From the NCBI GenBank assembly GCA_963422375.2, contig OY729428.2, positions 1,312,001 to 1,376,000 on the forward strand: DNA of 64,000 bases. The letters run 5' to 3'. The notes below the pieces were generated by a model that was not told the DNA's origin, did no database searches, and worked only from the letters and a program-made list of their open reading frames with translations. Numbering within the stretch: position 1 is the stretch's first letter; every line of letters starts with the position of its first letter. The position numbers were made by a program, and so were the translations under genes. This DNA is from Bryobacterales bacterium (lineage in GTDB: Bacteria > Acidobacteriota > Terriglobia > Bryobacterales > UBA6623). Below are positions 1 to 64,000 of this stretch, one piece after another.

Positions 1-2
1 AG

Positions 3-1067
3 CGCGGCGAGGACGCCCTGGGGCACCCGCTGCGCCGGGTCCTGCTCGAGGCGCCCAACGCGTGGCAGACGGCCTTCGATTTCTGGGAGTGCGTGGTCGA
101 GCATCTCGAGCTGAGAGGCAACCACTACTCGGTGGTGCGGCGCGACGGGGCCGGCCGGGCGGCCGGGCTGGAGCCGCTGCATCCCGACCGGGTGGACGTG
201 CGCTGGGATCCGTCCGAGCGGGCCCCCGGCCGGCGGCCGCTGTACCTCGTGGAGGGGGAGGCCGGCCGGTCCGCGCTGTGGCCGGGCGAGATCTTCCACG
301 TGAGGGGGCCGATGCAGGGCGACGGCCTGCTGGGCTCCTCCCCGATCCGCATCCACCGCGAGACGGTCGGCATGGCCCTGGCGGCGCGCGAGTACGGCGC
401 GCGCCTGTTCGCGAACGACTCGCGCCCGGCCGGGGTGATCGAGACCGACGGGGTCTTCGAGGACGAGTCGCGACGGGAGGAATTCAAGCGGCAGTGGAGG
501 GAGTCCTACGCCGGCCAGCAGCGCCACGGGGTGGCGGTGCTCGAGGCGGGCCTGCGATTCAAGGCCATCGGCATGAGCAACGGCGACGCGCAGTACATCG
601 AGCTGCGCGGCTTCACCGACCTCGAGATCGCGCGGCTGTTCCGCGTCCCGCCGTACAAGATCGGGGTGCTCGAGAAGAGCACGCTGAACAACGTGGAGCA
701 GCAGAACCGCGCCTGGGTGACCGACAAGCTGGCCCCGCTGGCGCGGCGCATCGAGGACGCCGTCCAGCGCGACCTGATCGCGCCCTCGAGCCGCGGCTCG
801 CTGCAGGCGCGCTTCGATTTCTCGCAGCTGCTGCGGGGCGACGTGCGGGCGCGGACCGAGGCCAGCGCGCGGGGCATCCAGTGGGGCTGGCTGAGCCCCA
901 ACGACGTGCGGGCCCGCGAGGGCCTCAATCCGATCGGGCCGGCAGGCGACGTGTACGTCTCGCCGGTGAACATGCGGCCGATGGCGGACCTGCTGGACGG
1001 GTCCGGCGGCCGGGAAGAGGGCGCGGAAGAGGGAGGCGGCGATGGAGCGCAGGGCGCTGGAGGCTAG
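3..1067 (+). CDS. HK97-family portal protein (5' end outside window)
   Basis: Frame open from base 3 (HPLRRVLLEAPNAWQTAFDFWE..LELRGN); EIFHVRG, IARLFRVPP, GWLSPNDVRAREGLNP. Confidence 0.95.
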   Translation, partial: RGEDALGHPLRRVLLEAPNAWQTAFDFWECVVEHLELRGNHYSVVRRDGAGRAAGLEPLHPDRVDVRWDPSERAPGRRPLYLVEGEAGRSALWPGEIFHVRGPMQGDGLLGSSPIRIHRETVGMALAAREYGARLFANDSRPAGVIETDGVFEDESRREEFKRQWRESYAGQQRHGVAVLEAGLRFKAIGMSNGDAQYIELRGFTDLEIARLFRVPPYKIGVLEKSTLNNVEQQNRAWVTDKLAPLARRIEDAVQRDLIAPSSRGSLQARFDFSQLLRGDVRARTEASARGIQWGWLSPNDVRAREGLNPIGPAGDVYVSPVNMRPMADLLDGSGGREEGAEEGGGDGAQGAGG

Positions 1068-1602
1068 CGGGCTGGAGGCGCGCGCCGGGGACGGCGCCGG
1101 GCCGCCCCGCCTGGAAGGGCACGCGGCGGTCTTCGGGGTCGAGGCGGACGTGGCGGGGATGTTCCGCGAGCGGATCGAGGCGGGGGCCTTCGCGGAGACG
1201 CTCGCGCGGGACGACATCCGGGCGTTGCGGAACCACGACCCGGGGCTCGTGCTGGGGCGCACCAGGGCCGGCACGCTGCGCCTGTCCGAGGACGGGCGCG
1301 GGCTGCTGGCGACGATCGACCCGCCGGACGCCGGCTACGCCCGCGACCTGATCGAGTCGGTGCGGCGCGGGGACGTCAGCGGCATGTCCGTCGGCTTCGC
1401 CGTGCTCGACGAGGCGTGGGGCATGGAAAGCGGCGTCGCGATGCGCACGCTCCGCAAGGTCAAGCTCTACGAGGTGTCGGTGGTGACGTTCCCGGCCTAC
1501 GCCGAGACGGACGTGTCGCTGCGCTCGCTGGAAGCCCGGCGGGCGCCGTGGCGGCGCGCGCTGGCCAGGCGCCGCCTGGAGCTGGAGGAGGCCCGGGCCT
1601 GA
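1042..1602 (+). CDS. HK97-family prohead protease
   Basis: ALRNHD, GDVSGMSVGF, LYEVSVVTFPAY motifs. Confidence 0.95.
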   Translation: MERRALEASGLEARAGDGAGPPRLEGHAAVFGVEADVAGMFRERIEAGAFAETLARDDIRALRNHDPGLVLGRTRAGTLRLSEDGRGLLATIDPPDAGYARDLIESVRRGDVSGMSVGFAVLDEAWGMESGVAMRTLRKVKLYEVSVVTFPAYAETDVSLRSLEARRAPWRRALARRRLELEEARA

Positions 1603-1645
1603 GGCCCGGCGGGACGGCCCCGACGGGGCCGGAAGGAGCAATCCG

Positions 1646-2860
1646 ATGGAGATTCGGGAGCTGCAGGAGCAGCGGGCGAAGGCCGTGGCCGACGCCAGGG
1701 CGGTGCTGGACCGCGCCGAGAAGGAGAACCGCGACCTCGGCGCCGAGGAGCGGGCGGCCTACGAGCGGGCCCTGGCCGCGGCCGGGGCGCTGAAGGACCG
1801 CATCGAGCGGCGCCGGCGGCAGGACGACCTCGAGCGCGACATGGCCGCGCTGGAGCCGCCGCCGACGGCCCGCGGCGGCGAGCGGCGCTCGCGCGAGGAG
1901 CTGGTCCGGGACGGGTTCCGCGCGTGGATCGTCAGCGGCCGCGAGGCCCGCGACGACGAGGCGGCCCGCGAGTTCCGCGGCCAGACCGCGGGCAGCGCCG
2001 CCGAGGGCGGCTTCCTGACGGTCCCGGAGCGCTTCGTGACCAGCCTGATCCAGGGCCTGGACGACGCCGTCGTGATGCGCGCCTGGGCCACGATCTACCA
2101 GGTCAACGGGGCCGACAGCCTGGGCGTGCCCACGCTGGACCGCGACCCGGACGACCCGGACTGGACGACCGAGCTGCGCACGGGCTCCGAGGACGAGGGC
2201 ATCCGCTTCGGGAAGCGCTCGCTGCACCCGCACCCGCTGGCCAAGCGCGTGCGCATGAGCAACGAGATCCTGCGGCGGGCCGTGCTGCCGGTGGAGACGA
2301 TCCTGCGGCAGCGCCTCGAGTACAAGGTGGCCGCGGCCCAGGAGCGGGCCTTCCTCGCCGGCAGCGGGGCGCACCAGCCGCTGGGCGTGTTCGCCGTCTC
2401 CGACGACGGCATCCCGGCCGCGCGCGACGTGGCCCAGGGCAACAAGGCGACCGAGATCACCTTCGACGGGCTGATCGGGGCGAAGTTCAGCCTCAAGGGC
2501 GGGCACCGGCGCGCGGCGCGCTGGATCTTCCATCGCGACGCGCTCGAGAAGCTGGCCAAGATCAAGGACAAGGACGGGCGCTACATCTGGTCGGGCTCGG
2601 TGCGCGAGGGCGAGCCGGACCGCCTGCTCGGCCTGCCGTTCTTCGAGTCGGAGTTCGCTCCGCGCAAGTTCGTCTCGGGCGAGACGGTCGGCATCCTGGG
2701 CGATTTCCGGCACTACTGGGTCGCCGACGACATGCGGCTGCAGGTCAAGAGACTGGAGGAGCTGTACGCCGAGACCAACCAGGTCGGCCTGATCCTGCGG
2801 GCGGCCACCGACGGCATGCCGGTGCTGGCGGAAGCCTTCGCCCGCGTGAAGCTGGCCTAG
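1646..2860 (+). CDS. HK97-fold major capsid protein with N-terminal delta domain
   Basis: Coiled-coil N-terminus, GGFLTVPE, KIKDKDGRYIW, LLGLP, GDFRHY; RBS GAAGGAG. Confidence 0.95.
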   Translation: MEIRELQEQRAKAVADARAVLDRAEKENRDLGAEERAAYERALAAAGALKDRIERRRRQDDLERDMAALEPPPTARGGERRSREELVRDGFRAWIVSGREARDDEAAREFRGQTAGSAAEGGFLTVPERFVTSLIQGLDDAVVMRAWATIYQVNGADSLGVPTLDRDPDDPDWTTELRTGSEDEGIRFGKRSLHPHPLAKRVRMSNEILRRAVLPVETILRQRLEYKVAAAQERAFLAGSGAHQPLGVFAVSDDGIPAARDVAQGNKATEITFDGLIGAKFSLKGGHRRAARWIFHRDALEKLAKIKDKDGRYIWSGSVREGEPDRLLGLPFFESEFAPRKFVSGETVGILGDFRHYWVADDMRLQVKRLEELYAETNQVGLILRAATDGMPVLAEAFARVKLA

Positions 2861-2888
2861 GGCCAGCCTGGGGAAAGAGGAGGGGAGC

Positions 2889-3311
2889 ATGAGAGCCCTG
2901 ATCGACCGGGTCCGCGTGATGCGGACCAGCAACGCGGCGGCCGCCGGCAAGACGGACGTCGCCGACGGCACGGCCGTGGACTCGAGCAACTACGAGGGCA
3001 CGCTGTTCGTGGCGGCCGTCGGGACCGTCGTCGACGGCGGCGCCACGGCCGTGCAGGTCGTGGCCAGCGACGAGTCGGACATGAGCGATGCGGAGGAGGT
3101 GGCCGCGGTGGCCGTGCCGGACGGCGGCAGCGACAAGCTGGTGACGATCGACGTGCGCTACGCGCAGCGGCGCTACCTGCGCTGCGTGGTCAAGCGCAAG
3201 ACCGCGAACGCGACGCTCGACGGCGTCGTGGCGCTGCAGTACGGGCCGCGCCGCGAGCCGGCGCCCCGGCACTCGACGGTGCTGGCCTCGGTCCGGGCGG
3301 CGGACCACTAG
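2889..3311 (+). CDS. Putative capsid decoration/cement protein
   Basis: Directly after capsid gene; beta-rich 140 aa with RRYLRCVV. Confidence 0.5.
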   Translation: MRALIDRVRVMRTSNAAAAGKTDVADGTAVDSSNYEGTLFVAAVGTVVDGGATAVQVVASDESDMSDAEEVAAVAVPDGGSDKLVTIDVRYAQRRYLRCVVKRKTANATLDGVVALQYGPRREPAPRHSTVLASVRAADH

Positions 3312-3868
3312 TGCGGACGCTGGAAGCGCTGGACGATCCCGGCGGCCCGCCGCTGGGCCTCGACGCGGTCAAGGCCCACCTGCGGATCGAGGGGGAGGGC
3401 GAGGACGAGGCGGTCCGGCTGATCGCCGCGGCCGCCGCGGCCCGGGCCGAGTCCTTCGCCCGGCTGGGCCTGTCGGCGCGGCGGATGCGGCTGACGCTGG
3501 ACGGCTTCCCGCCGGGAGGGCGGCCCGCGCAACTGCCGCGGCCGCCCGTGCCGGAGGTGGAGTCGGTCCTGTACCTGGGCCCCGACGGGGCCCAGCGCGA
3601 GCTGCCGGCGGACGGGTACCGCCTGGACGCGGCGCGCGGCCGGATCGCCCCGGCCGGCGGCGCCTGGCCGGCCGCGGCCCCCGCCCCGGGGTCGGTGGCG
3701 GTGACCTACCGGGGGGGCTACGCGCGGGCCGCGGACGTGCCCGCGCCCGTGCTGCAGGCGGTCCTGCTGATCGCGGGGAGCCTGTACGAGCATCCCGACG
3801 GGGAGGGGCCCGGGCTGCCGGCCGCGGCGCGGTCGCTGCTGGCCCCCTACCGCCGGATTGCCGCGTGA
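3311..3868 (+). CDS. Head-tail connector (gp6-like)
   Basis: LDAVKAHLRI...VPAPVLQAVLLIAGSLYEH. Confidence 0.85.
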   Translation: MRTLEALDDPGGPPLGLDAVKAHLRIEGEGEDEAVRLIAAAAAARAESFARLGLSARRMRLTLDGFPPGGRPAQLPRPPVPEVESVLYLGPDGAQRELPADGYRLDAARGRIAPAGGAWPAAAPAPGSVAVTYRGGYARAADVPAPVLQAVLLIAGSLYEHPDGEGPGLPAAARSLLAPYRRIAA

Positions 3869-3878
3869 AGGAGGAACC

Positions 3879-4208
3879 GTGAGAGACGCGCTGATTTTCC
3901 TCGCGCTCGCCGCGACGGCCCTGGCGGGCATGGGCGCGGTGGACGCGCTGGCCGGGCCGCGGCCCGGCGAGCTGGAGCGGGCCCTGGCGGCGTGGCTGGG
4001 CAAGACGTTCACCTGCGCCGGGGCCACGCTGTTCTTTCTCGGGATGAAGAGGGCGCTCTTCCCCGAGTTCGACATCTTGAGGGTGATCCACGGCGAGCCG
4101 CCGTTCAGCCCGCACGGGGAGGACGTGCCCCGGGCGGCCTACATCGTGGGCTGGTGCCTGCTGTACGGGGCGACGCTGCTGGCCTTCGGCTGGGGCGGGG
4201 CGTACTGA
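3879..4208 (+). CDS. Putative holin (about 3 TM segments)
   Basis: RBS AAGGAGG before GTG; hydrophobic segments; directly upstream of endolysin. Confidence 0.55.
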   Translation: MRDALIFLALAATALAGMGAVDALAGPRPGELERALAAWLGKTFTCAGATLFFLGMKRALFPEFDILRVIHGEPPFSPHGEDVPRAAYIVGWCLLYGATLLAFGWGGAY

Positions 4209-4747
4209 TGCTCCTGCTGGCCGCGGCCCTGCTGGCGGTGCCGTGCGAGCTGGCCCCGGTCTTCGAGGCCGAGCTCGGCCGCGCCGGGGCGGCGGCGATG
4301 CGGGCCGAGCTGGCCGCGCAGATCCACCGCGAGTCGTCGTGGCGCCCGCGGGCGCGCTCGCGCTACGCCAGCGGGCTGGCCCAGTTCACCCCGCCGACGT
4401 GGAGCGACATCGCGCCGCTGACGGTCCCGCCCTGCGACGGGGCGGACCCGACCGACCCGGGCTGCGCGATCCGGGCCCAGATCGTCTACATGCGGCGGCT
4501 GCTGGCGCGCTACCGCTTCGACCGCGACCGGTGGGAGTTCGCGTGGGCGGCCTACAACGGCGGCCCGGGCTGGATCGGGCGCGAGAAGTCGCGCTGCCGG
4601 CGCGAGCCGGGCTGCGACCCGCGGCGCTGGACGGGCCACGTCGAGCGGCACTGCATCCGGGCCGCCTGGGCCTGCGCGGAGAACCGCGCCTACCCGGCGA
4701 AAGTCGGGGGCCTCGTGCCCCTGTACCGGGAGGGCGGCTGCCGCTAG
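4208..4747 (+). CDS. Lytic transglycosylase (SLT) endolysin with hydrophobic N-terminus
   Basis: AQIHRESSW (catalytic E), GLAQFTP, AAYNGGPG, ENRAY; TGATG coupling. Confidence 0.9.
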   Translation: MLLLAAALLAVPCELAPVFEAELGRAGAAAMRAELAAQIHRESSWRPRARSRYASGLAQFTPPTWSDIAPLTVPPCDGADPTDPGCAIRAQIVYMRRLLARYRFDRDRWEFAWAAYNGGPGWIGREKSRCRREPGCDPRRWTGHVERHCIRAAWACAENRAYPAKVGGLVPLYREGGCR

Positions 4748-4766
4748 CGGGCCGGAAGGGAATCCG

Positions 4767-4982
4767 ATGAAGAATCCGATGAAGACGCTGGGGCTCGCGG
4801 CCCTGGGCTGCGCCTCGATCGTGCTCGCGTTCCTGTGGGCGATGAACGTGCACGAGCTGGGGCAGCGGATAGAGCGGATGGCCTTGCTGGCGTTCCAAAT
4901 CGGGCCGGCGGTGGTGTTCGTGTCGTGCGGCGCGCTGGCGCTGCATTTGGCCTGGCAGTGCGCCCGGGGGGACTGCGAGTGA
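4767..4982 (+). CDS. Small 2-TM membrane protein
   Basis: Two hydrophobic stretches, inside lysis cassette. Confidence 0.5.
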   Translation: MKNPMKTLGLAALGCASIVLAFLWAMNVHELGQRIERMALLAFQIGPAVVFVSCGALALHLAWQCARGDCE

Positions 4983-4984
4983 CC

Positions 4985-5308
4985 ATGATCGAAGCGTTGT
5001 GCACGGCCCTGGCGCTGGCGTTCCTGTCGCCGCTGGCGGCGTTCGGGGCGGCGGCCTTCGTCGAGGGCGGGCGGCGGCGGCGGGCTTACCGCCGGCTGGC
5101 GTCCGACCCCCTGGTGCGCGTCGGAGCGGCCATCGAGCGGCTGGAGATAGAGGGCCTGCCGCACACCGCCCTGCGGGACTGCCGGATCGTCGAGTTCGGG
5201 GTCGGGCGCATGGCCGTGCGGGACGCCCGGGGCGCGGTGATGACGTTCACCGGGCGGGAGTTCGAGCGCTTGCACCCCGTGTTCGCGCCGCCCGAGGAGC
5301 GGTCGTGA
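4985..5308 (+). CDS. Membrane-anchored hypothetical protein
   Basis: N-terminal TM then beta-rich domain; tightly coupled to neighbours. Confidence 0.5.
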   Translation: MIEALCTALALAFLSPLAAFGAAAFVEGGRRRRAYRRLASDPLVRVGAAIERLEIEGLPHTALRDCRIVEFGVGRMAVRDARGAVMTFTGREFERLHPVFAPPEERS

Positions 5309-5526
5309 CGGCGTTCCGGCCGCGCCCCGTGCCTGTCGCGGCGCTGTTCGCGGGGCTCGTATTGCTCGCGAACGCGCGCTGGCTGGAGATCGCCTGCGGC
5401 CTGCTGCTGGCGGTCGGCGGGCTGGCGGCCACGCTGCAGTCCGGGGCCTGGTCGGCGCTCTGCGGGCCTCTCGAGCGGCTGGCGGAGGCCTGGGAGGCCC
5501 GGAACCGCCGCAAGGGGGGCGCGTGA
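5305..5526 (+). CDS. Small 2-TM membrane protein
   Basis: GTGA overlaps at both ends; hydrophobic. Confidence 0.5.
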   Translation: MTAFRPRPVPVAALFAGLVLLANARWLEIACGLLLAVGGLAATLQSGAWSALCGPLERLAEAWEARNRRKGGA

Positions 5527-6173
5527 GCGCCTGGGCCCTGGCGGGGGCGCTGGCCGCCGGCGTCGGGCTGGGCTTCGGCCTGGCGGCCCTGCTGCCGTCC
5601 CCGGGCCTGCCCGCGCAGGCGCTCGCCATCTGGGAGCGGGCCGGCCGGGCGCGGATCGAGGCCGAGGCGCGAGCCTACGCGGCGGAGATGGGCTTGCGGG
5701 CCGCGGCCGTGAGGGAGGCTCGCGAGGCGGCCGAGGCCGCCCGCGCCGAGGCCGAGCGGAGGGGCTCGGAAACGGTCGCCGCGGTCGCCGCGGCCGAGCG
5801 GGAGACACTGCCCGTAGCCGCGCTCGACCGGAAGCGCTTGGAGCTGCTCCGCGCGGATCTGCCGGAGGCCCTGCGGGTCAGCGGCGAGGAGATCGAGGCG
5901 CTGTTCCGGCAGGTGGCCGCCTTGCGGGACGCCCTGGCGGCGGCGCGCCGGGAGACCGTTTCCGTGCGGGAGCTGGCCGACCGCTTCGAGGAGCTGGCGC
6001 AGCGCGAGCGGGCGGCCCGGGAGCTGGCCGAGGCCCGCGCCGGGACGCTCGAGGGGAGGCAGCGCTGGAAGCTGCGCTGGGGCGTCGGCGCGACGGCCGG
6101 CGCGGTCAAGGGATTCGGTCCCGGCTGGTCGCCGGGGGCGTCGATGGGCCTGACGGTCCTGTTCGGGAGGTAA
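5523..6173 (+). CDS. Spanin-like protein (N-terminal TM, coiled coil, C-terminal beta-hairpin)
   Basis: Architecture and position in lysis cassette. Confidence 0.5.
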   Translation: MSAWALAGALAAGVGLGFGLAALLPSPGLPAQALAIWERAGRARIEAEARAYAAEMGLRAAAVREAREAAEAARAEAERRGSETVAAVAAAERETLPVAALDRKRLELLRADLPEALRVSGEEIEALFRQVAALRDALAAARRETVSVRELADRFEELAQRERAARELAEARAGTLEGRQRWKLRWGVGATAGAVKGFGPGWSPGASMGLTVLFGR

Positions 6174-6176
6174 GGA

Positions 6177-6458
6177 ATGGGCGAGTGGGTGCAGGTCGTG
6201 GACAGCGGCGTCAGCCTGGTCATATTGATCGTGGCCGCGGCCTTCTTCGTGCAGCGCGCCACGCGCTCGATGAGCCAGATCGCGGAGATGCACGCGATGG
6301 TGTCCCGGTCCTGCGGGGATCTGGCGGAGACGCACGCCAAGGTCGGCGAGGCCTGCGACCAGCTGGTCTCGCTGACCGGCATGCGCCGCCGGGAGCACGC
6401 CGAGATCCTGCGGGCGATCGAGGAGCTGGGGGCGGCCCGGGAGCGCCGGGAGCGATGA
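6177..6458 (+). CDS. Single-TM holin-like protein
   Basis: RBS AAGGA; VSLVILIVAAAFFV TM followed by helical tail. Confidence 0.45.
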   Translation: MGEWVQVVDSGVSLVILIVAAAFFVQRATRSMSQIAEMHAMVSRSCGDLAETHAKVGEACDQLVSLTGMRRREHAEILRAIEELGAARERRER

Positions 6459-6778
6459 AGCCGTACCGCCTGGACCGGCGCGTCGTCCTGCTGGAGCCGC
6501 GCCCGGAGCGGGATCCCGCCACCGGCGAGACAGTCGCGGGCGAGCCCGCCGAGCATCCCTGCTGGGCGGCCCGGCGGGACCTCGGCGGGCGCGAGAGGCT
6601 GCGGGACGGGGTGGAGTTCGGCGAGGAGCGCGCCCGCTTCGTGATCCGCTGGCGGGACGGGGTGCGGCCCCACTGGCGGCTGCGCGACGAGCGCGGCGCC
6701 GAGCACGCCATCGAGGGGCTGGCCGAGATCGGCCGCCGCCGCTACCTGGAGATCCTGGCCGCGAGGGCGGGGAGATGA
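6455..6778 (+). CDS. Head-tail adaptor/stopper (SPP1 gp16-like)
   Basis: LDRRVVLLE...CWA...RFVIRWRDGV...IEGLAEIGRRRYLEI. Confidence 0.85.
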   Translation: MKPYRLDRRVVLLEPRPERDPATGETVAGEPAEHPCWAARRDLGGRERLRDGVEFGEERARFVIRWRDGVRPHWRLRDERGAEHAIEGLAEIGRRRYLEILAARAGR

Positions 6779-7146
6779 GCCGCGCGGGCGAGCCGCCCGA
6801 GGAGCACGTGGTGCGCATGGCGCGGGAGGCGGGCCTGGGATGCTACCCGGTCGTCGTGCCGGAGTCCGCCGGGATCCCGGATCCGGCGGTCGCGGCGTGC
6901 GTGTACGCGGCGACGGGCGGGACGCTCTCGCCCTCGCCGGCCTTCCGGGCCGGGGCGCGGCTGACGCGGTCGATCCGCGTGACGGCGCTGGCCGCGCGCT
7001 GGAAGGACGCCCGGGACGCGGCCGACCGCTTCGTCGGCCGGCTGCGGCAGGGCGGCCGCATGATCGCCTGCGCGGGCCCGGTCGACGGGTACGACCCGGA
7101 CCTGGAACTCTACCAGCGGTCGGTGACGGCGGAGATCGCCCTGTGA
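6775..7146 (+). CDS. Putative tail terminator/completion protein
   Basis: Position; C-terminal DGYDPDLELYQRSV typical of DUF3168-like proteins. Confidence 0.6.
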   Translation: MSRAGEPPEEHVVRMAREAGLGCYPVVVPESAGIPDPAVAACVYAATGGTLSPSPAFRAGARLTRSIRVTALAARWKDARDAADRFVGRLRQGGRMIACAGPVDGYDPDLELYQRSVTAEIAL

Positions 7147-7628
7147 CGGCCGCCGACGTGGACCTGTCGGGCGCCGCGGCCATGATCCGGGAGCTCGAGT
7201 CGCTGCCCGGCGTCCTGGCCGAGGTCGCGATCGGGGACGGCCTGGCCGCGGCGGCGGAGGAGATCCGGCGCGCCGCGCGGCGCTCGGACGCCTTCGAGGA
7301 CCGTACCGGCGGCCTGCGCCTGTCGCTCGCGGCCAGGCGCGGCAGGCGCAGGTACAGGCCGTCGGCCCTGGTGCTCACCCGGGGGCCCGCGGGGGCGCAC
7401 GGGCACCTGGTGGAGTTCGGCACGGGGCCGCGCGTCGTCCGCAAGACCGGCCGGAGCGCGGGCCGCATGCCGGCCCGGCCGTTCCTGGCGCCGGCCGCGC
7501 GAGCGGCGGGCGACGCCCCGCTCCGGGCGTTCGCCGCCGGCTTGCGCGAGAACTTCCGGCGGGTGGAGCGAGAGATGAAGGGCGAGCGCAAGGCCGGCGC
7601 GAAGACGCGCCGGGCCCTGGCCGCCTAG
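7143..7628 (+). CDS. HK97 gp10-like tail component
   Basis: DRTGGLRLSL, HGHLVEFGT, MPARPFLAPA. Confidence 0.85.
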   Translation: MTAADVDLSGAAAMIRELESLPGVLAEVAIGDGLAAAAEEIRRAARRSDAFEDRTGGLRLSLAARRGRRRYRPSALVLTRGPAGAHGHLVEFGTGPRVVRKTGRSAGRMPARPFLAPAARAAGDAPLRAFAAGLRENFRRVEREMKGERKAGAKTRRALAA

Positions 7629-7658
7629 GGAGAGGGACGGAGACGAAAGGTTACACCC

Positions 7659-8312
7659 ATGGGACTCACGGTACACGGCAGCGAGTTCGCCAAGCTCGAG
7701 GTCGAGCTGGGCGGGAAATTCGCCGAGGTGCCCGGCGTGACGGGCTACAGCGAGAGCGGGGGCGAGGCCCCCGACAGGGAGATCGTGTCCTTCGGGACCG
7801 TGGCCAAGCGCACCGGCCTGGCGCGGGTGCCGACGGTCGAGGTGCAGGCCGTCTACCAGCCGGCGCACCCGGTCTGGAAGGGCCTGCGCAAGGCCATGCT
7901 CGACGGCACGGCGCTGCGCTTCCAGCTCGAGACCCGGGGGGAGACGGTCTACGAGATCGACAAGGACGGGCACACGGCGGCGATCGCCGCCAAAAGCGGG
8001 GCGGTGACCTTGGTCGGCGACGAGAAGCCCGACCTGTCCGAGCCGCGGTTCGGCGAGGGGATGGTACTGCAGATCGGCAGCGCCAAGCGGGTCATCCGGT
8101 CGATCTCCGCCGACGGCGCGGCCGCGGTCGAGGGGACCGACGCCGTCGGCGCGGCCAAGGACTACAAGATCCTCCTGCCGTCCCTGCGGCGGGGGCCGTT
8201 CCCCGCCACGGTGCGGTCGGCGGGCAACGTCAGCCTGGAGTCCGAGGGCGACCTCACGACCACGCTGTCCCTGTCGCCGCGGGCGCCGCTGCCCGAGTGG
8301 GTGATCGCGTGA
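7659..8312 (+). CDS. Major tail tube protein
   Basis: Position before chaperone and tape measure genes; beta-rich tube-like sequence. Confidence 0.7.
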   Translation: MGLTVHGSEFAKLEVELGGKFAEVPGVTGYSESGGEAPDREIVSFGTVAKRTGLARVPTVEVQAVYQPAHPVWKGLRKAMLDGTALRFQLETRGETVYEIDKDGHTAAIAAKSGAVTLVGDEKPDLSEPRFGEGMVLQIGSAKRVIRSISADGAAAVEGTDAVGAAKDYKILLPSLRRGPFPATVRSAGNVSLESEGDLTTTLSLSPRAPLPEWVIA

Positions 8313-8722
8313 CGGCGCGGGCCGCGGCGAGAAGGCCGGCCGACGCCGCCGGCATCCGGGCCCTGCTGGGGGCGCCGGTCGAGGTCGAGGCCGAGGGGCT
8401 CGCGCTGGAATTGCGCCAGCCGGCCGCGTCGGCGGCTCTCGCGCTGCGCGAGAGCCTGTTCGAGCGCGCGCGCGCGGGGGACCCGGGCGGCGGGTACCTG
8501 CTGGACGCGTCCGCCGAGGCCGCCCGGGCCTGCCTGGGGCTGGACCTGGACGAGGAGGAGGGCAGGCGCCTGGTGATCCGCTGCGGCGGCGAGTCCGGGC
8601 GGCTGGCCCGGGAGTCGCTGAAGCTGTGCGGACTGGCCGCGCTGCTGCCCGCGGAGCCGGAGCCCTCGGAGCCGGGCCCGGACGCGGAGGGCGAGGGCTC
8701 CGACCCGACCCCTTTTTCGTAG
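8309..8722 (+). CDS. Tail assembly chaperone (gpG-like)
   Basis: Position; ends at slippery site C CCT TTT. Confidence 0.7.
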   Translation: MTARAAARRPADAAGIRALLGAPVEVEAEGLALELRQPAASAALALRESLFERARAGDPGGGYLLDASAEAARACLGLDLDEEEGRRLVIRCGGESGRLARESLKLCGLAALLPAEPEPSEPGPDAEGEGSDPTPFS

Positions 8723-9030
8723 CCCGGGCCGTGGGGCTGCCGCTGCGCGAGGCCCTGGCCATGCCGTACTCGGAATACCGGGCCTGGGAACGCCACTTCC
8801 GGCGCTGGCCGCCCCTGGAGGCGGTCGCGCCGCGCCTGCTGGCGACCCTGGCCGCCCTGGTGAGTAACGCGGGATTCAAGGTGGACCGCCCGTTGCGTCC
8901 GGACGACTACGCGCCCTGGCTGACGAGCGAGAGCGCGCGGCGCCGCGCGCGGCAGGCCGCGGCGGCCGCGCGAGTCGGGGAAGCGTACCGCAGGAGCGGC
9001 GGGAACGGCAAGAGCGGCAGGCATGGCTGA
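8710..9030 (+). CDS. Tail assembly chaperone gpT extension reached by -1 frameshift
   Basis: -1 frame reads PFFVARAVGLPLREALAMPYSEYRAWERHF, typical gpT-like sequence. Confidence 0.75.
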   Translation, partial: PFFVARAVGLPLREALAMPYSEYRAWERHFRRWPPLEAVAPRLLATLAALVSNAGFKVDRPLRPDDYAPWLTSESARRRARQAAAAARVGEAYRRSGGNGKSGRHG

Positions 9031-12000
9031 AGCGATCCGCGCGGGCGGCGTCCTGCTGAGCATCCGCGCCGACGTCGCCCAGTTCTCGGGGTCGATGCGC
9101 CGGATGGGCAACGACATCCGGCGCCAGGAACGGGCCATGCGCGGCCTGCGCCGGACGGTGCAGCGCGCGGCGCGGCAGATGCAGTCGTTCCGCCGGAAGG
9201 TGATCTCGGTGCAGGCCGCGGTCGGCGTGGTTTCCGGAGCCGCCGGGCTGGGACTGATGATCCGGCGCTCGGCCGAGCTCGGCTCGACGCTGGTCGAGAC
9301 GAGCCAGCGCCTGGGGCTGACGGTCCGCGACCTGCAGGCCCTGCAGCGCGCCTTCGAGAGCGAGGGCGTGTCCGTGCAGGCCGTCAACACCGGCCTGCAG
9401 CGCTTCACGCGGCGGCTGGCGGACGCGGCGAACGGGCAGGGCCAGCTGCAGGAGGCCTTCCGGGCCCTGGAAGCGCCGCTGCGGGACGCGAACGGCCGGC
9501 TGCGCGATTCCCACGACGTGCTGCTCGACGTCGCGGAGGGCTTCAAGAACACGGGCGACCAGCAGGAGCGCGTGCGCCTGGCCCAGAAGCTGTTCGACAG
9601 CGAGGGCGTGGCCTTCGTCAACGTCCTGCAGCGGGGCCGGGAGGGGCTGCTCGAGCTGGAGAAGGGCTTCGAGCGGCTGGGCTTCGTCGAATCCCGGGAG
9701 GCGGCGGCGCGGCTCAAGGCTCTCGGACAGAGCTTCGCGGACCTCGACCACGCCGTGCGCGCGGGCGCGGCCCGGGCCGTGGCCGCGGCGGCCGTCGACC
9801 TGGCCTCCCTCAACGAGCGGGCCGGGGAGCTCGCGGCGACCCTCGCCGGGCGCGCGATCGCGGCCGTGGCGCACCTCGCGCGGAACCTGGACGCCGCCAA
9901 GCAAGCCGCGATCGCCTTCGGCCTGGCTCTCGGCGCCATGAAGATCGGCGCGTGGGTCGGCACCGTCCGGGCGGCGATCGCGGCCTCCGCGGGCCTCGCC
10001 GCCGCGTTGCGCGGCCTGAATATCGCCGTCGCCGCGTTCGGGGGGCCGGCGGGCTGGATCGTCGCGGCCGTCGGAGCGCTGGGCTACTACTTCCTGTCCG
10101 CCAAGGACTCCCGGAACGAGACCGACGAGCTCGTCGCGTCGATCCGCGAGGCGGAGATCGTGCTCGCGGGAATGGACGCCTCGGCGCGGAAGCTCGGGCT
10201 CGAGAGAGAGCTCGAGAAGGCCGCCGAGCACGCCGCCGAGCTCGCCCGCGAGATCGCGGCTTCGCTGCAGAAGCACGACGAGCTCATGGAGGCCATGAAA
10301 GCGGGAGCGCGAGGGACCGTGTATTTCGTGGGCCGGGAGGGCAGGATACGCGCAGGCCTCGAGGCGGATGCCGCGCGGACGGCAGAGGAAATCGAGCGGC
10401 TGCAAGCCGAGCTCGCCGCAGCGAACGGGGAGACCCGGAACGCTCGCGGCGGCGGCGGCGATGAGATCCTGCCGCGCGTCCCGCACGTCCCGGAGGACTA
10501 CTTCGCGCGGTACGCGGACGCCGCCGAGCGGAGAATCCGGCTTGCCAGGCAGGAGCTCGCACTGGTCGGCAAGACCGGGGAGGATCTCCTGCAGCTGCAG
10601 GCGCGGCACGCGGTCGTCAACCGGCTGCTCGACGAGCGGGCGCAGCTGGAGCGGAGGCGCGAGAGGGCGGCGGCCGAGTTCCGGGCGGCGGCCGAGGCGG
10701 GCGACCAGCGGGCGCTCGCGGCGGAGCGGGAGAAGATCGCGGAACTCGATCGCGAGATCGCGGCGATCGCCAAGGCCGAGGAGGGCAAGGAATCGCTCGT
10801 GGCCCTGGAGCGCGAGGCCCTGGAGACCGCGGAGCAGGCTCGCGACGCGGCCAAGGAGCACGCCGCGGCCAACGAGCGCGCGACGGAGGCTGCCGAGGCC
10901 CAGGTCCGGGCGCTCGAGACGGCCAGCGCGGCCAGGGCCGATGGCCGGAGGGAGCATCTCAAGCTGGTCGCGGCCGAGGACCGCGAACTGCGGAGTCGCG
11001 AGGAGAGCGCCCGCGCGACGATCGCGAGGAGCGCGGCCGGCGGGGATGCGGAATCCGAGGGAGAGGCCGCGGCCCGCAGATCGTTCGAGGACCAACTGCG
11101 CGGGCTGGAGGCCCGAAGGGTAGGTCTGGACATCGACCTCGGCGGCGCCGCCGACGGCGACGCGGTCGCTGAGATCGACGCGCAATTGGCGGGCGTCGAG
11201 GTCCGGATCGAGGAGCTCCGCAATCGAGACCTCGGGCCGCTCGCGGCCCGCCTGGACAGAGTGGCCGGCATGGAGCGCCTGGCCGGGACGATCGAAGAGA
11301 ACTCGGTCGCGGCCGCGGCGCAGGATGCCGAGGCCCGGATCGCCGCGCTGAGCGAGGCCAACGCCGCGGCGTTCGAGGCGGCGATCCGGCGGGGCGCGGA
11401 TCCGGAGCGGCTCGCGCTGGCCCTCGGAGAGTACGCGTCCGAGGGGTCGCAGCGCTTCCGGGCGGCCTCCGACGAGGCCTTCGAGGGCCTCAAGCGAGAC
11501 CTCGCCGCCAAGCGGCACGCGCTGCTCGCGGCGGCCGAGGAGTTCCGGCGCCGGGCCCGGGCGGCCGCAGGCGACGAGCGGCGGAACCAGCTCTTCGAGA
11601 ACGCCGCTGCCGCCGCGGCCGCCGCGGAGAATCTCCGGACGCAGCTCGGCGACGCGCCCGGGCTGCGGGCCGCGAATCGGGATCGGATCGAGCGGGAGGC
11701 GCGCGAGAGGCTGGTCGACGAGCGCTTCCGCCGCCGCCAGGCGATCCAGAGGGATCTGCTGGCGCTGTCCGAGTCGATGTCCCGGACGCTCTCCGACGGG
11801 CTGGCCCGGGCCGTCGAGCAGGGCGGCAAGCTGAAGGACCACTTCAAGGAGATCGGCCGGACGCTGCTGAACATGGCGCTCCGGAAGCTGGTCATCGACA
11901 AGGCGACGAGCGCGCTCTCCGGGGCCCTGTCGGGGCTGTTCGGCGGCGGGGGCGGCGGGGCGGCGCCCGGCAAGGCCGGCGGCGGCCCCGTCGAGGCCGG

Positions 12001-12280
12001 GCGGATCTACCGCGTCGGCGAGAGCGGCGTGGAGCTGTTCCGGCCGGCGGCGGCCGGTTCCATCGTGCCGAACCACCGCCTGCGGCCGCTCGCCGGCGGG
12101 AGCGAGGCGCCCGCGGTCACGCTCAACATCCGCGTCGAGTCCACGGACGGCCCCGGCGTGGAGGCGGCGATCCGGCGCCTGCGGCCGCTGCTGGCGTCCG
12201 ACGCGGCCGAGCTCGCGAAGGGCGCGGTGAGAACGGACCTGGCGCGGGCGTCGGGGCTCAGAGGGACGCTGCGTGCCTGA
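9023..12280 (+). CDS. Tape measure protein (1085 aa)
   Basis: Ala-rich helical; LLSIRADVAQF start; C-terminal AGGGPVEAGRIYRVGESGVELF. Confidence 0.92.
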   Translation: MAEAIRAGGVLLSIRADVAQFSGSMRRMGNDIRRQERAMRGLRRTVQRAARQMQSFRRKVISVQAAVGVVSGAAGLGLMIRRSAELGSTLVETSQRLGLTVRDLQALQRAFESEGVSVQAVNTGLQRFTRRLADAANGQGQLQEAFRALEAPLRDANGRLRDSHDVLLDVAEGFKNTGDQQERVRLAQKLFDSEGVAFVNVLQRGREGLLELEKGFERLGFVESREAAARLKALGQSFADLDHAVRAGAARAVAAAAVDLASLNERAGELAATLAGRAIAAVAHLARNLDAAKQAAIAFGLALGAMKIGAWVGTVRAAIAASAGLAAALRGLNIAVAAFGGPAGWIVAAVGALGYYFLSAKDSRNETDELVASIREAEIVLAGMDASARKLGLERELEKAAEHAAELAREIAASLQKHDELMEAMKAGARGTVYFVGREGRIRAGLEADAARTAEEIERLQAELAAANGETRNARGGGGDEILPRVPHVPEDYFARYADAAERRIRLARQELALVGKTGEDLLQLQARHAVVNRLLDERAQLERRRERAAAEFRAAAEAGDQRALAAEREKIAELDREIAAIAKAEEGKESLVALEREALETAEQARDAAKEHAAANERATEAAEAQVRALETASAARADGRREHLKLVAAEDRELRSREESARATIARSAAGGDAESEGEAAARRSFEDQLRGLEARRVGLDIDLGGAADGDAVAEIDAQLAGVEVRIEELRNRDLGPLAARLDRVAGMERLAGTIEENSVAAAAQDAEARIAALSEANAAAFEAAIRRGADPERLALALGEYASEGSQRFRAASDEAFEGLKRDLAAKRHALLAAAEEFRRRARAAAGDERRNQLFENAAAAAAAAENLRTQLGDAPGLRAANRDRIEREARERLVDERFRRRQAIQRDLLALSESMSRTLSDGLARAVEQGGKLKDHFKEIGRTLLNMALRKLVIDKATSALSGALSGLFGGGGGGAAPGKAGGGPVEAGRIYRVGESGVELFRPAAAGSIVPNHRLRPLAGGSEAPAVTLNIRVESTDGPGVEAAIRRLRPLLASDAAELAKGAVRTDLARASGLRGTLRA

Positions 12281-12920
12281 GGTCCAGCATGCAGACGCGC
12301 GCCAGCATACCGAGGTACTCTCGCGCCCGGGCGGTCACCGGGACGGCCGGGGAGAGGCGAAGGCTGGCGTCCTCGTGAAAGATCCGGAAGCTGAATTCCT
12401 CGGAGGAGTGGATCCTGGCGAGCGCCCGCGCCGCGTCGATGCCGTAGAGCACGCCATGGCGCGGGCTGGGGCCGAGCGTGCCGAAGAAATGCAGCGTCTC
12501 GCGCGAGTCCTCGCCCCGCTTCCGGAAGACGAGCTGCAGCCTCGCGCCGGGTCGACTGAATCCCAGCGGCTCTTGCGGATCCGAGGCGAGACGCCGCGAC
12601 TCGGCGACCGCCTCTGCGCCGCTTGCTGCCGGCCCGTTGGAAAAGGTAATCGACAGGCTTGTGAATGCCTGGCTTATCAATACCCGGAGGGGAGTCGTGG
12701 CCGGCTTGGCGCAGGTAAACCTGACGCTAAACCTGGACTCGTGTCTATCGTCGACGGTCACGTGGGCGGCACGGCCCTTGCCCTTCTCCACGACCGGGGC
12801 CCAGTCCACGAGCCGGTCGGGATCCAGCCGGCCGTACGGCTCGTGCTGGGCCGCGGCGAGCGCCGCCGCGAGGAACGCGAGGAAGAGGAGGGCGGGGATG
12901 CGAGCGAAAGGGCCGGTCAC
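12258..12920 (-). CDS. Secreted hypothetical protein (moron-like, opposite strand)
   Basis: Signal peptide ALLFLAFLAAALAAA-Q; more AT-rich than flanks. Confidence 0.65.
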   Translation of the reverse strand: MTGPFARIPALLFLAFLAAALAAAQHEPYGRLDPDRLVDWAPVVEKGKGRAAHVTVDDRHESRFSVRFTCAKPATTPLRVLISQAFTSLSITFSNGPAASGAEAVAESRRLASDPQEPLGFSRPGARLQLVFRKRGEDSRETLHFFGTLGPSPRHGVLYGIDAARALARIHSSEEFSFRIFHEDASLRLSPAVPVTARAREYLGMLARVCMLDLRHAASL

Positions 12921-12991
12921 GCGGTGCGAGGCGCCTCCGGGGCGCCGGACCCAGTGTACCGCGGGGGCGACGGGGGCGACGGGGGCGATTC

Positions 12992-13579
12992 GTGGCGCTG
13001 ATCCCGTTCCCGGCGGGCGTGCCGGTGACGCGCTCGGACCTGGCCCTGGGGCATCCCGGCCAGATCGTGCTGCGCTCGCCCTACGGCGGCGGGACGCAGG
13101 TGCTCGGGCGCGGTCCCGGCATCTGGTCCGGACGGCTCGAGATCGGCCCGGCCGACCGCGCCTCGGTCGCGGACCGGCGCGCGGTCGAGGCCTTCCTGGC
13201 GCGGCTGCGGGGGGCCGGGAACACGTTCGAGGCGCCGTTGCACCGCCCCAGCGGCGGCTCGCTCGTCGCCGGGGCCGAGCTGTCGGTGCAGGCGGCGGGG
13301 ATCTACGCGGGCGGCCTGCGCGTGTGGGCGGACGGCTCCTCCGAGGGCCTCGTCGCGGGCGACTACGTGCGCATCGGCGAGCGCCTGTACCAGCTGGTCT
13401 CGGACCTGCGGGGCGGCCGCTGCGAGCTGGAGCCGCCGGCGACGCCCTCCGCGGGGCGGGGCATCGCCTGGGAGGGCGTCACCTGCCTGGCGCGCCGGAC
13501 CGGGCCCGAGCGCGAGCCGTGGAGGCTGGATCCCGACTTCGCCGGGCCGTGGGCGATCGAATGGGAGGAGGCGGCGTGA
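12992..13579 (+). CDS. Putative distal tail protein
   Basis: SPYGGGTQV..W, EAFLARLRG motif; position after tape measure. Confidence 0.6.
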   Translation: MALIPFPAGVPVTRSDLALGHPGQIVLRSPYGGGTQVLGRGPGIWSGRLEIGPADRASVADRRAVEAFLARLRGAGNTFEAPLHRPSGGSLVAGAELSVQAAGIYAGGLRVWADGSSEGLVAGDYVRIGERLYQLVSDLRGGRCELEPPATPSAGRGIAWEGVTCLARRTGPEREPWRLDPDFAGPWAIEWEEAA

Positions 13580-14169
13580 CGGCTGAAGCCCCCTGGGTGC
13601 AGAACCTCGTCGAGCTGGCCTACCCCGGGGGCGCGACGCGGCTGTGGACGGGCCGCGGCGAGCTGAGCTTCGCCCCGGACGACGGCGACGCCGGCGGCGA
13701 CGCCCGCAAGGTAGCCTGGACCGGCGGGGCGGCCCTCGGCATCGGCGAGCACGAGCGCGTGTCGGGCCGCCCCGAGCGCCGCATGAGCCTCGCGCTCTCG
13801 GGCGTGCCGCGCGAGCGGCGGGCCCGGTTCATGCAGGATCCCGGCCCGATCGAGGTGACCGTGCGCTGGGTGTACAGCCCCGACCTCGGCGAGAGCTGGC
13901 ACGAGGTGCCCGGGGCGCGGTACCGGGGCCGCCTGTCGGGCGGGTCGCTGCAGGACGGGACGCTCGCGGTCGAGCTGGAGACCCTGCTCGGCGACGTGGA
14001 GCGGGGCCGGCCGCGGCGCTGGTCGCACGAGGACCAGCAGCGGCGCTCCCCGGCCCGCGAGGTCGCGGCCGGGGACGGGGGCGCGAAGCGGACCGTGCCG
14101 GCCGACCTGGGCCTCGAGCACATGCGGGCGCTGGCCCGCCAGGGAGTGGAGACGGCGTGGCCGCCCTAG
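13576..14169 (+). CDS. Tail tip/baseplate hub protein (DUF2163-like)
   Basis: LVEL..RLWTGRGEL...RRWSHEDQQRR...DLGLEH...W. Confidence 0.65.
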   Translation: MTAEAPWVQNLVELAYPGGATRLWTGRGELSFAPDDGDAGGDARKVAWTGGAALGIGEHERVSGRPERRMSLALSGVPRERRARFMQDPGPIEVTVRWVYSPDLGESWHEVPGARYRGRLSGGSLQDGTLAVELETLLGDVERGRPRRWSHEDQQRRSPAREVAAGDGGAKRTVPADLGLEHMRALARQGVETAWPP

Positions 14170-14624
14170 CCGGCCCAGCCGGGCGCGAGCGGGCGCGGCG
14201 GGTCCGCGACGCCCTCGAGTCCGAGGGCCTCGGGCCGTCCGCCTGGCGCGAGCGCGACTGCGTGACGCTGCTGCGAGCGGTCGTGCGGGCCCTGTCGGGC
14301 CGCGAGCCCTCGCTGGCCCTGCCGGCCTGGACCGACGGCCTCGGCGAGCGCGAGGCGATCCTGCGAGCTCCCCGCGAGCACGGCTCGCTGCGGGACGGCT
14401 GGGCCGCGGTGCTGGACGCCGAGCCGCTGCTGCGGCGCGTCCCGCGGGGATGCCTGCCGCGGCCGGGCATGATCGCCCTGGCGGCGGTCGTCCTCGGCCC
14501 CGGGGGCGAGCGCCTGGCGGGCGCCTCGCCGGGCGTGATCGGCCCGGGCTGCGAGTGCTGGGTCCGGACGCCGCGGGGCATCGAGCGGGCGCACCCGGTC
14601 ACGGACCTGTGGGAGGTCCGCTGA
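14157..14624 (+). CDS. NlpC/P60-like tail protein
   Basis: [10 protein letters not shown] matches W..DC motif; position before host-specificity gene. Confidence 0.5.
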
Positions 14625-14625
14625 G

Positions 14626-19740
<5,115 letters not shown>

Positions 19741-19747
19741 GAGCGAC

Positions 19748-21676
19748 ATGGATCCCGCCTACGTCATCAACGCCTTTCCCGAGCGGCGCGAGGCCGTCGC
19801 GTTCGAGCTCGAGCGCCACGGCGGCGCGGACCCGGCCGCGATCCGCTGGATCGGCGCCCCGCGCGGCAGCGCGGCCCGCGGCGAGCCGCTGTTCGCCTGG
19901 CCCCGCTGGCGCGAGGAGCGGACCGGGGCCCTGCTGACGTGGGGCGAGCTGGCCTGCTTCGCGGGGCACCTCGAGGCCTGGCGGCGCATCGCCGCCGGCG
20001 ACGCGGGCGGGGGCTTCGTCTTCGAGGACGACGCCGCGCTGACGGCCCGCCTGGACGGGCTGCCGGCGGAGGCCTTCGCCGGCGCCGGCCTGGTGTACCT
20101 GCACTCGCAGTGGCGCTGCGAGCCCGAGCCGGGCCCGGGCCCCTGGTGCGCGGCGCCGTACACGTGGACGCTGACGGCCTACTGGCTCTCGCGGGAGGCC
20201 GCGGCCGGGCTGGCCGCGGCGGTCGATCCGGACCGGATCGTGCCGGCGGACGAGTACGTGCCGTGGCACTGCGGGACGTGGGACCCGGCCTTCAACCCGC
20301 GCGTGCGCGGCGAGCTGGGGCAGCAGCCGCCGGCGGGGATCGCGGCCCGCTGCCTGCGGGAGCGGCCGGCCGGGCCGTCCGGGCGCTGGGAATCGTCCAC
20401 CGCGGCCGGCCTCTCCCCGCCGGCCTTCGACTTCGAGACGGTCGTCTTCGCCACCGAGCCGGCCCGGGCCGGGGAGGCGCTGGGGGCCCTGCGCGACCTC
20501 GGCTACCGCCCGCGGGTCCTCGGCGCGGGCGAGCCGGGCTGGGACGCCTCGGCGGAGGGCGGCATGCCCAAGCTGCGCTGGCTGCGGGAGGACCTCGCGG
20601 GATCCGACCCGCGGCGGCGCGTCGTGCTGGCGCTGGACGGCTACGACACGCTGCCGCTGGTCCCGGCCGCGGAGTTCTGGGCGCGCTTCGCCGGCATGGA
20701 CTGCCCGGCGGCGATCTCCGGGGAGCGCGGGCTGTGGCCCCCGCGCAACGAGTGGGTGCCCGACCCGGAGCGCGCCTGGCAGGCGTACTGGGAGGACTGG
20801 CCGTGGCGCCGCGAGGGCGTCGCCGAGCGCTACCGGCACGCGTGCAGCGGCGCCTTCGCCGGGCACGCCGAGACGCTGGACTGGGTGCTGCAGGGCCTGC
20901 CGCCCGACGGCGACGACCAGGCCTGGATGCAGGCCGCCGTGCTGGCCAACCCGCGCGCCTGGCGGGTCGACTCGGAGGCCTGGCTGTTCCAGTCGCTGGG
21001 CGGCGAGGAGGGCGCCGTCGAGCGGCGCGACGGCGCGGCCTTCAACGCGGCCACCGGCTGCTACCCGGCGATCCTGCACGCCAACGGCCCGCAGGCCTCG
21101 CTGGACCCGTTCCTGCCGGGCCCGCCGCCGGCGGCGCTCGAGCTGGACCCGGACGCCGGGCGCTGGCTGGAGCTGGCGCCGGGCGTCCTGGGCATGCCGT
21201 TCCTGTCGCGCGCGGCCTGCGCCGGGCTGCTCGAGAGAGCGGAGGCCAGCGACGCCTGGCAGCCGCTGGAGGGGGACGCCGTGCCGGGCGACGAGCTGCG
21301 CCTGCGCGCGCTGGACCCGGCGCTGCGGGCGTGGCTGGACGAGACCCTGCGCGCGGTCGTCGGTCCGGCGGTCGCGGCGCGCTGGCATCCCGCCGCCTGG
21401 AAGGACCCCTGCGACGCCTTCCTGATCCGCTACCGCCCGGACCGCCAGCCGTCGCTGCGGCTGCACGAGGACATCAGCTACCTGTCCTGCTCGATCCGCC
21501 TGCGGCGGGCCTGCGCGGGCGGGCAGCTGCGCTTCCCGCGCCAGAATTTCGACGACGGCGCGGCGGACGACGGCTGGCTGCTGCTGTGGCCGTCGCGGAT
21601 CACGCACCCGCACCGCGTGCTGCCGGTGCGGCGGGGGACGCGCGCCAGCCTGGTGGTGTGGACCCCGGAGAGCTGA
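19748..21676 (+). CDS. Putative trifunctional collagen-modifying enzyme: GT25 + PLOD-type glycosyltransferase + lysyl hydroxylase-like 2OG-Fe(II) dioxygenase
   Basis: [58 protein letters not shown]...THPH...GTR. Confidence 0.88.
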
Positions 21677-21691
21677 GCGGGGAGCCGAGCG

Positions 21692-22534
21692 GTGCCCGCG
21701 TTTATCCGCTGGCGCGTCGAGGCCGCCGGGGGGACCGACTTCGGCGCGCCCCAGCCCGTGCTGGCGGGCCTGCCGGGCGGCCCCGGACAGCCCGGGCCCA
21801 AGGGCCTGCCCGGCCGGGCCGGACCGCCCGGAGCCCCCGGGCCGACCGGAGTCCCCGGGCGGGCGGGGCCGGCCGGGCTCCCCGGCCTCGAGGGGTTCCC
21901 GGGGCTGCCCGGCGCCGAGGGCGCCGGGGGCTCCCGGGGGGCCCGGGGGCTCCGGGGCCTGGACGGCGCGCCGGGCGCGAAGGGGGTTCCCGGCCGCCGG
22001 GGGGCGCCCGGAGCGCAGGGCGCGCGGGGGGATCCGGGGGGCCCGGGGGCGCAGGGGCGGCAGGGCTCTCCCGGCGCCCGGGGCCCGGCCGGCGCGCGCG
22101 CCGCGCGAGGCGAGGCCGGCAGGGGCGGCGCGGGCGGAGACCCCGGCGCGGGCGGAGACCCCGGCGCCCGGGGCGCCGGCGGCACCCCCGGAGACCGCGG
22201 CAGTCCCGGCTCCCGGGGAGACAGGGGCTCCCTGGGCGACAGGGGCCCCCCGGGCGCCGGAGGAGACGCCGGCGCCCCCGGAGACCGCGGCAGTCCCGGC
22301 TCCGGGGGAGACGCCGGCGCCGCCGGAGGCATCGGTATCACCGGCTCGGACGGGGCCGGCGGGGCCGGCGGCGAGCCCGGGGGCGCCGGAGACCAGCCCA
22401 GCGGGCCGGACGGATGGTCCGGGCCGGCCGGACCGCCGGGAGACCCGGGCGGGAACGTCTACCTGCAGGCTTACGACGACGGGTACGGCGAGGGCTACTT
22501 CGACGGCGAGGACGACTGCTACTCCGAGCAGTGA
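21692..22534 (+). CDS. Collagen-like protein A
   Basis: Long Gly-X-Y tract; short N- and C-terminal caps. Confidence 0.9.
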
Positions 22535-22542
22535 CGCGAGCG

Positions 22543-23409
22543 ATGCCGACGACGACGTGGACGACGGAGGCCGCCGCCGTCGAGCGGGACGACCTGCGCG
22601 CGCGGGACTTCGGCCCGGCGCGAGCGGACTCCGCGCTGCACCCGCCCGGGCCGCCCGGGCCGCGCGGGGAGACGGGCCCGCCGGGGCCCCGGGGCCCGGA
22701 CGGGCCTGCCGGGCGCCCGGGGCCGCCCGGGCCGCGCGGGGAGACGGGCCCGCCCGGCGCGTTCGCCCGCGCCGGCGCCCCGGGCGCTCCGGGCCCGGCC
22801 GGCCCCAAGGGCTCCGCGGGCCTGCCCGGACAGCCCGGAACCCCCGGCGCTCCGGGCGCCAAGGGCTGGCCCGGACGGCAGGGCCTGCCGGGAGCCGAGG
22901 GAGCCGGGGGCGCCAAGGGCCGCAAGGGCTACAGGGGCCCCGGGGGCCCCGGGGGCTCCAAGGGCTCCAGGGGCGCCAAGGGCGCCAAGGGCTACAGGGG
23001 CCCCGGGGGCCCCAAGGGCGTCGAGGGCCGGAAGGGCTCCGACGGCGCGCGGGGCGCCAAGGGATACAGGGGCGCCAAGGGGACCAAGGGGACCAAGGGC
23101 TCCAAGGGGACCAAGGGCCTCAGGTCCTTCCCCTTCCGCGGGCCCCGGGGCCCCAAGGGCTACAGGGGCAGCCCCGGCCCGGCCGGCGGGACCGGCCGCG
23201 GGGGCTACGCGGGCGCGCGGGGCCCGCGCGGGGCCCGCGGGCCGGCCGGCGAGCCGGGCCCGATCGGCCAGGTCTACCAGGAGCCGCTGCGCGGCGACCC
23301 CGGGCCGAAGGGGCGCAAGGGCGCCAAGGGCAGGCGCGGCCGGACGCTGGGCTACTCCTCCGGGTACGCGGCCGGGCATGCTGACGGATACGCGGATGCC
23401 GGCTGCTAG
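22543..23409 (+). CDS. Collagen-like protein B, Lys-rich (alternative GTG start 22531)
   Basis: 3' part of listed ORF 19939..23409; GPPGPRGET and GAK/GSK/GTK triplets. Confidence 0.9.
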
Positions 23410-24265
23410 CGGGGCGCTGTGGACGATCGTCGCGCGCGCCCCGGACGCCCGCTCCGTGCGGGCCGGGGGCTTCGGCGCGCCGCGGCTGTACGCCGGCCCC
23501 GTCGGCCCCGTCGGCGAGCGCGGACGCCCGGGACCGCCCGGCGGCGAGGGGCACCCCGGACCGCCCGGACCGCCCGGACCGCGGGGCCCGCGCGGGCCCC
23601 GCGGCCGGCAGCGGCGCGGCGAGCGCGGACGCCCCGGGGCCGTCGGCCAGCGGGGCGCGCCGGGCGACCCGGGACCGGCGGGCCGGGGCGGCGACCCCGC
23701 CCCCGACGGCGCGCAGGGCGACAGGGGCGCCCGGGGCCTGCCCGGGAGGCAGGGCGACCCCGGCCCCGGCGGCGCGCAGGGCGACAGGGGCGCCCGGGGC
23801 CTGCCCGGGAGGCAGGGCGACCCCGGCCTCGGCGGCGCGCAGGGCGACAGGGGCGCCAAGGGCGTCAAGGGCTCCAAGGGGCGCAAGGGCTACAGGGGCG
23901 TCAAGGGCGCCAAGGGCGCCAAGGGCGCCAAGGGCGCCAAGGGCGCCAAGGGCGCCAAGGGCTCCGACGGCGCGCGGGGCGCCAAGGGCCCCAAGGGGTA
24001 CAAGGGCGCCAAGGGGTACAAGGGCGCCAAGGGCGCCAAGGGCGCCAGGGGCCGGAAGGGCCCCAAGGGGTACAAGGGCGCCAAGGGGTACAAGGGGTAT
24101 AAGGGATACAAGGGGAGCAAGGGCGAGGCCGGCTACTATTCCGGCAGCCCGTTCAACCCCGAGGACTACCGGGGGGCGCCCGGGCCGCCCGGCTCCAAGG
24201 GCGCCAAGGGCGCTTCCGGAGGAGGACGCAACTATGGCCGGACGACGCTACCGCATGCTCGCTGA
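23396..24265 (+). CDS. Collagen-like protein C, Lys/Tyr-rich (alternative start 23378)
   Basis: Gly-X-Y tract with GAK/GYK runs. Confidence 0.9.
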
Positions 24266-24497
24266 CGGCGACCCGGACAAGCTCTCGGCGGAGAGCTTCC
24301 GCGCTTTCGGCGAGCTGGCCGCGCGGCGCGGGAGGGCCCCCGTCACCCTCTGGGTGCTCGAGTCCGACGAGGAGCTCTCCGCCGAGGGCGCCCGCCCGCT
24401 GCGCCCGCTGCCGGACGGCACCTGGGAGGCTCCCGGCGGCCGCCGCTGGCGCCGCTTGACCGGGACCCCCGGCGGCGCGGAGGGCCCCCGCGCGTGA
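24234..24497 (+). CDS. Small hypothetical protein in collagen module
   Basis: RBS GGAGG; overlaps both neighbours. Confidence 0.6.
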   Translation: MAGRRYRMLADGDPDKLSAESFRAFGELAARRGRAPVTLWVLESDEELSAEGARPLRPLPDGTWEAPGGRRWRRLTGTPGGAEGPRA

Positions 24498-25048
24498 ACG
24501 GCCCCTGGAGCCTGGTGCCCGGCGCCGTCGACGACTGCGCGGGCCTGCTGCGCGCGCTGCTCGACAGCACGGAGCTGCGCCCCGGCACCGTCAACGGCGA
24601 CGGCTCCGTGCGCCCCGACATCCGCCGCTCCGCCGTCGGCTGGCCCGACCCCGCCCGCCACGCCGCCGAGCTCGCCCGCGTGCGCCGGGCCGTTCTCGCG
24701 GCCAACCGCGAGCTGTGGGGCTTCGATCTCGACGGCGGCGAGGAGTGGCAGCTCACGCACTACACCCATCTCGACGCGGGCGTCTACGAGCGGCACATGG
24801 ACTGCTCGCTGGAGGGCGGGCGGCCGCGCTGCCGCAAGGTCTCCGTCTGCGTCAACCTGTCCGACCCGCGCGACTACGAGGGCGGCTCGCTGCGGCTGGG
24901 GGCCGTGGGCCAGCCCGACCGCGCGGCGCTGCGCCAGCGCGGCGCCGCGCTGGTCTTCCCCAGCTTCGTCGAGCATCGCGTCACGCCCTTGCTGGCCGGG
25001 GAGCGCTACTCCCTCGTCGCCTGGTTCTCCGGGCCGGCCTGGCGCTAG
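24494..25048 (+). CDS. 2OG-Fe(II) dioxygenase (PKHD/prolyl-hydroxylase-like)
   Basis: HMD, RKVSVCVNLSDPRDYEGG, VFPSFVEHRVTP, GERYSLVAW. Confidence 0.9.
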   Translation: MNGPWSLVPGAVDDCAGLLRALLDSTELRPGTVNGDGSVRPDIRRSAVGWPDPARHAAELARVRRAVLAANRELWGFDLDGGEEWQLTHYTHLDAGVYERHMDCSLEGGRPRCRKVSVCVNLSDPRDYEGGSLRLGAVGQPDRAALRQRGAALVFPSFVEHRVTPLLAGERYSLVAWFSGPAWR

Positions 25049-25202
25049 CCCGCGCCGCCGCGCCTACTGGTATAATGGAGAGATGCTGGCTCCGGCGTCA
25101 GCATCGTGATCTGGGCGCCGGGGCTGGCAGCTGCAGCAGCACCCGCTGCCACCCTCCCCTGGGTAGAGGGGCCGTGCACGGCCTAACTCCCCGAGGATAG
25201 GG

Positions 25203-25595
25203 GTGGCAGCGGACCCTAGGCACGGTAGCGCGATCCGTGCGAGGGCCCTGAAGCCCCGCCGCACGGTACGCTGGGAGACGTCGAGCGGAACCCTTTGCGA
25301 GAGCGTTGCCGGGCGGGCCCGCGAGGGCCCGCCCTATTCGTATCGGGAGCGGGAGCGGGGCATGGGAACGCGGACGCTGCACTTCCTGGCAGCCTTCGAT
25401 CAGGTCTGCGACAGGGAGCTGCTTCCCATGAGGCAGGCCGAGGAATGTGGCGCCCGGAGAACAATCGACGAGGCGGCGGCAGTGGCGCTCGGTATCGCTC
25501 CCGATGCAATCGCGGACTGGAGAAGGCGTTTGGCGTTGGAGCCGACGATCACCAATGTGCGCGTCAGGGAACCCGGGAGCGAAGAGGCATCCTGA
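25203..25595 (+). pseudogene. Possible C-terminal gene remnant (restriction-modification enzyme-like)
   Basis: Only the last ~75 codons look protein-like; sits just upstream of the ATPase. Confidence 0.3.
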
Positions 25596-25641
25596 GCATG
25601 GCCCTGAACGCGAAGCACACGGATTTCCAAGGGGCTTGAGC

Positions 25642-27738
25642 ATGTCTGTCGAATACTCGATGAGAATTTCCCGGCTTACCGTCGACAAGTTGGGGGTCAA
25701 GCTCTACGACAAGGTGTCCGCCGTCATCGCCGAACTCATCGCGAACGCCTACGATGCCGATGCCACACATGTGACGGTTCGAGCGCCGATGGGGCAGTTT
25801 CTGGCGACTCGAGCCGGAGGCACCGTGGCGGACAAGGGCTTCAGCATCGAAGTCGACGACGACGGCATCGGCATGACGCCTCAGCAGGTACAGGACTTCT
25901 TTCTCGTCGTCGGTTCCGAGCGGCGGAACGACACCAGCCGAGGCGACCGTTCGCCCCGCTACAGACGTAAGGTCATGGGCCGCAAGGGCGTCGGAAAGCT
26001 GGCACCCTTCGGTATCTGCAAGACCATCGAGGTGATCAGTGCCGGCGGAGATTTCATCGACGGCGGGGGTGCGACCCCGGGCGCCACGGGCTACCTCACG
26101 TCCCACATCGTCCTCTACTACGATGGCATCACGGCGCTCGATGATGAGCCCGACGAACGCTACAAGCCGGTCGTGGGCGACCGCGATGAGTCTTACTCCC
26201 CGAAGTCGGGGACTCGAATCATCCTGAAGGACTTCAGCCACCGGAGGGTCCCCGAGCTCAATGTCCTCGGCCGCCAGCTCGCCCAACGCTTTGGTATCCC
26301 GTCGACGGACTGGAATGTCCAGCTTCTGGACAACACGGAATCCACTCCGTCACCGGTGACGGTCGGCACCTTCGACATTCAGACGATGCCGAACACGAAG
26401 CTCACGTTTGGGCAGAATGGAACTGTACTCAACCCCGACGGTGCTCCTGCGATGGACCAGTCGGCCGGATTCGAACATGAGGGCATATTTCGCCCCATCA
26501 CAGGCTGGATGGCGTACTCGAAGGCTCCCTACAAGGACGAGCTCATGGCTGGGGTGAGAATCTACTGCCGCGGCAAGATCGCCGCCCAGACATCCATCTT
26601 CAACCAGCGGGCCGGCTTTACCGGCGAGCACAACATCCGCTCCTATCTCGTCGGCGAGCTCCACGCCGACTGGCTCGACGAAGAAGAAGACCTCATCCAA
26701 ACCGATCGACGGGACATCCTCTGGTCGGACGAACTCGCTGCCGCCTTCCAAGCTTGGGGCCAGAGAATCGTCAAGAAGATCGGCACCCTGTCGCGGGAGC
26801 CCATGCGGAGAGCGACTTTGGATCTGTTCCTCGAGACGGGCGATGTCGACGCTCGCATCCAGAACGCCTATCCGACCGAAGAGCAACAAGACATTCGCAA
26901 AAGCGCGAAAGAGGTCGCCGAATCCTTCGGTCGCACGATCAGCCGAGGGGATGTCGAAGATGCCAGCGTCGTGAACGAACTGGTCGATCTGAGCATCACC
27001 CTCGCGCCCCACATCACGCTCAACGCCAAGATGAAGGAAGCGGTCGCCAGCGCCGACACGCCGCTCTCTGTCCTAGCTTCGTTCCTGCGTACGGCGCGAT
27101 TGGCCGAACTGTCCTCGTTCGGCAGAATCGCGGAAGACCGCCTCAAGGTCATCGACCGCCTCGAAATTCTGAAGGACGCCGACGACACCGACGAGAACGA
27201 TCTTCAGCGGCTGATCACTGACGCTCCCTGGTTGATCAACCCTGAATGGGCGCCGGTGACCGAAAACCAAACCTTCGCGAGTTTGCGCCGGGAGTTCGAG
27301 AAGTACTACAACGACAAGACCGGCCAGTCCATTTCGTTGTCCGATTTCCAGAAGACGGGCAAACGGCCGGACTTCGTCTTGTCCAATCAGGAAGGCACGG
27401 TGCAGATCATCGAGATCAAGAAGCCGGGCCATAGACTGTCGAACCCGGAAATGGACAGGATCGTCACCTACTACGAGAACATGGAGGCGTTCCTTGACGA
27501 CCCTGGGCATACCGCGTTTCGCATGCACTTGGCCGACTTCCATGTCACCGTGGTCTGCGACAGGCTCGGTTTGAGCGGTTCTCCGCGCGCCGCCTTTGAT
27601 GGTTATCGTGACAAAGGCAGACTGACGCGCATGGACTGGACGGCGTTTCTCCTGAAATCGGAACAAGTGCACCAGGATTTTCTCAGCGAGGCCCAGCGTC
27701 AGCGTGCCGCCGGACCAGCGGTTCCCGACGGCCATTGA
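25642..27738 (+). CDS. GHKL/MORC-type ATPase with C-terminal PD-(D/E)XK nuclease-like domain
   Basis: ELIANAYDADA, DDGIGM, GRKGVGK, GTRI; RPDFVL...IIEIKKP; start reassigned to ATG 25642. Confidence 0.88.
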   Translation: MSVEYSMRISRLTVDKLGVKLYDKVSAVIAELIANAYDADATHVTVRAPMGQFLATRAGGTVADKGFSIEVDDDGIGMTPQQVQDFFLVVGSERRNDTSRGDRSPRYRRKVMGRKGVGKLAPFGICKTIEVISAGGDFIDGGGATPGATGYLTSHIVLYYDGITALDDEPDERYKPVVGDRDESYSPKSGTRIILKDFSHRRVPELNVLGRQLAQRFGIPSTDWNVQLLDNTESTPSPVTVGTFDIQTMPNTKLTFGQNGTVLNPDGAPAMDQSAGFEHEGIFRPITGWMAYSKAPYKDELMAGVRIYCRGKIAAQTSIFNQRAGFTGEHNIRSYLVGELHADWLDEEEDLIQTDRRDILWSDELAAAFQAWGQRIVKKIGTLSREPMRRATLDLFLETGDVDARIQNAYPTEEQQDIRKSAKEVAESFGRTISRGDVEDASVVNELVDLSITLAPHITLNAKMKEAVASADTPLSVLASFLRTARLAELSSFGRIAEDRLKVIDRLEILKDADDTDENDLQRLITDAPWLINPEWAPVTENQTFASLRREFEKYYNDKTGQSISLSDFQKTGKRPDFVLSNQEGTVQIIEIKKPGHRLSNPEMDRIVTYYENMEAFLDDPGHTAFRMHLADFHVTVVCDRLGLSGSPRAAFDGYRDKGRLTRMDWTAFLLKSEQVHQDFLSEAQRQRAAGPAVPDGH

Positions 27739-28838
27739 CGAACATGACTCCGACGGCGATCGACATCTTTGCCGGCGCTGGGGGCCTGACGGTTGGCCTC
27801 AAACGCGCGGGCTTCCGCGTTGTCGCTGCGGTGGAGATCGAGGCCCATTCATTCGCTACCTACAAGGCGAACCATCCTGAGGTGCGGTGCCTGAAGCAGG
27901 ACATCGCCACGGTCTCCGGCGACGCTCTTTTCGAGCTCGCGGGAACAGACCGAATTGATCTACTGGCAGGTTGCCCGCCGTGCCAAGGCTTCACCAGCCT
28001 GACTGCAAAGTACAAGGGTAGGGAAGATCCTCGTAACGCACTCGTTCTCGAGATGGCCCGCCTCGCCGAGGAAATGCGGCCGCGGGCGATCATGATGGAG
28101 AATGTCCCCGGATTGGCACGAAAGGGCGGATCGCTATACGGTCGAATGCAAGCGCGACTCCAGGCGCTCGATTACCGACTGACAGATAGGATACTGCAAG
28201 TCGCTGATTACGGTGTCCCGCAGTTTCGGCGACGATTTGTCCTACTCGGTGGTCAAGGCTTCGAGATCGCCCTCCCGGACGCGACTCATTCCGGTACGCC
28301 GACTGGTAACCTTACGCGTTGGCGCACGGTAGGTGACACGATCAAGAACATGCCTGAACCCCTCACCTTGGCGGAGGCCAAGGCAAGGGGAGAGGTCGAG
28401 CGGTCCGACTGGCATGTCGTTCGAAAACTGTCGCGCGAGAACATCGAACGCATTAAGGCGGCGAAGCCAGGTGAGACATGGGCGCACATTCCCGAGCATC
28501 TCCGGCCGGCCTGTCACCGTGACGGCTATGTCGGATTCACCAATGTATACGGGAGGATGGTTTGGGACCGACCGTCACCTACGATTACCGGCGGCTGCAC
28601 CACTCTAAGCAAGGGCCGCTTTGGTCATCCGAATGCCGACCGGACGATCTCCGTACGGGAGGCCGCACTTCTCCAGACCTTTCCCCGAGACTACCGCCTT
28701 GACACACCGTTCATGGATTATGTGTGTAACATGATAGGCAACGCATTGCCGTGCGACTTTGCGGAAGCCCTCTCGCGGCGATGTCTAGACGAGCTTGGCA
28801 AACAGGCGAAAAGCATGTCCCCGACATTCTCCAGCTAG
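27735..28838 (+). CDS. DNA cytosine-5 methyltransferase
   Basis: FAGAGG, GCPPCQGF, ENVPG, PQFRRR, REAALLQTFP, IGNALP. Confidence 0.95.
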   Translation: MTNMTPTAIDIFAGAGGLTVGLKRAGFRVVAAVEIEAHSFATYKANHPEVRCLKQDIATVSGDALFELAGTDRIDLLAGCPPCQGFTSLTAKYKGREDPRNALVLEMARLAEEMRPRAIMMENVPGLARKGGSLYGRMQARLQALDYRLTDRILQVADYGVPQFRRRFVLLGGQGFEIALPDATHSGTPTGNLTRWRTVGDTIKNMPEPLTLAEAKARGEVERSDWHVVRKLSRENIERIKAAKPGETWAHIPEHLRPACHRDGYVGFTNVYGRMVWDRPSPTITGGCTTLSKGRFGHPNADRTISVREAALLQTFPRDYRLDTPFMDYVCNMIGNALPCDFAEALSRRCLDELGKQAKSMSPTFSS

Positions 28839-28913
28839 CGTAGGGGAGCCACCCGAAATTGCCTAAGGTCGGCGTGTTCGAGAGCGAATCCTTCGCCAAT
28901 CCAACGGCTACGA

Positions 28914-29369
28914 TCAATTGATACATCGGCTAGTAGGCGTCTCGTTGGCAGCACCACCCGAGCCGAACAATTGGTCAGAGTGTCGGGGTACGGTCACAAC
29001 CAATCTAGGTCCGGGCGGTCGGGAGGCTTCCGGCTTGCCGCCGACCTTGCCGAACATGACGTAGATCGCGGAGACGGACGGATCGCGCATGGACTCGAAC
29101 ACGCTGTTGCCCACCGCGTTCCATGTGTCGCGCTTGCTGTACTTGACCTCGACGCCGAAGCCGTTGACGCGGATGTCGGGAAAGGCGTGGCGGTGGTAGG
29201 TCGGTTCGACCGTCGCGTCGAGATCGGTGGCCGCGTTCTGCAACGCGGCCAGCACGCCCTGCTCGAACTGGTCCGGGCCGTGGCAGAGCGTGCTGGTACG
29301 GAGATTGAGCGTCAGGAACTGCGCTGCGCGGTCCAGTAGCGCCTCGAACTCAGTCGGCGTCAACAACAA
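28914..29369 (-). pseudogene. Probably truncated PD-(D/E)XK restriction endonuclease
   Basis: FPDIRVNGFGVEVK motif; sequence stops looking protein-like after about aa 115. Confidence 0.55.
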
Positions 29370-29528
29370 GATCTACGTTCTTCACGGTCCCTCCTTGCCC
29401 GTGGCCGGGGCGAAGCGCTCGGCGAAGCGCGCCGCCGTCATCGCCCGCCCCCTGCTCGCGGCATCAACAAGTGTAGCGCTCGGTTAGATCGGCGGGCGCG
29501 GGCCGGGGGGAGGGGGGGCAAATTCCCC

Positions 29529-30185
29529 CTACAACGCCCTGCCCGCCCAGCGCACCTCGCCGACCACGCGGCTCTCCCGCGGCAGCGGCAGGGGCTCGAA
29601 GGCGCGGTTCTCGCTCTCCAGCAGCCACGCGCCGCCCGCGCCGCCCGCCCGCCGGGCCCGCTTGACCACCAGCCCGTCCGCGCCGCGCACGACGAAGACC
29701 CTCCCGCTGGCCAGCGCCCGGCGCTCGTGATCGACCAGGATCCAGCAGCCGTCCTCCAGCAGCGGCTCCATCGAGTCGCCGATCACCTCGATCACGCTGC
29801 AGCGGCCCGCGGCCACGCGGTGCCGCCGCAGCCAGCGGCGCGGGAAGGCCACGTGGCCGATGACCGGCTCCGACTCGGCCTCCGCGCCGGCGCCCGCCGC
29901 CGCGCGGACGTCGCGCAGGGGCACCAGGTCGGCCTCGCGCTCGCCGAGCAGGGCGGGCGGGAGCAAGCCCGCGGGCGCGGGGTCGTCGGTGAGGCCGGCG
30001 AGGTAGTCGAGCGAGACGCCGAGCGTCCGGGCGGCCTCGACCAAGCCGTCGAATCGCAATGTGCGGTGGCCGGCTTCAACCCTCGAAATCATCGCTTGGT
30101 CGTAGCGATCTCCGAGGGCCGCGGCCAATTCGACTTGCTTGAGACCAGCACGTCGCCTAGCCGCCGCCAGCCGCGGACCCAGCAT
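29529..30185 (-). CDS. CI-like repressor (XRE HTH + S24 peptidase)
   Basis: HTH LKQVELA..ISRVEAG; AAAGAG cleavage region, GDSMEP, VVKR. Confidence 0.95.
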   Translation of the reverse strand: MLGPRLAAARRRAGLKQVELAAALGDRYDQAMISRVEAGHRTLRFDGLVEAARTLGVSLDYLAGLTDDPAPAGLLPPALLGEREADLVPLRDVRAAAGAGAEAESEPVIGHVAFPRRWLRRHRVAAGRCSVIEVIGDSMEPLLEDGCWILVDHERRALASGRVFVVRGADGLVVKRARRAGGAGGAWLLESENRAFEPLPLPRESRVVGEVRWAGRAL

Positions 30186-30246
30186 GAATCTAGCCTAAGA
30201 AAAAAAAGTTCTTGACAAATGCCTCTGAGGCATGTAGATTGCCTAC
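30186..30246. promoter_or_regulatory. Divergent cI/cro promoter-operator region
   Basis: TTGACA 30212-17, 17-bp spacer, TAGATT 30235-40; palindromes ATGCCTC-T-GAGGCAT and CATGTAG-N5-CTACATG. Confidence 0.85.
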
Positions 30247-30483
30247 ATGTCCGTGAGGCATCTCCACGTAAGGATCGCTGAGGTCGGCGTGCTTCACGCC
30301 GACGTGGCGGCCGAGCTTCATCTCCACCCGTCGGCGTTCAGCGCGATCTTGAGCGGCCGCCGTCGCCCGCCCGACGGCTTCGAGGCACGCGTCTCGCAGG
30401 CCCTCGACCGCCTAGAGGCCGCCGAGAAGGCCGCTTCCGAGGCGCGGGCCCGCGTGCTCGCGGGGAAGGAGGGCGTCGCGTGA
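30247..30483 (+). CDS. Cro-like HTH protein
   Basis: Divergent from cI; ADVAAELHLHPSAFSAILSGRR. Confidence 0.85.
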   Translation: MSVRHLHVRIAEVGVLHADVAAELHLHPSAFSAILSGRRRPPDGFEARVSQALDRLEAAEKAASEARARVLAGKEGVA

Positions 30484-30607
30484 CGGCCGACCTGCCGGGC
30501 CTGATGGCTTTCCTCCCGGAGGTGATGTCCCCGGGGGGAACGCGGGGCGGCTATCGGTTACGGCCGTCCCGCACCCGGATCGCCCGGTCCCGCGACGGAG
30601 GCGCCCG

Positions 30608-30868
30608 GTGACGCACCTGGAGATCGCCCTCGCGGCCCTCGCGGTGTCGCACTCGCTGACCGCCGCGATCGCGATCAGGGCCCTGCTGTCCAGCGAGGCC
30701 ACTCGGCGAGAAGCGCGTAAACGGCGTCGAGATGCCCGCCGGCTGGCTCGGACCCGGGATTCTTCCGTGCTTCGCGCGATCGAATCGCTATCCGCTCGCC
30801 CCAGAAGCCGAAGATCGCGTCCCGCGCCTCCGTCGAAAGAGAGCCCTCTCGATGGAGCAGCTCGATGA
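30608..30868 (+). CDS. Small hydrophobic/basic protein, paralog A
   Basis: RBS GGAGG; similar to 31173..31448. Confidence 0.5.
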   Translation: MTHLEIALAALAVSHSLTAAIAIRALLSSEATRREARKRRRDARRLARTRDSSVLRAIESLSARPRSRRSRPAPPSKESPLDGAAR

Positions 30869-30959
30869 GGGCGGCGAGCGCGAACTCGGTGTCGGTCGGG
30901 GCGTACCCGTACCGGTCGCATTCCCGGGCGATCTCGCGGACCGCCTCGACAGGCTGCAT
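30675..30959 (-). CDS. Hypothetical protein antisense to the early operon
   Basis: AGGAGG RBS 6 nt before ATG; TAGAAT -10 at 31042-47 on minus strand. Confidence 0.55.
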   Translation of the reverse strand: MQPVEAVREIARECDRYGYAPTDTEFALAALIELLHREGSLSTEARDAIFGFWGERIAIRSREARKNPGSEPAGGHLDAVYALLAEWPRWTAGP

Positions 30960-31172
30960 GACTTTCCTCCTGGAGGTGCTGTCTCCGGGAGGAACGCGGG
31001 GCGGCCGCTCTCAACGGCCGTCCCGCACCCGGATCGTTCCGATTCTAGCGCGAGGCCGCTCCGCCTCGCGCCCTTTCCCCCCGGCTGCCTGTCCCCCGGG
31101 GGGAACGCGGGGCGGCTATCGGTTACGGCCGTCCCGCACCCGGATCGCCCGCACCCGCGACGGAGGCGCCCG

Positions 31173-31448
31173 GTGACGCCCGTCGAGATCGCCCTCGCCC
31201 TGACGGCCGTGTCGCTCGCGCTGACCGCCGCGGCCGCGGTCCGGGCCCTGCAGGCCGGCTTCGCGGCGCGGCGGGACGAGCGCCGCTGCCGGCGCGCGCT
31301 GCGCCGGCGCTACCGCGAGCGCCTGGCCCAGGCGACCCGCCGCATGCGCGAGTCCCCGGCCGGCCGCCGCGACGGAGGCTCCGCGGCCCGGCAGCGGGCC
31401 CGGGCGGCCCGGGCGGCGGCGGCGCGGGAGGAGGCGCCGCGATGCTGA
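31173..31448 (+). CDS. Small hydrophobic/basic protein, paralog B
   Basis: RBS GGAGG; EIALALTAVSLALTAAAAVRAL. Confidence 0.55.
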   Translation: MTPVEIALALTAVSLALTAAAAVRALQAGFAARRDERRCRRALRRRYRERLAQATRRMRESPAGRRDGGSAARQRARAARAAAAREEAPRC

Positions 31449-32353
31449 CTCCGGAGCAGGTCGCGGCCCGGCGCGCGGGGCTGGGCGGCAGCGACGCCGC
31501 GGCGGCCCTCGGCCTGTCGCCCTGGAAGACGCAGCTCGAGCTGTACCTCGAGAAGACCGGCCAGGCCCCCGAGGCCGCGCCCACCGAGGCCATGCAATGG
31601 GGCCTGCGCCTCGAGAGCGCCGTGGCCCGGGCCGCCGGCGAGCGCCTCGGGGCGCGCCTGCGGCGGCGGCGCGTCACCCTGGCCCGCCGCGAGCGCCCCT
31701 GGATGCTGGCCCACGTCGACCGCGAGGTGGTCGGGCGCAAGGCGCTCCTCGAGATCAAGACGGCCGCCCGCCGCGACGGCGCGTGGGGCGAGGAGGGCAG
31801 CGACCGCGTGCCCCGGCACTACCTGTGCCAGGCGGCCCACTACCTGGCCGTGAAGCGCTGGGAGACGTGCTGGCTGGCCGTGCTGTTCCTCGCCGAGCGG
31901 CGCCTGGCCCTGTACGAGATCCGCCGCGACGCCGACCTCGAGGCCGCCCTGGTCGCGGCCGAGAGCCGCTTCTGGCACCAGCACGTCCTCCAGCGCGTCC
32001 CCCCGGACCCGCGCGACGCCGCCGACGCCCGGCGGCGCTGGAAGGTCTCGCGCGACGGCGCGGCCGAGGCCGACGAGCGGACGCTCGAGAGCCTGCGGGA
32101 CCTGCGTCGGACGCGGGCCGAGCTGCGCTCGCTGGAGGCCCGCCGCGACGAGCTCGAGCGGGCCGCGATGCAGCGCATGGGCGAGGCCTCCGAGCTGGTG
32201 CATCCGGCCACCGGGGAGACGCTGGCCACCTGGCGGGCCTCCGCCCGCCGCAGCGTGGACGTGAAGGCCCTGCGCCGCGAGCGGCCCGACGTGGCCGCCG
32301 AGTTCGAAGTCGCCGCGCCCGTGCGGCGGTTCCTGCTGAAGGAGACGACATGA
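31442..32353 (+). CDS. YqaJ-like (lambda-exonuclease family) recombination nuclease
   Basis: GLGGSDAAAALGLSPWKT, AHVDR, LEIKT, YLCQAAHY. Confidence 0.95.
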   Translation: MLTPEQVAARRAGLGGSDAAAALGLSPWKTQLELYLEKTGQAPEAAPTEAMQWGLRLESAVARAAGERLGARLRRRRVTLARRERPWMLAHVDREVVGRKALLEIKTAARRDGAWGEEGSDRVPRHYLCQAAHYLAVKRWETCWLAVLFLAERRLALYEIRRDADLEAALVAAESRFWHQHVLQRVPPDPRDAADARRRWKVSRDGAAEADERTLESLRDLRRTRAELRSLEARRDELERAAMQRMGEASELVHPATGETLATWRASARRSVDVKALRRERPDVAAEFEVAAPVRRFLLKETT

Positions 32354-33054
32354 GCGAGAGCGCGATCGCGGCCCGGACGGCCGCCCCCGCCGACCCCCTG
32401 CGGTCCGGCTTCGAGGAGGCGCAGCGCGTGGCCTCCATGCTCACCCGCAGCTCGCTGGTGCCGGCCGCCTACCGCGCCCCGCCCGAGGCCGAGGCGGGCT
32501 CGCCCGCGGCGCGCCAGGCGGTGGCCAACTGCATGGTGGCTCTGGAACTGGCCCGCCGCGCGGGGCTCTCCCCGCTCGCCGTGATGCAGAACGTGGACGT
32601 GATCGCCGGGCGCCCGAGCTGGCGCTCGACCTTCCTGATCGCAACCTGCAACGCCTGCGGGCGCTTCGAGCGCCTGCGCTTCCGCATGAGCGGCGAGGGC
32701 CCGTCGCGGGCCTGCGTCGCCTGGACGCGCGAGCGGCCCGGCGGGGAGGAGCTCGAGGGCCCCCCGGTCTCGATGGAGATGGCCGCGGCCGAGGGCTGGG
32801 TCGGCCGCCCCGGCTCCAAGTGGCGCACCATGCCCGAGCTGATGCTGCGCTACCGCGCCGCGGCCCTGTTCTCGCGGCTGTACGCGCCGGACCTGCTCAT
32901 GGGCATGGCGTCCGGCGAGGAGGCGCTCGACGCCGCGCCCGCGCCGGAGCCGGCCGCCGGCGGCGGCGTGTCCGGACTCAAGCACGCCCTGGCCGCGCCC
33001 GCCGCGCCCGCCGCGGACGGCCTGTTCGCCGGGACGAAGGAGGAGACGCCGTGA
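32350..33054 (+). CDS. RecT-like single-strand annealing protein
   Basis: SSLVPAAYR, NCMVALELA, GSKWRTMPELMLRYRA; coupled to YqaJ. Confidence 0.8.
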   Translation: MSESAIAARTAAPADPLRSGFEEAQRVASMLTRSSLVPAAYRAPPEAEAGSPAARQAVANCMVALELARRAGLSPLAVMQNVDVIAGRPSWRSTFLIATCNACGRFERLRFRMSGEGPSRACVAWTRERPGGEELEGPPVSMEMAAAEGWVGRPGSKWRTMPELMLRYRAAALFSRLYAPDLLMGMASGEEALDAAPAPEPAAGGGVSGLKHALAAPAAPAADGLFAGTKEETP

Positions 33055-33488
33055 AATGCAGGTCGAGAGAGCTCGGCAGCCTCGAGCCCGGCCAGGAGGT
33101 GACCCGCATCCGCGTCCGGCGCGGGCGCTTCCTGGGCGTGTCGTCGCCACCCGGGCTGGCCCTGTTCGAGCCGCTCTACCCGTCCGGCCCCGGAGAGCCG
33201 GTCGAGGTCGAGGACCGCGAGCTGTTCGCGACGCACGGCCGGCCGGCCGAGGTCCTCGCGCCCGGCGACCACGCGCTGTGGATCGAGGACCTGCACGTCG
33301 CGTGGGGCTTCTACCGGGGCGCGGCGCCGGGCGGCGCGGCCCTGTTCGAGCCCGACGGGCACGCGCCCTGGCTGCAGGCCCGTGCCGGCGACGCGGTCGA
33401 GGTCGACCCGTCCAGCCTGTTCAAGTGCCCGGACCCGGGCGACTGCCGGATCTGCAGTCCGGACAGTCCGGAGGGGCGGGCGTCATGA
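33051..33488 (+). CDS. Hypothetical protein with internal duplication
   Basis: Two units L.PG...G.ALFEP...VEV...LF; RBS AGGAGG. Confidence 0.6.
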   Translation: MKCRSRELGSLEPGQEVTRIRVRRGRFLGVSSPPGLALFEPLYPSGPGEPVEVEDRELFATHGRPAEVLAPGDHALWIEDLHVAWGFYRGAAPGGAALFEPDGHAPWLQARAGDAVEVDPSSLFKCPDPGDCRICSPDSPEGRAS

Positions 33489-33679
33489 AGCTCGAGCTCT
33501 GCACGCCCGGCCGCAAGGTCCTCTTCCGGCCCGGCGACGGGCCGCCCCGCGAGGTCGAGATCCTGGACGCGCTGCGGCACGAGCGCACCACCGGCCCGCG
33601 GGTGCTGGTGGCCGACGCCGGCCGCAGGCGCTGGTGTTCGGAGAAGCGCATGGAGCCGCTCCCGGGGGGCGACTCGTGA
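33485..33679 (+). CDS. Small hypothetical protein
   Basis: ATGA/GTGA coupling to neighbours. Confidence 0.5.
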   Translation: MKLELCTPGRKVLFRPGDGPPREVEILDALRHERTTGPRVLVADAGRRRWCSEKRMEPLPGGDS

Positions 33680-33912
33680 GGGGCCGCGAGCGCCGCGAGG
33701 CCGTGGCCGCGGCCGTGGCCCGCTACCGCGCCGCGGGCGTGCGCTGGAGCGACTGGGCCCGCCGGAACGGCTTCAAGTACCAGGCCGTCCGGGACGTCGT
33801 CCGCGGCCGCAGCGCCTGCTCCCACGGCGAGGCCTTCCGCGTGGCGGTGGCCATGGGCGCGATCCCGGAGCCGCCGCCCGAGCTGCGGCACCTGAGCGGG
33901 GGGCGGCCGTGA
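33676..33912 (+). CDS. BcepMu gp16-like phage DNA-binding protein
   Basis: GVRWSDWARRNGF..VRDVVRGR..CSHGEAFRVAVAMG. Confidence 0.75.
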   Translation: MRGRERREAVAAAVARYRAAGVRWSDWARRNGFKYQAVRDVVRGRSACSHGEAFRVAVAMGAIPEPPPELRHLSGGRP

Positions 33913-34310
33913 GGGGCGCGAAGGGGCTGGCGCGGCAGCGCAAGCGCTACGCCCAACACAAGGCGCTCGGGGTCTGCGTGCGGTGCGCCCGGATGGTGCC
34001 GCGCCTGGGGGACCCCCTCTGCCCCGAGTGCTCGCGGAGCCAGGCGCGGATATCGCGGCGCTCGAAGCGCAAGGCGCGGGCCGCCCGGGCGTCGAGCGGG
34101 CTGTGCGCCCGATGCGGAGCCCGCCCGGCCCGGCCCGGCGTCCTCCTGTGCGGCGAGTGCAAGGACAGGGAGACCGCGGAGAACAAGCGCCGCCGCGAGG
34201 CCCGGGCCGCGCAAGGCCTCTGCATCCAGTGCGGCGCGACCGCCGTCGCCGGCCGCTATCGCATGTGCCTGGCCTGCCGGCTAGCCGCGTCGGAGCGCAA
34301 GAGACGATGA
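33909..34310 (+). CDS. Basic protein with three GxCxxC...LCxxC zinc-ribbon repeats
   Basis: GVCVRC, GLCARC, GLCIQC. Confidence 0.75.
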   Translation: MRGAKGLARQRKRYAQHKALGVCVRCARMVPRLGDPLCPECSRSQARISRRSKRKARAARASSGLCARCGARPARPGVLLCGECKDRETAENKRRREARAAQGLCIQCGATAVAGRYRMCLACRLAASERKRR

Positions 34311-34981
34311 CCCTGCGCGCGCGCGGCGAGGGACCGCGGACCGCGGCCTGGACGGTGCGGTACCTGTCGCTCCAGTCCCTGCCCGGGGAAATCCAGGTCC
34401 ACGAGGGCGAGCTGGGCGCCTACTTCGCCGCGAGCGCGGAAGAGGCCCTCGACGCCGCCGAGGCCGACGTCGCGGCGGCCAGCCCGCGCGACCGGCGCTG
34501 GTTCGAGCGCGACGGCTGCGAGTGCGAGTGGTGCTGCACCTGCGGGTGCGCCTGCGGGTGCGCCGCCTGCGAAGCCTGCGACGCGAGCGCGGACTGCGAG
34601 TGCGTCTGCGAGTGCGGCAGGCATCGCGACGCGAGCGGCGAGCCGGTGGAGCTGCCGCGGGTGGACCTGTCCTGCTTCGGCGCCGGCGCCCTCGCCGGCG
34701 AGCGCCCGGGCGTCGCCGCCGGCTCGCGGCACGAGCTGAGGTGCATGCGGGGCGGCGACGGGATGCCGGTCCGGCCCGGCCGGAGCGTGACGCTCCTGCC
34801 GCTCGCGGCCCCGGCGCGCCTGCCGCTGTCGACCCCGCCCGGACCCGGCGAGACGGGCGTGACGGAGGAGCTCGGATCGCCGGGCTCGGGCGCCGCCCTG
34901 GTGCGCTGGGAGCGCTCCGGCGACCTCTGGTGCCCGGTCGCGGATCTCGCGGTCACCCGCAGCCGGAGGGCGCGGGCGTGA
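34307..34981 (+). CDS. Hypothetical protein with dense Cys cluster
   Basis: CECEWCCTCGCACGCAACEACDASADCECVCEC. Confidence 0.6.
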   Translation: MTLRARGEGPRTAAWTVRYLSLQSLPGEIQVHEGELGAYFAASAEEALDAAEADVAAASPRDRRWFERDGCECEWCCTCGCACGCAACEACDASADCECVCECGRHRDASGEPVELPRVDLSCFGAGALAGERPGVAAGSRHELRCMRGGDGMPVRPGRSVTLLPLAAPARLPLSTPPGPGETGVTEELGSPGSGAALVRWERSGDLWCPVADLAVTRSRRARA

Positions 34982-36204
34982 CCGTGCGCGTGGACCGGAT
35001 CCGCGTCGGGCCGCGGCACCGCCGCGAGCTGGGCGACATCGAGGAGCTGGCGCGCTCGATCCGCGCGGTAGGCCTGCTGCAGCCGGTCGGCGTCCGGCGC
35101 TCCGGAGAGGGCTTCGATCTCTGCTTCGGCGCCCGGCGCCTGGAGGCCTGCCGCCGGCTGGGCCGCGAGGAGATCGAGGCCGTGCTGGTGGACAGCGAGC
35201 CGGCGCCCGCCGAGCGGGCCGAGTGGGCCGAGTGGGAAGAGAACGAGATCCGCAAGGACCTCGCCCCGAGCGAGCGCGTCGCCCTCGCGGAGGCCCTGCG
35301 GTCGGAAAATATTCCGATCGCCGCCGTCCCGCGCCCGGACTCGGAAAATATTCCGAAGCCGACCGTCGCCGAGGCCGCGAAGAAGGCGGGCTTCGGCAAC
35401 GAACGCACCTTCCGCGACGCGCGCAAGGTCGGCGCGCGCGGCACCGAGTCGCTGCGCCAGGCGATGGACGCGGGCCGGATCAGCGTGTCCGCGGCCGCCC
35501 GGCTGGCCGATCTCCCGCCCGCGCGGCAGGACGAGCTGGTCGCCGGCGAGCCCCGCGAGCGGCGCGAGGCCGTGCGCTCGCTGCGGGCGGGCCGGGGCGA
35601 CCCGGAAAATATTCCGAGTCCCGGCGATCCGGAAAATATTCCGAGTCCGGGCATCCGCCCGCCGACGGCCTCCGAGCGGATCGGCTGGCTCGTGCGGGCG
35701 CTGGAGGCATTCGAGCGCGAAGCCCGCGACGCCGGCGTGACCGCGGCCCACCTGCGGGCGGCGGACGTCGCGCGGCGCGAGACGCTGCGACGGGCCCTGG
35801 CCTCGGCCTCCGGCCTGCTGGACCGGCTGGCCCGCGAGGCGAGCCCGGGCGCGGGGGCGCCTGCCTGGGAAGCCTACGCCGCGGCCTACCTCGGGCGCTA
35901 CGGCGTCCCGCCGGTGCGCAACGCGAAGGTCAACGCGCAGATGGCCCGGTTCGCGAGCCGCGTGCCGGCCGGGGACGCGCCGGCCGTGGCCGCCTACTAC
36001 CTCGGCCATCCCAACGCCTGGTACGCCCGCGCCGGCCACGCGGTCGGTCAGCTCCTGGCCGACGCCGAGAAGCTGCACATGGAATGGCGGCGGGGGCGCC
36101 CCGTGACGGCCGCGGGGGCGGCCCGCGCCGAGCGCTCCGCGGCCAACGTGGAGAGCTCGCTGGGGGCTCTCGAGCTGCTGCGGGAGAGCGGGCATGTCCG
36201 GTAG
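34978..36204 (+). CDS. ParB N-terminal domain protein fused to a phage replication-type C-terminal domain
   Basis: LARSIRAVGLLQPVGV, GARRLEAC, EENEIRKDL; AWEAYAAAYLGRYGVPPVRNAKVNAQM. Confidence 0.85.
   Translation: MTVRVDRIRVGPRHRRELGDIEELARSIRAVGLLQPVGVRRSGEGFDLCFGARRLEACRRLGREEIEAVLVDSEPAPAERAEWAEWEENEIRKDLAPSERVALAEALRSENIPIAAVPRPDSENIPKPTVAEAAKKAGFGNERTFRDARKVGARGTESLRQAMDAGRISVSAAARLADLPPARQDELVAGEPRERREAVRSLRAGRGDPENIPSPGDPENIPSPGIRPPTASERIGWLVRALEAFEREARDAGVTAAHLRAADVARRETLRRALASASGLLDRLAREASPGAGAPAWEAYAAAYLGRYGVPPVRNAKVNAQMARFASRVPAGDAPAVAAYYLGHPNAWYARAGHAVGQLLADAEKLHMEWRRGRPVTAAGAARAERSAANVESSLGALELLRESGHVR
35302..35644. repeat. Four copies of palindromic (T/C)CGGAAAATATTCCGA
   Basis: 35302-17, 35341-56, 35602-17, 35629-44. 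Confidence 0.9.
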
Positions 36205-36727
36205 CGACGCGCGCGCGATGCTCGGGGCGATCACCCTGACGGCCGAGCTGTGCGGGGCGGACCTGAGCGAGCGGGCCCGGGCGGCCATGGTCCGGCGCCT
36301 GGAGCCGTTCGGCCGCGCGGCCGTGCTGGCCGCCCTCGACCGCGTGCAGGCGGAGCATCACGGGAGGCTGACCCTGGCGGCCGTGATCGACCGCATCGAG
36401 GACGGGCGGCCGGGCCCGGAGGAGGCCTGGGCCGTCTGCTGGCGCGACGAGAGCGAGTCGGCCTGGCTGACCGCCGAGCAGATCCGGGCGGCCCGGGCGG
36501 CCGCCCCCCTGGTGCGGGCCGGCGACCCGGTCGGGGCCCGCATGGCCTTCCTCGAGGTCTACCGGCGCGAGACGCGGATCGCCCGCTCGGCCGGCCGCCC
36601 CGCGGCATGGCGTCTCGTCCCGGGCTCCGATCCGGAGCGCCTGCGAGAGGCCGTCCGCCTCGGCGCGGCGCGAGGCCTCGCGAGGGCGCTGCCGCCGGCC
36701 CCGAACGGGGCGGATGTGGCCGCATGA
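36194..36727 (+). CDS. Putative helicase loader/inhibitor
   Basis: DGRPGPEEAWA, GDPVGARMAFLEVY; follows replication gene. Confidence 0.6.
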   Translation: MSGSDARAMLGAITLTAELCGADLSERARAAMVRRLEPFGRAAVLAALDRVQAEHHGRLTLAAVIDRIEDGRPGPEEAWAVCWRDESESAWLTAEQIRAARAAAPLVRAGDPVGARMAFLEVYRRETRIARSAGRPAAWRLVPGSDPERLREAVRLGAARGLARALPPAPNGADVAA

Positions 36728-37992
36728 GGGCGAATCAGCTACAATCCCTGGCCGAGGTCGGGGACTTGGCGCGGCGCCGGTTGCAGAAGCAGGGGGAGCT
36801 CGTGAAATCCGGCGGCTTTTGGAAGGGCCGCTGGCGCGAGGACGTGCGTCTGGAGGGCGGCGGGATCGCCCGCAAGTGGTCGCCGCGAGTGATGGTCGCC
36901 CCGGCCGAGGGCCGCTTCGGCGTCACCAAGCGCGAGGCCCAGCGCATGTTCTGGGACACCTACCTGTCGCGGCTCGACGACAACAATCTCGTGCCGCGCT
37001 CGATGGAGACGTTCGGGCGCTTCGCGGCGGGGCACTACGACCGAGAGCGCCTCGCGCGCCTGCGGCGGCCCGCATCGCCGCGCCTCTGCCTCGCCCGGCT
37101 CCCGGAATGGTTCGCGCGGCTGCGCCTGCGGGACGTGACCAAGGCGGACGTGCAGCGGGCCTGCGACGAGCTGCTCGCGGCGGGCCTCGCCCCGGGCACC
37201 GCGCGCAACACGCGCGTGGCCGTCCACGCCCTGTTCGAGTTCGCGGCCGAGGAGGGCTTCCACGCCGGTCGCAACCCCGCCCGGGGGGTGCGAATCCCGC
37301 AGGGCGGGACCCGCGAGACGCGGGCCCTCTCCTACCCCGAGGCGCGGGCCCTGCTGGACGGCCTGCAGCATCGCGCCGCCAAGGACATCACGGCGTGCGC
37401 CCTGATGACGGGATGCCGCGTCTCCGAGATCGCCGGCCTCGAGTGGGGCCGCGTCAACCTCGGCAGCGCGTGGAAGTCGGACGGGGGGACGATCGTGCCG
37501 CCGCGCTCGGCGGCCGTCGTCGAGCAGTGGTACCGGGGCGCCGCCGGGCCCCTCAAGACCGCTTCGAGCCAGCGGGTCGTGCCCCTGCCCGGACCGCTGG
37601 CCGCGATCCTCGGCAAGCGCCGCGACGAGGCTCCCGCGGGCTCCGCCTACGTCTTCGAGGGCCCGCGGGGCCGGCCCTGGGAGGTCGGCTCGCTGGCGCG
37701 CTGCTACCTCAAGCCCGCGGCGGCGGCCGCCGGCGTCGGACGGGTCCACTGGCACGCCTTGCGGCACACCCACGCCACGTGGCTCTTCCAGATGGGCATG
37801 TCCGAGCCCGACCGCAAGGCGCAGCTGGGGCATGCCGCGCCCGGAGTGCACGCCGGGTACCTGCACTTGCGCCTCGAGGACCGCAGGGAGCCGCTGGAGA
37901 GGCTGGCCGCCGCGCTGTTCGGGCCGGATCCGGAACCCGAGCCCGAGCCGACCGCCGCGGATCTCGCGGCCCTGGAAGGGTACTTCGCGTGA
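36724..37992 (+). CDS. int: Tyrosine integrase
   Basis: TGCRVSE, PLKT, HALRHT, LGH, GY catalytic residues. Confidence 0.93.
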   Translation: MRANQLQSLAEVGDLARRRLQKQGELVKSGGFWKGRWREDVRLEGGGIARKWSPRVMVAPAEGRFGVTKREAQRMFWDTYLSRLDDNNLVPRSMETFGRFAAGHYDRERLARLRRPASPRLCLARLPEWFARLRLRDVTKADVQRACDELLAAGLAPGTARNTRVAVHALFEFAAEEGFHAGRNPARGVRIPQGGTRETRALSYPEARALLDGLQHRAAKDITACALMTGCRVSEIAGLEWGRVNLGSAWKSDGGTIVPPRSAAVVEQWYRGAAGPLKTASSQRVVPLPGPLAAILGKRRDEAPAGSAYVFEGPRGRPWEVGSLARCYLKPAAAAAGVGRVHWHALRHTHATWLFQMGMSEPDRKAQLGHAAPGVHAGYLHLRLEDRREPLERLAAALFGPDPEPEPEPTAADLAALEGYFA

Positions 37993-38180
37993 CGATTCTG
38001 TCCACGTTCGGTCCACGGAGGGGCGGCGAGGCCGGCGCGGAGTGGGCTCGATACCGCCTCGGATTGCTGGCCGTAATCCGTTGCGGAAACGGTAGTTGCG
38101 CTTGTTGCGCTTGTCCCTGCCCGCCTGCGCGGGCCGGGACCCTCCGGACGCGGCATGCTGTTCCACTGCAACGGCTGGTG
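37993..38180. other. Putative attR region
   Basis: GTCCACG direct repeats at 38000 and 38011; junction into host gene near 38159. Confidence 0.55.
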
Positions 38181-39105
38181 TTTTCCGTGGGCCGTTGCCG
38201 CGGTCGGGGCGACGAACGTCTGCTTGCGGAAGGTGGTGCCCTCGGAGGTCTACCGGCTGATCCGCGAGCGCGGCGTCACGCACATGTGCTGCGCTCCGAC
38301 CGTGCTGACCGCGCTGTATTCGAGCCCGGACGCGGACGGGCAGGACCTGAGCGGTCTCACGATCGCGACGGCGGGCGCGCCGCCCGCTCCGCAGGTCATT
38401 CGCAGAATGGAGGGCATGGGCGCCCAGGTGTGCCACGTCTACGGTCTCACCGAGACCTACGGACCGTACGCGGTGTGCGCCGACCAGCCCGGCTGGGACA
38501 GTCTCGATGCCGGGCGGCGGGCCTTGGTCAAGGCCCGTCAGGGCGTGCCGTTCGGCGTCGCGGGAGACGGCCTGCGCGTGGTCGACGAGTGCATGCGCGA
38601 GGTGCCTCGCGACGGGGCGACGATGGGCGAGGTCGTCATGCGCGGCAACATGGTCATGACCGGATACTTCAACGAGCCGCAAGCCACGGTCAACGCGTTC
38701 AGGGGCGGCTGGTTCCACTCCGGCGACCTAGCCGTACGGCACCCCGACGGCTACGTCGAGCTCCGGGACCGCGCCAAGGACATCATCGTTTCCGGCGGGG
38801 AGAACATTTCGAGCCAAGAGGTCGAGAAGGTCGTCATGGAGCATCCTGCCGTGCTCGAGGTGTGCGTCGTCGGAGTCCCGGACGAGAAATGGGGGGAGGT
38901 GCCGAAGGCGTTCGTGGCCCCCCGCGCGGGAGCGGAGGCTTCCGAAGCCGAGATCATCCGCTTCACGCGCGAGCGCCTGTCGCACTTCAAGTGCCCCAAG
39001 CATGTCGAGTTCGGGGATCTGCCCAAGACGGCGACGGGGAAGATCCAGAAGTTCGTCTTGCGCGAGCGCGAATGGAAGGGACGCGAGAAGCGCATTCTCG
39101 GCTGA
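38155..39105 (+). pseudogene. 5'-truncated acyl-CoA synthetase (AMP-binding family)
   Basis: Starts at FHCNGW; has YGLTE, GWFHSGD, DRAKD, PKTATGK but no YTSGTTG loop. Confidence 0.85.
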
Positions 39106-39129
39106 GGCCGGGGAACGAGCCCGGCGGTC

Positions 39130-40604
39130 TCAGCGCGCCCGTCTGGGGGCCAGCCCGGTCGCGGCCGCGAGCACGAGCAGTGCGCTCGCGGATAGCGCCA
39201 GGACCGGCAGAGCCTGCGCGACCGTGGCGGGCAGCGCCTCCGGCGGCGGGCCCGCGGCCAGGAACGCCCGCCTGACTGTCTCCGCGGCGAGGCCCGCTAG
39301 GACGGCGGCTCTCGCGATGCCCGGAGCTGTCGGACGCCATTCGCGCTCTCCCCGGCGCAGCTGCCCGGTCGCGCGCTTCCCGTGCGCCAGGCAGCCTAGT
39401 AGCAATGCAGCGGCCGCGGCCAGGAAGGCCGCCGCCCACGTGTCCGGGGTTTCCCAAGGCGCGGCCTTCGACGGCGGCGGCAGGGGCGCCCCGTCCGTGC
39501 TGCGCAGAATCGCGCGGGCGATCGGACCGGCCCTCTCGGCTCCCGAGTTCAGCAGGACCGCGACGCCGGCGCGGCGCCGCGGCGCGAGCACCGCGGCGGC
39601 GTTGCCGCCCCAGATCATGCCCGTGTGCTCGAGCACGAGCTCGTCCGCGGTCGAGCTCGTCGCGTCCGCGACCTGCCAGCCGAGATCGTAGCCGGTCTCG
39701 AGCCGCTCCCACCAGGCGCCGTCGGCCGGAAGGCCCGGCGCGCTCGCCCGCCGCGGATCCAGAATTGCCGCGATGTACGAGCCCATGTCCGCCGCGCTCG
39801 CCTTGACGAGCGAGCTGCCGTGCCAGCCGGCGAACCGCGAGGGGCTAACCCTCACGCGGCCCCACTGCCGCTCGTGGCGGTCGGCCGCTCCCCAAGCGCG
39901 CGCCTCGCTGTATTCCGCGGTGGTCCGGCGCATTCCGAGCGGATCGAAGACAGCCTCCCGCATGTACGCGGCGAACCGAGCCCCCCGGACGCCCGCTCGA
40001 CCACGGCGGCCAGCAGCACGTAGTTGCTGTTGGCGTACGAGTAGGTCTCGCCGGGCGGGCTCTCTGGCAGGGCGCCGGCCAGCCGCTCGACCGCCGCGTC
40101 GAGGTCTCCCTCCCCGGGCCTTCCGCAGCAGGGCGCCAGGAAGTCGTGCCGCCGGCGCAGTCCGCTCCGGTGCTGCAGCAGATCACGGAGCGTCACTCCG
40201 TTCCAGCGCTGGGCGCGGAACTCCGGCAGCCAGAAATCCACGCCGGCGCCGCGATCGAGGACCCCGTCGCCCTCCAGGCGCAGCACCGCCAGCGCGGTCA
40301 GCGCCTTGCTCAGGGACGCCAGCTCCACCGGGGTGTCGACAAGCATCGGTTCCCGCGAGGCGACGCTCCGCACGCCGTAGGCCGTTGCGTGGGCCACCCG
40401 GCCGTCCACGGCGATCGCGAGGGCCAGGCCCGGGATTCCGTTGAGCTCCATTTCGGCCCGCGCGAAGCGGTCGATGTCGGCATCGGTCGCGCCTGCGACG
40501 GAACCCGCCCCGCAGAGCGCGAGGCCTAGCAGGATTGCGGGACGCGCCCGCCGGGGTCCGGGACGGCCTTCCGGGGCGCTCGAGGGTTCCTGCCGAGCGG
40601 GCAT
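39130..40604 (-). pseudogene. Beta-lactamase-family serine hydrolase, frameshifted at a G6 tract
   Basis: SLSK, YANSNY, HTG motifs split across frames at 39981-86. Confidence 0.8.
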
Positions 40605-40650
40605 GGGGACTCGCTGCCCGAGACGCGCGGGCGGCAGCCTGCGCCGGGCC

Positions 40651-43239
40651 TCACCGACGCGTCTCGCGGGCTCGTCGCTCGAACACCGCCCGGGCCTCGT
40701 CGAACTGGCCGAGGACGTGCTCGCGCTCTGCCGCCGAGCGCCAGCCGGGGTGTTCCCGCGCTTGGCGGGCGATGTCGTCGATCCAGCGGACGAAGTAGCG
40801 AGCGTCCTCCGCGGACCGAATCGGCTCGTCGCCGCAGTAGACGTAGACCGGGCCGGTCTCCGCATACAGGTGCGTGTCGTCGATCGGGAACACGGGCCCG
40901 TCGGTCCTGGCGCGCAGGGTGTACCAGCCGCTCGCGTCTACCGCTACGCTCGCGCGCAGCGCCGCCGAGCGCCCGTCGGCGCCCAGCTCGATCTCGCGGA
41001 CGGGTTCCCCGTTCCGAACCAGCTCGAGCCGGTCCACCGGGAACGCGGACTCGAGCCGCGCCTCGACTTGGACCGCTCCCCCTCCGGGCGGCAGCCGGAT
41101 CTCGCCCCCCGGCAGCTCCCCGTCGAGGGCCAGCTGCACGAGCGGGCCGTTCGTGACGAAGGTCCGGCCGTCGCGGACCGCGTCGACCCAGCGGTCCCAC
41201 GCCAGTCGGTCCCCGAGGTAGGCGTACATCCGCGCCGCTCCGATCGCCGGCGTGCGGTGCAGCCCGGTGATGGAGTCCTCTCCTCCCGACGCGGTGACCC
41301 GGAAGCCGCAGTTCAGGGCGCGATGCCACACTCGCGCGGTGTTCCGGGCCTGTCGCGCGCTCGTCATCACCTCGAGGTAGGCCAGCTGGCCGAGCGCCAG
41401 GTCGACCGGGAAGCCGCGCGCTCCGCCGTAGCCCGCATCCGCGGGGTCGGTCGAGAACGGATGGACGTATCCTCCCAGCGCGCCCTGCTCCCGCGCCATT
41501 CGGAAGATGTCGGTGTTGCTGGGGTAGAGGCTATCGATCGCCGTGCCCTCGTATCCCGTGGTAAAAGGCGAGAGCAGGTGCCGCGTGAGGTTGATCAAGT
41601 TGATGTGACCGTAGAACGGCGGGCGGTATTCCTGCCCCCAGGCCAGGAGTCTCTCGGGGCCCGAACGGGCCCGGTCGAAGGCGCCGTCGTAGTACTGGTG
41701 GTCGAAGATGCGGTTGTCCTTGTTGGCGATCTTCTCGCCCACCACGTCGAGGCCCTCGGCGGCCGCCATGAACAGCAGGTTTTCTGGGGTGTTGCGGAGG
41801 TTTCCGCCGTAGTTCATATGCACGTGGTCGCTGCCGCTGTACCAGCCCCGCGCCCGCATGTCGGCGATGCGCTTGAGCGGTAGGCGGACCGAGGTCACCG
41901 CGCCCGGCTCGATCTCGGCGAAGGCCCCGGCGGGCTCGCGCTCGAAGCCCTTCGTTGCCAGAACGGCCACCCGCCCGGCAGGCACGTCGAGCGTGACCTC
42001 CCCGCTCGCGTGGAAGAAGTCGAGATGCATCGCGCGCGCCGCCACGCGCTGGTACGCGCGGGGCGGCGCGTAGGACTTGCCGTCCGCGGCTCGCAGGAAG
42101 ATCCGTGCCTCGGTGGGCCTCCCCGCTTCGGCGTCGGTGACGACGACACGCAGCGTGCCGTGGGGACGCAGGTACACTCGGCGGCGGATTTCGACGGCCC
42201 TGTCCTCGCCGCCGAACGTCTTCAGCAGGCGCAGGTCGGTGACGCCTCCCCGGTTCGAGACGTAGGCGATCCATTCCCCGTCGGGCGACCAGCGCGGGTC
42301 GAAGCGGTCCCATGCCCCGAACGTGAGCTGGTAGGGCTCGCCGCCCTCGACCGGGAGCACGTACAGGTTGCTGTACTGGCTTCCGCGATGCGAGCTGTAG
42401 ACGATGCGCGCGCCGTCGGGCGACCATTGCGGGCGCGTGCGGTAGAGCGTCTCCTCGCGCAGAATCCGCGCGGCCTTCGACATCGCGTCGGGGCCGGCCG
42501 GCGCCCGCCAGACGGCGCCCGAGCCCAGCGGGATGCCGCGGTTCGAGACGAAGATCATCTCCCGACCGTCGGGCGAGAGCGTGGGCTGGATGTGCAGGTC
42601 CTGGCTGCCGAAGTACAGGCGTGCGTTCGGGTAGGCGTTGTCCTCGGTCAGCCGGATGGGCTCGCCGGGCGAGCCGTCGCGCACGGGCAGCGCGTAGATG
42701 CTGAACCAGCCGTCGGGACGGGTGGAGACGAACAGGATCCGCTGCCCGCCGGGCGCCCAGACGGGATCGAGGTTGACGTGGCTGCCCTCCGTCAGAGCCG
42801 CGGTCTCGCCGCTGGCGATGTCGAGGAGCATCAGGTTGATCCCTTGGTACTGGTCGTCTGCGGTGTAGGCGATCCAGCGCCCGTCGGGCGACCAAGCGGG
42901 CGACGAATCGTACGTGGGCCCGGCGGTCAGCTGGTAGGCGACGTCCTCCCCGATGCGGATCTTCCAGATCGAGCCTGCCATGCTGAACGCGATCCATTCG
43001 CCGTCGGGGGAGAAGCACGGACGCCAGGGAGTGCTGGCCGCCGGCGGCAGGTGGTAGTTGTGCATGTAGTTGCCGCCCGTGCGGGCCTGCGGGTAGGCCG
43101 GCCGCAAGGGCTCGCCGCTGCGGTCGCCGAGAATCGCGTCGCGGATTTCCGCGGCAGTGACCGTCTGGCCGCCGAGCGGCGCTCCTGCCGCGAGCCACAA
43201 GGCCGCCCCGAGAAGAATCGATCTCCGTGGCCGCTTCAT
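40651..43239 (-). CDS. TolB/PD40-repeat protein with C-terminal PHP-like (CehA/McbA-type) metallohydrolase
   Basis: WSPDG repeats; SDHVHMNY, GQEYR, GRTFVTNGP; signal peptide. Confidence 0.85.
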   Translation of the reverse strand: MKRPRRSILLGAALWLAAGAPLGGQTVTAAEIRDAILGDRSGEPLRPAYPQARTGGNYMHNYHLPPAASTPWRPCFSPDGEWIAFSMAGSIWKIRIGEDVAYQLTAGPTYDSSPAWSPDGRWIAYTADDQYQGINLMLLDIASGETAALTEGSHVNLDPVWAPGGQRILFVSTRPDGWFSIYALPVRDGSPGEPIRLTEDNAYPNARLYFGSQDLHIQPTLSPDGREMIFVSNRGIPLGSGAVWRAPAGPDAMSKAARILREETLYRTRPQWSPDGARIVYSSHRGSQYSNLYVLPVEGGEPYQLTFGAWDRFDPRWSPDGEWIAYVSNRGGVTDLRLLKTFGGEDRAVEIRRRVYLRPHGTLRVVVTDAEAGRPTEARIFLRAADGKSYAPPRAYQRVAARAMHLDFFHASGEVTLDVPAGRVAVLATKGFEREPAGAFAEIEPGAVTSVRLPLKRIADMRARGWYSGSDHVHMNYGGNLRNTPENLLFMAAAEGLDVVGEKIANKDNRIFDHQYYDGAFDRARSGPERLLAWGQEYRPPFYGHINLINLTRHLLSPFTTGYEGTAIDSLYPSNTDIFRMAREQGALGGYVHPFSTDPADAGYGGARGFPVDLALGQLAYLEVMTSARQARNTARVWHRALNCGFRVTASGGEDSITGLHRTPAIGAARMYAYLGDRLAWDRWVDAVRDGRTFVTNGPLVQLALDGELPGGEIRLPPGGGAVQVEARLESAFPVDRLELVRNGEPVREIELGADGRSAALRASVAVDASGWYTLRARTDGPVFPIDDTHLYAETGPVYVYCGDEPIRSAEDARYFVRWIDDIARQAREHPGWRSAAEREHVLGQFDEARAVFERRARETRR

Positions 43240-43343
43240 CCCTCTCACCGCCGTCTAGTTTCGTCTATCCGGCCCTCGCGTGGCGGCTAGGGCGCTGCGA
43301 CCTCGATGCCGCGCCCACGGGCGGCGCCGATACGACCGCCCGT

Positions 43344-45245
43344 CTAGAGCACCCGGCGCAGGTCGCCGTCCCGCAGGGTGACCTTCTGCCGGTCGAAGTG
43401 CTCCAGCAGGGGAATCGCGTATTTCCGGCTGACGCCCGCGAGCGTCTTGAACTCTCCGATGTTGATGCGCCTTCCGCGCAGGGTCGCTAGGCGCTCCCGC
43501 AGCGCCCCGATCGCGCTGCCGTGGAAGACGAGTTCGCGGCTTACGCGAACCAGCACGCCCTCGCGGAGCAGTGCCGCCAGGACGCGCTGCGCCCGCGGCG
43601 CGTCGACCGGAAGCGTCGGCAGGAACTCCTTGAGGGCCGGCACCTGCAGGCCGGCCCGCTCGAACGCTCCCACCAGGCGGTCTCGCGCCTCCTGCTCGTC
43701 CGCCTGCATCCGGATCCTGTGGCGCGCGGCGCGGACGAGCTCGCCGTCCATCGCGACCTGGCCCGCCTCGGCTAGGCGCTTCAGCAGGTCCTCCGCGAAG
43801 AAGTCCGGGGCGTCGCCCAGCTCGCCGCTGCGGATCGCCTCGACCGGAGCGCCTGCCAGCAGGGGATTGGCCTCGTGGAAGCTGGCGAGGGCGTGCATGA
43901 CGCGTTCCTCGGCCCGGCGCGTGCTCGAACGGGCGCAGATCCAGAGGGGTCTCTCGCGGAGTACGCGCACGGAGGGAGTCGCCCGCGCCGTGGCGAGCCA
44001 GGCCGGCTCGAGACGGCCCGTCATCGCGGTCAGCTCGCTTCCCGCGATGCCGTACGGGCGGCCTTCGCACAGCAGCGCCAGCGCTTCGCACCAGTCGCGC
44101 TTCAAAAGCACCTCCAGGAGCGGCCGCCAGGCGTCGTCGCGCCTGTGTCTCGGAGCCTGCGGCCGCAGCACCGTGCCCCCGGCGATGGTAATCAGCGGCG
44201 AGAACTGGCGCAGGATGAACGGCTCCCCGCAAACCGCGACGAGCGGATTGTGGAGACGCAGCTGCAGGAAGGTCTCGCTGCCCGGTTCCACGACGGACTG
44301 GCGACCGCTCGCGCCTAGGACGTAGGCGCGGCCCACCGTCTCCGAGGTCGCGAGGTGAACGTGGACCGGCGCGCCGTGCTTGAGGGGCTTGGCCGTGCCG
44401 AGCAGCTCGACGCGGGCGTCGAACTGCAGCGTGGGGGCCAGCTGGCCGGGCGTCGCGATGCACATGCCGCGGGCCAGATCGGACTTCGAGATCCCGCCGA
44501 CGTTCACCGCGGTGCGCTGGCCCGCCACCGCCTCGGGCACCTGCCGTCCGTGCACCTCGACGCTGCGGACGCGGGCCCGGCGGCCCTCCGGCAGGATCTC
44601 CACCGGATCCTCGACTCGCAGGCGGCCGCTGGTCAGCGTGCCGGTCACGACCGTCCCGAATCCCTTCATCGTGAAGACGCGGTCCACCGGCAGCCGGAGG
44701 AGGCCGTCGGCGCCGCGCGGCTCGACCGCCCGCGCGGCTCTGGCCAAGGCCCGGCGCAGTTCGGGCAGCCCGGCACCCGTGACGCTGCTTACCGGGACCG
44801 CCGGCGCCGTCGCGAGGAACGACCCGGCGACGTACTCATCGACCTCGAGCTTGACCAGCTCCAGGATTTCCTCGTCGACCAGGTCGGACTTGGTCAGGAC
44901 GATGACGCCGTGGCGGATGCCGAGCAGGCGGCAGATCTCGAAGTGCTCGCGCGTCTGCGGCATGACCGACTCGTCGGCCGCGATGACCAGCAGCACCACG
45001 TCGATCCCGCCCACGCCGGCCAGCATGTTCTTGACGAAGCGCTCGTGGCCGGGCACGTCGACGAATCCGAGCCGCAGGCCCGGCTCGAGTTCCAGGCTGG
45101 CGAACCCCAGATCGATGGTGATGCCGCGGCGCTTTTCCTCCTCCCAGCGGTCGGTGTCCGTGCCGGTAAGAGCGCGAACGAGCGATGTCTTGCCGTGATC
45201 GATGTGGCCGCTCGTGCCGATGACGACGTTGCGCCGGGACGCCAT
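43344..45245 (-). CDS. selB: Selenocysteine-specific elongation factor
   Basis: [26 protein letters not shown]-terminal [13 protein letters not shown]. Confidence 0.97.
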
Positions 45246-45319
45246 GCGCGCGCTCGGTCCAACTGTACCCCGCGAGCCTCCGACCGCGCATTCGGCAGAA
45301 TGGAGGCGACCTCCTTGCC

Positions 45320-46903
45320 ATGCGGCCGCTTCTCTTGCTCCTCTCCGCGTCGCTCCTTGTCGCGGCCGCCCGGGCGCAGCCGGTGGCGATCGTCAACGAG
45401 CACGGCGGCGTGAGCGTCGAGGTCATCCCCGAGGCGTACGTCAGGGCGTCGCGGTCGGGGTCGCCGGAGTCGAGGGACGGTATCGCGACCAGCAGGTCGC
45501 CGGCGCAGCTCCTGTTCGAGGCCCTGCCCCCGGCGGAAGGGGAGTCCGCCGACATCGAAGTGCGCGTTCCCCTCGGCGTCCCGTATTCGGTCAGGACCCG
45601 GGACGGGGCGATCCGGCTGACCGGGATGGTGCGCCGGGTCAGGATCCAGACGGCTGGCGGGGCGATCAAGCTCGACGTTCCGCTCGAGGTCACCCGCCTG
45701 AACATCCAGACCATGCGCCGCCCGCCCAGCCTCGCGCTGCCCGCCGGGCGCAAGCTGACCTTCCTGGCAGAGACCATCCGCCCGCGCCTGCGGATCTGGA
45801 CGCTTTCGAACTTCCTCCGGTCTCGGGACTTGGCCTACGGAGTGATCGACGGCCGGCTGGATTCACCGGCCGCGATCAGCGTGCGCGACTGGGAGATACC
45901 CCGGTCCTGGCCGGTCAAGCCGCACACCCTCGCCTCTGGAGCCGTGGAGCGCTTGCTGGCAAGCGCCGCGCGCCGGAAGCGGGGCGGGCCGCAACCCGGG
46001 ACCACTCGCCCGACACGGGAAGCGGCAGCGCGTCCGAGCGGATCCGAGAGCGAGGCCCTGTTCACTTCCGAGGTCCGGATGGTCAGCATGAGCGTGGCCG
46101 TCGCCGACAGCGGGGGGCGTCCCCTGACGGGCTTGGCCCGAGAGGCCTTCGTCGTCGAGGAGGACGGACGGCGCCAGGACATCCGCGTGGTCGATCCGGA
46201 CGAATCGCCGTTCAATATGGCCATCCTGCTCGACCTCAGCGGCAGCACTTCCGTGGACTTGGAGCATATGCGCCAGGCGGCCGAGCGGCTCATCGCGATG
46301 GCCGGGCCGAGGGACCGCGTGGCGCTGTACGCGATGTCGGGTAGCATGTTCCGCCGGCTGTCCTCCCTCACCTCGGACCGCGACGCGTTGCTGGAGCGCT
46401 GCGAGAGGCTGCCGTATCCGACGGGAGGCTCGCCGATCTGGGATACCATCGCGCTGGTCTACGACGACGAGCTGGCCCTGCGGTCGGGCGAGCGGAACGC
46501 GGTGGTTGTGATCAGCGACGGAATCGACAACCGGATCAGCGGCCAGTCGGTGCCGTCCAACCTGCGGGCCCGGCGCCTGACGCAGGCGGCTGGAGAGATG
46601 GATGCGCGGATCTACCCGATCTTCCTGCTGTCCGGCGAGCGCTTCGGTCGCGGGTGGTCCGCGCGGGCGCGGACGCGCATGGAGGCGCTGGCCCAGAGGA
46701 CGGGCGGCCGGCTCTTCGCGGCGCGGTCGGTGGCGGATATCGAGCCCGTGCTGCCCGCCTTGGCGCGGGAAATGCGCAGCGTGTACGAGATCGCCTACTA
46801 TCCCGCGAATCAGGACTTCGACGGGACGTGGCGGCGCGTGCGCATCAAGGTGGAGCTGCCCGGAGCGCAGGTCCGGGCGCGTCCGGGTTATTTCGCGGAC
46901 TAG
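45320..46903 (+). CDS. VWA-domain protein (acidobacterial type)
   Basis: DLSGS MIDAS, ISDGID, TGGRLF, VRARPGYF; signal peptide. Confidence 0.88.
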   Translation: MRPLLLLLSASLLVAAARAQPVAIVNEHGGVSVEVIPEAYVRASRSGSPESRDGIATSRSPAQLLFEALPPAEGESADIEVRVPLGVPYSVRTRDGAIRLTGMVRRVRIQTAGGAIKLDVPLEVTRLNIQTMRRPPSLALPAGRKLTFLAETIRPRLRIWTLSNFLRSRDLAYGVIDGRLDSPAAISVRDWEIPRSWPVKPHTLASGAVERLLASAARRKRGGPQPGTTRPTREAAARPSGSESEALFTSEVRMVSMSVAVADSGGRPLTGLAREAFVVEEDGRRQDIRVVDPDESPFNMAILLDLSGSTSVDLEHMRQAAERLIAMAGPRDRVALYAMSGSMFRRLSSLTSDRDALLERCERLPYPTGGSPIWDTIALVYDDELALRSGERNAVVVISDGIDNRISGQSVPSNLRARRLTQAAGEMDARIYPIFLLSGERFGRGWSARARTRMEALAQRTGGRLFAARSVADIEPVLPALAREMRSVYEIAYYPANQDFDGTWRRVRIKVELPGAQVRARPGYFAD

Positions 46904-46988
46904 ATCCGATGCATCCCTGCGAGGCTGCCGCTCGCGGCCCCCACGCAACCGCCGCGAATTGCGCTTCGCTCGGATTCCGGCCCGGCGC

Positions 46989-47423
46989 TCAGCCTGCGTG
47001 CTCGTGCTGCGCCCGGAGGGCCCTCGAGAGTTCCGGGCTGGCGTACGAGAACGACTGGGGCGGCGCGAACCCGAACCGCTCTCGCAATTCGGGGAGACCG
47101 AGAGCGGGGTGCAGGCGCCTCGGGTCCGCCAGCCTGATCGCGACGCCTTGGTCCGTTCCCGCGAAGTAGGCGTCGAACCCGCTCCGGCCGACACGCGCCG
47201 CCCGGGAGAATCTCTCCCAGATCTCGGGAACCGGCGCCACGATCACTTCGGAGACGACCGCGCTTCCGACGACCGCCTTGACTGGCGAGGTCGCGTAGAA
47301 GTGGATCGCCGCGCTTCCCAGCGGCAGGCGCGGGAATCGCCTTCTGAGTTCCACTGTCTTCGCGCCCGAGAGAATCCATTCCGAGAACTCCGGATGGACG
47401 CTGAGGACGATCTCGCGGGCCAT
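46989..47423 (-). CDS. ASCH domain protein
   Basis: LSVHPEF..ILSGAKTVELRR, YATSPVKAVVG, PPQSFSY. Confidence 0.85.
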   Translation of the reverse strand: MAREIVLSVHPEFSEWILSGAKTVELRRRFPRLPLGSAAIHFYATSPVKAVVGSAVVSEVIVAPVPEIWERFSRAARVGRSGFDAYFAGTDQGVAIRLADPRRLHPALGLPELRERFGFAPPQSFSYASPELSRALRAQHEHAG

Positions 47424-47708
47424 GACGCGCCTGCTGTGGCCGGAGGCCTGCCGGCGCGCCCGGGCGCGTCGGGTCGCTGAAAGTCGGCCTCGCTTCGAGT
47501 CTAGCGTTCGAAGCGCGCCCGCGGCGGAAGTCGTCGTGGCAGAGCCCTCGCGTCGGTCCTGCCTGCGGGCAGCCCGCCTCCCGGTCCTCGCGTGCCTCGC
47601 CGGAACCTCGCCTTCGGCCAATTCCCGTGCTCCCGGCCGAGTCGTTCGCAGCTCCGGGCCCGCGCGCGGCGCCGGTATCGAGCCGCGGTCTGCTAGATTG
47701 GCCGAGCG

Positions 47709-48638
47709 ATGCACCTCAGCAGGCGCGACTTCATCCATGCCGGCCTCACCGCCGCGACAGCTGCGACGGCTCCGAACTGCCAGGCGGCGAAGCGGAAGTT
47801 CACGATGGCGTTCGTGCCCGGCAGCATCGGCATCGAGGCCGACCAAGGCCGCGCGATCGAACTGGCCGCTCGCCACGGTTTCGAGTCCGTGGAGCCCTTC
47901 GGCCCGCAGCTGCTCGCCGATGGCAGCGCTCGCCACGTGGATGCACTGCAGGCGAGCGGTCTCCGGTGGGCCGCGGCCCGCCTGACCGTCAGCCTCCGGG
48001 CCGACGAAGCCACCTACGCCTCCGGCCTCCGGGGGCTGCCCGCGGTCGCGGCGGCCCTGAAGCAAGCCGGCGTGGCGCGAGTGGGCACGGCCGTCTCCTC
48101 GTACAGCGATACGTTGAACTACCTGGACAACTTCAAGCTGCACACCCGCAGGCTGCAAGAGGTCGGCTCGGTACTGGACGACCATGGCCTGCGGCTAGGT
48201 CTGGAGTACTTGGGCACGAAGCGGCTCTGGACGGCGCGCCGGCACGCCTTCGTGCATTCGATGGCCGAATGCCGGCAGCTGATCGCAGCTGCGGGAAAGC
48301 CCAACATCGGTGTGGTCATCGACAGTTGGCACTGGTGGACCGCCCGCGAGACGATCGACGACATCACCGCGCTGTCGAACGACGACGTCGTGGCGGCCGA
48401 CCTGAACGACGCCCCGTCCGGGATCGAGCGCGAGGGCCAGTACGACAACCGGCGGGAGCTGCCGGGCGCGACCGGAATGATCGACGCGAAGGGATTCCTG
48501 AACGCCCTGGTGGACATCGGGTTCGACGGGCCCATCCGGGCCGAGCCGTTCAACCGGCGGCTGGACGAGATGGACGACGATCTCGCGAGCCAGACCACGG
48601 CGGCCGCCATGCGGAGGGCGTTCGCTCTGGCGGGGTAG
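47709..48638 (+). CDS. Tat-exported sugar phosphate isomerase/epimerase
   Basis: SRRDFI; GLEY, DSWHW, GFDGPIRAEPF. Confidence 0.88.
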   Translation: MHLSRRDFIHAGLTAATAATAPNCQAAKRKFTMAFVPGSIGIEADQGRAIELAARHGFESVEPFGPQLLADGSARHVDALQASGLRWAAARLTVSLRADEATYASGLRGLPAVAAALKQAGVARVGTAVSSYSDTLNYLDNFKLHTRRLQEVGSVLDDHGLRLGLEYLGTKRLWTARRHAFVHSMAECRQLIAAAGKPNIGVVIDSWHWWTARETIDDITALSNDDVVAADLNDAPSGIEREGQYDNRRELPGATGMIDAKGFLNALVDIGFDGPIRAEPFNRRLDEMDDDLASQTTAAAMRRAFALAG

Positions 48639-48790
48639 GGCAGCGCGAGAGCGTCCCGGGCGGGATGACTGACATCGGGGCCGGCCCGGACTGCGAAGTC
48701 ACGTCGGCGAGCCGGCTCGAGCGGCCGGCCCGGGACGCTAGCGGACGCCGGGAAGCGACCGGCACGATTCGTCCTTCAAGGCAGCGATTC

Positions 48791-49746
48791 TCAATTTGGG
48801 CATTTTGGGATTTCCAGAGTGTCCCGCTGCTGGATTCTCTGGAGGTTCCCGCGGATCGAGCGGACGATCTCGAGCGTGTTGGCGCCGGGCTGCCTGTAGA
48901 TCGGAATGTAGACCTGTCGCCGGCCGTTGATGCGGACGACGTTGGTCTGGATCTGGCTCGAGTCGCGGACCTCGGCCACGTCCCGCACGAGCACCGGCAC
49001 GCCGTCGCGCACCGCGGCCGGCATGGCGTTCAGCTCGTCCACGGCCGCAGGCATGGAGTTGGCCAGGATCTGGTAGTCCAGGTTGCCGGCCTTGAGGTTG
49101 CCTGCCGGGATGAATACGCTCTGCCGCTTGAGCGCCCGCACGACATCCATGGGCCCGAGACCGCGGGACTGCAGCCGCATGCGGTCCACGTACGCCAGGA
49201 TGCGTCGCAGCTTGCCGCCGTAGACCGCGGGCGCGATGACCCCCTGGATGGATTGCAGCCGGTTTCGCAGCTCGAAGTAGGCGATGTCGTAGAGCTCCTT
49301 CTCGTTCATCGCGGGGCTGGAGACGCTCACGAGGCAGAGCGGGACGGAGGCCGTGGGGTCGAACGGCATCACCATCGGCGGGATAGTGCCCGGCGGGAGA
49401 TAGAACATGTCGCTGACGGCGTACGAGGTGACTTGGCTCATGGCCGTCTCGAGACTGATGCCCCGCGGAAGAAATCCTTGACCACGCAGACGCCCAGCAT
49501 GGCCTTGGCCTCCTGGTGCTCGATCCCTGCCGACTGGCCGGTCCAGCGCTCGAGGCGGCTCGTGATGTCCCGCTCCATCACCTCGGGCGGCATGCCGGGA
49601 TAGAACGTCACGATCTGGACGGCCGGGGTCTCGAAGATCGGCAGCAGGTCCGCCGGCAGCCGCTGGAGCGAGGCGATGCCGAGCACCACCGTGGCCAGCG
49701 CCGCGACGCCGACGGCGTAGGGATTCCTCAAGGCGAATCGGATCAT
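48791..49746 (-). pseudogene. RND efflux permease remnant (frameshift near 49467, truncated)
   Basis: MIRFALRNPYAV..., VRINGRRQVYIPIYRQPGANT; only about 310 codons. Confidence 0.85.
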
Positions 49747-50006
49747 GGACGACTCCCGCGAGCGGGGAACCCCGGCTCGGCCGTCCGGCGGGCTGGTCCT
49801 GGCCCGTCGCGGCGTCTCGGGCATCCAGCATACCCGCCGTCGCAGGGACGCGACAGCGTCCCTCCGGAACGCGTCCGAGCGGCCGCTCGCGCCGATCTCG
49901 ACAGCGCCGGTCGGCCGCGGGCGAATGCGGACGGGCGGGCGATGCCGCGCCCGTCCCGATGCCCCGCCGCGGCGAAATCGCGGTAGACTGCTCGCGGGAG
50001 GTCCGC

Positions 50007-51149
50007 ATGACGAGCGAGCGACAGTCGGGATTCTCGAGACGCAATCTGGTGCAGGCGGCGGCCGTCGTGCCGTTCGCCGCTATACGCGGGTCGGCTGCCA
50101 ACTCGAAGGTGCGCGTCGGGCTGCTAGGTGCAGGGGGCCGGGGCACGCGGCTGGCCGGCTTCGTCACGCAGGTCCCCCAAGCCGAGCTGGTCGCGATCTG
50201 CGACCTCTTCGACGAGCGCATCGAGCGGGTGAAGGGCTTGCTCCCCGACGCCAGCCCGAAGGCCTACAAGGACTTCCGCGCGATGCTCGCGAGCGATATC
50301 GACGCCGTGATCGTCGCAACACCGGTCTTCCTGCATCCCGAGCACCTCGAAGCGGCGGTGGCAGCAGGGAAGCACGTCTACCTTGAGAAGCCCGCGGGCG
50401 TCGACGTCGCCGGCTGCAAGCGCGTCATGAAGGCCGCCGACTCGGCGTCCCCGGGACTGAACGTGTCCATCGGCTTCCAGCAGCGCTACGGCTGGACCTA
50501 CGCGCGGGCCCGGCGCGTCTTGGACGCGGGTCTGATCGGTGCCGTCCGGCAAGCGGAGGCGCACTTCCTGAAGGGGCCGGTGACCGGCCGCGAGCCCGTC
50601 AGGCCGCGCCCCGTGACGATCATCGACAAGGTGCGCGAGTGGAAGCATTGGCGCGACCTCTACGGGGACATCATCGTCGAGACGTACTGCCACTCCATCG
50701 ATGTCCTCAACTGGTTCCTCGGCGACCGGCATCCGTTGCGAGCCGTCGCGGGCGGAGGGCGGACGATTCGCAGGGACGGCGACATGTCGGACCACGTGAC
50801 GGTCGCGTACGAATACCCCGACAGCATCCAGGCGACTCTCGTGGGGTCGCATATCACGCCGCCGTTCTTCCGCGAAGTTCACGAGCGGTTCTACGGGGCG
50901 GAAGGCGTGATCGAGACGGCCCGTCACTACTGGCAGCACTACCGCGATCGCGACGACGTGCTACGCGAGGAGCCCGAAAGGAACGTCGATCATGATTCGG
51001 TCGAGGCGTTCATCCTGCGGGTGGCGGAAGGCCGGGCGGAGAACGTCGGTATTCGGGGTGCCGAGAGCACCCTGACCGCGATCCTCGGTCGGATGGCCAT
51101 GGATCTCGGCCGGGCCGTCACTTGGGAAGAGATGATGCGGCCGGCGTGA
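50007..51149 (+). CDS. Tat-exported Gfo/Idh/MocA oxidoreductase
   Basis: SRRNL; GAGGRG, GKHVYLEKP. Confidence 0.92.
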   Translation: MTSERQSGFSRRNLVQAAAVVPFAAIRGSAANSKVRVGLLGAGGRGTRLAGFVTQVPQAELVAICDLFDERIERVKGLLPDASPKAYKDFRAMLASDIDAVIVATPVFLHPEHLEAAVAAGKHVYLEKPAGVDVAGCKRVMKAADSASPGLNVSIGFQQRYGWTYARARRVLDAGLIGAVRQAEAHFLKGPVTGREPVRPRPVTIIDKVREWKHWRDLYGDIIVETYCHSIDVLNWFLGDRHPLRAVAGGGRTIRRDGDMSDHVTVAYEYPDSIQATLVGSHITPPFFREVHERFYGAEGVIETARHYWQHYRDRDDVLREEPERNVDHDSVEAFILRVAEGRAENVGIRGAESTLTAILGRMAMDLGRAVTWEEMMRPA

Positions 51150-51169
51150 CGCGCGCCCGGGGCAACAGT

Positions 51170-51829
51170 ATGGGGCGGGCATGGCGACGCTTCGGCGCGG
51201 CGCTGCTGGTGGCGGCGCTGCCGGGCTGGGCCGCCCCCAACCGCCTCGCCGACGCGGAGCGCGCCGAGGGCTTCGTCCTGCTGTTTGACGGGGAGAGCTT
51301 GGTCGGGTGGGACGGCGATCCGCATCTCTGGACGGTCCGGGACGGAGCGATCGTCGGCTCGAGCGACGGCCGCGAGGTCAAGGCGAACACTTTTCTCGTC
51401 TACGAGACGCCGCACTCCGATTTCGTCCTGCGTCTCGAGGTTCGCTTGCGGAACGGAAACAGCGGGATCCAGTTTCGCAGCAGGCGCGTCTCGGGGCCCG
51501 GCTGGATCGTGCACGGATACCAAGCCGACTTGTCCGATGCCGGTGACCGTTCGGCCTGGGGCAACTTCTACGAGGAGAAGGGCCGCGGCCGCGGCTTGAT
51601 GGCGACGGCGGACGAGGGCTGGCGGCGGGCCCGGGGCGTGGTCCGGCACCGCGGCTGGAACAGCTACGAGATCCGCGCCGAGGGAGAGGGGGTGCGGCTC
51701 ACGCTCAACGGAACCGTCACCTTCGACGGCACCGACGACCGCTCCGCGAGGGGCGTCATCGCCATCCAGCTGCACTCCGGTCCCGCCATGCAGGTGGAGT
51801 GCCGCAGCATCCGGATCAAGCCCCTGTGA
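51170..51829 (+). CDS. DUF1080 (3-keto-disaccharide hydrolase-like) protein
   Basis: LFDGESLVGW, NSGIQFR, GVIAIQLH. Confidence 0.9.
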   Translation: MGRAWRRFGAALLVAALPGWAAPNRLADAERAEGFVLLFDGESLVGWDGDPHLWTVRDGAIVGSSDGREVKANTFLVYETPHSDFVLRLEVRLRNGNSGIQFRSRRVSGPGWIVHGYQADLSDAGDRSAWGNFYEEKGRGRGLMATADEGWRRARGVVRHRGWNSYEIRAEGEGVRLTLNGTVTFDGTDDRSARGVIAIQLHSGPAMQVECRSIRIKPL

Positions 51830-52031
51830 GAAGCGCCGGATTCGCGAGGTCCGCGGGCCGTCGGCGGCTGCGTCCTCGCGGCAACCCTTCGAACTCGAGC
51901 GCATCGACGCCGGGACCCGCGTTGGCCCCGGCGCGCTGACGGACTACCTCGCCTCGTCCGGAAGCGGGTCCCGGACCGATGCTTGCCGCGTAACTTCCTC
52001 CGTTTCAAGCTGCTATTCTGCGAGGCGATTC

Positions 52032-53447
52032 ATGCGGTTCGTTGCCAGCCTGCTGCTCGCGCTTCCGCTGGCGGCCGCCCCGCGGCCGAACGTAGTCCTC
52101 GTGCTGGCCGACGACCAGGGCTGGGGCGAGACCGGCTACAACGGCCATCCGCACGTCAGGACGCCGACCCTTGACGAGATGGCGGCTTCCGGCCTGCGCT
52201 TCGACCGCTTCTACGCTGCCGCGCCCAACTGCTCGCCCACGCGCGCCTCGATCCTCACGGGCCGCCACCCGAACCGGTCCGGCGTGTTCGCGCCGAATCA
52301 TTCGACTCGCCCCGAAGAGATCGGCATCGCCCGGATTCTGCGGGATGCCGGCTACCGCGCGGGCCACTTCGGCAAGTGGCACGTCGGCGCGGTCAAGGCC
52401 GCCTCGCCAACCAATCCGGCCCGCATGGGATACGAGGAGTACCTCGCGCACGACAATTTCTTCGAGCTCGACCCTCCCCTGAGCCGCAACGGCGGCCCTC
52501 CCGAGACCGTGCGCGGAGAAGGCTCGGAGATCTGCGTCGACGCCGCCATCGAGTTCCTCGAGAGGGTTCGCGCGGAGGGACCGGATCCGTTTTTCGTCAC
52601 TCTGTGGTTCGGCTCGCCCCACAGTCCCTACCGGGCGCTGCCGGAGGATCTCGCGCTCTACCCAGACGTGCCCGGGGCCGAGCTGGCCGGCCGCTTCGCC
52701 GAGATTACGGCCATGGATCGTGTGCTCGGTCGATTCCGGCGCTGGCTGCGCGACGCCGCAGTCGCGTCGAACACGCTGCTCTGGTTCGCGTCCGACAACG
52801 GCATCACGGTCGAGGGTATCCCGGAGGAGCAGCGCCCGGGCTTGTACAACGGCGGCTGGCGCGGGCACAAGGGGGCGCTGTACGAGGGCGGGATCCGCGT
52901 TCCGGCCATCGTGGAATGGCCGGCGGCAGTCGGCGCGCCGCGACGGACCTCCGTCCCGTCCGTCACCACGGATATCTTCGTCACCCTGCTCGCGATTCTG
53001 GAGCTTGACCACCCCGACCCGGACCGTCCGCTGGACGGCTTGGATCTGTCCCCGCTGATTCTGGACGGGACCATGAAGCAGCGCCCTCGGCCGGTCGGAT
53101 TCTGGCGCTACGCCAGGCGGTCGGAGACGGGGAACCCGCGCTGGATGCCGGCCGACCTGACCAAGGGCACGACTCCGACCACGCGCAATCCCGGGATCGA
53201 CTTCGTGAACTTCCGGCACCCAGAGCCCCGGACCGCCGACTTCGGAGGCGTCGCGGCGTGGATGGACAACCGCTTCAAGCTGCTTCGCCGGGACAGCGAC
53301 GCGCCGGAACTCTATGACCTGCTCGCGGATCCGTTGGAGCGCACCGACATCGCCGGGGCGTTCCCAAGCCGCGTCGAGGCCATGCTCGGCCAGCTGCAAG
53401 ACTGGCAGCGGTCGGTCGAGCGAAGCTTGGCCGGGCAGGATTACTGA
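52032..53447 (+). CDS. Formylglycine-dependent sulfatase
   Basis: ADDQGW, CSPTRASILTGR, GKWH, SDNG. Confidence 0.95.
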   Translation: MRFVASLLLALPLAAAPRPNVVLVLADDQGWGETGYNGHPHVRTPTLDEMAASGLRFDRFYAAAPNCSPTRASILTGRHPNRSGVFAPNHSTRPEEIGIARILRDAGYRAGHFGKWHVGAVKAASPTNPARMGYEEYLAHDNFFELDPPLSRNGGPPETVRGEGSEICVDAAIEFLERVRAEGPDPFFVTLWFGSPHSPYRALPEDLALYPDVPGAELAGRFAEITAMDRVLGRFRRWLRDAAVASNTLLWFASDNGITVEGIPEEQRPGLYNGGWRGHKGALYEGGIRVPAIVEWPAAVGAPRRTSVPSVTTDIFVTLLAILELDHPDPDRPLDGLDLSPLILDGTMKQRPRPVGFWRYARRSETGNPRWMPADLTKGTTPTTRNPGIDFVNFRHPEPRTADFGGVAAWMDNRFKLLRRDSDAPELYDLLADPLERTDIAGAFPSRVEAMLGQLQDWQRSVERSLAGQDY

Positions 53448-53531
53448 CTCCCGTCCGACAGGCGGTCGCCGCGGCCGCGACGGCGGTTGCGGCGGGGAAG
53501 CGGCGGCCTGGCCCCGCAGCCGCGCGGCTGG

Positions 53532-54827
53532 TCAGGCGGTCGGCAGGACCCACGGGCGGCGGTACTCCCGCCCGAGCAGGGCGTTGGCTTCCGCGTCGTC
53601 TCCGAAATCCTCGCGGACCGCGTCGAAGCGCAGTTTGCGGTCCGTCCTCCAGGCGATGTTGCCGAGGTGGATCAGCCCGGAAGCGCAGTGACCGATCTCG
53701 ATGTCGCACGCCGGGCGCTTCGAGTCGCGGATCGCGGCCAGCATGTCCAGCTTGTGCCGTGCGTCGTCGTCGGACTTGGCGCTCGCTCCCGCCGTCACCA
53801 CCTCGCCCCGCTCGTCGAAGGCTCGCCAGCTCCCGTTGCCGATGACCACGTAGCCGTTCTCGCCGTAGACCGCCGCGCCCTCGGCCTCGCCGTCCATGGT
53901 GGTCGGCTGCCAGTTGCGCATCTCGTACATCAGCGTCGCGGCCGGGTAGTCCCAAGTCACGACCAGCGTGTCGGGCCATTCCTGCGCGTCGTCGAAGAAG
54001 TGCTTGCCGCCCGAGGCGGCGACCGCGGTCGGCCAGCTCGGCAGGGTCCTGCCCATGGCCTCGAAGGCGGCCGCCAAGCCGCGCCGGGCGTAGTCGACTC
54101 GGTGAACCCCGTCGTTGCCGAGGTCTCCGGTCCCGTAGTCGAAGAACCAACGCCAGCTCCCGTGGAACCGGTTCCGGTTGAAGGGCCGCTTCGGCGCGGG
54201 CCCCAGCCACATGTCGTAGTCAACTCCCGCGGGCGCGGGCTCGTCAGGCGGATAGCCGATGCCCCGCTGTCGCGCGCTCTCCCAGCCCTTGGCGAAGGCG
54301 ACCTTGCCCAGAGCCCCGCTGCGGATATAGGCGCAAGCCTCCTCGTAGTTCCGCCCGCTGCGCGACTGAATTCCGACCTGCACGACCCGGTCGTGCCTGC
54401 GGGCGGCGTCGAGCATCGCCCGGCCCTCGGCGATGTTGTGCCCCGCAGGCTTCTCCACGTACACGTGCTTGCCCGCCTGGCAGGCCAGCACGGTCGGAAT
54501 CGCGTGCCAGTGGGTCGGGGCGCCGATCGCCAGCGCGTCGACGTCCGGATCCTCGAGGACGCGCCGGAAGTCGGTCTCCGTGCCGGGCGGATGGCCTTGG
54601 CGCGCCTCGACCGAAGCAACCGCGTCGTTGAACAGGCGCCGGTCGACGTCGCAGATCGTCTTGACGCGGACGGACGGCAGCTCGGCGAACCCGTGCAGGA
54701 TCTGCCGGCCGCGACCGCGGAAGCCCATCATCGCGATCGTGAAGCGCTCGTTCGGGCTGCCCGCGCCCAGCATCGCCGGCGCGACCGCTCCGGCCGCCGT
54801 CGCCAGGAATGCGCGTCGCGTCTGCAT
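53532..54827 (-). CDS. Tat-exported Gfo/Idh/MocA oxidoreductase
   Basis: TRRAFL; GKHVYVEKP, WLGPAP; start reassigned to ATG 54827. Confidence 0.92.
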   Translation of the reverse strand: MQTRRAFLATAAGAVAPAMLGAGSPNERFTIAMMGFRGRGRQILHGFAELPSVRVKTICDVDRRLFNDAVASVEARQGHPPGTETDFRRVLEDPDVDALAIGAPTHWHAIPTVLACQAGKHVYVEKPAGHNIAEGRAMLDAARRHDRVVQVGIQSRSGRNYEEACAYIRSGALGKVAFAKGWESARQRGIGYPPDEPAPAGVDYDMWLGPAPKRPFNRNRFHGSWRWFFDYGTGDLGNDGVHRVDYARRGLAAAFEAMGRTLPSWPTAVAASGGKHFFDDAQEWPDTLVVTWDYPAATLMYEMRNWQPTTMDGEAEGAAVYGENGYVVIGNGSWRAFDERGEVVTAGASAKSDDDARHKLDMLAAIRDSKRPACDIEIGHCASGLIHLGNIAWRTDRKLRFDAVREDFGDDAEANALLGREYRRPWVLPTA

Positions 54828-54907
54828 CGGCGAGTCTCCGGCTGCCACTGTACCGCGATTCCGCGAACCGCGGCCGCCCTCGCCTCGAGCGCCGAGGCCG
54901 CTCGCTC

Positions 54908-55891
54908 TCACCGGCGCCGGGGGCCGGTCAGTTCCCACCACCTTCCGCCGTCGGTCGTCTTGAGCACTCCGCCCTCGCCGGCGTAGTACAGGGTCGGCGG
55001 GGCGGTCTTGGAGTCGAACACCAAGGCCCACGTCCTGTTCGACCACTGCAGGCCGGCTCGCCTGAAGGTACGCCCGCGGTCGTCGCTGCGGAATACCCCC
55101 TTGGTCGTGCCCGCGAACACTCGATCCGGCTCGGCGGGATCGACCGTCAGGGCGAGAATCCGCTGCAGAAGCGGGGTCTTCGATGAGAGCCAGGTCCAGC
55201 CTCCGTCGGCCGACCTGTGGACGCCGCCCGGATCGGTTGCCGCGTAGACGACCTGCGGATCGGCGGGATTGATCGCGATGGCTCGCACGTCGATGTCGTA
55301 CAGACCGTCGGGATTCGCTTGCCAGGTCTGTCCGGCATCCGTAGTCCTGTAGATGCCGTGCCAGGTGCCTGCGTAGAGCGTCGCGGAATCGTCCGGGTCG
55401 CCGACCAGGCAGCGCAGAGTCTTGTCGATCAGCCCCCGGTTGACCTCGCGCCAGGTCGTGCCGCCGTCCACGGACTTGTAGACACCGCCTCCGTCCGTGC
55501 CGGCATAGACGACGCGACCGTCGGAAGGATCGATCACCAAGCCCCGGATTCTCAGGTTGGAGATGCCGGCGCTGGCCTTGGACCAGGTCCGTCCGGCGTC
55601 GGTGGACCTGTAGACGCCCATCTCGTAGGTGCCCGCGTACAGCATGTCCGGATTCGCCCGGTCGAGGGCGATGGCGCGCGGGGACAGGGCCTCCAGCCCC
55701 GTGGACGGCCAGCCGTCCTTGCCGCCGCTGGTGGTCTTGCAGAGACCCCGCGCGGCCCCGACGTAGATGGTTAGCGGATCGCTGGGGTGCAGGGCGACAG
55801 CCTGCGCCTCGCCTCCGCCCGGGGAGCCCATCTGCGCCAGCGCGGCAGGCGCTGCCAGCGCGAGGGCGACTCCGATCAGCGCGGGCCTCAT
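54908..55891 (-). CDS. Secreted BNR/VPS10 beta-propeller protein
   Basis: Repeated S.DGG.TW Asp-boxes. Confidence 0.88.
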   Translation of the reverse strand: MRPALIGVALALAAPAALAQMGSPGGGEAQAVALHPSDPLTIYVGAARGLCKTTSGGKDGWPSTGLEALSPRAIALDRANPDMLYAGTYEMGVYRSTDAGRTWSKASAGISNLRIRGLVIDPSDGRVVYAGTDGGGVYKSVDGGTTWREVNRGLIDKTLRCLVGDPDDSATLYAGTWHGIYRTTDAGQTWQANPDGLYDIDVRAIAINPADPQVVYAATDPGGVHRSADGGWTWLSSKTPLLQRILALTVDPAEPDRVFAGTTKGVFRSDDRGRTFRRAGLQWSNRTWALVFDSKTAPPTLYYAGEGGVLKTTDGGRWWELTGPRRR

Positions 55892-55900
55892 CCTGCGGCC

Positions 55901-57829
55901 CTAGGGCGACTTCCAAGGGAACGCGTAGCGAGGGGCCGACGCGAAGCGCTCCATCCGCACCCGTATCTCGATTCCCGCCCCGGGTTCCAAGTCCACCTGG
56001 AAGTGCGTGCCGTTGACCGTCGTCGTCCGGTCCTCGAGCGCGCCCTCCTCGGGAGGGTAGGAGCCGCGGATCCAGGTGTCTGGGGATCGGTGCGAGACGT
56101 CCACGATGCGATGCTCGCCGTAGGCCCCACCCTGGACGATCACCCGGCGCCGCTCGAAGAGGTTGGTGTTGACCAGTTCGATCCGCGCCGAGTCGGCGCC
56201 GATGCGCGTGACTAGGGCCGCCACGCCTTGCGGCAGGCCCGCCTGCCGCCGGTCCGGGTCGAAGTAGCGTACGTACGAGTGCAGCATCTCACCGCGCTTG
56301 TGCACGGGCAGGCCTGCGATGGTCAGGCGGGCGAGGTTGTCTGTCGGCAGGGGGTCGAGCGCGAGCCAGTGGGCGTCGAACCATGTCTCCGGGTCGCCGT
56401 GCTCGTTGAGGATGCGGGCGAGCTTGCGCTGGACGAAGGCCAGGTCGCGGCGAAAGGCCTCGACCGGGAAGCGCGCGTTCCTCCCCCGCACGAAGAACGC
56501 CCAGCCTAGGTCGGGATCCCGGATGCCGCCGTCGTCCGCCAGTGAGCCGAGGCGCTCGACCTGCTCCCAGTCCGAGTCGGACTGGGACATGTGCCAGAGC
56601 TGCACGTAGGGGTACGCGGATTCCTGCACGAAGTGGTGCCAGCCGCGCTCGGCGTCGTAGCGCGAGGGCACGAGCGCCGCGCCGCCCCTGGTCTCGCCCC
56701 TCGCCCTCATCACGGCCGCTTGGCTCCGCGGCAGGTCCAGCCAATGGAATTGCCCCGTCAGCAGCACCGCGACCTTGGCGGCGGTGAGCGTCGCCAGCAC
56801 GATATCCGTGCCGCCGCGCGGCCACTTCCAGCCGTAGTAGCCGCCCCACCAGTCGCCGCCCGTGTACTCGCCGATCCGACCGCTCTGCCCGACGTTGTCA
56901 GGCGTGATCCCGCCGTTCGCCTCGGTCAGCTCGATCCACTCGCCCAGGTAGTCGGCGACCCAACGGCGGTACCTGTCGTCGCGGGTGTAGAGGTACGCGT
57001 TCGCGATCAGCGGGGCCGCCGTGAGGTTGATCGGCACGTCCCCCTTGGCCATGCGGTCGCTCATGGTTTGCACGATCCGCCCGAACTGGTCGTCTTCGGG
57101 GTGGTCGTTGATCCAGCCGGAGGGGGATTCCACGCCCGGGATGTCGTCGAAGGGCAGGTGGTAGGAGGCTAGGTTCGCGTTCGTCGGAATCCAGTCGCGC
57201 TTGGTCCATTGCATCTTCGGGCCCCGGCTTCCCGTCATCGAGGCGCGCATCAGCCTCCGCTCGGGGTCGTAGTTCGGGGCCTCGGGATCGTCGCCGGTGT
57301 ACATCGCGGCGAATCGGACGGCGCGGTCGCGGAAGACGGCGTCGAACGGGTCCGCCATGCCCATCGGGTAGAGGGAGACGTAGCCCTCGCCGTGATGCAT
57401 CCAGTCCCAGTTGCTGTCGAACTCCCTGTAGATCTGCCCGTAGCGCGTGAACTGCCGCGTGATGCCCTCCCAGACCCGGCGGTGCAGGGTGTCGAGCTCC
57501 TTGGAGCCGCCGAGTACGTGGTGGAGCGAAAAGCCGCGGAAGCCCTCGTAGGCGTCGTCGGAGGAGTTCATGCCTCCTTCGTAGCGCTCCCTCCAGCGGA
57601 GCGTGCCGTCGGGGCGGACGTACGCCCTGTGGAACGCGAGACCCGCTCGATCCATGGTCTCGATCAGGTGGCGCTGCATGACGGCCCAGTCCGGGGCGGG
57701 TCGCGGCAGGTCCGCTCGTACCACCGGGATGGTCTCCGGAGCAGGGCGCTCCGCGACGCTCGGCGATGCCACCAGCGCGACGGCCGCTGCGACCGCCGCC
57801 GCCCGAAGGAACGCAGCCGAACGCATCAC
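55901..57829 (-). CDS. Secreted hypothetical protein
   Basis: Signal peptide; long ORF with DDAYE and DWMHHGEG motifs; function not recognised. Confidence 0.8.
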   Translation of the reverse strand: MMRSAAFLRAAAVAAAVALVASPSVAERPAPETIPVVRADLPRPAPDWAVMQRHLIETMDRAGLAFHRAYVRPDGTLRWRERYEGGMNSSDDAYEGFRGFSLHHVLGGSKELDTLHRRVWEGITRQFTRYGQIYREFDSNWDWMHHGEGYVSLYPMGMADPFDAVFRDRAVRFAAMYTGDDPEAPNYDPERRLMRASMTGSRGPKMQWTKRDWIPTNANLASYHLPFDDIPGVESPSGWINDHPEDDQFGRIVQTMSDRMAKGDVPINLTAAPLIANAYLYTRDDRYRRWVADYLGEWIELTEANGGITPDNVGQSGRIGEYTGGDWWGGYYGWKWPRGGTDIVLATLTAAKVAVLLTGQFHWLDLPRSQAAVMRARGETRGGAALVPSRYDAERGWHHFVQESAYPYVQLWHMSQSDSDWEQVERLGSLADDGGIRDPDLGWAFFVRGRNARFPVEAFRRDLAFVQRKLARILNEHGDPETWFDAHWLALDPLPTDNLARLTIAGLPVHKRGEMLHSYVRYFDPDRRQAGLPQGVAALVTRIGADSARIELVNTNLFERRRVIVQGGAYGEHRIVDVSHRSPDTWIRGSYPPEEGALEDRTTTVNGTHFQVDLEPGAGIEIRVRMERFASAPRYAFPWKSP

Positions 57830-58153
57830 GCCGTACTCTCCGCGCCTCTCGGTTCCGCCACCGGCCTTCGAGCGATTGCAACGCCGGGAGCGCCAACGAG
57901 CGCCGCCTGCCCGGCGCCCGGCTGATCACTGGGGGTGGGCCGTCGGACCGCCGCCGTTCTCCTCGGAGCCAAGCCACAGAATATCCGCTCGCCGGCCGCC
58001 GTGGGCCAGTGGAGGGGCGCACCGGCTGATGCTCCGCTTCCGCGAGTCGGCCCGCTCGGCGGCCGGTGTCCGCGGCGAACGCCAATTCAGGGAGACGGCT
58101 CGGATCCCGATGGAGGAGGCGCCTGCGGGCCTGCGCCTCCCCGCTAGGGCGGA

Positions 58154-58558
58154 TCAGCTGACCGGAATCAGGCGAGACGTGTCCGCCGGCTCCTCGCGCG
58201 GCAGCGTCAGCTGGAGGACGCCGTTCTCGTACCGCGCCTTGACCTCGGCGTCGTTGACGTCCTCGGGCAGGCGGAACGACCGCTCGAACTTTCCGCTGGG
58301 CCGCTCGAGACGGTGCCAGCTCGCGTCCTCGCGCCGGTCCGCGCCCTTGCGCTCGGCGCGCACCGTGAGTCTTCCGTCCTCGATGCGGATTTCGATGTCC
58401 TTCTGGTTCAGGCCGGGCAGGTCGCCCGCGAGGACGTAGGCGGAATCGGTCACCGCGATGTCGAAGTCCGGGGCCCAGCGGCCCTCGTCTCCGGCGGCTC
58501 CGAGAATCCTCTCGAAGTCCATCCAAGGGTTGAATGCGTGGTGCTGTAGCAGGGTCAT
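58154..58558 (-). CDS. Small heat shock protein Hsp20
   Basis: DLPGL..DIEI, FERSFRLP, YENGVLQLTLP; RBS AAAGGAG. Confidence 0.93.
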   Translation of the reverse strand: MTLLQHHAFNPWMDFERILGAAGDEGRWAPDFDIAVTDSAYVLAGDLPGLNQKDIEIRIEDGRLTVRAERKGADRREDASWHRLERPSGKFERSFRLPEDVNDAEVKARYENGVLQLTLPREEPADTSRLIPVS

Positions 58559-58595
58559 TGGTGTTGCTCCTTTCTGAAAACCCGCTGATGCCTCC

Positions 58596-58661
58596 ATTGT
58601 ATCCCAGCGGACGGAGATGTCAAGAGCTGACGTCAAAAAATATGAGTAAGTAGCTATCAAT
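58596..58661 (-). promoter_or_regulatory. hsp20 sigma70 promoter with upstream HAIR-like inverted repeat
   Basis: TTGACA-16-TACAAT; ATTGATA-N7-ACTCATA at 58641-61. Confidence 0.65.
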
Positions 58662-58923
58662 TTATCTGCATCAGTTGATTGACACCCGGTCAAGCAGACC
58701 GCCGCGCCGAGCCTCCTTCCGGTGAGGTCCTCCTTCCGGGTGTCTCGTCGGGACGCGGCCCCGCGACGGGCCCGCGGCGGTCGGGTCGGACGAGGACTCG
58801 GGAATCGTTCGGCGGTCCGCGCCGAAGTCGCTTCGAGCCGCCCCGGCCGGGGTGCCCGGCTGCCCGGAGCGGACTCCAGGAGCGTGCCCTGGGGTGGTAT
58901 CATCAGCCTCGGAGGTTGGTCAG

Positions 58924-59880
58924 GTGAACCGTAGAAGCTTCCTTGGCAGTACTTTGGCGGGCGCGTCGGGACTGGCGGGCGCTTCGCGCGCCGCGGCTGG
59001 GACGCGGGGATCTGTGCCCACGCGGGTCTTTGGCAAGACAGGGGAAGAGCTCACTGTCATCGGACAGGCCGGGGGGCGCTTCCCGCTCTGTTCCTTCGAG
59101 CAGGCCAAGCGGGTCACGCTGCGGGCGTTCGAACTGGGGATCAACTACTTCGACAACGCCCACAGCTACTGGAACGGGCGGTCGGAGGAGGTCTTCGGCG
59201 AAGTCCTTCCGCAGTTCCGCAAGGACGTGTTCATCACTACGAAGAGCGTGGAGCGGACCCGAGCGGGCGCGGAGGCCGAACTTCATCTCTCCCTGAAGCG
59301 CCTCAAGACGGACTACGTGGATCTCTGGCAGATTCACGCGGTGGGCGAGATGGACGAAGTGGAGCGGATCTTCGCGCCCGGCGGGGCCATCGAGGCCTTC
59401 GAGGCCGCGAAGAAGGCAGGCAAGTGCCGCTTCATTGGCTTCACCGGCCATCGCGACCCCCAGGTGCATCTGGCGATGCTTGAGCGCTACCAGGATTTCG
59501 ACACGATCCTGATGCCGCTGAACGCGGCGGATCCGTCCTACTTGAGCTTCGAGCAGCTGGTGCTCCCCGAAGCGCAGAAGCGAGGCCTCGGAATCCAAGG
59601 GATGAAGAGCCTGGCTAACGCCAAGCTGCTGCAGTCCCTCAGCGTGAGGCAGTGCATCCAGTACGTGCTGAGCCTGCCGATCCACTGCCTGGCCGTGGGC
59701 TGCACGACCCTCGGGCAGATCGAGGACGACGTGCGCGTGGCTCGGGAGTTCGCCCGCTTCGAGCACAGCGAGATGGACGCGCTTCGGAAACGCGTCAAGG
59801 ATCTCGCCGGGGCCGGGCTCGAGGACTGGAAGCGCGACTTGGCGCAGGCCTCGAATAGGCCCGAATACGCAGGGGCGTAG
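58924..59880 (+). CDS. Tat-exported aldo/keto reductase
   Basis: NRRSFL; GINYFDNAHSY, SLKRLKTDYVDLWQIH. Confidence 0.92.
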   Translation: MNRRSFLGSTLAGASGLAGASRAAAGTRGSVPTRVFGKTGEELTVIGQAGGRFPLCSFEQAKRVTLRAFELGINYFDNAHSYWNGRSEEVFGEVLPQFRKDVFITTKSVERTRAGAEAELHLSLKRLKTDYVDLWQIHAVGEMDEVERIFAPGGAIEAFEAAKKAGKCRFIGFTGHRDPQVHLAMLERYQDFDTILMPLNAADPSYLSFEQLVLPEAQKRGLGIQGMKSLANAKLLQSLSVRQCIQYVLSLPIHCLAVGCTTLGQIEDDVRVAREFARFEHSEMDALRKRVKDLAGAGLEDWKRDLAQASNRPEYAGA

Positions 59881-60049
59881 ACCCGCGGGCGGGGCCGGGC
59901 GCCGTTCCGCCCGGGCCCTGCGGCGATTCGTCGGCTGCGGCGTGCGGACTCCGGCCATCGCGGCGGGGGCCCGGGCCGGTAGCCGGCCGTGTGTGCTCTC
60001 GACGGGTCCGGCCGATCCGGCCCCGCTGTCCTCGGCCTGCGGCGGCCGT

Positions 60050-61888
60050 TCAGCGTCCTTCGGAGGGTTGGTCGGCCGGGTCCCTCAATTCGATCCGAAC
60101 GCGGTTGAGCGCCATCAGGTCCCGGCCGTTCGCGGAGATCACCCGTATCCGCAGTTCCGCCGGTCCCGCCGGCAGCTGCACGCTGCCCAGCTTGTGGGTT
60201 TCGAAGAAGGTCCGGCCGGATGTCGGGCGCACGGTGTCCTTCAATGCTTGGCCCGCCACGCTGATCTCGAACTCGCCGCCCGCGTCCTCGACATCGCATC
60301 CGTAGATCGCGCTGACGTCGTACTCTCCCGACCGGGCGACTGCTACCTTCCACGAAACCGATTCGCCGGCCTCGCCCCACCCCTCGATCGTGTCCCAGTA
60401 GTAGGCGCCGAACGTGTACACGGTGGATTCTTCCACCGGCTGCTCCCCTAGCGGAGCCGGTGCCACCGGGGGCCGGTGATACGGCTGGGTCACGCTAGCG
60501 TGCCGACCTCGGTGGCGCGCCCAGCTGGGCCAGAGGTCGACCGGATTCTCCAAGCGGTCGCCGACCGGCACCGGGACGGGTTCGAACGACCTGCCGGCGG
60601 TCACCGCGGCGAGCCAGCCATCGAACTCCCTGCGCAGCGCGGCGGCAGTCGCCGGCTCCTCGCTGGCAATGTCGCGTGTCTCGCCCGGGTCTGACTGCAG
60701 GTCGTAGAGCTCGGGACCTACCAGCTTGTACCGCAGGCCGGCGATTGACCAGCGGGAGGCCGGGCCGGGGGCGTGCCGGTCCCAGATGTGGACGAGCCGC
60801 TCGTGCGGGCTCTTGTCCGTCTGCCCCGCGAGCAGAGGCAGCAAGCTGCGTCCGTCGAGCTGTCGGTCTGCCGGGGCGCTCGCCCCGGCGATTTCTAGCA
60901 GGGTCGGGAACATGTCCAGATGCGACCCCCGAGCATCGGACTTGCGCCCCGCTTCGAACCTGCCGGGCCAGCGGGCGAAGAACGGAGATCGGATGCCGCC
61001 CTCGTAGACGCTGCCCTTGCCGCCGCGGAGGCCCGCGCGGAAGTGGCGGCTGACCCCGCCGTTGTCGCTCATGAAGAAGACGACGGTCTCGTTGTGCAGG
61101 CCCTCCGAATCGATCGTTTCGAGAAGACGCCCGATAGCCGCGTCGCACTGGTCCATCAGTCCGTAGATCCGGGCGTCCCTGCTGGCCACGCCCTTGGCAC
61201 GGTACCTTTCGTGGAGTTCGTCGGACGCGAATAGCGGGGAATGCGGCACGTTGTACGCTAGGTACAGAAAGAACGGCCGGTCGTCGCGCGAGCGCACGAA
61301 CGTAGATGCCGCGTCGGTGAGCACATCGGTGATATGGCCGCGCACGCGGACTGGGTCCCCGTTCCTCATGAGCGCATCCGGCTCCCAGTACCGTTCCGTG
61401 TGCCCGGCAGTGAAGAAGATCGCTTCGTCGAACCCCCTCTGGTCGGGATGGTACCGGCGGTACTCTCCCAGGTGCCACTTGCCGAACATGCCCGTGCGGT
61501 AGCCCGAGTCGCGCAGCGCCTCCGCGACGGTCTGTTCTCCGGAGTGCAGCGTGTCCCCGCCGAAGCGCGTGTTGTACAGGCCGGTTCGGAGGTAGTGCCG
61601 GCCTGTCATCAGGCCGGCCCGGGTCGGGGCGCAGACCGGCTGGACGTAGAAGCGCGTGAGTTCGACGCTCTCGGAAGCCAGGGCGTCGAGGTTCGGTGTC
61701 TCGATTTCGCGGTTGCCGTGGCTCCCGAGATCCCACCAGCCTTGATCGTCGGTCACGATCAGGACAATGTTCGGCCTGGCCTCGGCGGCCAGCGAAGCTA
61801 CGACGCCGGCAAGCAGCGCCGACGCCCCCAAGAGACACCGGGCCGGTAGGAAGCTCCTCCGCCTTTGAGTGAGAAGAGGCCTGCCCAT
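60050..61888 (-). CDS. Arylsulfatase with C-terminal beta-sandwich domain
   Basis: TDDQGW, CAPTRAGLMTGR, GKWH, SDNG. Confidence 0.93.
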   Translation of the reverse strand: MGRPLLTQRRRSFLPARCLLGASALLAGVVASLAAEARPNIVLIVTDDQGWWDLGSHGNREIETPNLDALASESVELTRFYVQPVCAPTRAGLMTGRHYLRTGLYNTRFGGDTLHSGEQTVAEALRDSGYRTGMFGKWHLGEYRRYHPDQRGFDEAIFFTAGHTERYWEPDALMRNGDPVRVRGHITDVLTDAASTFVRSRDDRPFFLYLAYNVPHSPLFASDELHERYRAKGVASRDARIYGLMDQCDAAIGRLLETIDSEGLHNETVVFFMSDNGGVSRHFRAGLRGGKGSVYEGGIRSPFFARWPGRFEAGRKSDARGSHLDMFPTLLEIAGASAPADRQLDGRSLLPLLAGQTDKSPHERLVHIWDRHAPGPASRWSIAGLRYKLVGPELYDLQSDPGETRDIASEEPATAAALRREFDGWLAAVTAGRSFEPVPVPVGDRLENPVDLWPSWARHRGRHASVTQPYHRPPVAPAPLGEQPVEESTVYTFGAYYWDTIEGWGEAGESVSWKVAVARSGEYDVSAIYGCDVEDAGGEFEISVAGQALKDTVRPTSGRTFFETHKLGSVQLPAGPAELRIRVISANGRDLMALNRVRIELRDPADQPSEGR

Positions 61889-62164
61889 GGCGGCCCCATC
61901 ATATCCGCGCCCGCCGAATTCCATTCGACAATCGCAGATGACGGGGCTGCCGCGCCGGGGCGGGGGATTGGGGCAGTTTCGGCGTCACCCAACGCGTTCG
62001 GCTTCTCCGTCGTGATCGAGCGTCTCCAAACCAGCCCGGGATGGATCGCCCGGTGGGGCGCGACGGCCTTGTGACATACTCTCCCCCGCATCCGCCCTCG
62101 AGGCATGCACGCGGTCGCGCTCCGGCTAGGTCGAAGCGCGACCGGGAAGGGAAGGCAGCACGTG

Positions 62165-63139
62165 ATGTCGCACCGAAATTCGCGGAGCGGAGGGCCTAGA
62201 ACACTCCCTCTCGTCGCAGGTCCCCGTGCCGGCGCTGCGACTAGGCGATCGTTTCTCGCCGGCATGGCGTCGGTTTCTGCCGCTCTCGCGGACACGCCGA
62301 CGGTCGGCCTCGCCTTCGGTTCGTACGCGCTCTGGATGCTGACGTGGGAGGACTCGCTCGAGTTGGTCGGCCGCGCCGGATACGACGGGGTGGAGCTGGC
62401 GCTCATGCCGGACTGGCCCACTTCGCCGAAGCGCCTGTCTCGAACGGACAGGGCGGCCTTGCGCGGGCGGCTTGCTGACTTGGGATTGGACGTCCCCGCG
62501 CTGCTCGAGAACCTGCAAGCCTTGCACCCGACCCAGTCGCATGCGGAGAACTTGGAGCGGATCCGGCGGGCGATGGACCTCGGGGCGGAGATCGCAACAG
62601 GATGGCCTCCGATGCTCGAGACCGTTCTGGGGCGGCGGCCCGGCGAATGGGAAGAGGTCAAGAATCAAATGGTCGACGAGGTCGGAGAGTGGACCCGGCT
62701 GGCAGCAAGCGGGCGGACCGTGATCTGCTTCAAGCCTCACGCAGGCGATGCAGTGAACAACGTGGAGCGCAGCCTATGGCTGCTTAAGCAAGTCGGAAGC
62801 CCGTATTTTCGATGCACGTACGACTACAGCCATCTCTGGCTGGCGGGGCTTGACTTGGAGGACACGCTGGAGGCACTTCTTCCAGTCAGTCCGTACATCC
62901 ATTTGAAAGACGCCGCCGGGAAGACCGGGAGCCACCGCTTCCTGCTGCCGGGCGACGGGGCCACCGACTACGCCGCCATGTTCGGGAAGATGCGGAAGAT
63001 CGGGTATCAAGGGTATGCCAACGTCGAGGTGAGCTCGCAGATCCACAAGAGACCGGACTTTGAGCCGATCGCGACGGCCATGCTGTGCTACGAGCGGATG
63101 GCCTCCGCATACGGAGCAGCGGGTCTGCGGAGGCCCTGA
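62165..63139 (+). CDS. Tat-exported sugar phosphate isomerase/epimerase (start uncertain)
   Basis: TRRSFL; GYDGVEL, DYSH, IHLKD, FLLPGDG. Confidence 0.88.
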   Translation: MSHRNSRSGGPRTLPLVAGPRAGAATRRSFLAGMASVSAALADTPTVGLAFGSYALWMLTWEDSLELVGRAGYDGVELALMPDWPTSPKRLSRTDRAALRGRLADLGLDVPALLENLQALHPTQSHAENLERIRRAMDLGAEIATGWPPMLETVLGRRPGEWEEVKNQMVDEVGEWTRLAASGRTVICFKPHAGDAVNNVERSLWLLKQVGSPYFRCTYDYSHLWLAGLDLEDTLEALLPVSPYIHLKDAAGKTGSHRFLLPGDGATDYAAMFGKMRKIGYQGYANVEVSSQIHKRPDFEPIATAMLCYERMASAYGAAGLRRP

Positions 63140-64000
63140 CCCGGCGTTTGGGTCGGGTGTTCCGGCCCGCGATACCTGTTTGGCCGCGACTCGACTATCT
63201 CGCGTGGGCTGCCTCTCCTCCGTGGCGGCAGACCATCTCCCGGTCCAGCAAGCCACCTCGACCTGCAGCTGGCGGCGCTCGAATGATTCAAGCGACGCGG
63301 GGGCCTTGCTCTTGGCAAGAGCTCGAATTTGTCGATCGAACCCGCGAATCCGCCGGGCAAGCGCCACCTGCCTCATGCGTTGACCGTGCATGGCTCGGCG
63401 ACCATCGCGGATGCGGGCTTGAAGACTGATAGTCCGAGCTCGGTGGAAATGCAGTGTTGCGATCAGAGCTGCCGTAACAGGGTGGCACCGACAGGCTCAC
63501 CGGCAGCGAGTTCGCGCCAGGCGATTGCCTACCGTGGTTCGACGTGTGCCGAGCCTGCTCGGCAGGCGGGTCAGCGCGACAGAAGCATTGCTTGGCCCGT
63601 CCGGCGCACGGCGACTCCGACGAGAATACTGCCGGAGTGTGCCCTCTCCTGGATGACGGGTGGACCGGTCCGTATGTCAGCCGAATGGAGGGCTTACAGG
63701 AACCAGCTCCGACGTCCGCCACCTGAGACCGGATAGTCGCGCAGGACGCACCCCCGGACCGACGACGGAGGGACCCCCTCCCGCTGCACCTTCTCCTTCG
63801 GCCGCGACTCCTGCCGGAGGCTGCGGGCCCGCCGCCCTGGAAGACTCGACCGCGTTGCAGCGGCCTGAATTCGAGAAAATCCGAGAATCCGCACCCGGAC
63901 CGTTCGCTGATGGCCTCGGGCGTCGGAGAGAACTCATGTTGCACGGTCTCCCGGCATGGGCAGGTCGGCGTTGCGGTACTGCCGGCCTCGGAATACCCGC

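Follow-up and report, generated by a model that had tools for sequence, protein, structure and literature searches.

Can a tailed bacteriophage carry, in a single polypeptide, the whole route from collagen lysine to Glc-Gal-Hyl? The question is raised by a gene at 19748..21676 (+ strand) of the window, the 64,000-nucleotide stretch of a Bryobacterales contig that was analysed here, which the first-pass annotation had read as a COLGALT and PLOD fusion covering that route. To our knowledge, hydroxylation and Glc-Gal glycosylation of collagen lysines are treated as an animal hallmark, mimivirus being the sole viral exception.

The gene and its reading frame

The single ORF of 642 aa on which that annotation was based was present at these coordinates with an ATG start, and it encodes a three-domain protein. 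A Shine-Dalgarno sequence, AGGAG (19739..19743, + strand), could be read 4 nt 5' of the ATG, overlapping the TAG stop codon of the preceding fibre gene. All 15 motifs previously quoted were located in the translation, each of them once and in the order given, an agreement which is far beyond chance. In the N-terminal domain these were YVIN (residues 5–8), GELACFAGH (66–74), FEDDA (92–96), an 11-residue motif (138–148) and IVPADEYVP (164–172); in the middle domain, GGMPKLRWL (271–279), LDGYD (296–300), GERGLWP (325–331), SGAFAG (367–372), DDQ (389–391), LFQSL (413–417) and HANGP (444–448); and in the C-terminal domain, an 18-residue motif (558–575), THPH (619–622) and GTR (630–632). In addition, the PLOD motifs cited in that annotation were the same as those in the HMMER alignment to LH3.

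Other long ORFs overlap the gene in other frames or on the opposite strand (e.g., 19475..21613, − strand, 712 aa). These were considered by-products of a G+C content of about 80% and were rejected because they lack homology support, whereas the + frame has full-length homologues. The encoded chain has just 2 Lys in its 642 aa, and neither a signal peptide nor a membrane segment was found at its N-terminus, which opens directly with the first beta-strand. No NCBIfam model matched the enzyme, and cluster look-ups returned no informative name, just 'hypothetical protein'. The gene, in part or as a whole, was found in assembled contigs of 8 sequencing runs belonging to 5 studies, with no RNA run among them, a result that has no bearing on expression.

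Domain architecture of the enzyme

Comparison of the whole enzyme with PDB sequences using phmmer gave matches to LH3 (1e-21, in two collinear stretches), COLGALT1 (6e-5) and the mimivirus proteins R699 (1.8e-4) and L230 (3.3e-3), the sequence identity with human LH3 and COLGALT1 being 16–27%. The AlphaFold (AF2) model of the enzyme had a pLDDT of 92.3 and a pTM of 0.83. Its domains are arranged differently from those of LH3, and for this reason the two superpose poorly as wholes (TM 0.30). A structural match to PLOD and COLGALT had been named earlier as the test of the three-domain reading, and VIA comparisons of the separate domains gave Z 24.6 for residues 1–228 with COLGALT1 (9evj residues 339–579; rmsd 2.2 over 216 residues), Z 29.5 for residues 224–456 with LH3 (6wfv; rmsd 1.9 over 217 residues) and Z 22.2 for residues 457–640 with L230 (rmsd 2.5 over 175 residues). 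Residue conservation was counted over 57 full-length family members with 24–55% identity, in all of which the glycosyltransferase domains are fused to the lysyl hydroxylase (LH)-type oxygenase.

The first domain, of GT25 type (residues 1–228; 19748..20431, + strand), resembles GT2, the catalytic domain of COLGALT1, and is a putative hydroxylysine galactosyltransferase. Pfam Glyco_transf_25 matched it at 8.9e-7 (29.4 bits, cut-off 24) over residues 52–101 only, and phmmer with the N-terminal 231 aa alone led to COLGALT1 at about 4e-6 (3.6e-6). More generic relatives gave lower VIA scores than COLGALT1, namely Z 18.5 for R655 and Z 15.9 for a bacterial beta-1,4-GalT. Mutants of COLGALT1 in the unusual Glu-Asp-Asp Mn2+ motif, Cys412, Trp495 or Asp522 are inactive (PMC12003778). 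Residues E93/D95, C70 and D168 of the phage enzyme correspond to E435/D437, C412 and D522 of COLGALT1, and they are kept in nearly all relatives (E93 and the adjacent D94 in 56/57, D95 and D168 in 57/57, C70 in 55/57). The W495 position is occupied by W140, which is Trp in 11 and Tyr in 44 of the 57 relatives, and R13, an Arg in 50/57, may match Arg351 according to the alignment; for Asp570 no counterpart was assignable in the alignments. The N-terminal GT1 domain of COLGALT, which is non-catalytic and involved in dimerisation and LH3 binding, is absent, the phage chain beginning at the GT2-like domain.

The middle domain (residues 224–456; 20417..21115, + strand) is a PLOD-type GT-A domain similar to the N-terminal GT of LH3 and to mimivirus R699 (Z 28.9), and is a putative glucosyltransferase. 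Pfam GT_PLOD (PF25342) recognised it at 6.4e-12 (45.6 bits, cut-off 27). In the HMMER alignment to LH3, D297/D300 fall at the Asp-x-x-Asp motif, D389 D390 Q391 at DDQ and H444 at the His of HGNGP. All these residues, together with W330 and N446, are kept in 52–57 of the 57 relatives (54–57 if N446 is left aside).

The C-terminal domain (residues 457–642 and stop codon; 21116..21676, + strand) is a predicted Fe(II)/2-oxoglutarate lysyl hydroxylase. Its match to Pfam 2OG-FeII_Oxy_3 (4.5e-5, 24.8 bits) lies below the 27-bit cut-off. With phmmer it aligned to the LH domain of LH3 at an i-E of 1.3e-12, and LH3 and L230 were the only PDB sequences matching this region at E≤0.01. Prolyl hydroxylases reached VIA Z scores of 14.7–17.1, and both the alignments and the model indicate that the double-stranded beta-helix is closer to LH domains than to other 2OG oxygenases. 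H573, D575 and H622 align to the Fe(II) triad (HxD...H) of LH3 and are kept in 57/57 relatives, and the residue at the 2-oxoglutarate-binding position, R632, is basic in every one of them (31 Arg, 26 Lys). The LH3 counterparts of the triad and of this basic residue we take to be H667/D669/H719/R729. The tail-to-tail homodimer of L230 is locked by the hydrophobic L873, four positions before the distal His (PMC5802723), and the equivalent position of the phage enzyme, I618, is Val, Ile or Leu in 56/57 relatives. No accessory (AC) domain is found between GT and LH, since the former ends at about residue 456 and the latter begins at about 457. Lacking it, the enzyme therefore contains PLOD-type domains but stays outside the full-length PLOD architecture.

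As a whole, the three-domain reading was borne out by the sequence, by the predicted structure and by the conservation of the active sites. The catalytic centres of all three domains are conserved in the 57 relatives, in keeping with the earlier claim that the metal- and 2OG-binding residues are intact. The description as a fusion of COLGALT and PLOD held for the three domain types and not for a simple joining of both proteins, as COLGALT GT1 and PLOD AC are missing. Judged by sequence and model, each domain is closest to a collagen-specific enzyme, and we infer the corresponding activities and a Glc-Gal-Hyl product. One or more of the domains might instead be degenerate scaffolds, as GT1 is in COLGALT1 and AC in LH3, leaving a partial route. 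Non-catalytic GT-like domains are indeed known in these very families (PMC12003778), but the invariance or near-invariance of the metal and catalytic residues of the three domains at 24–55% identity is unexpected of a scaffold and makes this very improbable.

Prophage setting and neighbouring genes

The enzyme gene is a late gene of a temperate siphovirus-type prophage, with capsid, tape-measure, Dit and J genes around it. Three copies of the prophage are present in the Bryobacterales-family genome, two of them touching contig ends, and the host is known from the assembled genome alone. The enzyme gene lies 8 nt 3' of a J-like fibre gene and is followed, after 16 nt, by a set of three collagen-like genes, and all of these genes have the same orientation. 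This late tail-fibre operon setting is absent from the first-pass annotation.

The fibre gene (14626..19740, + strand) encodes a J-like central tail fibre/host-specificity protein of 1704 aa with collagen-like segments, which is a probable substrate. It matched PHROGs tail fibre families and phrog_31 ('central tail fiber J') as well as Pfam Collagen (4.4e-34), and in its 100 Gly-X-Y triplets Lys occupies Y 14 times and X once. The three small collagen-like proteins, which are probable fibre chains and substrates, are encoded on the + strand at 21692..22534 (protein 1, 280 aa, 75 triplets, Pfam Collagen 4.4e-23), 22543..23409 (protein 2, 288 aa, 73 triplets, recognised by translation and triplet count) and 23378..24265 (protein 3, 295 aa, 76 triplets, Pfam Collagen 1.2e-31). 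Lys was found in Y in 2/2, 19/19 and 28/28 cases, respectively, that is, 49/49 at the lysyl hydroxylase site of Gly-X-Y, and protein 1 has Pro in Y 26 times. Within the 6.0-Mb genome, collagen-like ORFs bearing Lys were found in the three prophage copies only. Since the enzyme gene stands among the Lys-rich collagen-like fibre genes of its own phage, its product probably decorates those fibres.

Following the collagen-like genes there is a small conserved ORF (24234..24497, + strand, 87 aa) without a match in Pfam or NCBIfam, whose tblastn relatives, with 41–46% identity, occupy the same place in loci L005, L006, L014 and L016 (L014 and L022 being one and the same place). The next gene (24494..25048, + strand) encodes a second 2OG-Fe(II) oxygenase, prolyl 4-hydroxylase-like and 184 aa long (Pfam 2OG-FeII_Oxy_3, 4.2e-12). 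In the VIA-wide comparison of its AF2 model (pLDDT 95.6), the top matches were protein prolyl 4-hydroxylases, namely 4iw3 (Z 18.8), 6f0w (Z 18.4) and the PBCV-1 collagen prolyl 4-hydroxylase 5c5t (Z 17.3); L230 scored 13.4. An alignment of 46 sequences showed no variation at the HxD...H triad (H101, D103, H161) or at the 2OG-binding R171, and the presence of this gene tracks Pro in Y of the collagen-like chains. Alignment and model together suggest that this oxygenase hydroxylates Y-position prolines, probably in the same chains as those served by the three-domain enzyme.

Recurrence of the enzyme in other phages

A scan of genome contigs with the enzyme as a single sequence found no relative; the profile scan of genome contigs was done with a 16-sequence alignment. 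Collagen-like ORFs flank the enzyme homologue in 16/16 Acidobacteriota loci. Over 20 loci, comprising 3199 triplets, Lys was found 668 times in Y and 33 times in X, Arg 305 times in Y vs. 94 in X, and Thr 276 times in Y. In the Roseobacter podophage CRP-6 and the Synechococcus myophage S-CAM9 the homologue is placed just 3' of the tail fibre gene (in CRP-6 the enzyme is gp58 and the fibre gp60). The fibres of these two phages have 26 and 22 Lys in Y, respectively, and none in X. Cultured phages with this architecture are CRP-6, S-CAM9, S-PRM1 and S-8S53/55/56, and one sub-clade of the enzyme family has matches in at least 550 IMG/VR contigs. The three-domain architecture is thus no one-off, as it belongs to a large unannotated phage family.

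Among the best 80 IMG/VR loci, 33 include at least 7 kb of DNA on the upstream side, and a same-strand upstream collagen-like ORF was identified in 31 of these. Such an ORF is present in 49 of the 80 loci, which together contain 5494 triplets, with Lys 1938 times in Y and never in X. The other 31 show no collagen-like ORF in the available DNA, 4 of these having at least 5 kb upstream. The loci are related and, as a consequence, these counts of linkage and of Lys position are not independent. The preference of Lys for Y could also be due in part to triple-helix stability and not to modification, Arg being likewise enriched in Y.

These data also bear on the possibility of lysogenic conversion, in which the glycosyltransferases would modify the LPS or another surface glycan of the host, the oxygenase would have an unrelated target and the collagen-like genes would be coincidental. 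Glycan-modifying morons are frequent on prophages, many GT25 enzymes act in this way, and Pfam names GT25 the 'LPS biosynthesis protein' family. Nevertheless, the gene is within the late tail-fibre operon and away from the moron region by the repressor, an LH-type oxygenase is fused in every aligned relative, and the N-terminus has nothing resembling a signal peptide or membrane segment. Furthermore, the GT25 fold is nearest to that of COLGALT1, well ahead of the bacterial beta-1,4-GalT (Z 24.6 and 15.9), and virulent marine phages also show the linkage to collagen-like ORFs bearing Lys in Y. We regard lysogenic conversion as a most unlikely explanation.

Proposed function

The reading that we favour, to which we give a probability of roughly 70%, is that the enzyme hydroxylates and then twice glycosylates lysines of the phage's own collagen-like fibres, as indicated by sequence, structural models and analogy with characterised enzymes. 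The single cytoplasmic chain would tailor fibre proteins before or during trimerisation. The C-terminal Fe(II)/2-oxoglutarate domain would first convert the Y-position Lys of Gly-X-Lys-Gly into 5-hydroxylysine. The GT25 domain, with Mn2+ on its Glu-Asp-Asp motif, would then use a UDP-sugar to glycosylate the newly formed hydroxyl, the sugar presumably being galactose by analogy with COLGALT1. Finally, the PLOD-type GT, with Mn2+ on DxxD and His, would add a second sugar, which the analogy with LH3 and R699 suggests to be glucose. For the phage, the gain might be in fibre stability, solubility, protease resistance or receptor contact. Both AC and GT1 being absent, the phage enzyme need not share the quaternary organisation of its animal counterparts.

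It could also be that Lys is hydroxylated but the two glycosyltransferases build a product other than Glc-alpha1,2-Gal-beta-Hyl, for instance glucose directly on hydroxylysine, a product with other UDP-sugars, or one in which one of the domains acts on Thr/Ser or hydroxyproline. Mimivirus L230 places glucose directly on hydroxylysine, forming glucosyl-hydroxylysine (PMC9546862), so the identity and order of the sugars, which in our proposal follow the analogies above, could differ in the phage enzyme. The donor specificity of GT-A enzymes is unreadable from these alignments, and the abundance of Thr in Y noted above would accord with a different acceptor. However, both glycosyltransferase domains match collagen-specific enzymes best, ahead of generic glycosyltransferases, and they keep the Glu-Asp-Asp, Cys and Asp of COLGALT1 and the DxxD, DDQ and HxN residues of LH3. 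A different product is, in our opinion, unlikely, although it deserves more weight than a scaffold role or lysogenic conversion.

If the predicted activities are real, an unrecognised post-translational chemistry would operate on phage receptor-binding fibres, with a bearing on host range and fibre stability. An active enzyme would also offer a compact means, compatible with the bacterial cytoplasm, of hydroxylating and glycosylating recombinant collagen. Bacteria cannot so far be used to produce glycosylated human collagen, which has been named as an unmet need (PMC9546862). Moreover, the origin of PLOD and COLGALT enzymes could be examined with a far wider sample.

Comparison with known systems

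In openly accessible full-text papers, no description of PLOD- or COLGALT-type enzymes of tailed phages was found. A related idea is that of Iyer et al. (2010; PMC2938197), who predicted that bacterial collagen-like proteins are hydroxylated by neighbouring 2OG dioxygenases. Our proposal shares with it the notion that co-encoded dioxygenases modify prokaryotic collagen-like and tail-collar proteins; their paper does not deal with a PLOD-type LH joined to GT25 and PLOD-GT.

Proteins of 825–988 aa combining GT25, PLOD-GT, AC and LH likewise start with GT25 and follow the domain order of the phage enzyme. According to profile matches, these long forms keep an AC-like insert of 220–300 aa, which the phage enzyme lacks, and in the GT+LH tree they share a clan with PLOD-like sequences (support 98–99). 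ESM Atlas cluster labels, the only source on this point, offer a lead to their occurrence in Nucleocytoviricota. The tree was built with FastTree, midpoint-rooted, with no outgroup and with 2 PLOD-like rows only, and so it gives no answer as to an ancestral position of the phage forms. A broader scenario, which as a whole we hold to be doubtful, is that tailed phages, both the Acidobacteriota prophage and abundant marine phages, make animal-type collagen with 4-hydroxyproline and Glc-Gal-Hyl on ABC heterotrimers of three chains co-varying in length, the 642-aa enzyme serving the whole Lys route, and that its compact architecture may represent the lineage ancestral to giant-virus GT25-PLOD fusions and animal PLOD.

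Mimivirus, which infects Acanthamoeba polyphaga, is likewise a virus with its own collagens and its own Lys- and Pro-modifying enzymes. Of these, L230 has LH and GT activities, R699 is a galactosylhydroxylysyl glucosyltransferase, R655 is GT25-like and L593 is a prolyl hydroxylase (PMC9546862, PMC5802723). In mimivirus, a giant virus of amoebae, each of these is a protein of its own, whereas here the three Lys-directed domains are fused and encoded in the tail-fibre operon of a bacterial tailed prophage.

The same three catalytic domain types are found in human LH3/PLOD3 (6fxk, 6wfv) and COLGALT1/GLT25D1 (9evj; complex 8zgc), and the X-Lys-Gly motif predicted for the phage enzyme is also that of the human pair. 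The phage-encoded enzyme differs from the latter in having no AC, GT1, signal peptide or ER retention, and the absence of the last two makes it cytoplasmic. The domain set that in humans is distributed over two proteins of about 1360 aa together appears in one soluble chain of 642 aa beside its probable substrates, in the temperate phage of a soil-type bacterium as well as in marine phages, of which several are cultured and hundreds uncultured.

Sequence and predicted structure of the three-domain enzyme

The gene encoding the three-domain enzyme (19748-21676, + strand, 642 aa) starts with ATG and is preceded, at 4 nt, by an AGGAG Shine-Dalgarno sequence overlapping the TAG stop codon of the preceding gene. 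Because the G+C content of this region is about 80%, many long ORFs also occur in alternative frames and on the complementary strand; these were discarded, as full-length homologues were obtained only for the + frame. The first-pass annotation had read the product as a fusion of COLGALT (collagen galactosyltransferase) and PLOD (lysyl hydroxylase, LH), and each of its 15 quoted motifs was found once and in the order given. Pfam profiles placed GT_PLOD at residues 249-449 (6.4e-12, 45.6 bits with a cut-off of 27), Glyco_transf_25 at residues 52-101 (8.9e-7, 29.4 bits with a cut-off of 24) and 2OG-FeII_Oxy_3 at residues 578-639 (4.5e-5), the last scoring 24.8 bits, under its cut-off of 27. No model for the enzyme was found in NCBIfam. 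A phmmer comparison with PDB sequences gave 11 distinct matches at E≤0.01, every one a collagen-modifying enzyme. Four were constructs of human LH3 (PLOD3; about 1e-21), aligned in two collinear stretches (residues 250-450 with the GT domain and 478-637 with the LH domain), and one was the isolated LH3 GT domain. COLGALT1 constructs accounted for four more (6e-5 to 1e-4, residues 50-172), and mimivirus R699 (1.8e-4) and L230 (3.3e-3) for the other two. The N-terminal 231 aa alone matched the C-terminal catalytic half of COLGALT1 (3.6e-6).

The AlphaFold2 model, built from a 57-sequence alignment, had a mean pLDDT of 92.3 and a pTM of 0.83. Full-length LH3 was its top Foldseek match (3e-25) with a global TM of just 0.30, indicating that the domains match and their arrangement differs. 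The domains were then aligned separately with VIA-align. The middle GT domain (residues 224-456) superimposed on that of human LH3 (6wfv; Z 29.5, rmsd 1.9 over 217 residues) and on R699, likewise collagen-specific (Z 28.9). The GT25 domain (residues 1-228) superimposed on residues 339-579 of COLGALT1 (9evj; Z 24.6, rmsd 2.2 over 216 residues), the next-best matches being mimivirus R655 (Z 18.5) and a bacterial beta-1,4-galactosyltransferase (Z 15.9). For the LH domain (residues 457-640), that of L230 gave Z 22.2 (rmsd 2.5 over 175 residues) and prolyl hydroxylases Z 14.7-17.1. The structural kinship with PLOD and COLGALT proposed from the sequence was thus borne out in all three domains.

Active-site residues

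Conservation was counted in 57 full-length relatives (24-55% identity). In the GT25 domain, E93, D94, D95, C70, W140 and D168 occupy the aligned places; the metal motif is kept at E93 and D94 in 56/57 each and at D95 in 57/57, C70 in 55/57 and D168 in 57/57. At the aromatic position of W140, 44 of the 57 have Tyr and 11 have Trp. In the middle GT domain, D297 (57/57) and D300 (56/57) align with the Asp-x-x-Asp motif of LH3, and an offset taken from the phmmer alignment reproduces the LH3 numbering D112 and D115. W330 (54/57), D389 (55/57), D390 (54/57), Q391 (56/57), H444 (56/57) and N446 (52/57) are also conserved there. H573, D575 and H622 of the LH domain are present in all 57 relatives; where 2-oxoglutarate would be bound, 31 of them have Arg and the remaining 26 Lys. 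A hydrophobic dimer-lock position has been described for L230 (PMC5802723); at its counterpart, I618, 56/57 relatives have Val, Ile or Leu.

Prophage location and distribution

The enzyme gene is located in a siphovirus-type prophage. Upstream lie genes for the capsid (1646-2860), head-tail adaptors, tape measure (9023-12280), Dit (12992-13579) and a J-like central fibre of 1704 aa (14626-19740). Downstream are three collagen-like genes, a small ORF, a second 2OG oxygenase, a HATPase and C5 DNA methylase pair, a cI/LexA-type repressor, a YqaJ recombinase, a ParB-like gene and, at the right end, a tyrosine integrase (36250-37992). Next to the integrase, the gene of an AMP-binding enzyme (38155-39105) covers just the C-terminal portion of its Pfam profile (positions 214-384), as would be expected had the prophage insertion truncated it. 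A tRNA-Arg gene (anticodon CCT, 4990-5062, + strand) lies within the head/tail structural module. The HATPase_c_3 protein (763 aa, phrog_6203) and C5 cytosine DNA methyltransferase (25447-28838, + strand), which separate the fibre module from the repressor, have a G+C content of 60-66% against 75-84% in the remaining prophage, and are probably a moron or a defence/anti-restriction pair.

The host is an acidobacterium of the order Bryobacterales; its genome (6.0 Mb, 67% G+C) carries the enzyme gene in three identical copies, a number to be read with care since two of the prophage copies reach contig ends. The copies are 99-100% identical over 1-29367 and 95-98% identical thereafter to about 38160. 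Depending on the copy, collagen-like protein 3 has 59 or 61 triplets, counting runs of 10 or more, so that repeat length differs between them. A further stretch of the host genome (C2:2438739-2441184) is 95.6% identical to 3954-6419. The enzyme gene occurs sporadically: scans of other genomes gave 0/30 for the genus, 2/36 for the family (these including the former 30), 0/24 for two further families of the same order and 1/400 for other sampled genomes of the phylum.

Collagen-like proteins as putative substrates

Collagen lysyl hydroxylases act at X-Lys-Gly. The three small collagen-like proteins, of 280, 288 and 295 aa, contain 75, 73 and 76 Gly-X-Y triplets with 2, 19 and 28 lysines, all 49 at position Y and none at X; the J-like fibre has 100 triplets, with 14 lysines at Y and 1 at X. 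As the enzyme has only 2 lysines in its 642 residues, those of the collagen-like regions are not an effect of composition. Genome-wide, lysine-bearing collagen-like ORFs are confined to the three prophage copies. All four proteins are probable substrates of the enzyme. The sole other collagen-like ORF of the host genome (C2:2430783-2431733; 49 triplets of GGTGPP type, zero lysine) is about 7 kb from the stretch resembling 3954-6419.

The triplet numbers of the three small genes (21692-24265) are nearly equal within a locus and differ between loci, being 86/85/85, 57/58/57, 42/45/41, 42/41/41, 70/69/71, 70/69/70 and 46/50/45 among loci L003, L006, L008, L010, L015, L017 and L025. Such matched numbers would fit three distinct chains in one ABC heterotrimeric triple helix. 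This would be unusual, since the natural collagens of bacteria and phages are generally described as homotrimers.

Recurrence in other genomes and phages

A word-indexed protein search gave 13 full-length homologues (42-53% identity), and an exhaustive search of cluster representatives 569 matches at E≤1e-3, 65 of them at E≤1e-30; the plain GT25/PLOD-GT/LH order was present in 98 of the 189 proteins analysed. Scanning of species genomes yielded 16 loci, every one in an Acidobacteriota MAG, with collagen-like ORFs adjoining the gene in 16/16, the same Dit in 13/16 and a J-like fibre in 14/16. Over 20 loci and 3199 triplets, lysine occurred 668 times in Y and 33 times in X (counting + strand ORFs that have 10 or more triplets and contain lysine, other-frame ORFs without lysine being excluded). 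Since the loci are mutually related, such counts describe a pattern and not independent events.

Homologues with at least 90% query coverage and about 25% identity were also found in 11 cultured-phage or viral records, including Synechococcus myophages S-CAM9, S-PRM1 and S-8S53/55/56, Roseobacter podophage CRP-6 and a single-virus amplicon, annotated as 'hypothetical protein' or '2OG-Fe(II) oxygenase'. A tail-fibre gene precedes the homologue in CRP-6 (99 triplets) and in S-CAM9 (59 triplets), with lysine 26 and 22 times in Y, respectively, and never in X. An IMG/VR scan, with a second sub-clade of the family as query, matched at least 550 contigs. Among the best 80 loci, 49 had a collagen-like ORF, always upstream and on the same strand; the share was 31/33 with at least 7 kb of upstream DNA, 37/41 with at least 5 kb and 5/26 with less than 3 kb. 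The 5494 triplets of those 49 loci had lysine 1938 times in Y and 0 times in X.

The second oxygenase and the proposed course of modification

In the second 2OG oxygenase (24494-25048), the HxD...H triad and the Arg do not vary among 46 relatives. The best folds for its model (pLDDT 95.6) were protein prolyl 4-hydroxylases (Z 18.8 and 18.4, and 17.3 for the PBCV-1 collagen prolyl hydroxylase), with L230 at Z 13.4. Homologues were recorded in loci L003-L018, L025 and L002. Where one was present, proline made up 15-42% of Y positions in 15/16 loci, including L004, whose match is just a 58-aa fragment; the exception was S-CAM9 (1.7%). In four loci no homologue was found in the DNA searched, and proline there was 0-11% of Y. 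These sequence data support, and do not prove, that the second oxygenase hydroxylates Y-position proline.

The most likely course of fibre modification, in which we infer all catalytic steps, the sugars and the benefit for the phage, would be hydroxylation, addition of two sugars and trimerisation. Expressed late, the cytoplasmic enzyme would hydroxylate Y-position lysines while the fibre chains are still unfolded. The GT25 domain would add the first sugar, by analogy galactose, and the PLOD-type GT domain the second, by analogy glucose, while the neighbouring oxygenase would make hydroxyproline. Once modified, the chains would assemble into trimers and become part of the tail tip. L230 is described in PMC9546862 as putting glucose directly onto hydroxylysine, so the product of the phage enzyme may differ.

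Comparison with known systems

Longer proteins of 825-988 aa (P0130, P0137, P0162 and others) contain GT25, PLOD-GT, an AC-like insert (AC, the accessory domain of PLOD) and LH, that is, GT25 fused to a complete PLOD. ESM Atlas cluster labels, to be taken as a lead only, assign the long forms to Nucleocytoviricota (giant viruses) and the forms of about 620 aa to Uroviricota. In a FastTree of the GT and LH regions (109 rows, those with partial domain matches excluded), rooted only at the midpoint and so giving no direction of change, the 15 long forms grouped with 2 PLOD-like proteins in one clan (support 98-99) opposite the short forms.

Modification of lysines in collagen is an established feature of animals and of mimivirus (L230, R699 and the candidate R655). 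A full-text literature search, with most subscription journals outside its scope, turned up no account of PLOD- or COLGALT-type enzymes of tailed phages. Hydroxylation of bacterial collagen-like proteins was predicted by Iyer et al. (PMC2938197), with other dioxygenase families as the enzymes. Full-length PLOD has the AC domain and COLGALT the non-catalytic GT1 domain, whereas the three-domain enzyme has neither and differs from both in architecture; at domain level it belongs with the PLOD LH, PLOD GT and GT25/COLGALT families.

Follow-up and report, generated by a model that had tools for sequence, protein, structure and literature searches.

C1q, built from A, B and C chains, and type IX collagen are short heterotrimeric collagens. 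Synthetic ABC collagen heterotrimers, in which axial Lys-Asp pairs set the register, were reportedly designed by Gauba and Hartgerink in 2007 and by Fallas et al. in 2009. The proteins of the Scl1/Scl2, Lcl and BclA type are described, in the accessible text of one source, as homotrimers carrying a globular trimerisation or receptor domain (PMC8968730). In the literature searched, no description of a natural heterotrimeric collagen in bacteria or their viruses was found.

Here, we analysed a stretch of 64,000 nucleotides of a Bryobacterales bacterium (contig OY729428.2; hereafter the window) containing three adjacent collagen genes, A, B and C. The trio belongs to a siphovirus-like prophage of high GC, in whose tail module it follows directly on tape measure, Dit-like and J-like genes (assigned with Pfam and PHROG). 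Judged from sequence, and with a probability of roughly 60%, the three products would assemble 1:1:1 into a single ABC heterotrimer, a hydroxylated, glycosylated fibre on the tail of a temperate siphovirus-like phage. The genes of the region are:

14626..19740, plus strand: J-like central tail fibre of 1704 aa with collagen blocks (Pfam Collagen E 4.4e-34; matches to the PHROG families for central tail fibre J and for tail fibres)
19748..21676, plus strand: predicted fused collagen-lysine modifying enzyme, 642 aa (Pfam, PDB sequence search, Foldseek)
21692..22534, plus strand: collagen chain A, 280 aa from a GTG start; 75 triplets, with Asp at X in its second half; an acidic tail rich in Tyr and Gly, with a single Cys
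22543..23409, plus strand: collagen chain B, 288 aa from an ATG start; 73 triplets, with Lys/Arg at Y; a tail of GY repeats and a final Cys
23396..24265, plus strand: collagen chain C, 289 aa from an ATG start; 76 triplets, with 28 Lys at Y; hinge FNPEDYR; Cys absent
24234..24497, plus strand: conserved small ORF, 87 aa (matched by tblastn in 12 further locus records, several of which repeat the same DNA)
24494..25048, plus strand: prolyl-4-hydroxylase-fold 2OG-Fe(II) oxygenase, 184 aa (Pfam 2OG-FeII_Oxy_3, 47.3 bits)

C1q and type IX collagen resemble this trio in several features: three paralogous short chains encoded side by side; near-equal collagen lengths with a shared kink; Lys in Y as a possible site of hydroxylation and glycosylation; and inter-chain disulfides joining some chains only, as proposed here. 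Type IX also carries a large N-terminal domain on one chain only, as do two loci related to the window (L027 and L030). In contrast to both, the trio is without a globular gC1q or an NC2-type chain-selection domain, for which the candidates are a motif of ~30 aa and tails of 0-34 aa. The setting also differs: the trio belongs to a phage and would assemble in the bacterial cytoplasm, and the heterotrimer here is a proposed one. No sequence homology to C1q or type IX outside Gly-X-Y was found with Pfam and NCBIfam. Like Scl1/Scl2, Lcl, BclA and the PHROG collagen-like tail proteins, the trio has Gly-X-Y repeats and lies in a tail-fibre module. The NCBIfam and PHROG matches arise via the repeats, and every NCBIfam score falls well short of its cut-off (SclB, SclA and Lcl 52-99 bits against 325-500; for example 62-99 bits against 325). 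Unlike the Scl, Lcl and BclA proteins, it comprises three distinct chains and has no globular domain.

The first-pass annotation had proposed three collagen chains of near-equal length (280, 288 and 289 aa), and the ORFs, the Gly-X-Y maps and the Pfam Collagen matches agree on this (PF01391; E 4.4e-23 for A, 3.2e-29 for B and 1.2e-31 for C, all above the cut-off). The three distinct chains are encoded by three closely spaced genes: A and B lie 8 nt apart, and C starts inside the end of B, with an overlap of 14 nt. No promoter-like or terminator-like site was found from 14000 to 26000, and thus none between these genes. A longer open frame contains B as its 3' portion, and an alternative upstream ATG at 23378 would extend C to 295 aa. 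GC-rich DNA yields long ORFs in every frame, and the trio could on that ground be non-coding repeats in a GC-rich region or, if translated, a moron product or a matrix or decoy protein outside the virion. All of this is most improbable given the third-position GC of the A, B and C frames (0.90, 0.95 and 0.93, similar in neighbouring genes), the conservation of the chains at the protein level across trio-bearing loci of 61-71% GC, the constant placement of the trio between the J-like fibre gene and the modifying enzymes, and the fact that Pfam gave no signal besides collagen for A, B or C.

The window chains consist of Gly-X-Y runs of 6-48 triplets and non-collagen ends of 12-35 aa. Chain A has 37 triplets, the interruption AAR, 32 triplets, PS and 6 triplets, followed by a 25-aa tail. 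Chain B has 13 triplets, ARA, 39 triplets, SFPFR, 15 triplets, YQEPLR and 6 triplets, then a 20-aa tail; chain C has 13 triplets, RR, 9 triplets, APD, 48 triplets, an 11-aa interruption and 6 triplets, then a 12-aa tail. A W...F..P motif of ~30 aa is common to the three N-termini. This motif, which had been noticed at first pass, is real and is conserved among the orthologues of each chain type, with conserved residues that are paralogue-specific: W7 and F17 are invariant in A chains (n=11), F23 in B chains (n=8), and W9, I11 and F26 in C chains (n=9). Each chain carries a complete version of its own. The A and B tails are Tyr/Gly-rich, with the GYxxGY repeats already described for them. Besides the motif and these short tails, no known domain was found in the chain ends with Pfam or NCBIfam.

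Orthologous A, B and C types recur beside the modifying enzyme in related prophages, making the trio more than a chance arrangement. In genome contigs these relatives were found by searching with an alignment of the enzyme; a single enzyme protein retrieved none. The full set of three intact ORFs is present in 11 of 17 genome-contig loci and in one IMG/VR locus (L030), and in L010 the trio is intact save for a frameshift in B. Across nine loci the triplet numbers of A/B/C are 75/73/76 in the window, 85/86/85 in L013, 57/58/57 in L016, 88/90/83 in L017, 42/41/41 in both L018 and L020, 70/69/67 in L025, 50/46/45 in L030 and 38/40/42 in L010. For L013, the A and B labels used in the length, charge and Cys comparisons are interchanged with respect to gene order and N-terminal type; correcting this exchanges 85 and 86 triplets and leaves every conclusion as it is. 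The pairwise correlation is 0.989-0.995, and the range within a locus is 1-7 triplets (mean 2.9) versus 38-90 between loci. None of 100,000 length-match permutations over the nine loci reached the observed value, a figure that overstates the significance because the loci are related. The length match is also no more than approximate, since the three prophage copies of this one genome differ from one another by 2 triplets in chain C. Measured to the hinge near the end of the helix, the main-helix lengths of A/B/C agree within 6 residues in four loci (210/209/215 in the window, 237/240/237 in L013, 153/150/150 in L016 and 189/188/187 in L025).

In most loci, gene conversion does not explain this co-variation. 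Stretches of 36 nt or more with a paralogue DNA similarity of 78% or higher account for 0-16% in six loci, the window, L013, L017, L030, L010 and L025, where little or no conversion was thus detected. Partial conversion is seen in L016, L018 and L020, where 34-51% of a gene is covered, and this counts against an ABC helix. Non-Gly identity between paralogues is 0.20-0.51, internal repeats are chain-specific, and the collagen length of the J-like fibre itself does not follow that of the trio.

Equal lengths could alternatively reflect a shared geometric need, such as bundling or the same reach, among three separate homotrimers A3, B3 and C3, each docked to the tail by its own N-terminal motif. 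We regard this main rival as unlikely, yet it is the reading to which the characterised prokaryotic collagen-like proteins point, all of them being described as homotrimers in the accessible text (PMC8968730), and it agrees with the presence of a complete motif on each chain. It gives no reason, however, for a spread of 1-7 triplets in a family that spans 38-90.

The distribution of Cys bears on the same choice. In nine of nine loci, A and B each have exactly one Cys in the whole chain, located in the C-terminal tail, and C is free of Cys, which gives an even number of Cys in ABC only. Three homotrimers would leave this pattern unexplained and would place odd numbers in A3 and B3; the near absence of the C-terminal tail of C in several loci (0-4 aa) likewise counts against them.

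Interruptions within the helix point in both directions. The last hinge, 6 triplets before the helix end, is matched between chains in seven of nine loci, and the first breaks of window B and C both follow 13 triplets. The others are mostly confined to a single chain: in the window, A is interrupted at triplet 37, B at 52 and C at 22, and L017 B contains six single-residue insertions that A and C are without. Apart from the last hinge, these mostly unmatched interruptions count against ABC, and together with the periodic insertions specific to B they would fit homotrimers naturally. The same applies to the extra N-terminal domain of ~320-350 aa on the first chain, and on that chain only, in L027 and L030. 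This domain has no Pfam match in L027, and its assignment there to a beta-propeller family was rejected, the Atlas leads being weak (score 0.84, below the 0.9 guide).

Charge was considered next to length. The whole-chain composition is K2 R21 D20 E8 for A, K19 R30 D9 E8 for B and K28 R32 D11 E5 for C. All helix Lys residues occupy Y (2 in A, 19 in B, 28 in C; zero in X), and 11 of 14 helix Asp residues of A occupy X, which bears out the earlier description of an Asp-rich half in A and Lys-rich halves in B and C. The window thus resembles the designed ABC heterotrimers, with an Asp-in-X block of one chain opposite Lys-in-Y blocks of the other two. All 27 possible trimers were scored in each of nine loci with our own simplified geometry and weights. 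In the window, ABC scores 17 (z 2.5), against 8 for A3, -8.5 for B3 and -10 for C3. Possible axial pairs of opposite charge near zero offset number ~9-10 from C to A, 2-3 for C-C, ~1 for B-B and 3 for A-A, and of the 42 basic Y residues of C one finds an acidic X partner within C itself. The low B3 and C3 scores and the scarcity of such partners in C argue against homotrimers in the window.

Across the family, charge does not single out ABC, a point on the side of homotrimers. The ABC z is 2.5 in L013, 1.8 in L020 and -0.9 to 1.2 in L016, L017, L018, L025, L030 and L010. Intrachain motifs of basic (Y)-Gly-acidic (X) occur 86 times against 94.6 expected in 27 chains, with no signal either way. 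Unlike in the designed heterotrimers, the Asp-X/Lys-Y pattern is not conserved in relatives, and it is therefore not the chain-selection rule of the family. The Lys-Asp argument of the first-pass annotation consequently holds within the window and fails as a family rule (z -0.9 to 2.5 in the other eight loci); as family-wide evidence for a heterotrimer, charge pairing was rejected.

The window scores also do not separate ABC from AAC and CAA, both of which reach 17. Mixed trimers of other stoichiometry, such as an A-B pair with a variable third strand or an A2C type, or a higher-order network, might account for this tie and for L026, where only an A-like and a C chain occur, each of ~42 triplets, and which itself counts against ABC. 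Such assemblies appear improbable, as three chain types are kept in the 11 of 17 genome loci and in L030 and L010, and the close coupling of the A, B and C genes is as expected for equimolar output.

Similar sets of three are found outside the family. Three viral contigs unrelated to it each encode, beside a P4H-like gene, exactly three tandem mini-collagens of equal length: 73/78/79 aa in L053, 140/142/137 aa in L129, with five interruptions at matching places, and 120/118/116 aa in L137. Separate homotrimers would leave this recurrent number unexplained. Tandem 'collagen' ORFs in six further viral loci found through a P4H gene (L096, L103, L108, L114, L135 and L136) were rejected as trios, being Gly-rich non-collagen proteins or large fibres. 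A metagenome scan with the enzyme alignment added no member to the trio family of the window: the 41 loci it yielded are marine and distant, with 24-52% identity in the best segment, and small collagen ORFs were present among them in L053 only.

Taken together, the length co-variation, the scarcity of gene conversion in most loci, the 1/1/0 distribution of Cys and the threes in other contigs favour one ABC helix over the three-fibre alternative that had been raised beside it.

The enzymes flanking the trio are a large part of the story and were absent from the first-pass annotation. The 642-aa protein combines, in order, a GT25/COLGALT1-like domain, an LH3-type glycosyltransferase and a lysyl-hydroxylase 2OG-Fe(II) domain. 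Pfam scores are 45.6 bits for GT_PLOD (cut-off 27) and 29.4 bits for Glyco_transf_25 (cut-off 24, profile positions 52-101 only), and the PDB sequence search matches LH3 (E 1e-21), COLGALT1 (E 6e-5) and also mimivirus L230 and R699. Six residues, H573, D575, H620, H622, R632 and D297, do not vary among 14 members of the family. Of these, H573, D575, H620/H622 and R632 align with the HxD...H plus Arg iron/2OG site of human LH3 (PLOD3), and LDGYD aligns with the LH3 DxxD motif VDSYD (D297 invariant, D300 at least 90% conserved). The best Foldseek matches of the model are COLGALT1 (E 1e-11, rmsd 3.5 over 233 columns, with model pLDDT ~85-95 there) and LH3, with L230 and R699 matching too. Identity in the Foldseek alignments is 13-24%, and the C-terminal third of the model, the LH part, has low confidence. 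In contrast to LH3 and COLGALT1, three predicted activities lie on one chain, in the order GT25, GT, LH. The enzyme is a predicted lysyl hydroxylase and glycosyltransferase, and its substrate motif X-Lys-Gly is present in the chains.

Mimivirus likewise is a virus with collagen-like proteins, which form fibres, and LH/GT-type enzymes, among them the lysyl hydroxylase/glucosyltransferase L230. The present case differs in belonging to a tailed phage of bacteria, in the additional GT25/COLGALT1-like domain of the enzyme, and in the three matched short collagens directly beside it. In isolated Synechococcus and Roseobacter phages, too, full-length relatives of the enzyme are encoded next to genes for Lys-rich collagen tail fibres.

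On the other side of the trio, the 184-aa oxygenase has homologues in 14 loci besides the window, and H101, D103, H161 and R171 are invariant in 11 sequences. Its AF2 model (pLDDT 88.6) best matches P. putida P4H in Foldseek (4iw3, TM 0.74), followed by PBCV-1 collagen P4H, algal P4H and PHD2; PiuC/YbiX-type hydroxylases are matched as well. The predicted DSBH fold and the HxD...H plus Arg site place it closest to P4H, with collagen Pro as a putative substrate. Residues 48-74 of the small ORF between the trio and this gene resemble the tail that follows the collagen blocks of the J-like fibre (hhalign 94.5%, E 7.5e-8; BLASTP E 0.003), a motif starting LFVYYT and common to relatives. Its N-terminal half was rejected as a collagen-less copy of the chain N-terminal motif (hhalign probability 1.7%).

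The analysis shows the gene content, its conservation, the co-variation in length and the homology of the enzymes; the steps that follow are proposed. If the trio forms an ABC heterotrimer, assembly would likely involve: co-expression of the trio with the two enzymes from one late operon; modification of the still-unfolded chains; selection of one chain of each kind; folding of the helix; and closure of a disulfide. In the modification step, the P4H-fold oxygenase would hydroxylate Pro in Y, and the fused enzyme would hydroxylate Lys in Y and then add galactose and glucose; these modifications are proposed from homology to P4H, LH3 and COLGALT1. Selection and registration would fall to the paralogue-specific N-terminal segments of ~30 aa. 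The collagen helix rises 0.29 nm per residue, and the three chains could zip to a rod of ~230 residues, or ~65 nm, with the shared hinge 6 triplets before its end. In the distal half of the window fibre, Asp (X) of A may pair with Lys (Y) of B and C, and glycosylation may be dense. After release, one disulfide would join the Tyr/Gly-rich A and B tails of the fibre. Its most likely function would be that of a side fibre or an adhesin for the host surface.

More broadly, and tentatively, tailed phages may encode natural, register-specific ABC collagens in which a terminal motif of ~30 residues suffices for chain selection. The same operon would then hold a complete modification kit (prolyl hydroxylase, lysyl hydroxylase, galactosyl- and glucosyltransferase) working in the bacterial cytoplasm, and the three-gene design would exist in several unrelated phage lineages.

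One source describes the way in which viruses use P4H as cryptic in its accessible text (PMC9301287). If the present reading is true, the widespread phage '2OG-Fe(II) oxygenase' and P4H genes would gain a concrete role. As far as the literature searched shows, this would be the first natural heterotrimeric collagen of bacteria or their viruses. Its three short chains, minimal motif and own hydroxylases and glycosyltransferases would offer a compact model of chain selection and register that is compatible with the bacterial cytoplasm, and a possible production system for modified heterotrimeric collagens.

The prophage occupies the first ~38 kb of the window on the + strand at a GC content of 75-84%, with the following gene order:

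93-1067, +, portal
1042-1602, +, prohead protease
1646-2860, +, major capsid protein
3311-3868, +, head-tail adaptor
3992-4747, +, SLT-domain protein
9023-12280, +, tape measure
12992-13579, +, Dit-like protein
14626-19740, +, J-like central tail fibre, 1704 aa, with collagen blocks
19748-21676, +, fused glycosyltransferase and lysyl-hydroxylase-like enzyme, 642 aa, directly after the J-like fibre
21692-22534, +, collagen chain A
22543-23409, +, collagen chain B
23396-24265, +, collagen chain C
24234-24497, +, 87-aa ORF
24494-25048, +, 2OG-Fe(II) oxygenase, 184 aa

GC drops beyond 25.1 kb, a region that contains a restriction-modification-like pair as well as genes for a CI-like repressor and a RecE-like protein. 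This pair lies directly past the collagen module at GC 0.60-0.66 (25447-28838) and is prophage cargo: a 763-aa HATPase_c_3 protein (PADLOC REase_II, E 2e-34) and then a C5 cytosine methyltransferase. A tRNA-Arg (CCT) is predicted by ARAGORN among the structural genes, at 4990-5062. No promoter-like or terminator-like sites were found within window positions 14000-26000. The genome contains three copies of the prophage, ~99% identical and one per contig (C1, C2 and C3); the window copy spans 1-38160, and those on C1 and C3 run across contig ends.

The first-pass annotation described three chains of 280, 288 and 289 aa, and the ORF sizes agree. GC3 is 0.90-0.95 in all three frames, and Pfam Collagen matches have E-values of 4e-23 to 1e-31. 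A, B and C contain 75, 73 and 76 Gly-X-Y triplets, and share a common plan. An N-terminal segment (25-35 aa) leads into a long helix, which runs for 210, 209 and 215 residues, respectively, before its last break. A 2-11-residue hinge, exactly six further triplets and a C-terminal tail (25, 20 and 12 aa) complete each chain. B and C both have their first break after 13 triplets. Helix Lys number 2, 19 and 28 in A, B and C, every one in Y, and 11/14 helix Asp of A occupy X. The GTG start of A gives 'MPAFIRW', in agreement with orthologue starts 'MPAIRW' and 'MPEIRW', and has GGGGAG 7 nt upstream; for C, the ATG at 23396 accords better with orthologues than that at 23378. The J-like fibre and B have a common stretch ending (D/E)GA, and 10-residue stretches are common to A and B and, separately, to B and C. 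These are short mosaic blocks between the collagen genes of one phage.

The fused enzyme family is present in 3/61 related genomes, the window's own included. It matched 14 proteins in a 5.8-billion-protein collection, one IMG/VR contig, and 17 loci in one-genome-per-species contigs, all labelled Acidobacteriota (Bryobacterales or Terriglobia) MAGs. Three intact chains adjoin the enzyme in 11 of these 17 loci, and also in the related loci L030 and L010, the latter with a frameshift in B; L015, L023 and L024 are decayed, and the trio is missing from L014 and L029. Chain types are orthologous from locus to locus. In the A type the N-terminus ends in '...F.AP.PV.IG' and the tail reads 'Y..GY..GY.DG..DC'; the B type begins with 'IRWSIDA...', and its tail reads 'GY.DGY..GY.DAGC'; in the C type the N-terminus ends in '...F..PRLY.GP.GP.G', the hinge is 'FNPEDYRG', and the tail is short or absent. 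One locus, L026 (9921-11023), is a two-chain module; its chains, one A-like and the other a frameshifted C, have ~42 triplets each. This module suggests that trimers of other stoichiometries might form, which we consider improbable; the long stretch common to its two chains suggests that recombination removed one chain.

Helix length co-varies across loci. The A/B/C triplet numbers are 75/73/76 in the window, 85/86/85 in L013, 57/58/57 in L016, 88/90/83 in L017, 42/41/41 in both L018 and L020, 70/69/67 in L025, 50/46/45 in L030 and 38/40/42 in L010. Across these nine loci, pairwise r is 0.989-0.995 and the mean range inside a locus is 2.9 triplets, as compared to 38-90 over the family. In 100,000 permutations the observed match was never equalled; relatedness among the loci, two of which fall into one length class, makes this figure look more significant than it is. 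Recent gene conversion was considered as the cause and rejected: paralogue DNA similarity covers 34-51% in L016 (A-B), L018 and L020 (A-B), but only 0-16% in the window, L013, L017, L030, L010 and L025, and these six loci alone still span 38-90 triplets with ranges inside a locus of 1-7. Each chain has grown via its own internal repeats, such as three 21-aa units plus GAKG runs in window C and six 22-aa units in L017 B. The collagen length of the J-like fibre is independent of the trio, at 38, 17 and 26 triplets in L020, L022 and L028, which have the same trio. The match among A, B and C is approximate, because the genome's two other prophage copies have a C with two triplets fewer, with A and B unchanged in length.

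The cysteine pattern is also constant. In 9/9 loci, A and B have exactly one Cys each, always in the C-terminal tail, and C has none. A single A-B disulfide would pair both cysteines, whereas A3 or B3 homotrimers would leave an odd one. The first-pass annotation also noted that Lys-Asp pairs can set heterotrimer register. With N-termini aligned in the window, the acidic-X block of A (triplets 40-75) is level with the Lys-Y block of C (40-70) and the basic-Y block of B (30-60). Near zero offset, C-to-A allows about 9-10 axial pairs, as compared to 2-3 in C-C, 3 in A-A and about 1 in B-B, and a simple charge score gives 17 for ABC (z 2.5 vs triplet shuffles), 8 for AAA, -8.5 for BBB and -10 for CCC. 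This complementarity is not general: in most relatives each chain is roughly neutral, and the score has no preference for ABC.

Searches at greater distance used the fused enzyme as anchor in metagenomes (41 distant loci) and the oxygenase as anchor in viral contigs (the best 80 of at least 590 relatives). Three contigs from these searches contain tandem collagen-only small ORFs, with exactly three of near-equal size in each:

L053, 3130-3870, 73/78/79 aa, Lys-rich, with a P4H-like gene and the fused enzyme nearby
L129, 5539-6827, 140/142/137 aa, segments 7|6|6|5|4|9, 7|6|6|6|3|9 and 6|7|6|5|3|8
L137, 5331-6448, 120/118/116 aa

The L053 trio is flanked by a long-tail-fibre-like gene and a tail-sheath-stabiliser gene. 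Those of L129 and L137 come after a small tail-protein-like ORF; their chains are Pro-rich, with 0-1 Lys each, (GPP)n ends and N-termini unlike the window motif, and a P4H-like gene is the only modifying-enzyme gene within 7 kb. The fused LH/GT enzyme accompanies the Lys-rich trio and not the nearly Lys-free, Pro-rich ones. Among isolated phages, 11 records of the phage collection encode full-length relatives of this enzyme, at about 25% identity; they comprise Synechococcus myoviruses, Roseobacter phage CRP-6 and one marine virus. In the two records examined, CRP-6 (L031, 4029-7641) and S-CAM9 (L032, 1-7683), the enzyme, annotated as hypothetical or 2OG-Fe(II) oxygenase, adjoins a G-x-K-rich collagen-like tail-fibre gene of 99 and 59 triplets, respectively; unlike the window's trio, this is a single large gene.

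The first-pass annotation left open an ABC helix or three separate fibres. A single ABC heterotrimer is the most economical explanation (probability roughly 0.6). It would account for several observations: the three chains are conserved, distinct and tightly coupled; helix lengths stay equal through repeated independent expansions; the Cys pattern is 1/1/0; and the number three recurs. The main rival, three separate homotrimeric fibres, has precedent, and would accommodate both the minor interruptions unmatched between chains and the extra N-terminal domain (~320-350 aa) fused to the first chain of the trio in L027 (10842-12524) and L030 (4079-5629). This domain has repeated 'Y.LDPDG'-like units and weak leads to beta-propeller families. 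The rival leaves the length match and the Cys parity unexplained, and we consider it distinctly less probable than the ABC heterotrimer.

Two further genes follow the trio. The motif 'L.P...L.DG.W....G..W' occurs both in residues 48-74 of the 87-aa ORF and in residues ~1352-1370 of the J-like fibre, in the short tail after its collagen block (hhalign probability 94.5%). The ORF might represent an element for collagen capping or docking, copied as a separate gene. It was matched in 12 stored locus records besides the window, several of which are the same DNA twice; the oxygenase was matched in 14 loci besides the window. The AF2 fold of the oxygenase is confident (pLDDT 88.6), its HxD...H and Arg are invariant, and its nearest folds are prolyl 4-hydroxylases: P. 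putida P4H, PBCV-1 collagen P4H, algal P4H and PHD2.

The 642-aa protein matches COLGALT1 (residues 50-172), the LH3 glycosyltransferase domain (249-450) and the LH3 lysyl-hydroxylase domain (478-637), with an overall E of 1e-21 to LH3 and both Pfam GT_PLOD and Glyco_transf_25 over cut-off. Across 14 family members, its iron/2OG residues and DxxD motif vary little or not at all. AF2 models the first domain well and the last third poorly; best fold matches of the model are COLGALT1, LH3 and mimivirus R699. In the literature searched, which was thin on subscription journals, neither a lysyl hydroxylase of phages nor a phage or bacterial heterotrimeric collagen was found described. Viral use of P4H is termed cryptic in one paper (PMC9301287), and prolyl hydroxylase is said to be absent from bacteria in another (PMC11923368). 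Given the matches of the 642-aa and 184-aa proteins, the operon encodes both chains rich in X-Pro-Gly and X-Lys-Gly and homologues, with activities predicted by homology, of every animal enzyme for those sites.
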